Source: Mytilus edulis (taxonomy: Eukaryota). From it: a stretch of 64,000 bases of DNA. Position 1 is the first letter of the stretch, and each line of letters begins with the position of its first letter. The DNA is taken from positions 74,152,001-74,216,000 of the forward strand of contig NC_092354.1 in NCBI RefSeq assembly GCF_963676685.1. Reading direction: 5' to 3'. Of this stretch, positions 1-64,000 are shown one piece after another. The notes below the pieces were generated by a model. The model saw nothing but the letters and a program-made list of their open reading frames with translations, made no database searches and was not told where the DNA came from. The translations under genes and the position numbers were made by a program.

Positions 1-126
1 GTAACTATCACTACATTTTTATATACAAAGATAAGGATACACATAAATGAACAGACATTCACCAAGAGAGAATCGTGAGTTTGCGATGTCATTAACGACA
101 AATATATACAATATATTTACCATTAA

Positions 127-252
127 AAACTTTGAAATTTTCGAAAAACTAAGGATTTTCTTATCCCAGGCATAGGCACAACTTTTTGGAATTTCAGATC
201 CTCAAGGCTCTTCAACTTTGTACTTGTTTGGCTTTATAAATATTTTGATATG
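127..252 (+). mobile_element. Fragment of retrozyme family B, truncated just before the ribozyme
   Basis: ctcttcaactttgtacttgtttggctttataaatattttgatat matches the sequence directly upstream of the hammerhead cores at 36267 and 63288. Confidence 0.7.
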
Positions 253-2664
253 GCGCCCGTTTTTTTTTTAATATTTAAAATCTTAATTTCATTGAAAGAA
301 CACAAAATATATCGTCCAAGCTATGTTCATTTTATTTGTAGGGGTAACCCTTGATAAACACAGGCAAAATGGCGCCCGTTTTTTTTTTAATATTTAAAAT
401 CTTAACACGACTGAACACGATCTCACAGCAACTAAACAGATTTTTTTTAACCTTTGGTCTTATTTGATCTAAACGTGATCTAATCAAGTCTCATTTGAAT
501 GCTGGATCAAAATATGTCTTGTTTATCTTGGCACGACTGATCTGACTGAATCGATTTATCAGAACAGAGTCTGAAAGCCTAAACTGGTCTCAACGTTTTT
601 CCCTAGCGATTAATTAAGTCGATTAAGACTTGATCAGACCAAAATGACCGTTTCAGACTGAAATCTTGTTACAAGTGTACAGATAAATGAAATTTGTCTT
701 TTTTTTTTAAATAATTATGTATTCAGTGTTGAGTTCGTGTTTCCGTCATTCTGGCCATTACATTTGTGGTTAACATGTTTTGCTTAACGTTGGATGTAAT
801 GCTTACATATTAGTATGCTTTTGATTATATATTTGTATCCAAATTGTGCTTCAAGTTAAATATCTATTAGTAACTACATTATAACCTAATTCGAGTCATT
901 GTTTTTCCTAATTGAGATCTTGTTGTTCGGTTGAAGTTTCTTTGTTTATCCGGAAATGAATATAACACTTTGTATATCCAAATGGCTTGTTTAGAATTCT
1001 TCTTATCATAAACATCAAAGCAACAAATAGCTATTACAATTCTAAAGAGACAGAAGCCAATTCATTCAAGTTTAACTTTGTCTATAGGAGTTCGAGCATA
1101 TTCAAAGGTGTTGCATGTAGAATAGGCTCTTTTTCCACATCTGGGCCACTTGAGACCTCGAGTGTTATGTAGGGTCTTCGGTACTCACTTTTGTATGTTG
1201 TGTTTAGTGTTCTGTTGTTTGTCTTTTTGTTATTTGTCTTTCTTTTTTGTCCTGGCGTTGTTAACATAATTTCGACTTGTCATAGGAATGTCCCTTTGGT
1301 ATATTTCACGTAATTTTTCCTTTCGTTATTTCATATTTATGAATGTAAGAAAGAAATGTTATTAATCATTTCGATGCCAAAGTTTATACCCGCGGGAGTT
1401 AACAGTCAACAAGTAGCAGTGTTAATATACATAAAAAATACAAATACTGTTTTTATAACATTTTTTATGTAATTTGAAACATTAAATTCTTCGTGAAGAA
1501 ACAAGACCTAAAACACTGTTGTTAATGTTCTATTTATTGGGTAATAGTGGGTCTTTTTACTGGTTTCTTTTTAATTAGAAAATAAAGAAGATGCTGCATG
1601 ATTGCCAATGACACAATTCTCCACCAGGGATGTCATAGAAGTTTTTCATTGATTTCCTTTGTTTCAATGTTCTATGTTTCAAAATTGTAGACTAGTTTTT
1701 TCTCGTCATGTTTTGTTTCTTGTCATATCGCTATTAGTTTGTCTACTACTCATTAGTTTTATCCTTCTATTTGTATTCCTTGTGGTATCTTCTGGTCTTT
1801 TTATAGCATTTGATAGAATAGAAACCTTTATCCCTTGATGCGAGTAAATAGAAGATAGACATAGGTTAAATGTTATCATTTACATATCTGCATTGGTGGC
1901 CTTCATCTGTTGTCTGGTCTTTGGTCGGGTTTTTCTCTCTTTGACACATTCCCAATTTCCATTCTTAATTTTATTGATGCTTAAGCTAATTAAAAGCATG
2001 TCAATTCAGTTAATGATTATCTGTGCAGCAACTGTAGTGTTGTTTCTTCTTCAGAAAATTTTCCTTTAAACATATGATTTATTCACCTCCAATTTCATTA
2101 CCATTAAATGACCGGTATGATTTCCATGGGAACAACTCATATTCCTGGTAAAAGTCTAATCTGTTGCCTTTGTTGTCAAAATTGTCTAATACTCTTGTAG
2201 GATTTAAACCAGCGTATTTGGAAGTTATTATCAAAATATTCTTCATTTGCAAACACCTTAGGATGTAAAAATTATTTCAAAATTTAATCATTGAAAGCTG
2301 ACTATACTGTATGGGTTTTTTCATTGGTCCATGCCGTACGATGCTTACGTTGCTTACATCCACTTTATTCGATTTTAAGCAGACAGTCGTCTCATTGGCA
2401 ACATCTCTTTGTTTTCTATATTGTATATGCGCCTTTTAAATGTTTTTTCAATTGAGTAAATAGATATTTCTAGTCGACTTAAGCCGTCCGTCTTCAACAT
2501 TTGTCTTAATTCTTTACAACTGATAGGTCTAGAAAACTGTCGATATTAAATAGTGTCTTCTTTATAGTTTAATTGAAGAGAAATAAAAAATGTTCACAGG
2601 GTGCATCTATGTTTCTACCACACTACCTTTGGTTTTTACTTGCCTTTCAATCTTTTGATGGTTG

Positions 2665-2955
2665 CGTCGTTTGTTTTCTCTTATTTTTGGGTGTAATTTC
2701 ACATTGCGATAAGACGTGTCACGGTACTTGTCTATCCCAAATTCATGTATTTGGTTTTGATGTTTTATTTGTTATTCTCGTGGGATTTTGTCTGATGCTT
2801 GGTCCGTTTCTGTGTGTGTTACATTTTAGTGTTGTGTCGTTGTTCTCCTCTTATATTTAATGCGTTTCCCTCGGTTTTAGTTTGTTACCCCGATTTTGTT
2901 TTTTGTCCATGGATTTATGAGTTTTGAACAGCGGTATACTACTGTTGCCTTTATT
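2665..2955. repeat. Interspersed repeat with a degenerate inverted copy at about 4756-4920
   Basis: The end ...cagcggtatactactgttgcctttatt is the approximate reverse complement of aaataaaggaaacagtaaaaccggtgt... at 4757, and similarity continues inward. Confidence 0.55.
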
Positions 2956-5900
2956 GATGGATGTGTCAGTATTCTGACTTAAATGTCGTATTTCAAAAGA
3001 TAAACATTCAAACATATAATAAAACTGATTTTGGAGGTTATCATACTGTTCTGCTTGATATGTAATTGATTCATTATATTTACGATCTTTTGAATTATCA
3101 ATTTGTGCATTGCTTTTAACTACGATTTATACCAAGTACATGTACATCTAACACTCATTTGTGCTACTCACAATGCATTTTAAACAAGATGTTTACTTAT
3201 TTCGGTTCTTCATTTTATATTGGTGAAATAAGAGTTTTACAAAATTGATATATATAGAATAGAGACTATAGACGTAAAATATTTCAGAAACTTATACCAA
3301 CAACTGTGGCGACAGGAGATACACATTTGCAATTTTAAAAAAATGATATGATTTCCGTGGTAACAACTCATGTTCCTGGTAAAAGTCTCAACTGTTACCT
3401 TCGTTGTCAAAATTTGCCTATTGATTTAAATATAAATATGCTTTGAGAGCATCTATATAAAACGGTAGAATCAGAACAGTTAAAGCTGCTTATTTTGTTC
3501 CTTAGGAAGTGACAACCTTATTTTGATCACAGTTTCAAAATTTAATAAATCAAATTTTAATAAACATAAAGCATCATTTTTACAATGTCAATTTCGAAGC
3601 ACGGGCTACACAGTAGATAATACTGTCGGACTGATTATCCACCAGCAGTGGTACAGTTCTAGTATTAAAATATTGATTTCTCTGGGATAAATGTATAACT
3701 TCTACGTTTAATAAAGTTTAATCCAGAACAGAGCTTCGGAAAAAGGAAATTGTTCATGTCATTGAATGTTTGAGAATTAGATAAAAGGTTCAATATTTCT
3801 TTTTATTAATAATAGTAAATTTTTGAGGGTATTGTTTTTCTTTCGTATATATGAGAATATGAGAGCAAATACTATGCTTTCAATCGATACATCACCTCAA
3901 TTCACGGATTGCCATAGTCATAAAACAGTTTGCGTCATAGATACTGGTATAGTCATAACATTGACATGCAGATATCATTGAATTGGAATTTATATTTATA
4001 AGATATATGGAAATATTATTCAGCGATGTCTTATTTATATATGTTCGTTCTTTTTATATCGTAGTCTGAGCAGTGCTGTCCGTAAATAAGACTAATGATT
4101 ATGACAAGGTAATGAACATCGTGTCCAGACATGCTTTAATAGAAAGCTACCGTGTTAAATGTACTCAAATCAGTACAAAATATATGGAATCTGATATATG
4201 ACATTTTCAAATTCATCAAAAATCGAAAATGATAATGTCCAGTACTTTTCAAAAGTAAACGGAATGAAATATTATATGTCTTCTTTTTCCATTTTGCTTT
4301 CATATATTTAGTCATATAGTTATTTATATCATTTCAATACAATTTCTAATTAAATGTTTTACTCGAGCTAAATGTCAACAGTTTCTAATAATGTATTGTC
4401 GTAAATTTTTTGATATTTTTTGTTTAAAGACGAAAATTAATGACGTGAATGTGAATTAATTTATTTAGAAGTCATTATTTATATACAGATATTGAAATTA
4501 AATATCTATTTTCATACATAGCCATATAAAACTCTTCGTTTTCAAGGCTATGTATGAAAATAGACATTTATATGAAGAAAAAAAGACAATATGTGAGTGT
4601 TAAAACATCTGTGCATTCTTTAGACGAAAAATAAAAAAAAGCTTAATACTGTCAATATAAATTAAGGCACCAATAGTTTAAGATTTTCAAATCTAATACA
4701 TTTAATACACATCCAAGTAACATAAAAAAAAATGAAAGGAATCGTAAGAACACAATAAATAAAGGAAACAGTAAAACCGGTGTTAAAAAGCCATAAGTCA
4801 GTTGATAGAAAAAAGATCTGGATTACAAACTTAAACCGAGAAAAACACAGCAAGTATAAGAGGAAAACAAAGAGAAAATAGGACCATATTTAGAGCAACA
4901 AAAACAATCGCCATCGTATATGGAAACGAAGTAAGGAGCACGACTCCCGATTACGTCTATATGTAAAAATAGGAAAAAGAACACAATATAAAAATATCCA
5001 AACTCGTACATTTTACTCGTGCTTATAATAAATATTATGCATAAAATCACTATTAAGAAATCCAAACGTAGTACTAATTTTTCTTTGGGCAATGCATTCG
5101 TTCGAAACAAATCTTGATATGGATGCATTTCTTTCTTACCAATATTGTGTAAACGTTGTGTGCCGTTTGTTATCGTTTACTAAACGCTACAAGAGTAAAA
5201 ACAAATACATCGTTTAATCAGTGTTCACTGACCCTGTTTGAACTTTCAATAATGCATGCACATGTTATTGTAAACAAACTTAATACAAAAGTTCAAACTA
5301 ATACAGCGTTTAATGAGGCTGAAGTTAGACGCAAATGTAGCTTTGTACTAACAAACGGAGAACGACAAACTGTAGACGCATTTTAGGGAGTGCATATAGT
5401 TCACTATATCAAGGTCCAGGTAGACTTTGAAAACGTATATATTAGAAACACAAGATCAAAACATGTGCACGCTTAGCCGTTTGCATCGTTTGTGTTAGAA
5501 AAAAAATGCACTCTTGAGTAGCTTTTTTATGCATACGGGACCAGGTACTTATATAAATAGAGGTTAATTGATAAGGAAACCAATGTATTAATACAAACAA
5601 CATTGGTCAGCAGGTCAGACAGTTAACATTTAATTGACATATCTCTCAGTTATTTACCGGTATTCAAGGTTTCATTATTAATACGTGTACGTATAAATTG
5701 ATGGTTTTATACACATTTTTATCATTTGTCGTGCAAATATGTTGATTATTAATGCCTGCCGTGACTTATATTATCGAAAATTATAACTGGCGACGTATAG
5801 TGTTCACACTTTGAAATGGGGAAGTGTAAAGGAATACGACATTCATACAATGTTTTATCGTATTCGTCTTTTTTTTAAAATAAATTCACGCACCAAAAGA

Positions 5901-6943
5901 AGTACTGCGTGAGAGAAAAAGCATAAAGACCACATTCTGTTTTATTATGATAAATGCATTTTTTTTAATCAATTTTCTGTTAAATTTACTATGAGATAAA
6001 TTGAAAGGGCAAATAGGTGAAGTTTTTTTTAAGGAAATGAAAGATAGAGTCAAACGCTATTATGCCAAGCATTTCCCTGATTGCAATAACAACAAAAATG
6101 CATGTGTGCATACTAAATTGCACGATCTTTTTGTTTATTTTTTTTAATTTTTTTTTTTTAACTTTCTTTCGATTTTGATAACGCTTTTGACTATTCAGAT
6201 TAAGTATCACAATCTTCAAATACAGAAAAAGTATGTAAAAAACGTTTATGAAGCCACAAAGACAAAAGGTAACGCTACATTCTGCAAGGAATTAAATGAG
6301 GAAGATATATGTTCGATATTTTGAAATATTGGTTTTTTTTTTAAATTTTGTACAAGCAAATATTAAAAACTTAATATTAGTAATGAGGTAAAAAAAAACA
6401 AGTTTGCGTATAACGGTTTAATCAAGATGTGAAATGAAGGCTTAGCAAATATTTACATTTATTAAAAGCCTTATGTCTTGCTTTTCAATTTATCGTAAGT
6501 AGTGATATCATACAATACAAGGATGTATTACTAAGGAATTACAGAGACTAGTAAAACAATTAAGAAATGTACCGGTAACCTCTCTTTTAAAATGATTTAC
6601 TTGATATTTAAACAAGCAAAGCCAACACTAATGCCTTTTTCAATCTCCAGTATTGATCAAAATACAACTGAATTACAAAACATATTGTGACTTTACACAC
6701 GTGCACCCATATTCTCTTGGAATTAGAGCATTGCTTGGTTTACATAGTGATTAAAGCATGTCATATTAGAATCAATGGTAACAATAGCTTAGAAAGTTTA
6801 AACTCTTTATTATTTTAACCAAGATGTTCTGACGATTGACCGTGTTTGTTAAATTCTCACAAAATTTTCTCTCTGCTACAAGAATTAAGTTTGGCAACGA
6901 TTGTGCTCTATATATGACGCATGATAATATGTTATTAGTTACA

Positions 6944-7070
6944 TGGTGTGTTAGTGACCTAATACGATATATATGGGGTCAGTTAATTCCATATGGGGTG
7001 AGAGCGAAGCTCGAATCCCCATATGGAATTTACTGACACCATTTATATCGTATTAGGTCACTAGCACACC
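6944..7070. mobile_element. Foldback/MITE-like long hairpin
   Basis: Arms of about 55 bp (ggtgtgttagtgacctaatacgatata...ccatatgggg / ccccatatgg...tatatcgtattaggtcactagcacacc) around an 18-nt loop. Confidence 0.75.
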
Positions 7071-7406
7071 GTGCAAAGACATTATCTTACCGACTATCTT
7101 CACATGTGGTATTTTGACTAGCTGCTTATCAAAGTGATCAAGTCTTCAATACTTAGTATTAAGATTCTACTTACATTTGTCTATACAGTAAACAAATGCC
7201 AACAATAACAACTTTTTAGCTTTAAATTTATATTAGGAATTTATTTCAATCATTACATGTATCAATTTCTTGGTCTGTTAAATCCTTTCAGATTTCTTTT
7301 TTGTTTGGAAAGGGAAGTTACTTCGTTATGCAAACAATAACAACTTGTTACTTTAATTATGTTTAATGAACTTATTTCAACCTTTCATCATCAATTTCCT
7401 CGTCTG

Positions 7407-7530
7407 TTCTATGTTGTGTCATGTGTACTATTGTCTGTCTGTTTGTCTTTTTCATTTTAGCCATGGCGTTGTCAGTTTATTTTCGATTTATGAGTTTGAC
7501 TGTCCCTTTTGTATCTTTCGTTCCTCTTTT
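7407..7530 (+). mobile_element. 3' tail fragment of the retroelement family seen at 32513-32947
   Basis: Near-identical to the reverse complement of about 32515-32640 and to about 45940-46060. Confidence 0.75.
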
Positions 7531-7655
7531 TTGAATCTCTTTAGATTTTACCTCAACACCGTGTCGTTTTTATAAAGGGTTGTAGCATCTTTTTTGTTTT
7601 GAAAGGGAAGCAACTTCTTACTAACGCCATATGGTAACTAACCCTTTATTTTTAG

Positions 7656-7730
7656 GACACCCTATATCAAATATACATAGTCACCACTTGTAGTCGTTAA
7701 ACCAATCAAATCTCTATAAATCTATAGGAG
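7656..7730 (+). other. Candidate non-coding (5'UTR) exon
   Basis: tttattttttag-type acceptor and GAG|gtaaga donor; stops in all three frames; lies upstream of the 10245 exon. Confidence 0.3.
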
Positions 7731-10244
7731 GTAAGATAAATGTATATAAGAATCATCAAGTTGTTAAAGAATCTTTACAGTTTAAGAAGATTGATAAACT
7801 TATAAAAAAAAAAGTAAAAACAACAAAATACTGAATTCCGAGGAAAATCCCTAATCAAATGACAAAATCAAAAGCACCTCAAACGAATGGATAACAACTG
7901 TCATATTCCTGACTTGATATGGGCATTTTCTTATGAAGAACATTGTGAATTAAACCTGGTTTTATAGATAAATAAACTTCTCATGTGTATAACAGTCGCA
8001 TCAAATCCATTATATTGACAACAATGGTTGAACAAAACAAAGGCATAATAGGTAAAACGGAGTAGAAGTCCAACAAAGCATTAAAAACAGAAAATTACCA
8101 GTACTAATTTGGATAAAAAAGTACTTGACTTTTTAAACATATCATAAGGTATGGTATCCTACAAGGTTTTATAAGCGGTGAATTAAAAACAATTTTCAAT
8201 AAATTTTGGTAACAAGTTCGTATTCGGATTAGCCGTACGCCAATTCTTGTTTATCAAAAACATATATATCATGTCTCATAGTTGTTATGTATGAATTGTT
8301 CGTCGCATTTTTTGAAATTCTAAGGTTTTTTTTATGTTTAAACTCAACTTGCCTGTGATTATGCTTTAACATGTGATGCATGTTTACACCATTCACTCGT
8401 CATTTTTTTTTTATTGAATAATCAAGATAAATATCACATAATTCAATTTGTTTTCTCCGTTACCCGTATGATTTACTCTGAATTTTACAACATTTACCAA
8501 AAATGTACTCAGCGTCTTTCGTGAGAATCACTTATTGTAGTTAATATATAATAATTTCCTTGTTATAAAATATCATTCTTAAGAATAATGATAATAAAAT
8601 CATGCAATCATTGATAATTTATTTAACTTTATTTCTGTCAACAACCAATATATATTGGAGATACTCTCATTAATGTCACAATGTATGAATGAAACCTAGT
8701 AACACTGTTTAATATCTCTATTACATTGTATAATATTGAGTTTTTTTTTGTCGGATTAGAAGAGGGATGTGTAGGGAACAGCAACCAAATAATACAAAGG
8801 CTTAACTAAAATATGTTGAATATGAAAACAAGAATGTCATTTTAAGATGCTTATTTTATGAATCTTTTTTGTTTGGAACACTAAATCCAATACTAAGACA
8901 ATCCAGAATGAAGTTTTGAAAAAAGATATTTGTTTTACCCGTATGACATAATTACCACTAGCCAAACACCAATGTATCTTATATTTAATATTTAATTTAA
9001 CATTAATGTATATTATCATTCTTATCATTGGAAAATTATTTACATGGCTTTCATTTTTAAAATAACCAGCAGAAACAATCTTTTAATATGATAATAGTTA
9101 TTTAGTAGGACTAAATTTTTTAACGGAACAATGAATAAACTTAGGGTCGAAGTCAATATTTTTAATCTAGGTTACAATCGCAGCTTGGTAATTTCCTCAA
9201 AAAGATCGCATTGAAATTACTAAAATTACAAGTACCCAAGATTACGATTAAATATTTTTGACTAAATTCGAAAAAGTTGTACAACATTATCTACATGTAT
9301 TTGGTTTGAATGCTAAATATAAACTACACAACGTAGAATAAATCTAGTGAATATATTTGCGTTTTGAAATTGGGGAAAAGAATTGTACAAATTTACCTAT
9401 TAGAGAAATGTAGTGCAAACGTGTCTTCCGGAATATTGATGACCTTATTAGGCAGACACTCATAAATAAACGTCTAAAATGTGACATGAGAATTATTACC
9501 ATCTCTGTACACTTGACACATTTATCAGCATTTACAATGCTCTAAATTGGCGATAGTGAGTTTATATGGTATATCTATCATATAAATTGAATTTGATTTT
9601 CGTTCTTAGCTCATAAAATATGTTGAAGGCTGTCGTATTGTGTCCTATAAATATTTCTTCTGTACAAAGCTGACCTTAAATTGTTAATGCAATTCGATGA
9701 TTACAAAAAATCTAATCAATATTACAAGATACATTGAAATGAAAAGCTATTCCATAATAATTGTTTATCATCACAAAAATTAACTGAGAATAAAACTAAA
9801 GTCCGAAAGTAAAAAAAATAAAAATAAAAACGACCTCAATACAAAATTCAAAACGGAAATTCCCTTATCAAAAAGCAAATTCAAAAATGTATATATGAAT
9901 GAAAACTAGTAACACTGTATTAAATCTCTTTTGCATTAGTGACTTGTACTTTTGTCAGTCAAAATACTTTATGAATAGAGGGAGGTCAAACACACGGATA
10001 ACAACTTCTGTTTTCCTGATTTTGTACTGGTAGGAGACAAAGATGGTTAACAAACTGCACTGCCTATGCTTACTTCAGCTTTGTCTTATTAAATTATTCA
10101 ACCTAGACATACCAAAATATGCCTCAATAAAATATATTCCTAAACACTGCTATACACTTCTACCTAAATTAATCAGAAATCATTTTCTGAATGGAATATT
10201 TTTTATAGTTATTGACGATTAACTTAATTTCGTTTTTTTTTCAG

Positions 10245-11069
10245 GTTGGTAGTCATGATAGTAGAGGTCAGAGAAACACACAGAAGTCACTTTTCACGAG
10301 AAATGAAAATTTGAATTCCCAAAGGACCAGTCAGCCACATGGCACTTCCAGTTTTACAAAGTCGAACTCGAGATCATCACATGGCACTTCCGGTTTTACA
10401 AATTCGAACTCGAGATCACCACATGACACGTCGTCAGCAATACGACAACGTGGAAATAGTAACCCTAAGGGCGGGAGAGTAACCATCAGATTTAATAACG
10501 AACCTGAAAGAATGGGAAGAGGAAATACTAATGTTAATAACAATAACAACAATAACATAAACAATAATATCAATATGAATGATAACTTTCGTCAGATACA
10601 ATCAATGCCAAATCCACAATTTAATGCACTTCCGTCCAGCCGACAATCGCCTCAGCTTCAAACTATGCAAAATCCGCATTTTAATGCAATTCCTCCCGGC
10701 CGACAATCACCTATTACTTATTCTGTAAGAGAACTCATGCATCAACAGTTACTCACCAGACAAATTTTAATAGGGTTGATAAAAAAACAACTTTTTGATA
10801 CCAATGGACGTTATGTTCAAGATCCGGCTGCAAGAGGAGCTAATTTCGTCGATCCAAGAAAAATACTAAGACCGCAGCAAAGTTTTCCCAATTTTGGAGG
10901 TAATAAGCAACAATTACCCGGTACCCTGACAATTCAATCCACCGGTGCTATTAGTGTTAGAGAGGTTCAAAGTCCAAACGGGGAAACAAAAATAATTATT
11001 GATGCAACGAGCAAAAATAACAAAACTACAAAAACACCACCGCCTTTAGAAGAAATAGAAGCTCCATGA
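10245..11069 (+). CDS. Terminal coding exon (274 aa) of an uncharacterised low-complexity S/N/Q/R-rich protein, possibly secreted or structural; upstream exons not identified
   Basis: Strong ttttttttttcag acceptor in phase 0 with the longest ORF of the window; internal repeats HGTSxFTxSNSRS and MxNPxFNAxPxxRQSP; poly-Asn run; ends PPPLEEIEAP*; AATAAA downstream. Confidence 0.8.
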   Translation, partial: VGSHDSRGQRNTQKSLFTRNENLNSQRTSQPHGTSSFTKSNSRSSHGTSGFTNSNSRSPHDTSSAIRQRGNSNPKGGRVTIRFNNEPERMGRGNTNVNNNNNNNINNNINMNDNFRQIQSMPNPQFNALPSSRQSPQLQTMQNPHFNAIPPGRQSPITYSVRELMHQQLLTRQILIGLIKKQLFDTNGRYVQDPAARGANFVDPRKILRPQQSFPNFGGNKQQLPGTLTIQSTGAISVREVQSPNGETKIIIDATSKNNKTTKTPPPLEEIEAP

Positions 11070-11627
11070 AAGGAGGACGTTATACACAAATATATTTCCG
11101 AGATATCGTAAAGATAATCTCTCACTAATTCTACAAGTAGATTTCTTGTTCAACAGAGGCGGTTGACAGTTTCACGAGCAGTACACATTCTGAAAATAGG
11201 AATAACATCTGGTGTTATTTATTGAGAAGAGATAAGGTTGCAGCTCATTCCGTCGTCTGAGTCTGTTTACAGTGCTTTGGGTGACTTAGTATTTTGTGTA
11301 CTTTGTTTACACTACGCTTAAAGAGTCCATCGGTGTTGTTTGTTTTGTTAACAGTAGGCTTGACGATATCAGTATAGTGTGTTTTCCTTTTTACACTATA
11401 CTGTATGATTTTAGTTTGTAGTGTAGTTTGTGTTAGTACACCGAATGAATTCAGTGTTTTGTGTAATTGGTTAACACTACGTTGAATGAATTCAGTGTTT
11501 TGTGTAATTAGTTAACACTATGTTGAATGATTTCAGTGTTTTATCGGACTTTGATGTAATTTTTATATATTGATATATAATGTATGTATTATATTTGTTA
11601 TCCACTTTTGTTTTTATATGCAAAACA

Positions 11628-11633
11628 AATAAA
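11628..11633 (+). terminator. Putative polyadenylation signal of the 10245-11069 gene
   Basis: AATAAA about 560 nt after the stop, followed by a T/GT-rich tract. Confidence 0.55.
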
Positions 11634-12235
11634 ACATATTAGTTATTTTTATTATTTTTGTTTTGTGTTAACATATAGTTCCACTCGTTTACAAACGTGA
11701 CTCTATAAAACAAAGAGTCGTGGAGAGATTGCCAATGAGACAAATAAGTGGAAAAATTCAACTATTCGAGAAGCCAATATCGTATAGTCAGTCGGCTGTA
11801 AAATGCTCTGACATTAATAAAAATGTAAAACAATTAAAATGAGAAAACTTAATTACGGCTTAATTCATAAAAAAAACAATTTATAAAGAAAAAAACACAC
11901 CAACATAATAGATACCTACGGGTTCCTGACATAGGATATGCGCATACAGAATGTGGCTCAGTTAAAACATATTTGTGTACCTACATGTAGGAAGTCCTGG
12001 AGTGCCATGCAAAAATAAAATTACAACTTGTGCGCACAAGTTACTAACTTCTTATAGACATGCACTGTTTAGCTATAGAGACTACTTACATTGTATTATC
12101 TTGTGTGCGCATTTTTTTTAAATTTCGTACCTTCGATTTATCCCACCAAAAACGCTCGGTGCCAAACATTTTGTATCATGTTATGTATAAGGCCTAATCA
12201 CGTGAAGAGATGGGAATTAGATCGAACACTATAGA

Positions 12236-12520
12236 AATAAGTATGTGTCCCACGGACACGAATGCCCCAATAGCACTATCATTTTCTACGTTCATTAGAC
12301 TGTGCAATTGGGCTATTAACTCTAATTTGGCATTAAAATTAGAAAGATCATAGCATAGGGAACATGTGTACTAAGTTTCAAGTTTGTTGGATTTCAACTT
12401 CATCAAAAACTACCTTGACCAAAAAATTTAACCTGAAGCGGGACGGACTAACAAACGGACAAACGGACAGACGAACAGACGGACGAACGAACGGACAGAT
12501 GAGAAATTATAATGACCCTA
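12236..12520 (-). mobile_element. HINE/DINE-1-like non-autonomous element with a (GACG/GACA)n tract
   Basis: acggacagacgaacagacggacg microsatellite beside an AT-rich core, as in the element at 49906. Confidence 0.5.
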
Positions 12521-14964
12521 GCTCTACTATTCAAGGGGGATACAATCATCAAAGGTCACACAACATACTGTCCTTACCCAAAGGCAAGTACTCGCAAAAC
12601 GTCAAGTTCTGGGTTTCCATGAATAGCAAATCAATTGTTATTTATATAATCTGACAATACCACCAACGATAAGTTATTTACACGACAACAAGACACAAAG
12701 ATTTAAAAAAAAAAATAGCTGGATAAAAAAAAATAAGAAGAAGCGAAATACACAATAACGATTTATTTTACTTGAGATATATGCACACAATAAAATAATG
12801 CATATAATGAAAATAGAAAGATGTGGTATGATTGTCAATGACATGAATGAGACAACTCTTCTCTGGAACCAAGGGATTACAATGATACGCTACCAAAGTT
12901 AATCATACGGCTTTCATCAATAAACAAAACCCATACCGCATAGCAAGCTATAAAACACCGCAATATGACATATTTTTTTTTACAATCCATACAAATTGTC
13001 TGATTTATGAACTAAAAATAACGAAAATTATATGTGATATGTAGCAAAATACGACAACCACTGAAATACGGGCTCGTTACTTTGAACATACACATACAGA
13101 ATGTACTTTGTGAACTAGATTGTTACCATCATTCGTACGGATGTTAGACATCTTCCTTACTGCGCCACATCTATGTTTCTGTATACTTTATACATCATCA
13201 TAGAATTACTTCACATGATCGAAAGTAATAATAAAAAATGTTGAGTTTTCATACACAAATGTTTCAGTGGTTTTTTTTAATTTCAAATATAAACTAAGCA
13301 GGATATTCTTATCCTTTCTGGCACCTGAAATCACCCCCTGTTTTCGGTGGGATTGATATTGCACAGTCTTGTTTTCTATGTTGAGTTTCAATATATTCTA
13401 TATTCTGAAACTGTGAACAATATATCATACAGTTTTTGTCCTTGATGATATTCTGTGTTCTGAGATATGTCGATATGTTAATTACCAAAATAAATTTTAG
13501 TAAAACACTTTTACAGTAGGAATCTAAATTTTTACCCGTGCAAGCGTGTTTGCCGACGAGATTACTCTGCACAAGAGACCACGGATTCAGAAATAAACCA
13601 TTATAGGCCACGTTAATGCCTTTAATAATGTGAAAACGGTCTAATCTACCGGTATATAAAAACGAGAAACATGTATTAACTACATAAACATACGACAACT
13701 ACTGAACATCATATTCCTGACATATGACAGGTGCGAACAGCGGGATTAAACGTTTTCATGGTACCAAACCTTCTTCCTTTTCTGAAACAATAGTATAACA
13801 TGAAAAGCCCATACCGTATAGTCAGCTATAAAAGTAACTGAAATAACAGTTTAAACGGGAAACTAACGGCTCAATTTATGTACAAAATAATTAACAAAAA
13901 CGAATATTTTACAAAGCAACAAACCAGAACCAGTGAATTACACGCTCCCGACATACAGAGTTAAACTCGTGTGATGGCACAAATCCTCCATTAACCTGGG
14001 ACATTGATGTTTTTTTAACTACTGAACAGCAAAAGAATTAATTTCAAAAATCAGTGTTATCTTGTCCTTTTCTTTATTTGATACGTATAGCAAAGTGAAC
14101 TGTTATTTGAATAGCCACTTGATATGAACGACAATTTACGAGAAAGAATTTTTAAGTTTTACATACATGTAATACATGCGACAGAAACTTATGAAATCTA
14201 ATAACTAATGTAGCATATACATGTCCTTCTGTGTTTCCGGTTTGGACACTATTACTTCTGATGAACCAGACTAATAACAAGACCACCTGCAAAAAGACTA
14301 GCCCGTGCTAGACAAATGTTCAGTTCTGATTGATGGAAACATGATGATAAACAAGAGAAATAACAGTATTTGATATAACATCAAAGGGTAGACAACATAA
14401 TTAGCCACCTATGTATCTCACGGTGAAGTGTTCCAGTGTGACGGTTATTGAAAGTATCAATTACATACCATGTTCTATCGTATACAAGGACAGTTTTTTT
14501 CTGGTAATGCGAGAATGGTCATGTTTGTGTTTTGCTTTTACAAGTAGAATATAATTAATAGCTTGTAATATGGTGCAAACATATTTTATTAGATATCATG
14601 ACTTGCTGTTTGCCTTGTTTATGTATAAAATGTACTTTACCATATACCATTATTGCTATTTTTCTATATTACTGATTGATATTTCCTTTCTCGGTACAGT
14701 AGAGTGAAATAGATATGACAAAGTATCGCTAGAAACTGAAGTCGCACTAGGTCGTTATTGACAACATCGTCATGGGTAAAATAGCGATAAACAGTATCTC
14801 AACTCGATTGCTTTTCTCACTTTCGCCTTACCGGCTGAAGCGAGTAAATCAATCTCGTTGAGATGACCACCGATAGTCTATAATTATTATTCTTTTTATG
14901 ACTGACAAAAATAACTGATCTGCAAAGTACATCAATGTACTGTGTTACAACCCTAGATATAAAA

Positions 14965-15084
14965 GAGGGGAGGACAGGGGTAAGGGAGACATGGAGACAG
15001 GGGGTAGGAGAAAGGAGAAAGGGGCTAGGAGAAAGGAGAGGAAGGCTGGGAGAAGGGAGAAGGGTACCCCCTGTTCTCTCCCTC
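14965..15084. mobile_element. Small purine-rich MITE
   Basis: Imperfect TIR gaggggaggacagggg / cccctgttctctccctc; flanked on both sides by ataaaa. Confidence 0.6.
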
Positions 15085-15315
15085 ATAAAAGCTGATGGGG
15101 AAAGGCAGAATAAGCGACTTACGAAGCTTTCTTTGTATATAGCTTAGTTGATTGAGTGTTCTATAACGCTCCAGTATTTACATGAATCATAGAGGGAAGT
15201 GCCTATGGAGATCCAACATGTTTAGTTTAGATTTATAAATTATACAGCTGAAAAGGAGGATGAACATTAATACATTTATTATATTTTAAAATGTCTTCTA
15301 TCGAAATATTCGGTG

Positions 15316-15595
15316 AAAAGTAAAATCACAAAAATACTGAACTTAGAGGAAGATCAATTGGGAAAGTCCATAATCACATGGCAAAATCAAATAACAAAAC
15401 GCATCAAAAACGAATGGACAAAAACTGTCATATTCCTGACTTGGTACAGGCATTTTCAAATGTAGAAAATGGTGGATTAAACCTGGTTCTATAGCGCTAA
15501 CCCTCTCACTTTAATGACAGTCTCATCAATTTCCGATATTTTTACATTGATGCGTTAAATAAACAGACACAATAAATGTAATAGTCAAAATATGA
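15316..15595 (+). repeat. Interspersed repeat family (aaagtaaaatcacaaaaatactgaac...)
   Basis: Homologous copies at about 7810-8060 and 42940-43040, and inverted at about 40645-40940. Confidence 0.7.
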
Positions 15596-15789
15596 TCCAC
15601 ACCTTAATAAGATATTGAGCGGGTTCTTCATTTCTATATTATATTTTTTCGCTCATTCTTCATCATCTTTAATAATAATACATATGCATGTAGCTATTTT
15701 GTATTTATTTGATAACTGTATTCTGGACATTGTTCGTTTCTGTAATCAGTACATCTTTACCCAAGTATTCCTTTATATTTTACAATATA

Positions 15790-15982
15790 AAAAAGAAGAT
15801 GTGGTATGATTGCCAATGAGACAGCCGTCCATAAGAGACCAAAATGACACAGAAATTAACAACTATAGATCACCGTACTGCCTTCAACAATGAGAAAAGC
15901 CCATACCGCATAGTCAGCTATAAAATTCCCCGAAAGGACAATGTAAAACAATTCAAACGAGAAAACTAACGGTCTTATTCAT
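15790..15982 (+). repeat. Abundant short interspersed repeat (gatgtggtatgattgccaatgagaca...)
   Basis: Copies on both strands near 1585, 11720, 12815, 29630, 34300-34585, 37210, 38600 and 55935-56020. Confidence 0.75.
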
Positions 15983-17460
15983 ATATTTATATTTATATTC
16001 TTGATTCTCCCCTCCCCATTTTCTGTTATGTACACACAACCTACACCCTCCTCAGTTAGTTGTCAAATATATATTTGGAACTATGGAGTTCTGTTGGTTT
16101 CCCAGTATTATTGATTTGCAAATTTTAGGAAGAAAACCTTCAACATTTTCTAACTAGATGTCCATCTCTGGAAGGGGTCAGTAGGACTTTTTATGCCCCA
16201 TTAAAACAGGCTGTTATGAATAGAATTGGAATTGATCAGTGGAAAACTAATTTAGAAATAGGGAAACATTAAGCCAATTAATTGTTGACTGCAGAACACT
16301 AGTGGGTTCTATACCTCCAAACAACAAAAAAATCTTAAATATGGTTAAAACAATTTCTAGGAATCTGTGTGATATATTACATCAACAGAGGTTAACTCAG
16401 ATTAATGCTCTATAATAATATAAACATTCATTATTCATCACATGAAATTGAGCTTTCTTTCAATACTTTTTAGAGCACAAAATAGTGGCGAACATATAGA
16501 TCAGTTAGAAGTGAGAAGTACATCGGGGACATTTGAGATATAATAGATGTACTTAGGAATAGATACGTTGATGTTAATAATAATATACGTAATATACAGA
16601 CAATAATCAGGGGTGTAGCTGCCGTTGGGCACTTTAGGCACGTGCCTACACATAATTGTTTCACAAACATTTAAAAAAAAAAAAAAAAAAACCCCAATAA
16701 ACATGTTATCTCTAAAAGAAAGCCGGTGAATTTGTCAAAACTCTTTAATTATCGAATGTCATGTTAATAAAATTGAGAATGGAAATGGGGAATGTGTCAA
16801 AGAGACAACAACCCGCCCAAATAAAAAACAACAGCAGAGGGTCACCAACAGGTCTTCAATGTAGCGAGAAATTCCCGCACCCGGAGGCGTCCTTCAGCTG
16901 GCCCCTAAACAAATATATACTAGTCCAGTGATAATGAACGCCATACTAATTTCCAAATTGTACACAAGAAACTAAAATTAAAATAATACAAGACTAACAA
17001 AGGCCAGAGGCTCCTGACTTGGGACAGGCGCAAAAATGCGGCGGGGTTAAACATGTTTGTGAGATCTCAACCCTCCCCCTATACCTTTAACCAATGTAGT
17101 AAAGTAAACGCATAACAATACGCACATTAAAATTCAGTTCAAGAGAAATCCGAGTCTGATGTCAGAAGATGTAACCAAAGAAAATAAACAAAATGACAAT
17201 AATACATAAATAACAACAGACTACTAGCAGTTAACTGACATGCCAGCTCCAGACTTCAACTAAACTGACTGAAAGATTATGATTTCATCATATGAACATC
17301 AGGCACAATCCTTCCCGTTAGGGGTTTAGTATCATACCATCATAACATATATGAGAAGAACATAACCCGTGTCATGCCAACAACTGTTTTTAGAATAAAT
17401 GTGTTTAGTTCCGATGCAAAGACCTTATCAATGACTCAATATTAACGCCAAAATATGCAT

Positions 17461-19334
17461 CACTGAAAATCTAAATTAGTCAATTTGACCAATTTAATTA
17501 GTCATTTTGACTGTCCTCTAGGTGACAATGCACTTTAATCATTTTGACTATGCTCTTAGTCGTTTGACTAGATGGTAAGTCACATTTGACTGGGTAGGGT
17601 GGTCATTATGACTATGTTAGGAAGTCAAAATGACCATATATTATACTCGTTATGACGAATTGGATTGTTCAATTGACTATGCACGTTTGTCAGTTTGACA
17701 ATTGAATGCAGTCCATACATGCCATATGACTAATTGAAATAGTCGGCAGTGACCATGTTGGTTAGTCAACATGATTACTGTGAATAGTCACGACTGCTAG
17801 ATTGTTATTTTAATTTGTGTTGTGTTTTTTGTTCTACCATTTAATTTGTGTGCGTTTCATTCCGTTTCGTTCTTGTATGGTTCAATCATTTCTTCTGTTA
17901 TTCTACTTTTTGTTATTTCTCTTCCATGCATGGGATTGAAAAATACATCTGGAATAGAATATCATTAAAAATACCACAGCCGCAATACTAACAATGACAA
18001 TAGTATAGGACCAGAAAGTGCTCAATGTTCAAAACCTTCCTATATCTTAAGTGTCCATGTGTATCATGACTTAGTGATATATATTAAAGTCTAAAAATCA
18101 AATAAAGAAAATAAAATTTATTATATCAAAACTCATTGTTCATTTGAAGTGTTTATTTCAGATATTTTGTCGGTATCAACTCGGCATATGTCATTGTGGT
18201 ATTCTCTACGGTCAAAAATCTCTTAGCTGTGTTCATACAAATAGTAATGTCTTCATTTGCTGAAAAATATAAATATATCATTTCAGAAGCTAAAATATAA
18301 CAATAAACAAGTATATCAGTCATGTTAAAATTTTAAAGAAAAATACAAATTTTAAACCTTATACCATTAATTTGTAATGTAAGCACCGGGATCTTGACAG
18401 CCACCCATCTTATACCACAACATTTTAATGAACGCATCAGGATCTTGACAGCCTAACAACCTTATACCACAACATTGTAATGTAAGCACCGGGATCTTGT
18501 CAGCCACCCATCTTATACCACAACATTGTAATGTAAGCACCGGGATCTTGCCAGCCACCCATCTTATACCACAACATTGTGATATAAGCACCAGGATCTT
18601 GACAGCCACCCATCTTACAACACAACATTGTAATATAAGCACCAGGATCTTGACAACCACCCACCTTACAACACACCATTGTAATATAAGCACCAGGATC
18701 TTGACAGCCACCAATCTTACAACACACCATTGTAATATAAGCACAAGGATCTTGACAGCCACCCATCTTACAACACACCATTGTAATATAAGCACCAGGA
18801 TCTTGACAGCCACCCTGAGTTTTTAATTTATTGTTGTTGATATCGATTGAAGTGTTTATTTTTAACAGTATTTGCTCAGGTTAAAAAAAGATATCGTTAA
18901 ATACTCTTTTCAATCGACAATACGTTGTATGTGTATCAAAATTGATATCCCGTATACATATCCCCCCTTTTTTTCAACATGTGCCGATATTACTTTCATT
19001 TATACTCTTTTTTTCTTAAATTAAATTTTTGTAAGTTAGAATTAAAACAAATATACATCATACTTACTTAAAACAATTGGTTTATTTGACAAAATAACAG
19101 TTTCCGTGCCTTCTGGTTTGTTTACATCTATATCATCTATGGAAAAAGGGAACGCGAAAGAGTGCGCGTGAAAACCGATACTCTACACCACATGGTGCTG
19201 TGACCACTCACATAGTCAATTGACCATGCAGGTAGTCATAATGACTTGATGAGTAGTCATATATGCTTTTGACTACCTTTTGACTGATATTTGACTAACT
19301 GAATAGTCATCGTGACTAATTTAGATTTTCAGTG
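17461..19334. mobile_element. Non-autonomous CACTA/EnSpm (CMC)-like transposon
   Basis: Perfect 22-bp TIR cactgaaaatctaaattagtca; 3-bp TSD cat/cat; dense subterminal agtca/tgact motifs at both ends. Confidence 0.85.
18370..18815. repeat. 51-bp minisatellite, about 8.5 copies
   Basis: Unit aagcaccaggatcttgacagccacccatcttacaacacaccattgtaatat; 17-aa periodicity in the overlapping ORFs. Confidence 0.9.
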
Positions 19335-22300
19335 CATATCTTTAATGACTTAACACTAGTCTCTCGTTCTTAATGAATGGAATATTGGATATAATTGAAT
19401 GTTTTTACGATTTTACCTTATAGAAACTATAAGCTAACTTTGGTACAGATCATTTCACTTCAATCAACAAAAACTTGAATGAACCTCAACTTAGACACAT
19501 AAGTTTTTTAATTAGTTGTTGTTAGTTTTCAACTATAGCTTTCCACTTTGTCTTCACCCGACTTGCCAATGTTGGTCGTCCATTTGGCTGCGCAGGATGT
19601 ATAAATACGCAGTCACGTTTGGTAAGAATGGGGACATTAAATCCGATTGTAGAGAGAATGCAACTCTTTGAGGAGTTTGAAGTTGGTCTACAGAAAGGCA
19701 AAATTTCTGCTCCTATCTAATAATCCCTTATGTTCCAATGCATGGCATTTTTAAATTTCCAGACCTTCGTCCTGGACGACACCTATAACAGGACCTAGCT
19801 CTAAATTGTAGTTATTGTAAAAAAATATTTCAACGGTCCTGAAGTTGCATTAATATTTGCAATCAAATTAAAAACATTGATGTTGTATAACGTAATCAGA
19901 GATCAATATTTTAATTAGATTGAAATATTTGACACTGGATGTAAACAAAATCAATCAATCAACTTGCTTCCAGTATTTTTTTTACGGTACTCTCAAATCT
20001 GCGTGTAATGGCCACAATTATTCAAAATTCCTAAGCAGGTAGGGAATTTACAGTAGAGGAAATAAAGAAATACGAATTTCTTGAATTTTGTTAGGCATCG
20101 ACTATGTCTGTATCAACCTTCACCCTAGCCACACAAACACATAGTATGTGTCTGTACGGCTCAGTTGAGTGAAGGTTTAAAATTGATGGTTGATGTCTTG
20201 CCAAAAGGATAGTTCTATTATATAGTAGTATCAGTGTTTACGAGCCTATTTTTTAATAAAGGGTCGTCAATATGTACTATTAATTAAGTTAAACGTATAT
20301 ATCAATCACAACGGAATAGATATGATAATACCAAACAGGGTGTACGTCTTAATTAAAGGGATACGCAATGCATATTTTTTTATATTACGGATTGTACTGC
20401 ATTATTTTTAAAACTCACCAATCAGATGTTATGGTACATTATTTATAATTCTTCGAACTTTTCATCATGTATATTATAATTATCATGATTAAATAAACAG
20501 TAAAGTAAATTTAATATTTTTGAACATAAAATTTTGCAGCTAAAACGCTGAAAACCGTTTCCCGTCGGGGTCTTCGCCCCACTGAACCCCCTACCAGGGC
20601 TCTGCCCTGGAACTGATGGGTCCTTAAGCGGTCCCAAGACCCCCTGCCGATTGGTGCCTACAGTTAACTGAATACCAAGCTACACCCCTGCAATTGCTGT
20701 ATCAGAACGGTAGCTGATGTTTTGAATATAAAGACATGCAGATATTTAATAGTGTCAGACCACGGTTTTAGCATTGTCATAACGTGAATCAGTGACATTT
20801 TAAATTTAGACTATGGTTGGTATCGTCCGTGTAATATAAGCCCGTCGTCTTTCAATATATGCGATTGCGTTTTATACTGTAAAATAACAAAGTGATTTTA
20901 GCTATTTACGACCGTGTAGTATAAGCCCACTGTGAAAAATCGAGAAATCGATGGGCTCCTAACCACAGGAGGAAGTTACAGAAAGAAGAAAAAGTTAGGT
21001 GTAAGGACAAAATGCCAGGCAGTGTTTATTATAGGCACCTTTATTATACTAGTTTGTGCACCGGTTATTTTTATTGTAAATTGTTCCTACACATATATGC
21101 ACACAGTTGTTTACTGTAAAACTTGCTAATCCGTACTACATTAAAAAAGTTGTGGTACTCCAGATAATGATCAGATAATAGGGGAAAGAAAAAGAAGAAA
21201 TTCGGATTAATTTGTGATCATACCGAACTTGGGTTTTATTTACTCTCGCCAAAAATAAAAACAAACAGAGCCGGCGAAATTTGGGTAAAAATTAACGTTT
21301 TAAACAAGAAAATCAACATTTGGTCCTATATTTTCCTAAAGAATTATGCCTTTCTATAATTGAACAGCGCCACTCAGACTGTCATTTAATTTAATGTTCA
21401 TTTTAATACAGAAATGTTGCCGCTTCCCTCGTACACTGTTCGAAGACACGGTTTTAATTTATCTACTTCACGTTCCTTAAAGTTTGAATTCAAATGTAGA
21501 TTGTATTACAATATATCATTAATGTAATGCAAAAATGTTTCAGAACATTATAAATACATGTATATTCATCTGTTTGACAAACCTGCAAATGACCTGTTGA
21601 ATGGGAGACAACTTGAACTTCATTTCAGTTCAGAGTACAGATGTGTCTATGACTACATGTATGATTAAGATTAATCCAAGAATTTGTAAAGTATACAAAT
21701 ATTTGGATTAATTTTATTTGAGTTGAATGTACAATGATTTCCCTGAAACTCCCCAAATCTCAATACAAAGCCAATAACAGATAGACATTGCCTCTAACAA
21801 TGTCTAAACTGAACTGTATAAATTTGGAGTTATAAATAATACAATGTACTAGCTGCTTTGATAAATAATAAAGTCTTCAAAATTTTTAGAAAAATTGTGT
21901 GAGTTTTACTCAGTATGAGTAGGCAGTGGTTTTTATGATCCAATGGCATCCGATCAGGAATAAAACATGACATGTTCATGGAAATTTTTGGCTGTGCAGA
22001 CACTGCCGTAAGAGTTCAATTTAACTTCATGAATTATTAAATGATTTTTGTGTACTTTGACAGAAATAATTATTAAAAATTCCTTGTGAACTGTGTAAGG
22101 TATGTCTGTGCCTTGTGCAGGGTACAATAATACATGTGTGGTTTTTAAGAAAAAAAATTATATAAAAATACCATGTACAACGGTTACCGGGCTACAATAT
22201 CAACTACTCCAGACGTTTATACTTGTTATTACTGCTTAAGAAAAGTACTAGTGTACAGTATATAATGACATTTTAGTAAATAAGTCTAGATAATTTACTT

Positions 22301-22522
22301 TCATTTTCTTACTAACAACATGAACACATGTCCAAATATATGTGTATGTATAAATGTGACGCTCGCAATTTACGTGGAATTCAAGCGTTCATGTACAATT
22401 CAAGTGCAGTAAAACTAGTACCATTTAATTACAGTTGCAAAGAAAGATAACTTTTGTAAAATACTATAAAATGATGTATCATAAATTTAATAAACTGTTT
22501 TATTTTAATTTCAGAATTCTGC

Positions 22523-22629
22523 ATGCCAAATTTACTGACAGGTACAGTCATAAGACACAGTTTTACTGTGTTTAGACAACTAGTATCCAGGACAATGTCT
22601 ACACAGATTGGGAACCTGAAGTTTCTGGG
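22523..22629 (+). CDS. Candidate first coding exon encoding a mitochondrial-presequence-like N-terminus; tentative resemblance to the NAD(P)HX epimerase N-terminus
   Basis: tttcag acceptor ending at 22514, ATG at 22523, GG|gtaagt donor; MPNLLTGTVIRHSFTVFRQLVSRTMSTQIGNLKFL(G) is R/S/T-rich with no acidic residues and a second Met. Confidence 0.45.
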
Positions 22630-23776
22630 GTAAGTTGTCTGTTATATTTATCAAATGCATGCTTAAAATATTTCTATTTCCATCAGTTGTGTTCCTGTAT
22701 TTTTATATTGGAACAAAACTTGTTTTTTATATGTGAAAATGTAGGAATCTAGTGTTACAGGGTTACTCTTAACTTTTATACGTTATGATGGAAAGAACAA
22801 ATTGTTGGATTTTGAATCGGGATGATTGGGATCATGGATACAAGACATGAAACTATACTAAATGTTTTTGAGGTATAATCTAGGTATTATTTGATGAGGG
22901 AGGGTTCCCTCCCCCGACTCCCTATGAGACTTTATGATTTATGAATTAACTTTATTTGTAAAAGTCAATTATTATTCTATCCATCTGGTATCGGAAAGGA
23001 TTTATATTGGATGAGCCTTTATCAACTTTTATACCTTTGTTTGAATATTTAAACAATAAAATCTTTGAATTTCAATTAAAAACATGAATTGCTTTAAGAT
23101 CTGAGAAAAAGGCATATGATAATATATTAACCCCTAGAATTAAGCAATCAATGAGATGTACATATCATACATTATAATTATGTAACAAAGATTGCTTAAA
23201 TTTTATGGTTGACTGGTTTTAATTTCTTTGTTCTTAAGCAGAACAAATAGAGTTGTCTCCCTTGGTACTGTAACTTGAATCCTCAGAGTATGACATTTTT
23301 TTCTGTCTGGTGTAATAATTGAAAACACATTTATGTTAATGGCAAATCATAAAAAATTGTTTGCTAAATATGTATTTGGTTATACAAAATTCAAGTCATT
23401 GGATTCTGTACTTACGTTGACTTCAAGAAATAACAAAAAATTGTCTGTAAGTCAAGACAAAGATCTGTTTATTAAACATGTTAAACATTTAGATTAAAGT
23501 AAAATGGTTAGTATATTAATTGAAAAAAACTTCTTCCTGAAATCATGGAAATAGGAAAAACCCTTAACATTAAAAAATTTATGTTTGAACTGAAAAAAAA
23601 TTATTCACAAAACACAGAAAAGTTGAATAGTAAAATTGTAAACATATAGTACATAGTAAAGGCAAAACTTTATACAAGAACAGATCTTAGTTATATCACT
23701 TTTGTAAATTTTAAGTTGATTTTAGTTGTTCTGGCAGATCCAATAAATATTCCATCTTTTGTATCCCTCCAGTAAG

Positions 23777-23908
23777 CAGTGGTGGATTCAGGGGGAGATT
23801 ATGGGGGTTGGAAACACCCCCTTTTTTTGATGATCAATACATTTGAATGTGGACATATGGTTGGAATCCCCCTCCCCCCTTTTATTGAAATGGCTGGATC
23901 CACCCCTG
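23777..23908. mobile_element. GC-rich MITE (cagNggcggatccag-type TIR family)
   Basis: TIR cagtggtggattcag / ctggatccacccctg; flanks gtaag/ataag. Confidence 0.7.
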
Positions 23909-24622
23909 ATAAGATAATTTGTTGAGTTTTATCGTCTTATTATATGCATCACATAATAGCAGATTGGTAATAAAAAACGTAAAAACTTAGGTAACATAAA
24001 TTTGTAATCTATCTGTCCTACAATTTTTCTACCCGTAAAACTTGACCAAATGTAAAAAAATAAAAAACTGTTTTCATGAAAATAATTACAAATCTCTTTT
24101 TTTCTCTTAAAAAGTTTAACATTAAAACAAGTTGAGAGCAAGATGTCAGAACATAATTTTAATCCATACAATGGGTGATTTTAGATGCAGTGGTAGGATT
24201 TTATTTCTTGATAATTCTATAATTAAACCAAAATCAGTATTAAAAATTTGAAATGGATGTCTGTAAAATATATATATATATATATACATGTTCCAAGAAA
24301 AGAAAGAAAATTCTTCTTCATAGTTGAATTTTCAAAGTGCTTTTTATCCTTTGATGTATTTTGTGTTAAAAGTTACCATATTGAATAAAACTATTTTTGT
24401 ATGGAATTAACAGGATACATAGTAAACTGATTATCACATTTTTTTGCCAAATGATTGAACATAGTGAGAGTTTGTTAAATAGAATACTAAGTACTATTAT
24501 CAAAGAATTAAATTATCTGTTTGTTATCTGATGGCAATCCGCAAAATATACATATGAGGGTCTCAAGGGGTCTGCATTTCTGTATCCTTTATTTCTTTAG
24601 TCGTGTTTCTCTTGTCTTTATT

Positions 24623-24623
24623 A

Positions 24624-24662
<39 letters not shown>

Positions 24663-25124
24663 CCGCAAATTAGTTTTCCACATTTTCTTTCTTTGTTCTC
24701 GAAGATCTTGATTTGATAATTGGTATAAAATTTTATCATTAGAAATAGAATGTTGTCCATGTCTGATGATTTTGTGCAGAGTTATGGTCCTAAGACTAAG
24801 AAAATGCACTTACATAATGAGTTTTTCACACTTTTTTCTGTCATTCTTGAAGGTATTGATTTGATAATTGGTATATAGTTTTGTCAATTTTGTTTCAGTC
24901 TGCTGATTTTGTGCAGAATTATGGTCCTTGGACTTAGAATATTCAGTTAAATAATCAGTGTTCTACACCTTTTTCAGCATGCTTTAAGATATTGACATGC
25001 TAGTTGTTATAACAAGTATGAATCAGGTTAGCGCTTTGATCCAGTACAATGATTTTTCAACCGGTGATCAACGGTAGGGAACTATATATATTGCCATTCA
25101 ATATACTCTCAGAATTGGCTTGTT
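24623..25124 (+). mobile_element. HINE-like element: (GTCT)n followed by degenerate internal repeats of about 160 bp
   Basis: (tgtc)n tract, then repeated ttgatttgataattggtata and gattttgtgcaga...tatggtcc blocks; ends cttgtt like the 49906 element. Confidence 0.55.
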
Positions 25125-25901
25125 TATTTTGCCAATTATGCCCTTTTCTTTAAATTTACGCATGCCATCATTATCTTTTCTTTATTTTGGAGGTCTATAT
25201 TTCTCGAATATTTGTCCATTATTCTATATTCTTTTTTATCTTGTCTGCTTTTCTATTAATGTCATTTGTTATACTCTATTCTGTATACCACGTCCAGACC
25301 CTCATATATGCCTCATTGTTTCTTGTAGTTTTATTCAGATCAATCTATAATTGATTTATTATGGTGCTTCACCATACTGATGTCTCCATCAAAAAAAGGA
25401 AATAATTCATTTATTTTTACTGATTGTATTGTTTACTCATGTTGCCTTGGCTCTACAATGACCAGGGTCATTTCAAAGATAACACACGTCCAGATTGATT
25501 TTGTTGTTTATCTATATATTTTTGTCCAATTCATTTTTACAAATTTTATACGTATACATGATAATGTATTACGCTATTCCTAAAAAATATGAATGACGTG
25601 TTTTATATTGAAACTGCAAATTACCAGTTGCATATTACAGTTTGAAATGTAATTCATTTGGTTGGCAGTTTATCTATAAGTATAAAACAACACTTAATAT
25701 AAAAAGGTTATATTCATATGGAAGATCATGGAATGCATACCCAGAGAGTTGCAAACTATAGAATAATGATGTAGACTTTCAGATATCTTCTCATGCAAAG
25801 CTCTGATTCCTTTCACGAATTTGACTATATTTTTTGGACCTTTTGAATTATAGCTCTTCATCTTTTATATAAGCTTTGGATTTCAAATATTTTGGCCACG
25901 A

Positions 25902-25945
25902 GCATCACTGAAGAGACATGTTTTGTCGAAATGCGCATCTGGTGC
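25902..25945 (+). ncRNA. Type I hammerhead ribozyme (intact)
   Basis: GCAUCA-CUGAAGA-GACA(UGUUU)UGUC-GAAA-U(GCGC)A-UC^-UGGUGC: full core, stems I and II paired, minimal stem III with palindromic loop; predicted cleavage after 25939. Confidence 0.9.
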
Positions 25946-26132
25946 AACAAAATTAGTACCATTGATTTTATTACTACCACTGGGTCGATGCCTCTGCTGG
26001 TGGACTATTAGTCCCCGAGGGTATCACCAGCTCAGTAGCCAGTACTTCGGTACTGGCATGAAAATACGGATTTTTTGTGTTATTAAAATTTGCTGTTACA
26101 AAATATTAGAAATTATTATAAATTAAGGAATG

Positions 26133-27303
26133 AATCAGATGTATTGATGAAATTCTATCGTATTCTTTATGGGAGGTAGAAAACTTTAAAATTGGTGGTT
26201 CAAGAGTCTACTATAAAAACTGGGCAAATGCGGGAATTTGGACAGTACAAGATTTGTTAGATGACCAGGGCAAAGTTATGTCATTTCAAAATTTCCAACA
26301 AATATATCAATTTAGGCCAAATATTTTACATTATTATGGAATAGCGCACTCGCTTAATGAGTGGTTAAACACGATTAATATTGAAGTAAAGGAGAAAAAA
26401 AATCATGCAATACTACCTTTTAACATAAGTATCTTTTTTGAATAAAAAAAAAGGTTCAAGGGAAATGTACAAAGTATTGAATGAAAAATATGTTACATTT
26501 GCTGCAAAGGAAAAATGGGAGAACCATCTTAATATGACTGGTATTAACTGGAAAAAAATACACACTTCGTGTACAAAATATAGTAAAAGCATTAAGCTTT
26601 GCTGGTTCCAATATAGAACTATCCATAGAATTTTGGGAACTAATTCACTACTTTACAAGATGAAAATAAATAGCAACAACATATGTACATTTTGTAAAGA
26701 AGGACCAGAGACCATAGAACATTTATTTTGTAGCTGTCCGATGGTTGCCAGTCTCTGGCATGCACTTAACATCTGGATTTTTGAAATGACAAATATTGAA
26801 CTGCCTTTGAATATTATGATTATTTTATTTGGTATCTACGAAAATGTTAAATTGAATTTTGTTAAAAATAAGATTATTCTACTTTCAAAATACTACATTT
26901 ACAGAACAAAACTACAAGAAGTTTTGCCAAATCTAAATGCTTTAAAAAAACTATTTAAAGGAACACTTGAACTTAGAAAAATACATTTCATTTAAAAACC
27001 TCTCTGTAGATGAATATAACAAATACTGGAGTCCCTGGCCCCTATCATAGAATAAATAATAAATGTTAAAATTTGATTGAAACACAACTTATGTATACAT
27101 GTATATTGCAAGAACACATAAGATTTCAATGTTATAAGATATTTATTTATTTTCAACCTATTATTGCACCATCATATATATTCAATTGTTGTTTTATTAT
27201 TTAATACTTCCTTTGTGTGAAAATGTCATTCTGTATACCTTTGTTCATACATGTTGTGCTAATTTATTTGTTACAATAAAGAACATTCATTATAAAAAAA
27301 AAA
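26133..27303 (+). mobile_element. 5'-truncated, frameshifted L1/Tx1-clade LINE (ORF2 C-terminus, 3'UTR, poly-A)
   Basis: ORFs 26254-26445 and 26438-26995 with FQYRTIHRILGTN and zinc-knuckle CTFCKEGPETIEHLFCSC; AATAAA at 27275; A tail; TSD aattaaggaatg / aattaagtaatg. Confidence 0.9.
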
Positions 27304-27435
27304 TAATTAAGTAATGTATCTCCCTCATGCAAAGCTCTGATTCCTTTCACGAATTTGACTATATTTTTTGGACCTTTTGGATTATAGCTCTTCATCTTTT
27401 ATATAAGCTTTGGATTTCAAATATTTTGGCCACGA

Positions 27436-27479
27436 GCATCACTGAAGAGACATGTTTTGTCGAAATGCGCATCTGGTGC
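27436..27479 (+). ncRNA. Type I hammerhead ribozyme (intact, identical to 25902-25945)
   Basis: gcatcactgaagagacatgttttgtcgaaatgcgcatctggtgc; predicted cleavage after 27473. Confidence 0.9.
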
Positions 27480-28619
27480 AACAAAATTAGTACCGTTGAT
27501 TTTATTTTTAACTTTTGTTGTCTTGCTTAAATGTCTCATTGATTTATTTATAACATGCAATAGCTGTATGGGTGTAGACGGTCATGCGAGCTTTTGACAT
27601 GGCTTGGCGCCAGTCAACTTGTTCTCAAATGGCTCCTCGAAGGAATTATTGTCCCTGTATCACCATTTTTAACCATTTTATGATGTTGATTTTAGCCTGG
27701 TTTGTTAGTGTAAACTGGTTTGTTGTCACTTGGTTTCAGTGGCCATCACTAGCCCTGGTGTCCTGTCACCATATATTTGTTCTGGCTAACAGAAGTTCCC
27801 CTGGAAACTTTGTTATAACAATGTCATTATATCTGTTCCTGTTGGAACAAATATTATGTACCCTTTATTCCGTAAGGAACAGATACTGTTACAAATACTG
27901 TAATATTTGTTCCAGTAGAAATAATATGACAGAATACGTATTACACTTAAAACTTATGTTATGAATTCAACTGACAAGAAGTTATATTCCCTCAATGATA
28001 TTTTTTTTTCATTTTATGTTGGCATTGAATAGTCGATTTGCCTCTTATAAAACTGATTTTTTTTTATTGGAAAATACCTTTGAAACAGGTTATTTCTCTT
28101 TGTCAATTTTAGACTGGTACCATACTGGGCAAAATAAAAGGCTGTCAATGCAAAACAAGAATAGACTAAATGGATATATAATAATATTAACCAACGATCA
28201 TTGATAAAAAAAAACTAGTTACACGCAAAGCTTTTAGGTAACAAAAGAATAAATGGAATGAAAAGAATTGAAAACCCTAGAGATAACATACAATACGCAT
28301 AGATGCGTTTAATCTTTCTGTTGGTTCTTCGTTGTGAAAAAAATAACAAAGCAAAAACGTGTTCGTCCTAAAGGAATTTCGCGGCTTAAACAATGTAATC
28401 CTAATAACAGGATTAATGACTGATTTGCACATGGACCAATGATTTAATATAAAAGCCATGGATAAAAAGTAACTTGAATTTTGAATATTTGAGCATAGAT
28501 AGAAGCCTGAGCAAGCATCAAATAAACAAAACGGTTCCATATCATAAACAAGTTTAAGTCATATGCATATTTGTGTCTTTTTGTTGTTGGTTTGTTACTG
28601 CTTATTGACATTAGACTCA

Positions 28620-29065
28620 TGTCTCGTCCTTGTATAGAAACAAATATAAAACGCATGTCAGGCTCGTCCTTGTATAGAAACATAAATAAAACGCATGTCT
28701 CGTCCTTGTATAGAAACATATATAAAACGCACGTCTCGTCCTTGTATAGAAACATACATTGAACTCACGTCTCGTCCTTGTTTAGAAACATATATAAAAC
28801 TGAAGTCTCGTCCTTGTTTAGAAACATATATAAAACTCACGTCTCGTCCTTGTTTAGAGACATATATGAAACGCACGTCTCGTTCTTGTATAGAAACATA
28901 CATTAAACTCGCGTCTCGTCCTTGTATAGAAATATATATATAACGCACGTTTCGTCCTTGTATAGAAACATATATAAAACGCACGTCCCGTTCTATTCGT
29001 TCTATTGGTATAGAAACATAAATAAAACGCACGTCTCGTTATATTCTTTCAATTTGTATAGAAAC
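28620..29065. repeat. 36-bp minisatellite, about 11 copies
   Basis: Unit gtctcgtccttgtatagaaacatatataaaacgcac. Confidence 0.9.
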
Positions 29066-32000
29066 AGTAAGCATTAATAGATATCAAATTGTAAGATTGA
29101 TGGAACCATTTTTCAGTTGATCGTATCATTTTACATTTATTAGTGATAATCAGAAGCACTTGAGAAAGGATTACTGTCAATATTTCCGATGAAACATTTT
29201 TATAAAATGATCAGTTTGATAATCAGAAGAAAAGAATGATATATATGAACACTAAGAACATTGTAAGGGGATTCAATAAGTACCTTCTGTATATTAGGTT
29301 ACATATTCACCAATTATGTTAAAGCAAATAAAATATTTAAATTAAAATTGCTGTTTTGAACTTTTTTAAAGGTCACATATAAGGTCACAAGGTTGCCTGT
29401 CACAACCCTTTCTTCCTAAAGATATGAATATATTAATGACACGGTTTATCTTAAGGTATGCTTTGAATATAGATTATCAAAAAAACTATATTTCAATGAA
29501 ATGATTGCTATATACAAACAAGCATTTAGTATATGAATCCGCTGATGTGAGTATTAATGCCTTTCTACGATATTATTGATTGTTTTGACCTATTTTGCTA
29601 GGATTGCTGTTAATTGGAGGACATCAAATTGATGAGACAACTCCCCATCGAAGTAACAATTTATAAAAGTAAACCATTATAGGTCAAGGTACGGCCTTCG
29701 ACGTGGACCCTTGAGGTTCACACCGAACAGCAAGCTATAAAGGGCTTCAAAAATTAATAGTGTAAAACCATTCAAACGGGAAATATATATATATATGCAT
29801 TAGTTGTAAGAAAACTAGTACAACAGGCAAAATGTAAATGAAGCTAGAATCCTTCATTTTTTCACTGCATTTTGGGACTTGTTTTAACTTTTACTTGAAG
29901 TGGAACTGGTTTCTTTTACATATTGTCAAATCGAATTTTGCCAATCGAATTCGACTGAATGTATCAGACGTCTGTTTAATAAATTAATTTAATAAAGTTA
30001 TCGTCGGTACAAGACTATCATTCGAAACTATAGATCAACATTCAGGCATCTTATACGTTCAGGTATTTTACATCCAATGTTTTACGGTAATATTCTTTAC
30101 AAAGCACAAAAATATCGGCATTTACCTCTAAAAGCTAACCAAACTTATAAACAACCTTTTTCAGAAGGAATATAGTTACGATACTGTTTTCAGGTCATTA
30201 AGAATGGCAAATTTTGGTATTACTATTGATTCACTCATAGGGTGATTGCATCGGAAATAAACACATTTATTCTAAAACCAGTTGTTGGCATGATACGGGT
30301 TATGTTCTTTTCATTTATTTTATGATTGTATGATACTAAACCCCTAACAGGAGGGATTGTGCTTGATTTAAAAAAAAAACATACATAATGGCCATATAGG
30401 TTATCATGTTTCTTTCTGAAAAAAATAAATGATTTCTTGCATTTTCAAATGTTTACGATCATACCAGATAGGAACCCAATTAGTCTGAGTGGAATATTTG
30501 CTCGACAACTCGAACCTAGACTCATAATTTAGTGTTCTAATCGCTGCAATGAGACAATAGTGCTAAACATCGTCTAAAATTAGACACACTGTCTGTTACT
30601 AGAAATGGAAAGTTATAATTTCTTTGTGTTATAGTTGTCTCAATATCATTTATACAACATAACTCAATACTGTTTGTCAGATGACGTAACCATGAGGGAA
30701 TGCATACATATCAGAAGGACATTACCTTATTAGCTTAATGGTACTTTGATAATAGAAAACATTTTCTGTAAAGATTAGCTGTTTTATCAAATAAAATTGC
30801 TATATTTGACAACAAAAGAAGAGATATATATAAGAATTGAAGATTGATAGAAATTGCAATCGCAAGATTGATTACAAATGTCAAAATCTTCTTTGTCATA
30901 TTACATTCATCAATAAAGAACGGATATGCAGGGAAACGAGTAACTGTCATCTTGACCGATGTGCCATTTTATTCTGAAGTATATTTTTATAATTCTTGTA
31001 TAGAATTGCCTAGGGATATATTGTAGATTTAACAAATAAAATACCAAAGTTCAAATAGAAAGAGCCTATTTGGTAATGATCTCATATATAGGTTTTTACA
31101 GTCGATGTAATGCAAGAGAAAAGCAGAATTATTTAATTCAGTATTCATACGAATCCGGAACAAACAATTATGAAAGGGACTTTTGGTCTAAATATAAAAT
31201 CAAATTAGAAAAAAAAATAGCCTTTTCGCAATACCATTTGTTAATTAACATTGTGATATTTTTTAACAGTTTAGTCGTTCAAAAAAAATTGGAACCGATA
31301 TTTTCATGTTGAAACATTGCATTAATTTAAACCGTGAAAGCATGTGAGCATTGTACAGGCTTAACATTTTTCGAGCCACATACAAGACCAAAGCAAAATA
31401 GTGTTTAATATATAATATTGATAATTACACAAACATAACATAGTGGTCATTTATTTACTCATCTAATTTTCATATTCGCCCAAAATTGATATCTTAACAG
31501 TAAATGTTCAAATTCCATTGAAGGTCAACGTAGGTTCTAGTTTTACCTCAGTTGTTTATACCATTGGCAATATAGGTCTTACTAGAAAATCTTGACTGTT
31601 GAGCTTAACTATTGAATACTCGAACTACATGCATGTTTCTATCAGAATGTCACTCCTCCTTAACATGCATGTTTCTATCAGAATGTCACTCCTCCTTATT
31701 TAACATGCATAAGGACGTTTTTGGTGGGGTTTACTGATTAAAGAATTTTAAAAACACAGTATATAGTAATTGGCAAAATAATATAAAGGAAAGGGGAAAA
31801 TAAATAAGAGAGAATACTGGTTTTATGGAATATAACGAAAATAGATAATGATGGTCAAAATGATATGAAAATAAAAAAATAAATGAAAGACCACTCCCCA
31901 ATACCGTCAAAAAGACCCTCATTAATGTGAAGTATTATATTCTTTTTATATACTGTCTTGATACGATCCAGTAAAAAAAGAGCTTTTTATTTAGAAATGT

Positions 32001-32512
32001 TCAATCGGAAATTTGTGTCCAAGATTCATTTTAGCAAAGTTTCGGGCTTATTTGATAAAAAGAGCCAATACACGATTTGCACGGGAGTCTTCTCCATTGG
32101 AAATAACACTACATGTACATTGTTTATGAAAAGTCGCATTATAAGCGCTCGCCAGATTATATCGCCTGTCCGTTGTTAATGGAATAGATGTTAACGATTT
32201 ATGTATTCAAAGTGTTTGACGAGTTCGTTTAGCTGCCAATTATCTGCTTTTACTGAAGTAATGCCCTTGGAAATATATAACTACAAATTGAAATGTATGC
32301 GACAACTCGCCTACATGTATGAAAGAATATTTATGGGAAAACAAATTGGTTAATGCCCCTGATCTCGACAGGGGACATTGGAACGCTGTTTTTTTAATTT
32401 TGTTATCATGAATGTCAGCTTTAATTTTTTTTTTATTGCTTTTTTTTTTTATCACTTATATTTATTCCATCAAATTGATAAACAAACATGATATACATGT
32501 AATCATTTACCA

Positions 32513-32947
32513 AAAGAGGGACGAAAGATACCAAAGGGACAGTCAAACTCATAAATCTAAAACAAACTGACAACGCCATGGCTAAAAATGAAAAAGACAA
32601 ACAGAAAAAACAATAGTACACATGACACAACATAGAAAACTAAAGAATAAATAACACGAACCCCACCAAAAACTAGGGGTGATCTCAGGTGCTCCGGAAG
32701 GGTAAGTAGATCCTGCTCCACAATATGGCACCCGTCGTGTTGCTTATGTGATTACAAATCCGGTACAATAGTCTAATTCGGTAGGTCACATTCATGAAAG
32801 GGAAGGGGATTGTAGTTACGACGTAAGGAACATATCCGATATCATTTGTGAAACGGTTATTCCATAACGGTCAACCAACTCGTGATTGCGTCCGTAAAAT
32901 TGACGAAGAGATGATTTCAACTTCACCATTTTGGAACTCTTGGTTTA
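32513..32947 (-). mobile_element. 5'-truncated retroelement (probably Penelope-like): C-terminal coding remnant plus 3' tail
   Basis: Minus strand reads MVKLKSSLRQFYGRNHELVDRYGITVSQMISDMFLTS*; flanked by the direct repeat tttaccaa; tail copies at 7407 and 45805. Confidence 0.7.
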
Positions 32948-33285
32948 CCAACGTGCTATACATTAGGTGTATCCATTCACTTAGTGCTGCAAGGAAATTT
33001 TCATTGATTGTCCTCGACTTTACCTTATGAAAAGATTATTTGAAGATATCATTAATTTTGACTTCAGCTTCAATATAATTTGATGAAAAAAATTGCATTG
33101 ATTTTATGGGAATGATTTGAATAGACATTAAACATATCACCAAGGGATGCTGAAGAGAATATTAACGATATTCATAAGCAGTCATACAGGTAAGCCGATG
33201 CACGATGATGAAAATATTATAGCACATTGCCCTGAAACGAAATTGAAAAAAATCGAGAATATGAAATTATATCTCTTATATAAGA

Positions 33286-33466
33286 TATAAGACATGGTCC
33301 TGTATATTCAATATTTCCTATGAATAAAAGGATTAAAGATATAAACTTGTGTTGTATTCGCCAATGTAACGAGTAAAAGACATAAGACATGATCATGTAT
33401 ATTCAATATTTCCTATGAATAAAAGGATTAAAGATATAAACTTGTGTTGTATTCACTAATGTAACA
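33286..33466. repeat. Tandem duplication of about 96 bp
   Basis: tattcaatatttcctatgaataaaaggattaaagatataaacttgtgttgtattc occurs twice. Confidence 0.85.
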
Positions 33467-34834
33467 AATATGATAAGTGGTATGCCATTATTTTGCATTT
33501 AATCTGTGCATATTAGACATGAATAATGTGAGTTGGTTTGGAATACTTTCTGGGTCCATGAACCGGATGTTTATTCGGCGATCTCGATCAATTTACAGAA
33601 TAGAAGAGTCGACTGGAAGTTCAGTAGAGACACCAGTAAAACATATCAGGTATTTAAAATTTACATGTGCTTCTTTATTTCATAACTGCTTCAGTGATAG
33701 CGTCCTTGCCTTTATTTCGAGCTCGGAGGTTTAAATCCGCGGCTGTTTCAAACCTAAATGTTTACGATATCTGGTAGATGCATCTTAGCTCATCGTGGAG
33801 TTTTTAGACGTCGGCCTGGCGTCCAAATGCTGTGTCTTAGATGGTTTACGTTTCCATGTGTACTGTTACCTTATGTGCTACAAGAGTAAACAAAGAGTTT
33901 AACCTCTGGGTCGGCTTTGAACAAAACTAGGTCTAAATCAGATATCATTAAAATGTTATGGTCGTGAATATACATGTGATAGTATCACACGAATCGAATT
34001 ATAAAATCACTTAACTCAAAAGCTGTAACTCGTCAATAAACAATTCATGTTTGAATTGCTAAGATGAAAATTTACTGACAGAGTACTCTGAATATAAACT
34101 TTTTTTTTTATAAATTCAGTAATTCAGATATAATGTTATAAATGATTTAAGCCAATTGGAATCCAGTTTTTATTATTTAGGTTTGGTTAACACGTGACGT
34201 CCTATTTTGAAATACTGTAGACTAAGTACGTTCATACAACAAGTTTAAAACTTGCATTGACCTCAATAAGGCTAACATTCTTTAATATGATATTGTCTAT
34301 AAGGTGTATAAAATGGAGCCTGTAATTCATTGGTCGTCGTCTGATACGGTCTGTCGTATTAGTTTTTAGTTTATCGTTTATTGTTTATCATGTATCAGCC
34401 CGCTCGACCTTTCAATTGTATCGTTTCACACTTTTTTCTTGCCTTGGTCTTTCATAGCTGACTCTACTGTTTGCCTTTGCTTATTGTTGAAGTTATACCG
34501 TGGCCTATGATTGATAACATCCACGTTATATCAAATCTGGTGGATTGATGTCTCTTGGTAATTACACCACATATCTTTTTATTTATTTACATGGTACAAA
34601 GTACTACAAATCATTATCTTGATCTAGTTTTGGTGCTCGCCGTTCCATGAGAAAATAACCCAAATAACTGGAAACCTTTTCTGACTTTCATCTCAAATAT
34701 TACTATCCATGACGATTCCTGTATGGTTTTACACTAGTCATTGTTGGGGGCCTTTACTATCTTGCTGTTCGGTGTGCGCCAAGGCTCCGTGCTGAAGACC
34801 GTACTTTGACCTTTAATGGTTTACGTTTACATGT

Positions 34835-35440
34835 TGTTACGGCCAGAAATCGCCTTTAAATTGTAGCCAACAAAAGACACAAATCAATAATAAAATTTAA
34901 CAAGATTTTTTATATAAAAGTTTACAAAAAGTATAACACAAATATTACTGTCAACTTAACTGTCAAAATATGAGTCCAATCTGTTATCTTTATCTGTATC
35001 CGGAAATCTTCTCGGAATCCAATCTGAATATTAAGTCCACTACTAAGGTCACAATCTAGTATGATGTTGTTTGTAGAGTAAAAGTGTCAATCCAAATGCT
35101 GTGAATACTAATGTCTATCGATGTATAAGTCTGAGAGTTTAAATTTAGTGTCTATATATATATAGTTGTCACGGAAATTTCTAGAAGACTCGAGAAATGG
35201 AACGTCCTAGACAGTTACATCGGAAGTTTTTAGTAAAATGTAGAGGTTTAAATTACGCATCTTTTATCAGGATCATTCTGGAATCATTATGTAAGTCAAA
35301 TGGAAAGTTCCCATCATTCTGTGATTTTTCCTGTGATTTCTAAACTGCACAGTTATAAAATTATTTTGTAAACAACTATCAGGCCACACAACACAAATTA
35401 GGCCAACATAAATAAATATAATAATTACAATAGCATAACA
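34835..35440. mobile_element. Solo LTR (Gypsy-like), 606 bp
   Basis: TGTTA...TAACA ends; 4-bp TSD atgt/atgt; splits a copy of the gatgtggtatga repeat family. Confidence 0.8.
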
Positions 35441-36174
35441 ATGTAATGACTTGGATTGGGAGTTGTCTCATGAACACTCATACCACATCCTCTTATATCT
35501 ATAAGGATGAATTACGTGTTTTCACTCGCAATATTATTATTCCGTACATGCAATTCATGCAAAACGGAACATCACGTTAATCTAAAGTTTATTCATATGT
35601 TGCCTGTTAGTTGACATCTTGTTATATTTGTGAGAAACCTTGTTAACCATATTTGATTTGGACAAGTTACGGTTTTGTCATGTTTGTTTAAGCGCAGTTT
35701 ATTTTGTATACTCATGGGAAATAAATAATTACTTATAAATCTTTGTCATCAACAGGTTTTATCATCTCAAAGCATTCAGGCATGACGGCTTTTGTCACAA
35801 TTATACACAATGTCTTTTCTCATGAGACTATCGTTATACATTTTCATTTGCTGCTGTTTAAACATTCAGTTTAAATTAATAACGAAGTTTAAACTGTATT
35901 TTGCAATTTACTAAACACTCCTAGAAATATTGAGCAGAATAGTGTGAATTTATTTCTGCGTATTGATTTCTCAAAGTAAGTTGTGTACTTCGGGTAAGGA
36001 AGGATGAAGCGAGTGTTTGGTCGGAGTAAGAATTCATTGGATAAACCAAATTGTACCTTGAGATCGTCATCATTCTCAACGGACTGCTATATAAGGTATT
36101 GTTAAAATACATTTTTGTTTCGAAAAATTGCAGCTCAGATAATTACTAACGTGTCAGGACCAATTAAAATTATT

Positions 36175-36345
36175 CCAGGTTTTTTGGCACATATTTGTTT
36201 GGAATTATGGACCCTCAATGCTCTTCACCTCTGTAATTGTTTGGCTTTATAACTATTTTGATTTGAGCGTCACTGATGAGTCTTATGTAGTCGAAACGTG
36301 CGTCTGGCGTTTTAAATTACAATCCTTAAACCTTCGATAACTATT
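36175..36345 (+). mobile_element. Retrozyme family B fragment
   Basis: Homologous to 127-252 and 63222-63366; contains a hammerhead core. Confidence 0.75.
36267..36310 (+). ncRNA. Type I hammerhead ribozyme, family B (one mismatch in stem II)
   Basis: GCGUCA-CUGAUGA-GUCU(UAUGU)AGUC-GAAA-C(GUGC)G-UC^-UGGCGU. Confidence 0.75.
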
Positions 36346-39300
36346 TTGGTACTTTGTTGCCCCTCCTTTAAACAATTTGAACACCTTTTCAATGTCGTTA
36401 CACTTTAAGTTGCAATACGTTTGGTAATGCTACCATATTGTTTATCGCAATGTTTAATAGTCAAAAACCTTTCATCATTGCAGACAAATATATCCATTCG
36501 AAGTCAGTTGTTGATTTAATATTGAAAATTTGTCTGCAATATCAATCCTACGCAAACGGTCGTTTTGTTTTTTAAAGAGATCAGGTTGTTCTTGTTCTTG
36601 TTCTTTCATAAAATTATCGTTCATTCATACAATAATCGTAAGAAGACTACACACGGTAAAACAATGTAATCTTATATCGTATTATTTGTTTTAATTGAAA
36701 ACAAATTTTGTTGCGCAGATAATTTGCGGAATGAAACCTGTGTTAAAGTTACATAACAAAAGGTTTGATTTCCTTTTTGTCATAATTCCGTAAGATTTAT
36801 CATTTTAATGATGAATAGATGATGAAATGAACTCGTGCAAACGTGAAAAATGCCACGTTCAGAGCAAGATGTATTCTTCTTTCATAGATTGACATATAGT
36901 TTGTCCATTTCAATATCAAATACGGGAATGCATGACAAATGAAGAAACGGATAGCACCATCTGACTAGTGGACGAGTCTACTTTTGTTTTTGACACGATC
37001 AAGCCTTACTTGTGTACGAAAATGATTGCACTTTTATTTCACTTCTTTTCGTGCTTGCAGATCTTTATTATTTTTTTTTTGGTTCGTGTGTTAACTCAAC
37101 TTGAGATCAGTTCATTGTTCATAACCTACACTTAGTTTGATTCTGTTTTTCAGATGCAATAAGTAATATGTCAATTATATACAATGCATATAATGATCTT
37201 TCAAATGCAGATATAAGAAGATGTTGTTTAAGTGCCAATGACACAACCTTCCATCCAAGTGACAATTTATAAAAGTAAACCGTTATAAGTCAATGTATGA
37301 AAGGTTTAATTAAGTTCTCTTTTTTAAATATGCAAATCCTCCGGGAGTTGACTACATCAATTTTCAAATTGGTTCATCCCTATCGTTCCTCATTATTCTA
37401 TTTATAATTGATGTTCACCCTGAGTATCACTAAAAAACAAATTTGTGTCTTGGATTTTGCAAATTTATTCTAGCTATCCAGATCTGTGTGGGAGGCCGAC
37501 GAATTCTTGCCTTCTACATTCATTTTCCGTAATAGAAATACGTTGCTATAGACCTTCTTATCTTACAAGCCACAACGCTTTATTGTATGACTAAGACATT
37601 ATTATTTGATGTTCAATCATACTACAATTTTCATTCTCTTTGTGTTCTTTATTTGATTACAAACGAACACATATGTCTGTTTTATTCAATTTTTGACACT
37701 CATTGTGCATTGAATCAGCATCTTCCTAAGATATTATTGTTTTCAATAAGCTATATGGCTGACTTTCATAGTATAAAGATGAATATATCCTTTTGTCATT
37801 TCATTACTTCTAGTATCATGGTTTTTCTTTCGTTTCTTTGTTAATTATCAAGTCTTGACTGAGATACTCTTAAGGGAGGAAACATTATGATTCGGTTAGC
37901 CTTGTGCATCTATACCCTCTTGGAAGACAGACAGGATAAATATTGCAGTCTAAAAAAATTGTTTGTGTTTTTCCAGTCCATACACTTTGAGGGTTAAAAA
38001 AGCTTTGTAGTTATGAATAGAATTCTATCACGGAAAAGACGTACTAGAAAAGAAATTCATCATTCAACTTTAGTTAAAATAGGAATATTACGCTCCATCA
38101 GGTTTGTGTGTATACTTCTTTTAACATGGATTACTCCATATGAAATGCTGTGATACATGTGTTTATCACTTTAGATGACTTTTCTCTGTTCGTTGTCTTT
38201 TGCTTTAAACTAGTTGCAAGTAACTGGAAGTACTCTCAGATCTCTACTTAGTAACTTTTGTGTTTTTGTTAGTTGTGTGTCTGCATTGTATCGATCTGAT
38301 GAGTTAAAACTTTTTCAAATGATTTGTAAAGTTTGCTCTTATGTTGTCCTGTTCCAATTCTGTCCCAACTTAGGGGTTGGGTTTTGCGCCAGCGAACATA
38401 TTTTACTGTTCCTGTATGTCATATTTGATTTTCGTTTATAGTTGTATTCATGCATCAGGCCGTTAGTTTGTTTTTTTTTAAATTTGGTTGGCATTTCTCG
38501 TCTGTTTGTACCTGACTATGTGGTATTAGGTTGGTTCGTTGTTGAAAGATGTATGATGGCATATATATTATTGTTAACTTTGATGTCATTTGGTGTCCGT
38601 TATAGATTTGTCTCATTGGCAATCATACCACATCTTCTGTCTATATTAGTCGGCTCTCCGGATGTTTCCTTTCTAATACTGGCTTTATTGTTCAAATAAA
38701 CAATATATAACTTGTTAGTCAGCACGTTAATCAAAGTCTTTAAACATGCAAGTATTAACAGATCACATAGAAAACATTGACAATAAAAGTTGTTGCTGTA
38801 AGGTAAATTTTTGAATTAGTTGCCAGCTTGTGCGATCAGGATCAATAGTGTTGGGCATATAATGTGGTTTTATCTGTGAATTACAATTAGTTGTCCGTGT
38901 GTGCAGTGGATATGAACACAAAGTCATACTTACAGAGTTCCTTATGAGCCTTTTCTGAGGGATCAGCAGATGATATATTGCAAGGAACACTTTCGTTTCT
39001 TCAAACTTCACTCAATTACTGTCTTATGTTCGATGGCTTTATTATAGTTTGCTTAAAGATCTAACGCAATGTGGAAGATCTAGAAGTGAAAGGAACCCAT
39101 GAAGGATGATAATCAGTTAGTCGCTTATTTCGGAACACAATTGGTATATATTTTGGTTTGGGCCAGCTATTATAATCTCGCCTCCGGGTGCGCTGTTTTC
39201 TCGCTGTGTTCGAGACTCGTTGGTGGCAAATCGGCTGTTTCTGCTATTTGGTCGGGTCGATGTGTCTTTGACAAATTCCCAACTTCAAAATAATGTTGTC

Positions 39301-40514
39301 AATTCCCGTCTTAAGGATCAGGTCAAAAGAAAAAGTTTTGCATCCCAATTACACTAAGTCTATATATGTTTTGTTTAAAAATCTTATTATGATATGCCGA
39401 TACTCACTGCTTGTTTGTCATTGTATTTGTTAGCATTCCTCGTCATTAGAGTTTGCTCATACTGTTTATTTTTATGTAGACATTTACGACATCAATCGTC
39501 ATCATGGATTCAGCACCGTATCATGATTCTTGAAGTTAAGAAAAAAACATCTAATGGAAGTCTAGTTAATTGTGCATTATCTTCACAAGTTGATGTTTTC
39601 TTAGTGCAATTTTGTACACAATAGATAGACTAAAAGCAAATAAATGAAAGACTGAATTATATACCGTTTAAAAAGAATGAATGTGTACGTGTTGCATGCT
39701 GCCAAATGTCTAAGATCTGAACTTACAGTTTATTTTAAAATAAAGTTGAAGACATTGTCAAAATAGGCGTTAATCCATTTTGGAATTTGAAAAAAAAATG
39801 ATGTGAAACAAAATGCTCGACCTTTTCCTTGATGAAATTTACCATTTTCCTTTTGTACAGTGCATTCAGGTATTATGCAAGTTTTACAAGAATGTACTGT
39901 ACGTTGGTTTAATTATTTTGTTTAAAACGAATATTGATATCTTGTATTAATGTAGTTCTATGTTGAGCTGTCATATATGGCTTTTGTAAAGTTTAATGAA
40001 AAATTCTTTACTTTATTTAAGGATTATTGACTCAATTGCCCTGATTTTGTTTTCTATTGTTATAATATAAAGAGTTAATAATAAAACAAATAATACCTTT
40101 GACATTACTGATATTACGTATTTGCACTGTCGAAAACCAATTTCATCTTACAAAGTAATAAAAAGTAAAGATTGCAATTTTACAACATAACGTCCTTTCC
40201 TCAGGAATAATGCTGACGGTCAATAACTATATTATTGACCGTTAATAAATGTAATATTGAACTGTCAACTAATGCATTATCACCCTGACAGGTAATGCGC
40301 GATTGCTATTTAATTTAGATAATAAAATCTGAAGTGTCTGATGGGTAGTAGTTGGACTTTTGTCCTGCTCGTAAGTAACTAATTTGTGGATTATTACGCA
40401 ACAGTTGTTTTATTTCTTATTAGACACGACGTCCCTATGGACTGACTTGAATCTCGTTTGAAATAAGTTGCAATGCAATCGCAGTGATACTTAATTTTAT
40501 ATTGAACTTAGATA

Positions 40515-40640
40515 ATGGATAGAATTTCTGTTAACCGATTTTCGTTCCGAAGGAAAGGAAGTAACAGGAAAAAAGATGAAGTATCCTCGAAACTTTATGA
40601 TTTTTCAAAGTTAACTTATTTAAGGTATGTTGAAATTTAG
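40515..40640 (+). CDS. Conserved small ORF or first exon, copy 1: MDRISVNRFSFRRKGSNRKKDEVSSKLYDFSKLTYLR(YVEI*)
   Basis: Gap-free homology to 51191 and 60440; in-frame TAG just upstream; A at -3 and G at +4; possible donor AG|gtatgt after 40624. Confidence 0.8.
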   Translation: MDRISVNRFSFRRKGSNRKKDEVSSKLYDFSKLTYLRYVEI

Positions 40641-43600
40641 TATATATTGCTATACCCCTATTTTTGACATTTTTACGTCTTATGTCTGTTTGTTTTTTTC
40701 ACGCATCGTTGTCAATATAATGGAATTTGATGCAACTGTCTTACAAGTGAGAGGTTTATATAGCTATACAACCGGGATCGATCAACGATTTTCTACAAAT
40801 AAAAATGCCTGTATCAAGTCAGTAATGACAGTTGTCATTCATTCTTGTGATGTGTTTGAGCTTTGGATTTTGCCTTTAGATTGGGGAATTTCCGTTTTGG
40901 ATTGTCCTCGGAGTTCAGTATTTTTGTGATTTTACATTTTGATTATTTCATAACCATAAACAAATCCAGAGCTTGATAACGTAGTATGTAGTTTGTTTTT
41001 GAAATAACAGTACCGAATGCATCGATGAAAAAATTCTTTTGTCGATTCAGTGTACAACAAACACTGATAATAATCAGCGTACGCATCTCAAAATGCAACA
41101 ATATAATAATTGTTATAGATACTGTAAGTTTTAGTTATAATGAACATAATTACAATGGTAACTAAACAAAATTAGAAATGACGATAATCACTGTACAATA
41201 TGTACGTAGATTACAAAAAATAACTATAATGTTTTTTTTTTTCAAATTGTTCATACTATTTGCAAATCTATGTCAGATATTTAAACATTTACCTCATGCC
41301 TAAACGCTTGATTGGATTTCGACAGCCTAATGATGTAAGTACAAGAAGTTATCGTAATACAATAGAAAACTTTCGAGTTCGATGCATTTCCGTCAAAAAC
41401 TCTGGTTTTAGTGAACGTCTTTTGTGCGTTTAGGGGCGTCGTCACTTCCATTCCAATGTTGAGCGAGTGGTTGGAAAACTATAATTCTATATTGTACGAA
41501 TTATTCGGCAAATTGAATTCTCAAAGTTGACAATCAGCATTGCTGTCATTAGGGAATTGCCATTAAGTACCTACAGAACAACCATTATTTCTAGTTTATC
41601 CTGCACAATGACGATCACTAAGACACTTGGTGAACGTAAATAGTGCAGGGATACAGGCGACCCCCTCTATCTGGTAAATGACGTCATAAAGGCGCGTATA
41701 ATTGACGAGTTTTTTTCGGTGACGGATGAACTCGAAAGTGGTCTATTATTATTTAGACTTGCACCATCGCTACGGTTTATTGTATGAGTTTCATTAATAT
41801 TATCATGTTCTTGTTCATAAAGGAATCGTGAATGTCGTCTGTCTATTCGATATTTCAACCTGGGATCGTTAGCATTTATCATTCTTAGATATGCCATAAA
41901 ACTATGTATGCGTATGGCTTATGTATCTTTCATGATGGATAACATTCAGAAATTATTCGACTACATGCAATTTGATATCAAATTTAGTGTTTGTCGATTA
42001 GTCGTCATTATTGTTTTAATTAGCCATGGTATTGTCATCTCGTTGTCAAATTTTAGTCTAAATAATTAGTTGGAATCTTCTACATTTCTATCAACCAGTG
42101 ACCAACCGCCGTAATTTACATATGGCGTTTATACACAAAATAAGTTTAAGTAATGAATTTTTCTTATTTAAAAAAAAAATACGTATATTAAATGGACGCA
42201 GACATTTGACTTCACTGATGCTTTTAGCACGTTACAGTCAAACAAATGACTATATAGTAATTGTACAAAGACAAAATGGCTTCGCTTTCAAACATATTTT
42301 ATTCATTAGAATATGATAAGGATTTACGCCACAGGCACACAGTGGTCTTTTGGAATTTTTTAAGATGTTCAACGGTCGACAGAAAAAAAATCGTCACCAA
42401 AGTGCTTCAACAATTACATTTCGATATATTAACTTTTGACCAAGACCAATCGTAAAATTAGTTTTGGGTTTAATTCATTTTGAAACACAATGTGATTGTT
42501 GTCTTCCTATCAAAATGCCATTTTAACTATGTATTTGCATTTCGGTGAAGATATATTTAAATTATAAGTTAATTTATATATATTTGGACCAGTTGTAACC
42601 TTTACCAAACAAGAAAAGAGGTTTAGAACAGTTTTCTTAACATCTATTCTATGACAAAATAGTTTTAGACAGTTTTACCCAATAGCACTTTTGATCTGAT
42701 TCTTACAGTTCTATTATATACAAGTATATACCACAGTTCTATTATATACATGTATATACCAAGTTTGAACTAATTCTAAAAGTTCTACCATAGAATAGAT
42801 AAAAGTGTAGTGTAGGACAGATCTATATATTCATACATGTATAATGTATTTCATTAAATGATTACTTTATTCATTTATATTCTTCCTCTCGTTTTACTCG
42901 AATCGTTCTTTACTGTTTATGTTATTAACATATTTAAGAAAAAAGTGAAATAACAAAAATACCACACTCCGAGGAAAATTCAAAACGGAAATTCCACAAT
43001 CAAATGTCGAAACAAAAGCTCAATCACATCAAACGAATAAATTATAAATGTTCTACCTCAAGATACATTCTGACAGTTGTGCTATACAGTTTCATAATGT
43101 ATAGATTTTGGAAGTGATATTCTTAAACTGTACATACCAGTTCTACTTACATTTGTTCATGTAGAAATGTTTTTGTACAGTTCTTTTCTAAACCAGTGCG
43201 GACAGTTTGACTCATGTTTAGAATCGTTATATGACGTGAAAGCTTATTTCGGATGTTTAAATGAGGGATTATAACTGATCCAAACTGTACTTCTTGGATT
43301 AAAAGCAAATAGAAATTAATTGTTTCAGCACTTTAATATTATATTTAGCAAGGTCAGTGACCTTAACCATGTTAAGTATTATGCTACTGTGTTTTTAAAT
43401 TAGTTGTTTTTATACCGTTTATGCATGTTGCTAATTTTAGTTGATAACTTTCTATAACACAAAATCATTAGATTATAATGGCCATTCCATTTTAAAATGA
43501 ATTATTGAATTGAGACTTAGGCAATTCAAAGCTTTTATGACTTAAGAAATCCGTATGCCATCATAATTGTTTGTACACGTTTCCTGAGAAAGCTATATTA

Positions 43601-45804
43601 ATTCTCTACATGATAACATTAGAAATTGGATCTCCCATGACTATAAATATATCAGTAATGTTTTTCTTTTAAAATAATGAACAGGTATTTAATTTAACAG
43701 CTGGTTTTACGTTTGGTGTCAATCTATACCAATTAAGTGTTTTGTTTAAAAAAAAAAACAGCTCCTACGTTTATAATGTGTTTGGTTCTATATATAGTCA
43801 ACGTCTATACATATGTATATCTAGAACGTGCTTGATTGGCACTGGTGCTAAAAGTACAAAACTAAACTACGTTACAACAATCTTTTAAATTAAGAAGAAA
43901 AATCAATGTGCTAATTAAGATTGATTGACTTTGCTTTGCCTTTTTTTCTCAATTTTATTTCTTATAATATATACGTTATTAACATTGGGGACCCAAACAA
44001 GCAAAAAGAAAAACTTGTTATCGTGATATAAGCAAAGATAAGACGGATATATGTATAACTGACATCAATGCTCCAAATTGATGGCCACTTTTTGAAGACA
44101 AATTTTAACTGTTCAATGTTTTTCTGTTATTTTTACACAATTTCAATATGTTCTTTTTTGTTATATTAACATTAATAAAATTGAGAATGGAAATGGGGAA
44201 TGTGTCAAAGAGACAACAACCCGACCAAATAAAAAACAGCAACAGCAGAGGGTCACCAACAGGTCTTTAATGTAGCGAGAAATTCCCGCACCCGGAGTCG
44301 TCTATTAATCTATTAAGATAATACTCGTGTTACTAGTAATTTGATGTTAAGACGTCGGTTCCACAGCATTGATATTTTATTACGTGTAACTTACGTATTT
44401 AACGTCAATATCAACGTTATACACGATTACGTTGAACTTATTATGTTTTAGCAATGTGTTACATGCGTTGCATTTATTCCATTTGGAAAATGTTTGGTTT
44501 TGAGATTAATCTTCAAATCATATTTCATTGACTTTCATTGAAACGACATACCCAAAATAGAATTTTAATATTAACGAAACAAATAAAAGATTTGTCAAAT
44601 GGAATTTCCTATACCATCAGAATGATTATTTATCTATGAAGCTGTAATAATACTTATGGGAAATCGTCATTAATTTGATCAGCTTTTAGTATAGATATAT
44701 CAAGTAAATGTGTTTTTATCCTTTCAATCTTGAATACATTTTTTAGTTGATAAGTCGGTGAATAATGTGTGTGCCATTATATCTTTGCTATGCCGTTACC
44801 ACAAACGATGTGTATGGAAATGTCACAGATCCTGGCATTAATTCAGTGTGTTTGATTAGAATTTCTAAGAAAGCGGAAAATATTTAAAGTCATCACTAAG
44901 CAAATCACACATTTAAATCATTTTGGAAGTTTTAATTAGTATTGATTTATCTTTGGCATGTGTTCTCCGCGATGATGTTATTGATGCATGGTTCTATTTG
45001 TGTTGTATTATGTTTAAATTGTCAATAGAACTTTGAATTTCAGTTGAACGGATGATACCATAACTTCATTTATGTAATGCTGGTGATGTTTGATGACTGT
45101 TTAACACATAGTGGTAAATTATATACATGTTCAGGATAAGAAATTATTGATGCGATATGAATATGAACCTAACTTTGTACTAGTCCGACATACTGAGCCG
45201 GGTTTTTGCAGACTACTTAATTATGATATTGTCTAAACAGATATTCGGACCCCAGACCTTGTTATCCGAATCTCAATGTGCATCTGTGTTTCGAAATTGC
45301 ATTGCATGATTACTACGCATCAATTGAAAACTTGCAAACTTGAGACAACACAAACCCAGCAAAAATTCGTAATGATTTCAGTTGCTTCAAATGGTAAGCA
45401 GATACCTCACTGTATTGCTTGGGAATGCCATTATGCAATAATCGGAAACAACGATCTAATTGTTAAATGTAAAAATTTTGTAAACAAAAGATTTAAATTA
45501 GACATCTAATCAATTATGTAAAATCTAAAAAGCTTTTTTGGATATAAATCTTATCTTGGATAAAATATCTAGAAATAAAATGTGTTTATCGAGATCGAGA
45601 TCAAAGTTCATTAAATGCAGCCGGTAGCATCAATTAAAAAAGTGTATTTAATACAATTCAGAGTATTGATTCATATATACATCAAATGTGCTTTGTTTGG
45701 TATGAATTTATCAATTTGTCCCATAATGTATGTTTCGGAATAAAACACATATATGCAATGTTTTTATGCAGTTAAGCTGCATTATGCGAGCACAGAATAT
45801 TTGA

Positions 45805-46062
45805 TTAGACTATTAACAGGATTTGTTATCACATAAGCAACACGACGGGTGTCACATAGAGCAGGATCTGCTTACCCTTCCGGAGCACCTGAGATCGCCC
45901 CTAGTTTTTTTGTGGGGTTCGTGTTGTTTATTCTTTAGTTTTCTATGTGGTGTCATGTGTGCTGTTGTTTGTTTGTCTTTTTCATTTTTAGCCATGGCGT
46001 TGTCAGTTTGTTTTAGATTTTTTTAGAGTTTGACTGTCTCTTTGGTATCTGTCGTCCCTATT
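45805..46062 (+). mobile_element. 3' tail copy of the retroelement family at 32513-32947
   Basis: gcaggatctgcttacccttccggagcacctgagatc...gccatggcgttgtcagtttg is the near reverse complement of 32515-32780. Confidence 0.8.
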
Positions 46063-46904
46063 TTGTGTTCTACCCAATAAATGGTGAAATACGTGCCATT
46101 GTTATTATCTAGTTGGCTACTATGTTATTTATAACTAATTGAACACTTTTTTCATACTTTTAATCCTGGTTTACAAAAAAAATATGACCAGAAAAACCTT
46201 AAATGATCGTCGAATCACCCAAAAGGAAGTAGTACTCATTAGAATCCTTATATAGTTTATTATCGCCGAAAATCTCTAAAGAAAGTAGTTTCCCAATTGT
46301 AAAAGTCGTAGGAATTTTGTTTGTTGTCAATACGTAGAACAACTACGTCAGTAGTCTTTAAATAAGTAAAACTAGTACTGTTGGCGGCAATTTCAAAGTA
46401 GGAGACGACATTTTCGTATGTTTTAAATTTGGAAGATTCTGATGATAGAAAGGTAATTACTGTTAATCATGATTTATTTTTCTTTAAGATGAGTGTAAAT
46501 GAAAAGTGTATTCCCATTTGAATTTCATTCTTTTAAATTACTCCTTTTTTCACATAAATAAGCTTATCAAGTAATGCATTAACATAAGGTGTTTACACTT
46601 TCTTAAAAATGAAAAAAACTCCGGATCAAATCGACCAAGTAGACCTTAATGGAATGTTTTAATGCATGGGAACAACTCGTCCCCGAGACAAATTGGATCG
46701 TCTGAGAAGACAATATAGACTTTTGTCAGATTTCTTAGGGTTTCATAGAATGTTAGAATAACGTGTCTAGCGGAGCCATAAATCTTTCGTTTGTGCATTT
46801 GGGCCCATTTGGGGGTATTTCAAGGGGCCTAAAGAAGGAAGTATTTACTGTAGAACCCATTTTTTCAAATTTTTGAAATGAGTATTATTATAAAAAACAG
46901 TAAG

Positions 46905-48186
46905 TGATAGACACATATGGTCTTCAGTAATGGGACAATATAACATATCAAAGAAAAAAGGGGGAGTCCCTGGAGACAACCCTACCCCCTTCCCAATGTT
47001 TGGGAACAGTCGAGATTCCCACCCGTAAACCATATTTATTCATGTATGGGACAATATAACTAATCAAATGAAATATAGTGGGAGTTCCTGGGGTCACCCC
47101 ACCTCCTGTTTGGGAACTCTAAAATGGTTGAGATCCCTACCCCTTAACCATATATATTCAAGTATTGGACAATATAATAAATCAAATCAAATATAGGGGA
47201 AGTCCCTGTAGTCACCCCCTCCTGTCTGAGAACTTAGAAACGGGCGAGATCCCAACCCTAAACCATATATATTCATGTATGGGGCATTATAGCTAATCAA
47301 ATGAAATATAGGGCAGTCCCTTAGGTCACCCACCTCCTCCTGGTGGGAACGTTTAAACGGTCAAGATCCTCACCCCTCACCATATATATTCAAGTATGGG
47401 ATAATATAAAAAACCAAATGAAAAATAGGGTGTGTCCCTGGATACAACCCTACCCCCTTCCCAATGTTTGGGAACTTGGAACAGTCGAGATTCCCACCCG
47501 TAAACCATATTTTTGAGATCCCAACCCTAAACCATATATATTCATGTATGGGGCATTATAGCTAATCAAATGAAATATAGGGCAGTCCCTTAGGTCACCC
47601 ACCTCCTCCTGGTGGGAACGTTTAAACGGTCAAGATCCTCACCCCTCACCATATATATTCAAGTATGGGACAATATAAAAAACCAAATGAAATATAGGGT
47701 GTGTCCCTGGAGTCGCCCCACACCTTCACGTTTGAGAACTTTGAAATTGTTGCGATCCCAACCCCTAAACTATACATACTCATGTATTTTACTATATAAC
47801 AAATCAAATAAAATAAAGGGGGAGTCCCTGTTGTCACCCTACCCCGTCCTGTTTGATAACTTGGAAAAGAATGGGATCCCCATCCCACACCTAAACTTTA
47901 TTTATATTCATGTATGGGACAATATAATAAATCAAATGAAATATAAAGGGGAGTTCCTTGGGTCACCCCACCCCCTCATATTTGAGAACTTAGAAACGGT
48001 CGAGATTCCAACACCTAAACAATATTTATTCATGTATGGGACAATATAACTAATCAAATGAAATATAGGGGGAGTCCCTGTGGTCACCCTACCCCCTCCT
48101 GTTCGAGAACTTAAAAACCTTCGAGATCCCCCCACCCTAAACATGCTAAACCATATATATACATGTTTGGGACAATATAACAAATC
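46905..48186. repeat. Satellite-like tandem array, unit about 120 bp, 10-11 copies
   Basis: Recurring attcatgtatgggacaatataa...caaatgaaatataggggagtccctg...gagatccc...taaaccatat. Confidence 0.9.
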
Positions 48187-49905
48187 ATTTACATTTACTA
48201 TAGGTAGGTCAGTCAGACCTCACTTCTGATCCCTGTAGTCTTGTCTGGTTTGTGCATCATAACCATAATAACTTTTGTACTATAGAAGTCAAACTCAGTT
48301 TTCTTTCCAGGGAAACAAGTCCATTCATACTATTACAAGTTCGTACTAAGTCAATTAGTACTACTAACAGTCAACTAATACCAACGTTTACTACAAACTA
48401 GAACAATTGCAATCATCGCAAACTTGTACCACTGCAGACTCACCATTAAAATATACATTGATATATGCATTGCTCTTGAAAACCTTGATAACAAGTGAAT
48501 TATTTGCCTTAATAATTAATTCATTTGATAAATAAATGTACAATATATGAATGTTTAATGTTGAAGCAACATTGCCACAGTTTTCATAATTACGTTCGCC
48601 TTGGTTTTTAATTAACTGCCTTCAGCGCTTACAGCGCTTTGATTTATTAGTATTCAAATAACATTGCATATAAGAAAATAACCATCATATGAAGTCAACT
48701 CATCAAATTTCATCTTCGCTTTTAACCCGTGTATAAGCTTGTGTAACTTTGTAACCTCAAGTTTCCAAATTTTTGTATAGAAACACAAAGTAATATAAGG
48801 AGTATAAACCATCTCATTATTTGGTTTAGTATTGTCAAACAATCGCGACCCCCCACCCCCCGTCCTTTACAGACGACCAAAGTTACCTTATGAAAATACA
48901 CGGTGTTGAGCACTAAATCATCCCTACCATGTACTCAGACTGGTGGTAACAACGTAAAACAAATAGTGTAACGATGTAATACACAAAATACCGACATTAA
49001 AGTAGTTGGGGTTTCTTAAAGCTAGTTCAAAGCAATTATCTGCTAATAAATAAATGTTCTCTGTGAATTTGATATCCCTTTAATGTCAACATTATACAGT
49101 ATTCTTATAGATACCTTAATTATTTAATGGCCTCTTTTATAATTCTTTGCTATTTTGTTTTAGCTTTTAGCAGATGAACTTTGTTCTTCAATTATTCCAT
49201 GTTTCGAAGTATTCTGTGTTGCTTGTAAATGGATTATTTATTTATTTGTAGTACATTTCGTTACTGATTTCTTAAAGGTTAATTACCTTCTTACAGAGAA
49301 TAGAATGTTCACTGATACTAATGGAATAGGCAAAGGCATCGATACGACACACTAATCACCAGCATTTAAAAACCTGCACGATTGTAGTAAAGTACGGAAC
49401 AAATAGATTATAATGATTTTTAGAAATGCAGCAATGCAAATATGCCCTTTAGCATTGATTTAAAGTGTGTAGCCTGTCATTGATATAAGATATAGTAATA
49501 ACGTATATGGATTACTTGCCATGTTAATCTGACCGTTAGACAGCAACAACCCGACCGCGACCGTAATTCGTGGATCAGTAGTTAAGGTTGTAGTTGCGTG
49601 ATTTGTAGTAGGTCAAATGTATGTGTTGTATGAGTTAATGTTAACATGTACATGTCAGCCTAGAAAGTGTTGACTGACCTTACGCTCATAATGTTTATCA
49701 TTTGTCTATATGAACACGTTTTTTTGGGTTTTTGCCTGATTCTCAAATCAATAGGTCAACTATATTTGGTGAAAGGAATGATTTAAAGGTGTATATATCT
49801 GTACTGCAGGTACCGTCTGTCGTTGACCTCATTTCCTCTGTAATGATGAGGTTTTGTGAAGACGAAACACATAGAAAAAACTGATTATGGTATCTATGAT
49901 GCATT

Positions 49906-50417
49906 TATTATACCCCCGCTTTGAAAAAAAGGGGGGTATACTGTTTTACCTCTGTCTGTCCTTTCGTCAGTCCGTCAGTTCATCAGTCCGTCAGTCCGTC
50001 AGTCTGTCAGTCAGTCCGTCTGTCCCATGAATATTGTTTGTCACATTTTTCTCAGGAACTACACTACCAGTATTTCTGAAATTTGGTTTATGGCTTAATA
50101 TAAGTCAGCTTTACCGTGTGATGCGTTTTCAGATTCATCACTCAACAACTGCCTGTTTACCGAATACTTGTTTGATTTTACACATGATAGCCAAGTTGAA
50201 AATGTTTCGTCACATTTTTCTCAGGAACTACAATACAAGGATTTCTGAAATTTGGTTTAATGGTTAATATAAGTCAGCTATACCGTGTTATGCGTTTTCA
50301 GATTCGTCACTCGACAACTTCCTGTTTCCTAAACACTTGCATATTTTTACACACTTAATATTATCCACTTGCGGCGGGGGTATCATCAGTGAGCAGTAGC
50401 TGGCAGTTTCACTTGTT
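49906..50417 (+). mobile_element. HINE/DINE-1-like (Helentron-associated) non-autonomous element
   Basis: Subterminal IR atacccccgc (49910) / gcgggggtat (50374); short 5' hairpin; (gtcc/gtca)n tract; two internal repeats of about 170 bp; ends cttgtt. Confidence 0.75.
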
Positions 50418-51190
50418 GTGTCCTCTTTTATAACAATAGAGGTATGGACGAACTACATTTCACGTATAGACTCATTGCAAGGTATACCAATCTATATGTC
50501 TGTCAGGTTTCATCTGATCTTAACCTATTTTTATGGTTCACTGTTTCATGTTATGTTTTTTTCTGGTTAAATCTGTTTCTCAGACACAAAAGAATCGTTT
50601 GTCAGTTATGAAAATGAATTTAATAATCATTGAAAATTATCGAATTCGTGTGACACATGAGTTGGAAATTGTTAGCATCTTCTTCAAACTTCACAAAGCT
50701 ATTCATTGTTTCAAGTTAAATGATGCGTCGTCGTAAAATATCGATATTTCATCAATTATTTTTTTTCTAATGAGATATTAACAATAGACAGCTATGAGCA
50801 TCAACACAAAAACATAATGTTACATACTTAAGGTTTTTTTTTGTTGTAAAAATAGAAGTGCGTTTTTGATCAAATTACTACTGAAATGGACTTTTAATGA
50901 CGGTTATAAGATTTAACAAGTTTAAGTTTGTGACAGGTTTTTACGCTTGGAGTTTTGCATGTAAACGCATAATCAGGTTGAATTAAGATAATCTTAAAAT
51001 AACAGAAATCGCTGTTCAGTCGAAACCTAATTGATAGATGGAACTTCCAAGAAACATCAAGCAATGGTGAGCGAAAAATGACAAGCTGACTTACGACTTG
51101 TGCATTGCATTCATACTAAAATTACATCGGAAGTCTATATCTATACAAATAAAAAAGATTAAATTTAAGTCAAATTTTAAAGCCTAAAAT

Positions 51191-51304
51191 ATGGAAAGGA
51201 TATCTGTAAATAGATTTTCATTCCGAAGAAAAGGAAGTAGTAAACGAAAAAATGACAACAAAGGTGGAGATTATGATTTTAGTCAGATGACCTTTTTCAG
51301 GTAA
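51191..51304 (+). CDS. Conserved small ORF or first exon, copy 2: MERISVNRFSFRRKGSSKRKNDNKGGDYDFSQMTFFR*
   Basis: 37 codons then TAA (also readable as donor AG|gtaaat); in-frame TAA upstream; 7 synonymous vs 1 nonsynonymous differences from copy 1 in the first 16 codons. Confidence 0.85.
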   Translation: MERISVNRFSFRRKGSSKRKNDNKGGDYDFSQMTFFR

Positions 51305-52832
51305 ATCATATATTTATTATGAATTATTAAGTGTCGTGTCGTCAGCCTTAATTGTAGAGAAACATCTAACATTAATAACAAATGGCCAAAATTGTTCTGT
51401 AAATGCACAGAAGCATATCTTGAAATTCCGAAAAGAATATTAAAAACATTACTAGAACTTAATGTCGGTACATTTTTATGGTTATATTACAGATATTGAA
51501 ATAACTTTATTTGCCTGGTTGTTTATACCTGAATGTGTTTGTCCTTTTTTATCTACGGGAAATAATTTAGCCCTTGTAAAACAAAGTAAATTTCTGCATT
51601 TCAAAAATGTATTTATTGTCAATACAAACCTTTAAACCCCCATTAATTTTAATTTGGACCAATACTGTTGTGTTCATATGATCGACAATATTAATTACTT
51701 TATATGACAGAAACACAGATTTTTTTTCAATTCTAGTGCAGAATAGAGCGTTGTCTGGTCCTTGAAACTGCAGCGTTGACACATGTTGTATATAAGTTTT
51801 GCATTTTTGTTTCGAATATTTTGCTTCAAGAGTTCTTAATGAAGTTAAATCAAGTTAAAACGCGTCATTTGCTTACTAATAATAGTTGTCAAAAGTACCA
51901 GGCTTGTAATCCTGAAAAAGAAGAGACCAACACGAGTTGTAAGATTGTTTAATTAACTGCAAGTTCAATGTGAAGAACGATAAATCAGGCGAACTAGGAC
52001 ATATACCGTACTAGAACCACAAAATCCCCCAAAACTCGTGAAAACTGTTACTTCGTCGGAAATGTGGTTGATGTTCCTGTGTCATCAACATTTACTGACA
52101 GCTTTTATATTTGATATGTGGGTTCCATGCGTATATCTGCCTTAATTTTTATTATACCTTATAATCGCCGCCAATTTTAAATTAATTATTGCAGACAGTG
52201 AATTTGGTTAAATAATAACGTTCAGTCAAATTAATAATAACATATATTAGTGTACATCAGTAAGATGACAAAAGAGGTCCTGTTTGATGACTTGGGTTTC
52301 CCAATTTAGAGAAGGATTTGTCCCGCGCAGTCCCTGATTACAAAGTTGATGTAACAATAGAAAGATGTGACATGTAATTCATTGCGGAGATGTCAAATGC
52401 CAATCACAACGCAATTTCCAAACCCAATTAATCATATCTACTGAAAACTAATTGGACAACGGCTGTATTGGTATTTCGTATATTCAAAAAGTGCAGAATT
52501 GTGTTTTCCTAAAATTTGCATTACAAATATTTGCATTTTCCTGTACAGTATTTAGTTGTGCAGCTTTACTTATAAATACAACACATATAAGTTAACATTG
52601 TTGGGTTATGATTGGATAAAATGTCGCCTTAAAATATATTTGCTGGACTAATTACAAACTGGATAGAATAACCCCTGCAAACTAAAGAATAATTGATAAT
52701 GTCATGCAGTTCATATCATATACATGTACATATTGGCATACCTTATTGTTTTATCTATTTTGACGGCATGCATATCATATAGAGAATATGTCAGCTAAAC
52801 AAACCCTGAAACCTATGTTTAGCTTTGAATTG

Positions 52833-53073
52833 ATGCACTGATACAATTTCTCCTCTTACCATGTACACTGATACAATTCTCATCTTACCATGTACACTGA
52901 TACAATTTCTCCTCTTACCAAGTACACTGTTACAATTTCTCCTCTTATCATGTACACTGAGACAATTTCTCCTCTTACCAAGTACACTGTTACAATTTCT
53001 CCTCTTATCATGTACACTGAAGCAATTTCTCCTCTTACCGTGTACACTGATACAATTTCTCCTCTTACCATGT
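52833..53073. repeat. 30-bp minisatellite, 8 copies
   Basis: Unit tgtacactgatacaatttctcctcttacca. Confidence 0.92.
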
Positions 53074-54998
53074 AAAACAATACGGAACTTTCATGACTTT
53101 AGCAGCTTATTTCCTCAGTTTACTTTATGAATATACGTTTTTTCAATGAAACAACTTTTGATTGATTCTGGTTTTTAAAGACACCATAAATACATATTGT
53201 GTTGGATAAGACATTACATGCGATACAATGTAGGAAATATTCTATGAAATTTCAATTCAATATAAGTAAATATTGCATAATTGATGTATACGTCAATGAA
53301 AAATGCAACAAAACAAAAATATATACAGAGATCGACACGGTTTTCAACATTGGCTATACGACTTATTGTTAATCATAACTCACGCCACTAGCAATAAATA
53401 AAGTCAAAACACTATCAAGAATAGTAACAGTTAGAACCATAACATATTCGCCAGGGAAGTTCGTAATCAAATATATCTGCACAGACAACAACTTGTTATG
53501 ATTGTCTGCCGATGTAACTTTATGATATTAAGGCAATAGAAATGGAAAGTGTTAATGTATTGGGTTGTATGGATTATATAACTTCATATTTGTTATGCAT
53601 TTAATGCTTGTGCATTGGCAATCTATCTTGATATGGAGACACCAATATACAATTTAATTGATGTTTTGCATGTGATGTTAAATTATCATCATATTAGGTT
53701 GATTTTGTTCTTTAATGTACAGTACTCTGATTGATATTGAAATGAAGCAACCAATGCATATCTCAATATTTCACTTCAATATTAGACGTTTGTCTTTTTC
53801 AAACTTATTTATAATGGCATCCATTAACTCTGGATCATATGCAATTTATCCTAAGGGTAATTTTATGAAAATTATGTTAATGATAACCTGAATGAATAAA
53901 ACAACCGAATAATTTCTTGCCTGACGCACACACTATGTGTATAGCCAAGTTAAAAACGTCATAGTATATTTTATTCATTCGCCTGTGTTTGTAGCAATGT
54001 ATCGTATAAAACTACCATAATATCTCAAAATGTTACGACTGAGTGTTGGTTGTTTGGAAACATTTTGGAAATCCAAGGGAAAATTGTATCGGGATTACAA
54101 GGTAAGCAAAAATTGGATTTCAAAATGATTCGTTATTTAGTCATTTATATCTCCGGACAACAATTACAAACGAAGCCTTTGATCGGAAACGCAATTAGAC
54201 AAAGACGCATTGCACTTATCCGGTCTGCCAATGATAAAGCATCGAACAAACATGAACACATACATCGTTTTAGTGTAATATTAAACTTAATTGATCACAC
54301 CATGTATTTAAAAGTTGAACGAATCTGAAAAACCAATCAAATGACCAATGTTATATTAAGGCATTGACTACTGAGGAAAATCCAATCATCAGGAAACACA
54401 AAAGTGGATTTGTATACATAACTTCAACGTGTCTCTCCTAGTATGAGTATTGTGCTATATCCTAATTCAATACAAGACCATATTTTGTGATACATCTCCG
54501 ACGTTTTCATACACCAGTTTTACTTTTGTTTTATTTTTCGAATAAAAGTTTATCTTAAAAAGCACATCGAACTGAACAAATGCAAAACAATTAAGTTGGT
54601 ATCTGCCCTCTTTAAACTACATTAAATATATTTATATTCGTACTTGCATTTACACCAGTACTTAATCATTGCTAATACGTTGTATGTCTTAGAAATAATG
54701 TGTATGTTGACAGTATTATTAACACTTTGATGATTGCTGCTTTATTTTAGAGCGTTAAATACTATTTACCCGATAACAATTCGAGCGGAAACTATGAAAC
54801 AAATTCCTTGGATAGACAAAGTGCCTTGCCGAAAGTCGCTAAAGGATTTCCTGTAAACAACATGTAGTGCGCTAAATCATCTCACATGTCTAGCAATTTA
54901 CTTAGGTTCATGTTTCTTTGTTATCAACAAAATGTGTCTTGTATATATTTCTGTAGGACTATTATTGAAATTAGCCCGTTGCTACTGTGCAGCCTAAT

Positions 54999-55123
54999 CA
55001 GGGGCGAATTCCTGCCATTTTAAAAGGGGGTTTCCAACTACATGTCCCCATTCAAATGCATTGATCGAAAGAAAAAAAAGGGGGTTCCTACCCCTAGAAC
55101 ATCCCCCCTTGGACCCGCGCCTG
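54999..55123. mobile_element. GC-rich MITE with a 5-bp TSD
   Basis: caggggcgaattcc / ggacccgcgcctg; TSD ctaat/ctaat. Confidence 0.7.
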
Positions 55124-57399
55124 CTAATGCGTACACTCGCAATTTAGTCTTATATTGAAGATCATAATACCATGCATTTGTCATTCCGATTTAATTTGAT
55201 TGAACAATATCATATTTAGGGGGCGCAATCTTCGGTTTACCGAACCACAACTAATGAAACCCGTGTTATTTCATGAGTATGGAATTTATAAGTGAGGGAC
55301 CTTCTAACAAATCAACACAAAAACAAACCTCTCACCTGAAATCCGGCTTATTTTGTCAAATAGTGTTATTCGGAAACGTACATAAAACCATTAATGTCTG
55401 GTGTCTACATTTGTGTAACGGCGGATGCGTAAATTTTATGTCATATTCATGCTATTGGTAAAGTTCAAAACACATAATCAATGTTTCTGTTTTATTTTTG
55501 TAGACTTATTATGTCGCAAGTATGCCACAACTTGAACGTATTTGCTTTATAATGGATATTACTGTGTCGAGTTGTTTTGATTAGGTTACCCTTATTTGCT
55601 ACAATATATATTTATCAAAGGGGTTATTACGTGCACAAATTATTTGAAGAACAAACTAAAAGACAAATGCATTTCAGTTAATTTGACAAAATACAGTTAA
55701 TTGATCTAACAATAAGGAAAACATATACAGTGATATGATTACTAACATTAATATTGATAAAAAAAATCCTCCAGTTTTTATTGGTTAAGTTCGTAACTAT
55801 TGTAAGATTCGTAAATGTGTCAATTGGCAAACGTAACATACATAGCAGAACAAGAACATGTTAATTGTATATGAGTATATCTTTCATTTACACCGCTATA
55901 CTGATTTTGTTATCATGGTAATGCTAAATAGTTTACACCTATAGTTGTTAATGTCTTTGTCATTTTGGTCTCTTGTGGACAGTTGTCTCATTGGCAATCA
56001 TACCACATCTTCTGTTTTATATTACACGATACCACATCATTGGGAGCCATATCAACCTTACCAAACACATGTTTTACTCCTAACCGACTAAGTGATGCCC
56101 GTATCCCTTAATGATATTTTTATACGCAAGAAACACAATAAATAAGTTATCAGATTCACCAAACGCGCAACCCACGGTAGTTTAGTAATAAAAAAAGCCT
56201 TATTTGATTGTGTTGAGAAATATTTGCTGATGCTCTAATTAATTTGACATAGATTAAAGTTGTGACAGATTAAACATATGGCTTTTTCTAACGAACTGGA
56301 CATTGGTGATAAATTATCGTTTTATGTTTGTGGTTATTTCAAAATGACAAATGTTATTAGAAGGTACATGTTCCATGTGGTCAATATAAAAAATCATAAA
56401 TCGTCGAAGTACCCTTTAAGAAAACTAGGTAGGATTAAAAGTAAGCATTGACCTTTAAATAGTATTTAGAAATTTGGACTTAATACATATAAAACTATGG
56501 TGCAAGAACCGTCCTGTCTTTCTACTTCCAATTAAACGGCGGCAATCAACTGTCGGATTATTCTGCCACTGTAACATATGGCCGATGATAAATTATATAT
56601 ATTGAGTTCAACAAACACTTTATTGGAGAAATTGTAAATGCCATTAAATAGAATTAGTACATATACATGATATATGTCATAGACCATTTTATGCTATGAA
56701 AAAGCTGTAGTTTAAAATGCTCTCATAATAGCATTGTTAGAAAAGTACCAATCTTATATATGGATATAGAGATCCTGTTTGATGATCGTTTGTTTTTACA
56801 TTGAAACTTGTCATTATATTTGAATATAGAGACCCTATTTGATGATTAATGGTTTGTTTTTTACAGTGAAAACAGCCTCGCGTTTTCCAAGTTTCAAATT
56901 GATGTCACAATCGAATGTTGTAACATGCAATTAATTATTGAGTTGTCAAATGTCAAATACAACAATGTTAGTTCCAATCCCAATTAATGTTATCTATTGG
57001 TAACTAATAGAACGTCGAATGTATTTGAATTAAGTATAATCAAAAGTGCAGTAGTGTGGTTGCTTTCAATTTGTTTTCAAACTGTTTTCATTTTCCTCGG
57101 CGATTTAGGGCTTTTCTAAGATAACCAATTTATTTGTACATATCTAATTTCTGATTGGATTGCATCTACTAGTAATTGAAGTAATGGATTATTTACCCAC
57201 CTGATTAGATTTTACATTAAAAAGTAATTACTGTGTAATTATGTTGTACACTTCAAATGATCTTTTGTGTAATTTGAAATTGATATTCAATGATTTTAAA
57301 GAAATACATTATAATAAGCATTACATTTGTCTCAGCTTTTTTAACATTGTAACATGGTATTTACGTGATTTAATTGGTGTACTTCTACATGTTCTTGCA

Positions 57400-57835
57400 C
57401 TATACCAGGTCGAACAAAAATTCGTACATACAAAACACGCCAGCAGAAACGAAAGACAATCATTACAAACACGCTGACGGATGTACACGTACCGAGCCAA
57501 GTCAAACGGACATCACAGAAAACAATCCAAACAGCAACAGCAATATTAATAATAGAAAAAAGATAAATAAAAGAACAATTTAACACGTTGCTAAGATGAT
57601 AAACAACGTCAATACGCAGAATGTATACATCAAAACCATCATGTATTTTTTGTGAAGTTGAAACGGAATATTTTTTCAACAAGGTCTTGGTACCTTCCGA
57701 TGAACTTTTTTTTGGAAAAAAAGGACGATACCTTCTTTGACATACCTTTGGTTCTACAACTTTTTGCTCCGACACTCATGACACCATTGCCGTTTTACAA
57801 AGTCTGAGTAGGAGCTGCAAGCTCTTGGAGTGTGC
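57400..57835 (-). mobile_element. Degenerate retroelement 3' fragment (Penelope-like RT C-terminal region)
   Basis: Minus-strand pieces RACSSYSDFVKR and KKFIGRYQDLVEKYSVSTSQKIHDGF (across frameshifts), related to the 32.9-kb and 61.8-kb remnants. Confidence 0.6.
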
Positions 57836-58659
57836 CGGCATAAGTTTTCCTCTGCCTCGCAATCAAACTATTGTCCTTGTTAATGTTGCGGCCATGTTTA
57901 AAAGAGTCTCTGTAAATAATGTTCAACATCCGAAAACAAACTTACAAACACCTTTAACTCACAAATGTGTTTTAGTTATTTCAAATTCATTAACAGTTGA
58001 ATAATTGCAACATTATCACGTTTTGTAAAACATTTAAAGGTAAAAAGACATTTCAAAATGGTCAAATATTTTTTGAATATTAACTTTTGAGGTTGAACAA
58101 ACGTTTTTAGCAATAAAACAAAAATAACAAAAAAGTTCAATAGTAACTGCTTTAGACATGAAATATCAATTATATGTTTAATTGAAGCATTCTGGTTTTT
58201 TCACCATCATGGGTTGCACAATGTTATGATCATTTTGGATTTTGACAACAATGTGTTACTACTATTCAATTCAACTTTGTATTCGACTTGGATTTCAAAC
58301 TTATATTATCATAAAACTATAGATGAATCTAGACAAAACGCGTATCTGGCGTCTAACAATGACATATTTGATGATTTTGAACAATCGAAGGTGAATGTAA
58401 AAAATCATAAAAAATGCACTACCATCATTGTTTAAAGTATAACAAAAAGCAATGGCTCCATATGTATTGATTACAAAGAAGGAAGTGTTGAATTATGGAC
58501 GTAATGTAGAAAGAAACTTGAATGCGCAAATCACTATTTATATTCACATCTTACAAAAAAATAAACACTTTAAAGTCAGTACATGTTTAATTTCTAGACC
58601 ACCAACGGAGTTTAATCAGACTTCTTACTCTACATATAAATTCTATTGAGAGAGTGAGA

Positions 58660-58759
58660 NNNNNNNNNNNNNNNNNNNNNNNNNNNNNNNNNNNNNNNNN
58701 NNNNNNNNNNNNNNNNNNNNNNNNNNNNNNNNNNNNNNNNNNNNNNNNNNNNNNNNNNN
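58660..58759. other. Assembly gap (100 N)
   Basis: Run of N. Confidence 1.
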
Positions 58760-59200
58760 AAGCGAGCCCGCTATGGCGACCTGATATTCGAGCTGATGAA
58801 GTCAGTATAAAAAAAAAAAAAAAGCGATCATTCTGTTTATCGACAATCTGTCTTGACTCTTTGTTTTTTTGTAAAGAATATGGATTAAAATGAATTAATT
58901 AGTAAAACTACTTTTACGCGTACAACACTTTGGGTTTCGTTGTTCGGTTGTACATTTGTATGACAGGAGTCGCGTGCATCTCATTGATACATAACCTATG
59001 TATATTTATTTTAAACCTCATACTATATAACAATAACTCATTATACACTGCACTTAGCGCCTTAATAAACCAATTATTTTGTTTTTCTGTTTTTTGTTGA
59101 TTACTGGTGTTAACGTATTTTCTTCAAGCTACTTCAGAATAGTTCGACAATAAGTAAATGAAATTGAGAATGGAAATGTCCATTTTTAAAAATATACTTA

Positions 59201-59960
59201 TTCGACTTAGTCTTTACCTTTAAGCAAGTTTGTGATTTCTGTTATCACGATAATCTATTTAAGAATAAATTCATAAAATTGCAGTGAATGCTCTCACTAA
59301 ATTCACTTTGGAACTATAGTTTTTCTTCAAACAAGTTCAGAATACTTTTCGAAAATTAGTAAATGTTTATTGTAAAAATCTTGTTCGACTAAGTCTTTAC
59401 CTTTGAGCAAGTTCGTGATTTCTGTTATCACGATTATCTTTTACAGAATAAATTCATTCATAAAATTGCAGTAAATGCTCTCACTAAATCCACTCTAGAA
59501 CTGACGTCAGTGTTCAGCCCTTGTATGACAATATAAAATAAACAATCATTTTAATCGGAAGTTAATACTGATAATTGTATGGGACGAACGTCAAGAGAAG
59601 CCAGTTCCTGTGGCGTTACAACTTATACTGTAATAACCAATACACGATTCATCGTATTCATCGTATTGTATTAGCAGAGACCAATATCCAGGAGAATTGT
59701 TTATATCAGCTGAACCGATCAACTTCTACAAAGTTTCATTTTTTGAATCAAATATATAACAGTTCTTATCTCTAAGATATTTAGATGTTTCGATCGCAAG
59801 GTGGATAAGTATTGGACATACATTAACATAGACCATATCCAGGAGAATCGTTAACATCAGCTGAACCAATCAACTTCTACAAAGTTTCATTATTTTGAAT
59901 CAGATATATAAAAGTTCTTATCTCTAAGATTTTAGTTGTTTCGATCGTAAGGTGGATATG
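59201..59960. repeat. Two adjacent local duplications (periods of about 182 bp and 150 bp)
   Basis: ttcgact..gtctttacctt..agcaagtt.gtgatttctgttatcacga occurs twice; atccaggagaat...cagctgaacc.atcaacttctacaaagtttcat occurs twice. Confidence 0.8.
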
Positions 59961-60439
59961 AATTGAGCTGTGTAATTAGTACTTTGAAATAATAGAAATT
60001 CGATTATATTTATCTTGTGTATGAACTTGTTAATCGGTTTGGATTTATATATTTAGATGTGATAAAAAAGTAATACATTAGCGTTATGGTGACGTACATA
60101 GTGGACGGTTTATTTGTGTATATATTCCGCATTTTAGATTCAACTGGACGTATTTAGATGCACATGTCATGACAGTATGACAATCGAATAATACTTCTGT
60201 TAGATTAAGCATCGAGGATTGTTCCAATGTATAATTAATTAACAAGTGTGCAGACAAGTTGCAAAAAAAAACCTCCTTATTATATAAAACATTATTATTA
60301 TTGGTAAAGTTTGATAGCAATACAAATATAAATTTTTTATGTGTTCATCGATATCTAAAAGAGAAACACTATTGACTTATTAAACTTGATCATACTGTAT
60401 TACAAGTGTTTTGTCTATGGACGTTTGACACAACAAAGA

Positions 60440-60553
60440 ATGGAAAGGATAACAGTAAACCGTTTCTCTTTCCGACGAAAGGGTAGCCATAAGAAAAAGG
60501 ATGAAGCCAAGGAAAACGCTTTTGATTTCAGTAAGATGACTCACTTGAGGTAG
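60440..60553 (+). CDS. Conserved small ORF or first exon, copy 3: MERITVNRFSFRRKGSHKKKDEAKENAFDFSKMTHLR*
   Basis: 37 codons then TAG (also readable as donor AG|gtagga); A at -3 and G at +4; TATATAAAA about 160 nt upstream. Confidence 0.85.
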   Translation: MERITVNRFSFRRKGSHKKKDEAKENAFDFSKMTHLR

Positions 60554-61740
60554 GACATTTTACTGTAATAAAACAATGAGTCAAATTATGTATGATCCAG
60601 CAATACTTATGATTAGGTGTGTAGAGTTTATATTTTTCGATTTTTAGAGAAAAACTTATCAAGTTGTTTTTACTTATGTTTCTAGTTACAAAGGGTGATT
60701 TTTTTTTGTTTTTGTCCGATTACTCATCAATGCAGTTTTCATGAAACTAAAGGATTTGTTAATATCTATTTACGTGAGATCCCATTTGATTGTTATACAT
60801 TTTAGGTTTTACGTTTCCGAATTATTGGTTTTTCATTCATAAAAAAATTATTTTCAGTTAACATACAATAACTTAAACTTACCTTAGCAATTTAAAAGAA
60901 ACTTTGGTTAATTGTTCACATCTATTGATGTGATGTCCCTTTCGATTTTTAATGAATTTGGGTTTTATTCTTCAAACAACGGGGCATACAATAACTCATT
61001 AACGCTTTGAACAGATATCTTAAAACTTCTGCGATTGTTTTACATCTACATGTATTGACATACGCTACCTTTCGATTTTTCTAAATGTTATATTATACCT
61101 TTTTCGAGTTATTGAATGTCATTCATAAAAGGGGGTGGTCGTGCAGTTTTCGGACAAAATGGTGTTGAGCAAAGAAAATTTTTGTGACTGGTCTATACCC
61201 AAAAAATATCCATCCTTCTTTTATTTCTGATTTGACATTAAAAAGATATGAAACTTTATTCTTTGAAAAAGTGAAGGGCGTATCATGTGCCCATGACGCA
61301 GCTCTTTATTGTTATCACATTGCTTTTATAAATGTAAAAATATTATATGTATAAATTTAGATGTATTTCTGTATGGTTTGATCTAATAGCCACACTCACA
61401 TGTAATGTGACCATAAAAACTACCACGATTTGCATTTAGAAGTCATGATACAAATACCCATATAATTAATATGAAATCGCAACTTAACAACATATTTATC
61501 TAAAAGAGATATGTGTATATGCATATTTAATTTTGCCTTAATCAACCAACGACGGGTGATGAATGTTTATTATTACTCATGTTCACATTTTCTTCTATAA
61601 GTTTAAAGTTTTAACATTGTTAAAAAAAAAAATTATTGTTTATTTGTTCGAGATGTATCGTCTTTAATTTGTTGTGATGATTCTTTCTGTGTGTCTAGGT
61701 TTTATTCTCATCTAGATCTGTGACTCCAATTTTACAATGC

Positions 61741-61940
61741 AACCAAATGATGATGTTGTTCGTAAAACACTTCAATGTCGTTACCTTTATAGCTAGGAAA
61801 CAGTGTTTTAGTATCTTCCTTGTTTGCAGAAATCTTCTATTAAGGAAACCATAAAAGGAAACGCATGCTCTAATTATCGTATTTCCTAGAGTTGTAAACT
61901 CAATAAGCAAGCATTCAAATTTGGATGAAGTCGCATCCAA
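61741..61940 (-). mobile_element. Highly degenerate retroelement coding remnant (Penelope-like)
   Basis: IIRACVSFYGFLNRRFLQTRKILKHCFL resembles the RACSSYSDF segment at about 57.8 kb. Confidence 0.45.
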
Positions 61941-62385
61941 ACGGCGATTCTGAGGTTATAGTTGTTTTATTTTTGATAAAATAAAGTAATTGAACATTTG
62001 TTGATCCAATCAATTCAAAATGTGGGGTCCCTCCTTAGTTACGTCTGATCAACTGTGGATTTGACGGTAACTTTATGCCAATAAAAACAATTGTTACATA
62101 AATATTGCATTAGAATTCGTGTTTATACAACTTTTACTTGAGTGACGTTATTACCCGTTTTAGTTTCAGACAAAGCATTAAATAAAAAGTTTGACCATTT
62201 CCACCTAGTATTGAATGCATTGTCAAAACAAGTAGAGAAAACAACCATTAGTATTGCTCTTTGAAATGTTTACTGACAGAAAGAACATATATCACACTAA
62301 ATTATTAAAAGTTTTATAAAGTAGCATTTACTGAGTAAATGCATATTGGTTTCAAAAAGTAATCTTTAAGGGTATGTGTATTTTT

Positions 62386-62529
62386 CAATGGCGGATCCAG
62401 GGGCGGGGGGCTGTGGTTGGAACCCCCCTTTTTGAGCACGCTTAATGCACGAACGGGATGTATGGTTGGAACCCCCCTTTTTATCCTGGGTTGGGAACCC
62501 CCTTTTTTGGAATTGCTGGATCGCCCCTG
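62386..62529. mobile_element. GC-rich MITE, same family as 23777
   Basis: caatggcggatccag / ctggatcgcccctg; flanks ttttt/ttttt; shared ggttggaacccccc core. Confidence 0.72.
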
Positions 62530-63221
62530 TTTTTAATGAAGTAAATTTTAACCAATGAGCAAGTTCAATGATTCATATAAACACGACATCATTAAATACA
62601 ATCAATATATACAATTGCAATAAATTCTTTAGTCTATGGCATTTTATAAATGGCAGCTCCATTATATTGGTCTTAAGAGACATTAAATTAAACATTAAAA
62701 CTTACTAAGAAGTCAACTGTATTATAGGGTGCCAGCGTACCAAGAAGTTAGCGGTTTTAATCGAGGTTAATTTTAATGCTGTAACATTTGATCGTGTTTT
62801 AGTTTTCTGTATAATTATTTAAATAAAGACATAATCAATCAAAGAAAAGTGTTTTAAACGATCCAAGCAGGTTAAAGTACCAGTTGTTGTTTTCGTTTAA
62901 TTCTGTGATTTTTCAAAGATCTTCATATAAGTCTAAATGATTGTAATGCGTTGAACAGTTGAATTCGTGGTTCATATTTGCCTACGAAATTCATGAAATT
63001 TGTATCTAATATATTATAGTGTTGTAACCTTTGATCATATGGTAGTTGTATGGGTATTTAGATAAAGACATGACCAATCAGACAAAACTTTTTGAAATAG
63101 ACGAACTAATCAAGTTAAAGTATTTGTATAACTAAAGATTCATTTACTTTCGTGTGTACCATTTGATATGGATAGAAAACTGTTTTCGTTAATATTTGAT
63201 TCTGTATCTTTCATATAATTT

Positions 63222-63366
63222 GTTTGGATCCTCAAAGCTCTTCCTTCAACTTTGTACTTGTTTGGCTTTATAAATATTTTGATATAAGCGTCACTGATGA
63301 GTCTTATGTAGACGAAACGCGCATCTGGCGTACTAAATTATAATCCTGGTACCTTTGATAACTATA
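63222..63366 (+). mobile_element. Retrozyme family B insertion with a TSD of about 16 bp
   Basis: Flanked by tatct(t)tcatataattt at 63205-63221 and 63367-63382. Confidence 0.8.
63288..63331 (+). ncRNA. Type I hammerhead ribozyme, family B (C-A mismatch in stem III)
   Basis: GCGUCA-CUGAUGA-GUCU(UAUGU)AGAC-GAAA-C(GCGC)A-UC^-UGGCGU. Confidence 0.75.
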
Positions 63367-64000
63367 TATCTTCATATAATTTATAAGTTGTAATTAGTTG
63401 AACAGGTGAATTCGTTGTTCAAATATACCAACGAAATTCACAAAATGTGTATCCCACGATTTGGAATGAATTCGCAGTAAAATCTCACCTGACTACCTCC
63501 GCAACTAGATTTGTTCTGATAGTTGACGTATTGATATTTAAATTTACGTCATATGTTCTCTGTTTATAGATATAGTTTATTGAAAACTATACCACATCTT
63601 CTTGTTTCTATATTTATCGTATTCAGAGCATTTTTAGTTTAGAACACATTCACGGTAGATTGTTCTGACGGTTCCAGATACTGGTTAACAATAGTCAGAA
63701 CTGACTCATATAGCAAATTGGTTGAAACTGAACGAATCAAGCTGAATATCCTCTATTATCTACAATAAGTTATACTCAGTTTTAGATCTCTCAGATATCT
63801 AGGAGTTAGTAATTGAAGTTTGTAATGTGTATTGAATATTCTATGAATACTTGAAAAATAAATATCAGATTGTGATATTTATTAGATTTTAATAGTTTTA
63901 GAAAAGCATAAACATATTAATAAAAGTCTTATGAGAGCGTATTGTTATGCGTTTACTTTTCTACATTGGCTAGAGGAATAGGGGAGGGTTGAGATCTCAT

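Follow-up and report, generated by a model that had tools for sequence, protein, structure and literature searches.

We consider it very probable that the locus described here is a neutral nested insertion, in which a fragment of an L1/Tx1-type LINE landed once, by TPRT, in a dispersed retrozyme copy of about 1.5 units, and that the resulting hybrid has been decaying without being copied. The locus lies in a 64-kb stretch of DNA that was analysed as a whole and is referred to below as the window. An earlier, sequence-only reading had described the same locus as two intact hammerhead ribozymes between which a LINE had been captured.

Two hammerheads and a split retrozyme unit

The features of the locus are collected in Table 1. 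The two hammerhead motifs are identical 44-mers on the plus strand, and both are enclosed by a 183-nt direct repeat (25790-25972 and 27324-27506) whose copies differ at two positions. As judged from the sequence, each motif consists of a 6-bp stem I, the CUGAAGA segment, a 4-bp stem II, the GAAA segment and a palindromic stem III. Stem III of the monomer is predicted to have 2 bp and a 4-nt loop, and the dimer co-fold has 8 intermolecular base pairs (-27.3 kcal/mol). The sequence-only reading held, as a general statement on metazoan retrozymes, that the hammerheads are efficient as dimers; by contrast, the paper by Cervera and de la Pena (2020; PMC7229834) ascribes the need for dimeric hammerheads to amphibian retrozymes and describes efficient cleavage in most invertebrates.

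The predicted cuts are 1,534 nt apart. Because the insert, counted from the end of the left target-site copy to the end of the right one (26133-27316), is 1,184 nt long, its removal leaves 350 nt and so restores the unit length. The two identical type I hammerheads on one strand, their cut positions and the restored 350-nt monomer, all of which had been claimed before, are therefore confirmed. The earlier claim of a 12-bp TSD stands in part: target-site copies do flank the insert, but they match at 11 of 12 positions, with T at 27312 where the family has G. A scan with Infernal and hammerhead models had also been proposed; the Rfam models gave no hammerhead match in the whole 64-kb window at the gathering threshold, and likewise none in 25700-27600 at E<=10. 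Since Rfam is silent on both motifs, their identity as hammerheads rests on the conserved core and pairing.

Table 1. Features of the interrupted retrozyme copy, in positions of the window
Feature	Position	Strand	Basis and remarks
Retrozyme part 1: 5'-truncated unit start, hammerhead 1 and unit remainder up to the LINE site	25790..26132	+	97-99% identity to a large number of 350-nt tandem units across the genome; the 5' boundary is uncertain (about 25784-25790)
Hammerhead 1 of type I with a short, palindromic stem III; cut predicted after 25939	25902..25945	+	Sequence; no Rfam match
Structured segment of two hairpins directly 3' of the family's fixed 3' end; candidate Penelope-type RT signal	25973..26065	+	Fold; common to the second retrozyme family
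Left target-site copy	26121..26132	+	Equals the family's empty-site sequence
Four extra nt at the LINE 5' junction	26133..26136	+	Absent from sibling LINE copies
5'-truncated LINE 3' fragment: last ~300 ORF2 codons and 3' UTR with AATAAA at 27275	26137..27293	+	zf-RVT, no RT domain; 94.6% to 6575-7724 of sibling copy L122
Poly(A) tail, A10	27294..27303	+	Identically placed in 29 sibling copies
Right target-site copy with a single substitution (27312)	27305..27316	+	Sequence compared with the family
Retrozyme part 2: unit remainder, hammerhead 2 and a tail of 33 nt that reaches the fixed 3' end of the family	27317..27506	+	Repeat comparison, family alignment
Hammerhead 2, the same sequence as hammerhead 1; cut predicted after 27473	27436..27479	+	Sequence

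The long ORFs and exon-like segments near the locus were examined for a host gene and gave nothing usable. A 36-bp minisatellite of about 10 copies occupies 28608-29066 of the window, 1.1 kb downstream of the locus.

The host retrozyme family and the inserted LINE

The exact 32-nt pattern of the hammerhead core occurred 3,575 times in the 1.37-Gb assembly, the reversed control pattern not at all, and cores with the loop variant of the window copy numbered 193. Scoring of 40 of the 1,830 candidates gave identities of 97-99% between the unit in the window and many tandem arrays of 350-nt period; the arrays are dispersed and hold from 2 to more than 10 units at this spacing. The retrozyme parts contain no protein-coding frame, just short stop-to-stop frames of at most 90 aa. 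Tandem repeats of 150-450 bp in dispersed arrays, a type I hammerhead in each unit and the lack of an ORF are the hallmarks of non-LTR retrozymes, and the assignment of the host to the metazoan non-LTR retrozymes, already made from the sequence, is borne out by the arrays, by the hammerhead in each unit and by the number of cores.

Among 30 fetched loci, all 23 distinct arrays had their 3' end fixed 33 nt past the cut site, whereas their 5' starts varied. A 3' tail end that is fixed, combined with 5' truncation that varies, is a hallmark of non-autonomous elements of the Penelope type. The double hairpin that follows the fixed end folds at -39.1 kcal/mol (z -3.59), and none of 200 shuffled sequences folded as well.

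Several further observations concern the retrozymes of this genome. An ~86-nt hairpin segment (25973-26061), noted among the loose ends of the RNA analysis and by blast and folding, is common to two retrozyme families and lies directly after the fixed 3' ends of both, while their hammerheads and the remainder of the units differ. The second family is also represented in the window by a third hammerhead, on the plus strand at ~63280-63345 (core ~63280-63325), apparently a solo copy that ends near that family's fixed end. Separate arrays of differing divergence lie no more than 600-700 bp apart in the same orientation at L127 and L128 and also at L005, and such proximity is commoner than one array per several hundred kb would suggest. 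Finally, the units of a long array at G000:C11:34648965-34653803 alternate between two scores, as if a dimeric (700-nt) template had been copied.

The insert was identified by comparison with its closest relatives. Sibling copy L122, which is ~7 kb long, has an ORF1-like frame and an ORF2 with APE endonuclease, RT and zf-RVT domains (Pfam), and the best PDB match of the sibling ORF2 was human L1 ORF2p (E 3.4e-37). The piece in the window is a frameshifted remnant that retains Pfam zf-RVT (E 8.7e-10) and no RT; its frame is broken near 26445-26452, and the longest frame starting with ATG has 176 codons. What the sequence-only reading called a zinc-knuckle ORF remnant is thus a C-terminal remnant of ORF2, although the domain is zf-RVT and the frame is not intact. 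Poly(A), a variable TSD and 5' truncation, the hallmarks of LINE insertion, are all present; a crude TSD search in six other LINE loci gave plausible matches in two. The zf-RVT domain, the A10 tract and the truncated 5' end agree with the earlier description of a sense-oriented 3' fragment with poly-A, and with placement by TPRT. From its sequence we would class the insert as an L1/Tx1-type LINE, a label that covers both clades.

Compared with 28-30 distinct rows of the family, the retrozyme parts show 3 private substitutions over about 546 nt; the LINE insert, compared with the 13 closest LINE rows, has about 9 private substitutions and one insertion of 8 nt over 1,159 nt. Judged by these sequence differences, the retrozyme copy and the LINE insert are both young and of similar age. 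The numbers of private changes are too small to order the two events, but the TSD does order them. The young age would suffice to account for the intact hammerheads without selection, and it is likely that they are intact through the youth of the copy.

The history that we propose for this nested insertion has three steps. The first, suggested by the fixed 3' end and the variable 5' ends of the family, is that a Penelope-type RT would start at a fixed internal site 33 nt past the cut and copy about 1.5 units. An unrelated LINE that is not site-specific would then have nicked an A/T-rich stretch and added 1.16 kb between the hammerheads, and the observed hallmarks of this second step are the poly(A), the TSD of ~12 bp, the 5' truncation and the four extra nucleotides. 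Since then, private changes would have gathered in the retrozyme and the LINE parts alike, as is observed in both.

Transcription, copying and targeting of the hybrid

One could envision that the locus is transcribed, that the RNA is cut at both hammerheads and that ligation of the product gives, as a by-product, a circle of 1,534 nt containing the LINE remnant; this is compatible with the history of nested insertion. To look for such RNA, four public runs were mapped to 25975-28400, two of them raw (about 6% of each read) and two as contigs. The runs came from other animals, perhaps of another species, in which the insertion may be absent, and the test is, therefore, a weak one. The retrozyme parts were covered to a depth in the hundreds in the two raw runs, with unit-to-unit joints; this is a result at the level of the family. 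The junction sequence of a circle equals the tandem junction. The uninterrupted site was represented by 331 and 221 reads that join 26128 to 27313. Over the LINE part, the raw runs reached a depth of 0-8 (for run X23, 0.01 in its first LINE bin), and no read fell on the 3' flank (27514-27756) in any of the four runs. At 27284, all 11 reads of run X24 carried a letter other than that of the locus. At 27312, the family G, which is not the letter of the locus, was present in 111 of 111 reads of X23 and in 111 of 126 reads of X24, the other 15 of which do not have the family G. No read in the four RNA runs of other animals could be assigned to the window locus.

We regard the 1,534-nt circle as unlikely. 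Both cores are identical to the cores of the expressed family, the immediate surroundings of each hammerhead are those seen in ordinary arrays, and the family is highly transcribed; moreover, PMC7229834 reports in vitro self-cleavage of a cloned mussel repeat, with a rate of about 0.1 per min, and ligation of the monomer by RtcB. On the other side, only about 112 nt of retrozyme sequence precede hammerhead 1, the LINE part contains five AATAAA hexamers (26441, 26665, 27051, 27058 and 27275), and none of the RNA reads, weak as that test is, could be traced to the locus. If the locus is transcribed, then the AATAAA signals of the LINE would likely end many of the RNAs before hammerhead 2. The local MFE fold also misses the hammerhead core, with -17.7 kcal/mol compared with -7.8 kcal/mol when the core is forced, as is true of any copy.

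A wider proposal is that interrupted arrays release large ribozyme-cut circles that contain both foreign cargo and the Penelope-type start signal, so that retrozymes would be vectors that circularise and occasionally re-insert captured sequence. If this is true, then the window locus would yield the 1,534-nt circle with the zf-RVT remnant of the LINE. We think it quite doubtful that retrozymes act in this way. The two interrupted arrays that were checked (the window locus and array L124, described below; n=2) showed no copying, which hints that cargo-bearing units are not efficiently mobilised.

Another scenario is true capture, in which the LINE piece has become cargo of the retrozyme and the hybrid has been copied onward by Penelope-type or LINE machinery, or the window locus is itself a daughter copy. 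The segment from cut to cut retains the fixed start point and the adjoining hairpin, i.e. the presumed copying signal, and the insert terminates in a LINE tail, as this scenario would have it. Both junctions, however, are single-copy: a 29-nt pattern across the 5' junction and a 32-nt pattern across the 3' junction each matched the assembly once at <=2 mismatches, and the match was the window locus. The genome search for further copies of the retrozyme-LINE junction that had been suggested from the sequence thus returned this locus and no other. The LINE 3' end had 83 matches, and all 83 flanks were read; 75 of the flanks were distinct and about 58 independent, the latter after the merging of 16 flanks of one tandem cluster and of two near-identical pairs. 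The window locus was the only one of the about 58 independent sites with a retrozyme flank, and no other of the 83 LINE 3' ends was followed by retrozyme sequence. One other flank contained a 27-nt reverse match to the retrozyme, which is not a junction. Retrozyme sequence was found at neither junction of any of the 29 closest long siblings of the LINE.

The private alleles of the insert give the same answer. The allele at 27284 was found in 0 of 101 alignments and that at 26302 in 0 of 50, with some loci counted more than once, and none of the LINE copies examined, truncated ones included, shares the full set. A daughter that had been re-mobilised and re-truncated would keep the private alleles, and the earlier suggestion that the LINE machinery could re-mobilise the hybrid is, therefore, unsupported. 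The junction of the one other interrupted array that was searched (L124) is likewise confined to its own array. As these searches cover one assembly and thus one haplotype, a parent or daughter copy is possible in other animals. For the present assembly, true capture is largely refuted; we rate it as very unlikely, and the word "captured", as first applied to the LINE, is not supported.

A tandem cluster (L075-L079 and L114-L120, C6:21.18-21.77 Mb) consists of units of ~2.3-3.0 kb, every one of which holds the 3' fragment of a LINE and a retrozyme remnant of 67 bp that lacks a hammerhead. It was considered as an amplified chimera, given that its ~3-kb units hold both a LINE 3' end and a retrozyme-type hairpin, and was rejected: the two pieces lie on opposite strands with ~250 bp between them, and there was no hammerhead in the units examined. 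The cluster is a segmental amplification with passengers.

That the LINE and the retrozyme were fused by mis-assembly is highly improbable. Both parts are multi-copy repeats and the locus is known from assembled sequence, but the near-perfect TSD, the clean poly(A) end, the extra nucleotides at the junction and the private alleles in both parts are unlike the collapse of repeats. Least probable, to the point that it can be set aside, is a Tx1-type element aimed at the retrozyme: target-specific non-LTR lineages do exist, but a single retrozyme site among about 58 with otherwise unrelated 3' flanks refutes site specificity, and the two matches to poly(A) placed directly before an intact target site were both plain retrozyme variants without a LINE.

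If the nested insertion was not directed at the retrozyme, then the question is how often such an event would be expected. The site of the insertion was uninterrupted in 86 of 87 site contexts (overlapping loci were counted more than once), and the sole exception was the window locus. There are roughly 1,150 intervals between cores genome-wide, which make up about 0.03% of the genome, and the chance expectation for this LINE family to land between two cores is 0.017 (58 sites) to 0.08 (280 candidates). Such a low expectation for one LINE family counts mildly against pure chance; for the event to be unremarkable, one has to allow for the numerous other families of repeats or for a slight preference for A/T-rich targets.

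The background rate of interruption was estimated from small samples of 33 and 22 intervals. The first 100 cores listed gave 32 unit-spaced neighbours and one array interrupted by a TE (L124), i.e. 1/33 with a 95% interval of 0.08-16%, when one pair 2,697 bp apart was left out; a second and partly overlapping list of 100 cores gave 22 unit-spaced neighbours and 0 interruptions. Of the other arrays checked for non-unit spacing, L125 is a local duplication, L126 an internal rearrangement, and L127 and L128 are two separate arrays.

The array at L124 is split between exact cores by a repeat of ~650 bp (L124:1739-2396), and the same repeat also splits a copy of the second retrozyme family. Of three other places that match the motif of the L124 junction, two are a single locus that the assembly contains twice (L133/L135; 99% over 3 kb), and one has no retrozyme. 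The ~650-bp repeat is high-copy, carries a degenerate hammerhead region of the second family, and lies antisense at a homologous position of the unit in the two independent loci, L124 and L133/L135. Its insertions suggest a preferred A/T-rich target inside the retrozyme unit. At L123:1462-4970, inside a LINE copy, a 687-codon RT-like frame with a YIDD motif and no Pfam match at E<=0.01 is followed by the ~650-bp repeat (98.9%). The frame resembles a Naiad-type Penelope element and is a possible parent of the repeat; blastn gave no match between the hairpin segment of the retrozymes and this Naiad-like region. Because repeats other than the LINE also interrupt arrays, nesting is a background event, and a handful to tens of interrupted retrozyme arrays are expected genome-wide.

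Meaning of the locus and comparison with known systems

Our literature search, at the level of titles and listings for most papers, turned up no published case of a LINE inside a retrozyme. With 1.2 kb of foreign DNA between two intact hammerheads, the locus is a natural test construct, with which one could ask whether mussel arrays have their own promoter, whether the poly(A) signal of the LINE prevents circle formation, and what size of circle is made and re-copied.

The closest known system to the host is the non-LTR retrozyme of Mytilus galloprovincialis (Cervera and de la Pena 2020; PMC7229834), which that paper describes as tandem repeats of about 350 nt that carry a type I hammerhead; their copies number in the thousands, they form two related hammerhead families, and they are highly expressed and give abundant circles. 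The likeness in unit size, copy number, expression and possession of a second hammerhead family is one of description, not of clone sequence, and the window copy differs in being split by a LINE. Penelope-like elements and their derivatives offer a second comparison. The retrozyme shares with them its partial-tandem copies, the fixed 3' tail and 5' ends that vary; an internal start of reverse transcription, as outlined by Frangieh (2024; PMC11167929), fits the fixed 3' end, and Li (2026; bioRxiv 10.64898/2026.07.22.740005) argues that the retrozymes of animals are derived from Penelope as non-autonomous elements. The insertions also end in ATT, which the same sources give as the motif cleaved in vitro by the PAc endonuclease; the retrozyme differs from Penelope-like elements in having no ORF.

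The insert resembles L1/Tx1-type LINEs both in the APE endonuclease, RT and zf-RVT domains of its sibling and in the poly(A), TSD and 5' truncation of the window copy itself. Many Tx1 lineages are target-specific; the LINE family of the window is not. Nested insertions of transposable elements are commonplace, and the locus shares with them a younger element within an older repeat, single-copy junctions and private decay. The difference is that the host repeat here brackets the insert with two self-cleaving motifs.

Follow-up and report, generated by a model that had tools for sequence, protein, structure and literature searches.

NAD(P)HX epimerase (NAXE), also known as AIBP or apolipoprotein A-I-binding protein, is a member of the YjeF_N family. 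UGT1A and the clustered protocadherins are loci with variable first exons, in which the variable exon encodes a large domain that diversifies specificity. In mammalian NAXD, the partner of NAXE, one version of exon 1 encodes a mitochondrial propeptide and another a signal peptide, and an alternative start yields a cytosolic form (PMC9804276, citing Marbaix et al. 2014). Human NAXE deficiency is a severe disease, and compartment-specific isoforms matter for NAXD (PMC9804276).

The window analysed here is a stretch of 64,000 nucleotides from Mytilus edulis (contig NC_092354.1, positions 74,152,001 to 74,216,000, forward strand). It contains three short units that had been proposed, from the letters alone, to form an undescribed microprotein family or, in brackets, an array of alternative first exons. 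We consider it highly probable that mussel NAXE, a single-copy gene, has these three units as alternative first coding exons, which would be used in a mutually exclusive manner. The candidate new microprotein family is removed by this reading: the peptides form the N-terminal ends of a metabolite-repair enzyme with a housekeeping role.

Probable first coding exons of the mussel NAXE gene

The three units are open reading frames of 37 codons on the forward strand, located at positions 40515–40625 (unit 1, translation MDRISVNRFSFRRKGSNRKKDEVSSKLYDFSKLTYLR), 51191–51301 (unit 2, translation MERISVNRFSFRRKGSSKRKNDNKGGDYDFSQMTFFR) and 60440–60550 (unit 3, translation MERITVNRFSFRRKGSHKKKDEAKENAFDFSKMTHLR). 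As stated by the sequence-only reading, they lie on the same strand and their peptides align without gaps; 20 of the 37 columns are invariant, and the block M[DE]RI[ST]VNRFSFRRKGS is common to all three. The start context was also described correctly, with A at −3 and G at +4 of every ATG and an in-frame stop two codons upstream in units 1 and 2; the nearest upstream stop in unit 3 is 28 codons away. A candidate AG acceptor can be read by eye just upstream of the ATG of units 1 and 2, and a frame entering through it from the phase-2 end of the exon E1m (see below) would be terminated within about ten codons. The units have their own start codon, with no possible in-frame read-in from an upstream exon. 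An assembly gap of 100 N (58660–58759) is located in the intron between units 2 and 3, 7.4 kb past unit 2 and 1.7 kb ahead of unit 3; it lies outside every exon and touches no unit, no reading of the sequence crosses it, and the uncertainty that it brings is limited to the distance between these two units.

The stops had been placed correctly after Arg37, with unit 1 reading four residues further, but they overlap GT donors. The units end in a phase-2 AG|GT donor, and the apparent stops are therefore part of the donor. The corresponding predicted first coding exons span 40515–40624 (unit 1, donor AG|gtatgt), 51191–51300 (unit 2, donor AG|gtaaat) and 60440–60549 (unit 3, donor AG|gtagga), each made up of 36 codons and a final AG. 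Splicing would divide the Arg37 codon, with AG from the unit and T from exon 2 together encoding Ser.

At least seven first coding exons of mussel NAXE lie on the forward strand within about 44 kb. Beside the units, these are E1m (22523–22629, MPNLLTGTVIRHSFTVFRQLVSRTMSTQIGNLKFL plus GG of the split codon, donor GG|gtaagt), E1a (33558–33649, MNRMFIRRSRSIYRIEESTGSSVETPVKHI plus AG, donor AG|gtattt), E1b (36004–36095, MKRVFGRSKNSLDKPNCTLRSSSFSTDCYI plus AG, donor AG|gtattg) and E1f (L004:2868–2980, equivalent to 66868–66980 when the numbering of the window is continued), all in phase 2. Three diverged relatives of the units are found beside units 1–3 and E1m, and E1a resembles a shorter such relative. 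Each of the seven exons has its own ATG and, at its GT donor, leaves a codon split after the second base, and the donor phase matches the acceptor phase of exon 2 in 7/7 cases.

The common exon 2 (L004:5392–5500) lies 9 kb downstream and starts with the third base of the split codon, after ttttcag, an acceptor phase that fits the unit donors. It is followed by exon 3 (L004:7086–7196), exon 4 (L005:8939–9200) and exon 5 (L006:690–919). Searches with the spliced model used one exon at a time, and the full-length comparison is that of deposited proteins matched piece by piece. The Pfam family YjeF_N (PF03853) was recovered with 37.2 bits for exon 3 and 41.8 bits for exon 4, compared with a gathering cut-off of 24.9 bits. 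Exon 3 contains the GPGNNGGDG motif, and exon 4 matches the mouse AIBP structure (PDB entry 2dg2) over all of its 87 residues with an E value of 1.7e-30. This exon, which encodes the NAXE core, occurs only once in the genome. Judging from these domain and structure matches, the gene behind the units is a predicted NAD(P)HX epimerase (NAXE/AIBP).

In this species, contigs from three transcriptome assemblies (three studies) run from E1m to exon 2, on to exon 3 through a GT..AG joint and then to exon 4. E1m is the main first exon and the sole upstream partner of exon 2 in these assemblies: a junction of unit 1, 2 or 3 with exon 2 was sought on exon 2 in all three and none was found. Contigs drop minor isoforms, so that the missing unit junctions are weak evidence against use. 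One raw RNA-seq run (X24) has a depth of about 0.3 at exon 2, too low to bear on the units or to count against their use. Protein models deposited for Mytilus and for oysters contain the junction between a unit and exon 2.

The M. edulis protein XP_071140860.1 (P0276) corresponds piece by piece to E1m followed by exons 2–5, its residues 1–35 being identical to E1m, and CAG2233438.1/VDH91527.1 (P0274, Mytilus) correspond exactly, again piece by piece, to unit 3 followed by exons 2–5. Unit 3 is identical to residues 1–36 of P0274, as it is to those of M. galloprovincialis isoform X3 (P0287), and M. trossulus and M. coruscus also have models that include it. In M. galloprovincialis, unit 1 is 97% identical to the N-terminus of isoform X4 (P0169, 273 aa) and unit 2 is identical to that of isoform X5 (P0283), E1a is 90% identical to that of isoform X1 (P0278), E1b is identical to that of isoform X7 (P0289) and E1f heads isoform X2. 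The M. edulis RefSeq entry that was found starts with E1m and bears no isoform label, and this record may lack annotation of the six remaining first exons. The gene of the units is the same as that of M. galloprovincialis XP_076081890-97, M. trossulus XP_063437531-35, M. californianus XP_052084846-50 and CAG2233438.1/VDH91527.1: these annotated Mytilus NAD(P)H-hydrate epimerase-like isoforms have the same exons 2–5 and the same alternative N-termini, with no substantive difference from the M. edulis locus. As predicted NAXE first exons, the units are already modelled by the automatic annotation of sister species.

Selection on the units and competing readings

When units 1–3 are compared over codons 1–16, pS is 0.68–1.1 and pN is 0.03–0.05; over all 37 codons, pS is 0.62–0.95 and pN is 0.21–0.28. 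With pS at 0.62–0.95 over the 37 codons, the synonymous sites are saturated, and a 16-residue peptide has stayed nearly identical in three copies past synonymous saturation. Units 1–3 are under strong purifying selection at the protein level, and the values for codons 1–16 bear out the earlier proposal of old duplicates kept by such selection. Their flanks are unrelated, as had been noticed, with an identity of 18–42% over 60 nt on each side, which corresponds to background.

A six-frame search of the whole genome (1.37 Gb) returned exactly three places, which are units 1–3, with E values of 7.7e-17, 6.7e-10 and 7.2e-7. Just three matches at such E values rule out both a chance match and a high-copy element. 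The introns around them are rich in repeats, as might be expected if the units were pieces of a transposable element or dispersed repeat with a chance ORF, a possibility that the sequence-only reading had itself raised for a high-copy element; with three copies in the genome, all at this one locus, and a similarity that ends exactly at the exon borders, we reject it outright. An arrangement of three tandem paralogous genes, one per unit, was also rejected. Paralogous downstream exons between the units were sought by blastn and tblastn of the inter-unit regions, which gave dispersed repeats only; together with the uniqueness of the core exon, this indicates that private sets of downstream exons are absent and that just the first exon has been duplicated.

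Could the units be free-standing small genes, encoding basic microproteins of 37–41 residues that end at the TAA or TAG after Arg37? The good start context, the close stop in each unit and the conservation at the protein level would agree with this, and gene callers report many similar short stand-alone ORFs on genomic contigs. We nevertheless find it extremely improbable. The stops lie inside consensus donors, and the frame of unit 1 is open for four codons longer, so that the stop position is not conserved. The short database matches turn non-conserved straight after the Arg codon, like intron read-through, and the full-length homologues of the units are NAXE proteins of 264–304 aa; the conserved stop and the short homologues that define a stand-alone smORF are thus both missing. 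In addition, the motif at the C-terminal end forms the first element of the YjeF_N fold, and in a free peptide it would be partnerless. Finally, identical peptides head annotated NAXE isoforms of 273 aa. What had been taken for an undescribed family are N-terminal parts of isoforms annotated as NAD(P)H-hydrate epimerase in Mytilus, oysters and many other invertebrates, and it is the bracketed alternative, the array of first exons, that agrees with the matching phases and with isoforms X4, X5 and X3. The peptides therefore match the N-terminus of an already annotated protein, NAXE, an outcome that the sequence-only reading had itself named as counting against a microprotein family.

The units might also be duplicates left over from a single ancestral alternative first exon, with at most one still in use and the others silent pseudo-exons. 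The E1m junction stands alone in the three transcriptome assemblies, and three near-identical N-termini look redundant, which would both fit. A silent exon, however, would not keep its ATG, frame, donor and phase, and the ATG, open frame, donor GT and phase 2 are kept in all three units despite the synonymous saturation. Each unit also has its own M. galloprovincialis RefSeq isoform (X3, X4 or X5), and the models of unit 3 in M. trossulus and M. coruscus add to this. We consider silent duplicates to be very unlikely, and retain the reading of all three units as alternative first coding exons of NAXE.

The RFSFRR-type N-terminal tail

The E1m peptide resembles a mitochondrial presequence, with no acidic residue ahead of a second Met at position 25. 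The predicted product of E1m is a protein of 272 aa that carries a presequence-like leader as well as an internal Met, whereas each unit would give a protein of 273 aa without a leader. The tail encoded by the units consists of about 27 residues and is disordered and basic; the last nine or so residues (..DFS.[LM]T.[LF]) are already part of the catalytic fold. The motif [YF]DFS..T[YFH][LF], which had been read as a second, aromatic docking motif, is instead the first structured YjeF_N segment: it aligns with ..AAVKYLSQEEA.. of mouse AIBP, and in an AlphaFold2 model the pLDDT is 46–48 at residues 1–20 and exceeds 90 from around residue 31, residues 38–50 forming a helix. The oyster protein P0003, which joins a unit to exon 2, aligns with AIBP residues 26–70, and the oyster isoform X2 proteins P0003 and P0034 have the same junction between unit and exon 2.

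An N-terminus of the type RFSF[RK]R[RK] heads the NAXE of gastropods, Octopus, the brachiopod Lingula and nemerteans, and is also found on the NAXE of ticks, scorpions, spiders, a horseshoe crab, the hemichordate Ptychodera and sea stars. The tail is thus kept across several animal phyla. A Pfam search with the three unit peptides gave no family, a PDB search with the profile of the unit peptides gave no match at E values up to 10, and a literature search for the RFSFRR-type motif and for NAXE alternative first exons found no paper mentioning either.

The RRKGS motif may be a site for basophilic kinases, and basic sites of the PKC and PKA types are predicted in the tail at Ser10 and Ser16. The RFSFRR(K)GS tail could then act as a phosphorylation-controlled module for localization or interaction, and a separate promoter for each first exon would diversify where and when extramitochondrial NAXE is made. 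We put forward a broader scenario tentatively, and regard it as rather doubtful: RFSF[RK]R[RK] would be an ancient alternative N-terminus of NAXE that protostomes share with ambulacrarian deuterostomes and that seems to have escaped study. It would serve as a switch under phosphorylation control, directing NAXE to membranes, calmodulin or the nucleus, and would send the epimerase, or an AIBP-like second function, outside mitochondria; in mussels, it would have become a promoter-diversified array of six copies. If true, an invertebrate NAXE with a regulated non-mitochondrial tail could reveal where NAD(P)HX repair is needed.

Comparison with described systems

The MARCKS effector domain and optimal PKC substrates share a short, disordered basic-aromatic stretch in which Ser is flanked by Phe and Arg/Lys. 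The unit tail likewise has RFSF with basic residues in a disordered region, a likeness of motif class drawn from general knowledge; no homology between the tail and the MARCKS effector domain emerged from the Pfam and PDB searches with the peptides and their profile.

Mammalian NAXD and mussel NAXE belong to the same repair system, and in both of them alternative 5′ exons or starts put differing N-termini on one core. The E1m leader with its internal Met is comparable to the dual mitochondrial and cytosolic form described for NAD(P)HX repair enzymes in mammals. In contrast to NAXD, the mussel array is carried by the epimerase and not by the dehydratase, and comprises seven first exons instead of two, six of which encode variants of the basic RFSFRR-type tail, neither a presequence nor a signal peptide. 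We know of no described mammalian counterpart of this tail array.

A first-exon array of seven members is unusual for a small enzyme gene. In its layout it is similar to UGT1A and the clustered protocadherins, with tandem related first exons, each presumed to have its own promoter, and shared downstream exons. However, the variable exon of the mussel gene has just 30–37 codons, and three of the copies encode almost the same peptide. With three nearly identical peptides, the diversity of the mussel array probably lies in its regulation rather than in the protein.

Sequence and copy number of the three units

The three 37-codon ORFs on the forward strand at window positions 40515, 51191 and 60440 (units 1, 2 and 3) lie where the sequence-only reading had placed them and translate as it proposed. 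Their gap-free alignment has 20 invariant columns out of 37, at a nucleotide identity of just 65–68%, and third codon positions hold most of the differences. Over codons 1–16, pN is 0.03–0.05 compared with a pS of 0.68–1.1, which bears out the conservation claimed at the protein level and shows selection on each copy. The flanks are as dissimilar as had been claimed: the 60 nt on each side are 18–42% identical, which is background, and blastn and tblastn among the three inter-unit regions returned dispersed repeats and nothing else. A six-frame search of the whole 1.37 Gb assembly matched the units at exactly three places, all of them the units themselves, which rules out a repeat family; the units are not pieces of a high-copy transposable element. 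Taken with the alignment, selection and flank results, this establishes the observation as real and non-random. A 100-N gap (window 58660–58759) falls in the sequence separating units 2 and 3, at a distance of 1.7 kb from the closer of the two, and affects only their spacing.

Junctions with the NAXE gene downstream

We fetched 120 kb beyond the window and scanned it for coding frames (the window numbering is carried on past 64000; L004, L005 and L006 are the fetched sequences). The scan revealed a YjeF_N-type gene on the forward strand, 3′ of the window, namely NAXE (NAD(P)HX epimerase or AIBP), with exon 2 at 69392–69500 (L004:5392–5500), exon 3 at 71086–71196 (L004:7086–7196), exon 4 at 82939–83200 (L005:8939–9200) and exon 5 at 84690–84919 (L006:690–919). 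Exons 3 and 4 match Pfam YjeF_N above the gathering score, and exon 4, which occurs once in the genome, matches mouse apolipoprotein A-I-binding protein (2dg2; E 1.7e-30).

All three units end in ..AG/GTA (AAG/gtatgt, CAG/gtaaat and GAG/gtagga in units 1, 2 and 3, respectively), and the exon boundary falls between the second and third bases of the Arg37 codon, giving a phase-2 donor. The stop codons reported right after Arg37 in units 2 and 3 are present, but are part of the splice-donor consensus. Exon 2 begins ttttcag/T CAG GAA GAA.., one base completing a split codon, so that this shared acceptor has the phase required by the donors of units 1–3. Across the junction, AG from the unit and T from exon 2 make up a Ser codon, which gives ..T[YFH][LF]-S-QEEAQQIDEELF.., paralleling ..VKYLSQEEAQAVDQELF.. 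in mouse AIBP.

A profile of the three unit peptides gave 33 matches among 1.84 billion representative proteins, nearly all of them short ORFs in which the peptide is followed by non-conserved sequence, as intron read-through would give. P0003, which runs on into NAXE exon 2, carries the name NAD(P)H-hydrate epimerase-like isoform X2 (Crassostrea gigas), and P0034 represents this isoform in Saccostrea. Mussel proteins were found by a profile search tuned to full-length proteins followed by cluster look-up, and were compared over their full length by an exon-by-exon substring test. Units 1, 2 and 3 are the N-termini of the M. galloprovincialis isoform models X4, X5 and X3, respectively. Piece by piece, P0274 (CAG2233438.1/VDH91527.1) corresponds to unit 3 and exons 2, 3, 4 and 5, and P0276 (XP_071140860.1, Mytilus edulis) to E1m, an upstream first coding exon, and the same four exons. 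The microprotein family proposed from the sequence is thus refuted, since the units head isoforms of a known protein, NAXE. The alternative that it gave in brackets, an array of alternative first exons, is correct given the phase match and the deposited isoforms, which are modelled in the sister species. The unit feature is already in public annotation and so holds little novelty.

Other first exons, RNA and neighbouring features

Four RNA runs were aligned to exon 2: three transcriptome assemblies from three studies and one raw run, which was too shallow. In the three spliced assemblies exon 2 is joined to exon 3 over a GT..AG joint, continuing into exon 4, and the letters 5′ of exon 2 map to window 22599–22628, in no unit. 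They belong to E1m (window 22523–22629, forward strand), which encodes MPNLLTGTVIRHSFTVFRQLVSRTMSTQIGNLKFL and is shown by these contigs to be used in RNA. In M. edulis, no unit-to-exon 2 join was seen either in the three assemblies, whose contigs drop minor isoforms, or among the reads of the shallow raw run. The E1m peptide is basic and hydroxylated, with no acidic residue before its second Met (position 25), and therefore looks like a mitochondrial presequence. One transcript contig (run X6) reaches 1,972 nt 5′ of exon 2, far beyond the 107 nt of coding sequence in E1m; the extension may represent a long 5′ UTR, an assembly chimera or a non-coding exon further upstream, for which an AG acceptor is available directly before E1m, at about 22514–22515.

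Three further first exons were located via other Mytilus isoforms, at window 33558–33649 (MNRMFIRRSRS..), window 36004–36095 (MKRVFGRSKNS..) and L004:2868–2980 (MDISKFYLKALSVRRKYT..). The array therefore exceeds the three units first noticed, and all seven first exons end in phase 2 before GT. The three additional exons can be aligned to the units only loosely, around [NK]R.[FS].RR..S, which suggests diverged members of the unit exon family, the similarity being too weak for proof.

Upstream of the NAXE locus, a 286-codon stop-free frame rich in Ser/Thr/Asn repeats (window 10209–11066, forward strand; ..HGTSSFTKSNSRSSHGTSGFTNSNSRS..) may represent either low-complexity sequence or a large exon belonging to a neighbouring gene. 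At window 26134–26992 (forward strand), open frames adjacent to one another resemble, judging by their translation, the tail end of an ORF2 from a retrotransposon. Just 3′ of exon 2, at 69596–69810 (L004:5596–5810), and at L004:4619–4660, short intronic stretches have a very high summed transcriptome-contig depth (166–497, compared with about 30–50 on NAXE exons), made up of numerous small, loose-ended contigs. They look like a dispersed repeat that is transcribed abundantly, and the element also matches window 45804–46065 and 32511–32777. NAXE intron 3 contains a minisatellite of about 1.1 kb (72200–73320; L004:8200–9320) in which several frames across the two strands are free of stops; TIQQINEVINF and YTTDQRSNQLY are examples of its units. 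On the minus strand, long open frames of up to 391 codons cluster at 74060–76560 and 149290–153850 and look like retroelement genes; one lies in intron 3 and one has a zinc-knuckle-like CFYCNQPGHFARNC. Two mutually similar groups of exon-like forward-strand frames at 99939–101040 and 121851–122839 (..YGIYNYASNEMY.. / ..GNCTAQSIDGTGFDAKF.., ..RGVDCDVYITQRTDW..) are candidate tandem paralogues of a secreted protein 3′ of NAXE.

The N-terminal tail and the isoforms

The unit-3 isoform was modelled with AlphaFold2 (41-sequence alignment; pTM 0.80); the mean pLDDT is 46–48 at residues 1–20 and rises above 90 from about residue 31, with a helix at residues 38–50. The free tail therefore comprises residues 1–27 only, and the enzyme's structured part starts with the second aromatic motif of the units, a position that accounts for the motif's conservation; its proposed place in a small regulatory or docking peptide did not hold up. 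Pfam and the PDB gave nothing matching the N-terminal tail.

The RFSFRR-type tail is old. RFSFRRKGS, or a sequence close to it, stands at the head of NAXE in bivalves (Pinctada, Ostrea, Mya and Ruditapes), gastropods (Haliotis, Pomacea, Biomphalaria, Bradybaena and Arion), the cephalopod Octopus, the brachiopod Lingula and the nemerteans Tubulanus and Lineus, and RFSFRRR or RFSFKRR heads it in chelicerates (scorpion, ticks, spiders and horseshoe crab), the hemichordate Ptychodera and the sea stars Acanthaster and Asterias. A presequence-type isoform exists as well in several tail-bearing species, oysters, Mya and Mytilus among them. In Ruditapes philippinarum, different contigs encode at least five separate NAD(P)H-hydrate epimerase-like proteins (P0175, P0179, P0185, P0194 and P0231), each of which combines a unit-type N-terminus with a core that has diverged; expansion of the unit-type form in this clam seems to have proceeded via whole-gene duplication, not as first exons. 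The tail is apparently undescribed in the literature searched, and its conservation in invertebrate NAXE is a reasonable small lead.

Three near-identical unit copies, kept past synonymous saturation, point to diversified expression rather than diversified protein. Each first exon would have its own promoter, used exclusively. The units would yield extramitochondrial isoforms with a disordered basic tail, possibly regulated via phosphorylation at Ser10 (RFSFRR) and Ser16 (RRKGS), both of which read as candidate phosphorylation motifs; at the level of motif class, this putative regulatory tail resembles the MARCKS effector domain. E1m would direct a mitochondrial form and a start at Met25 a cytosolic one, a putative pair that parallels the mammalian NAD(P)HX repair enzymes (PMC9804276).
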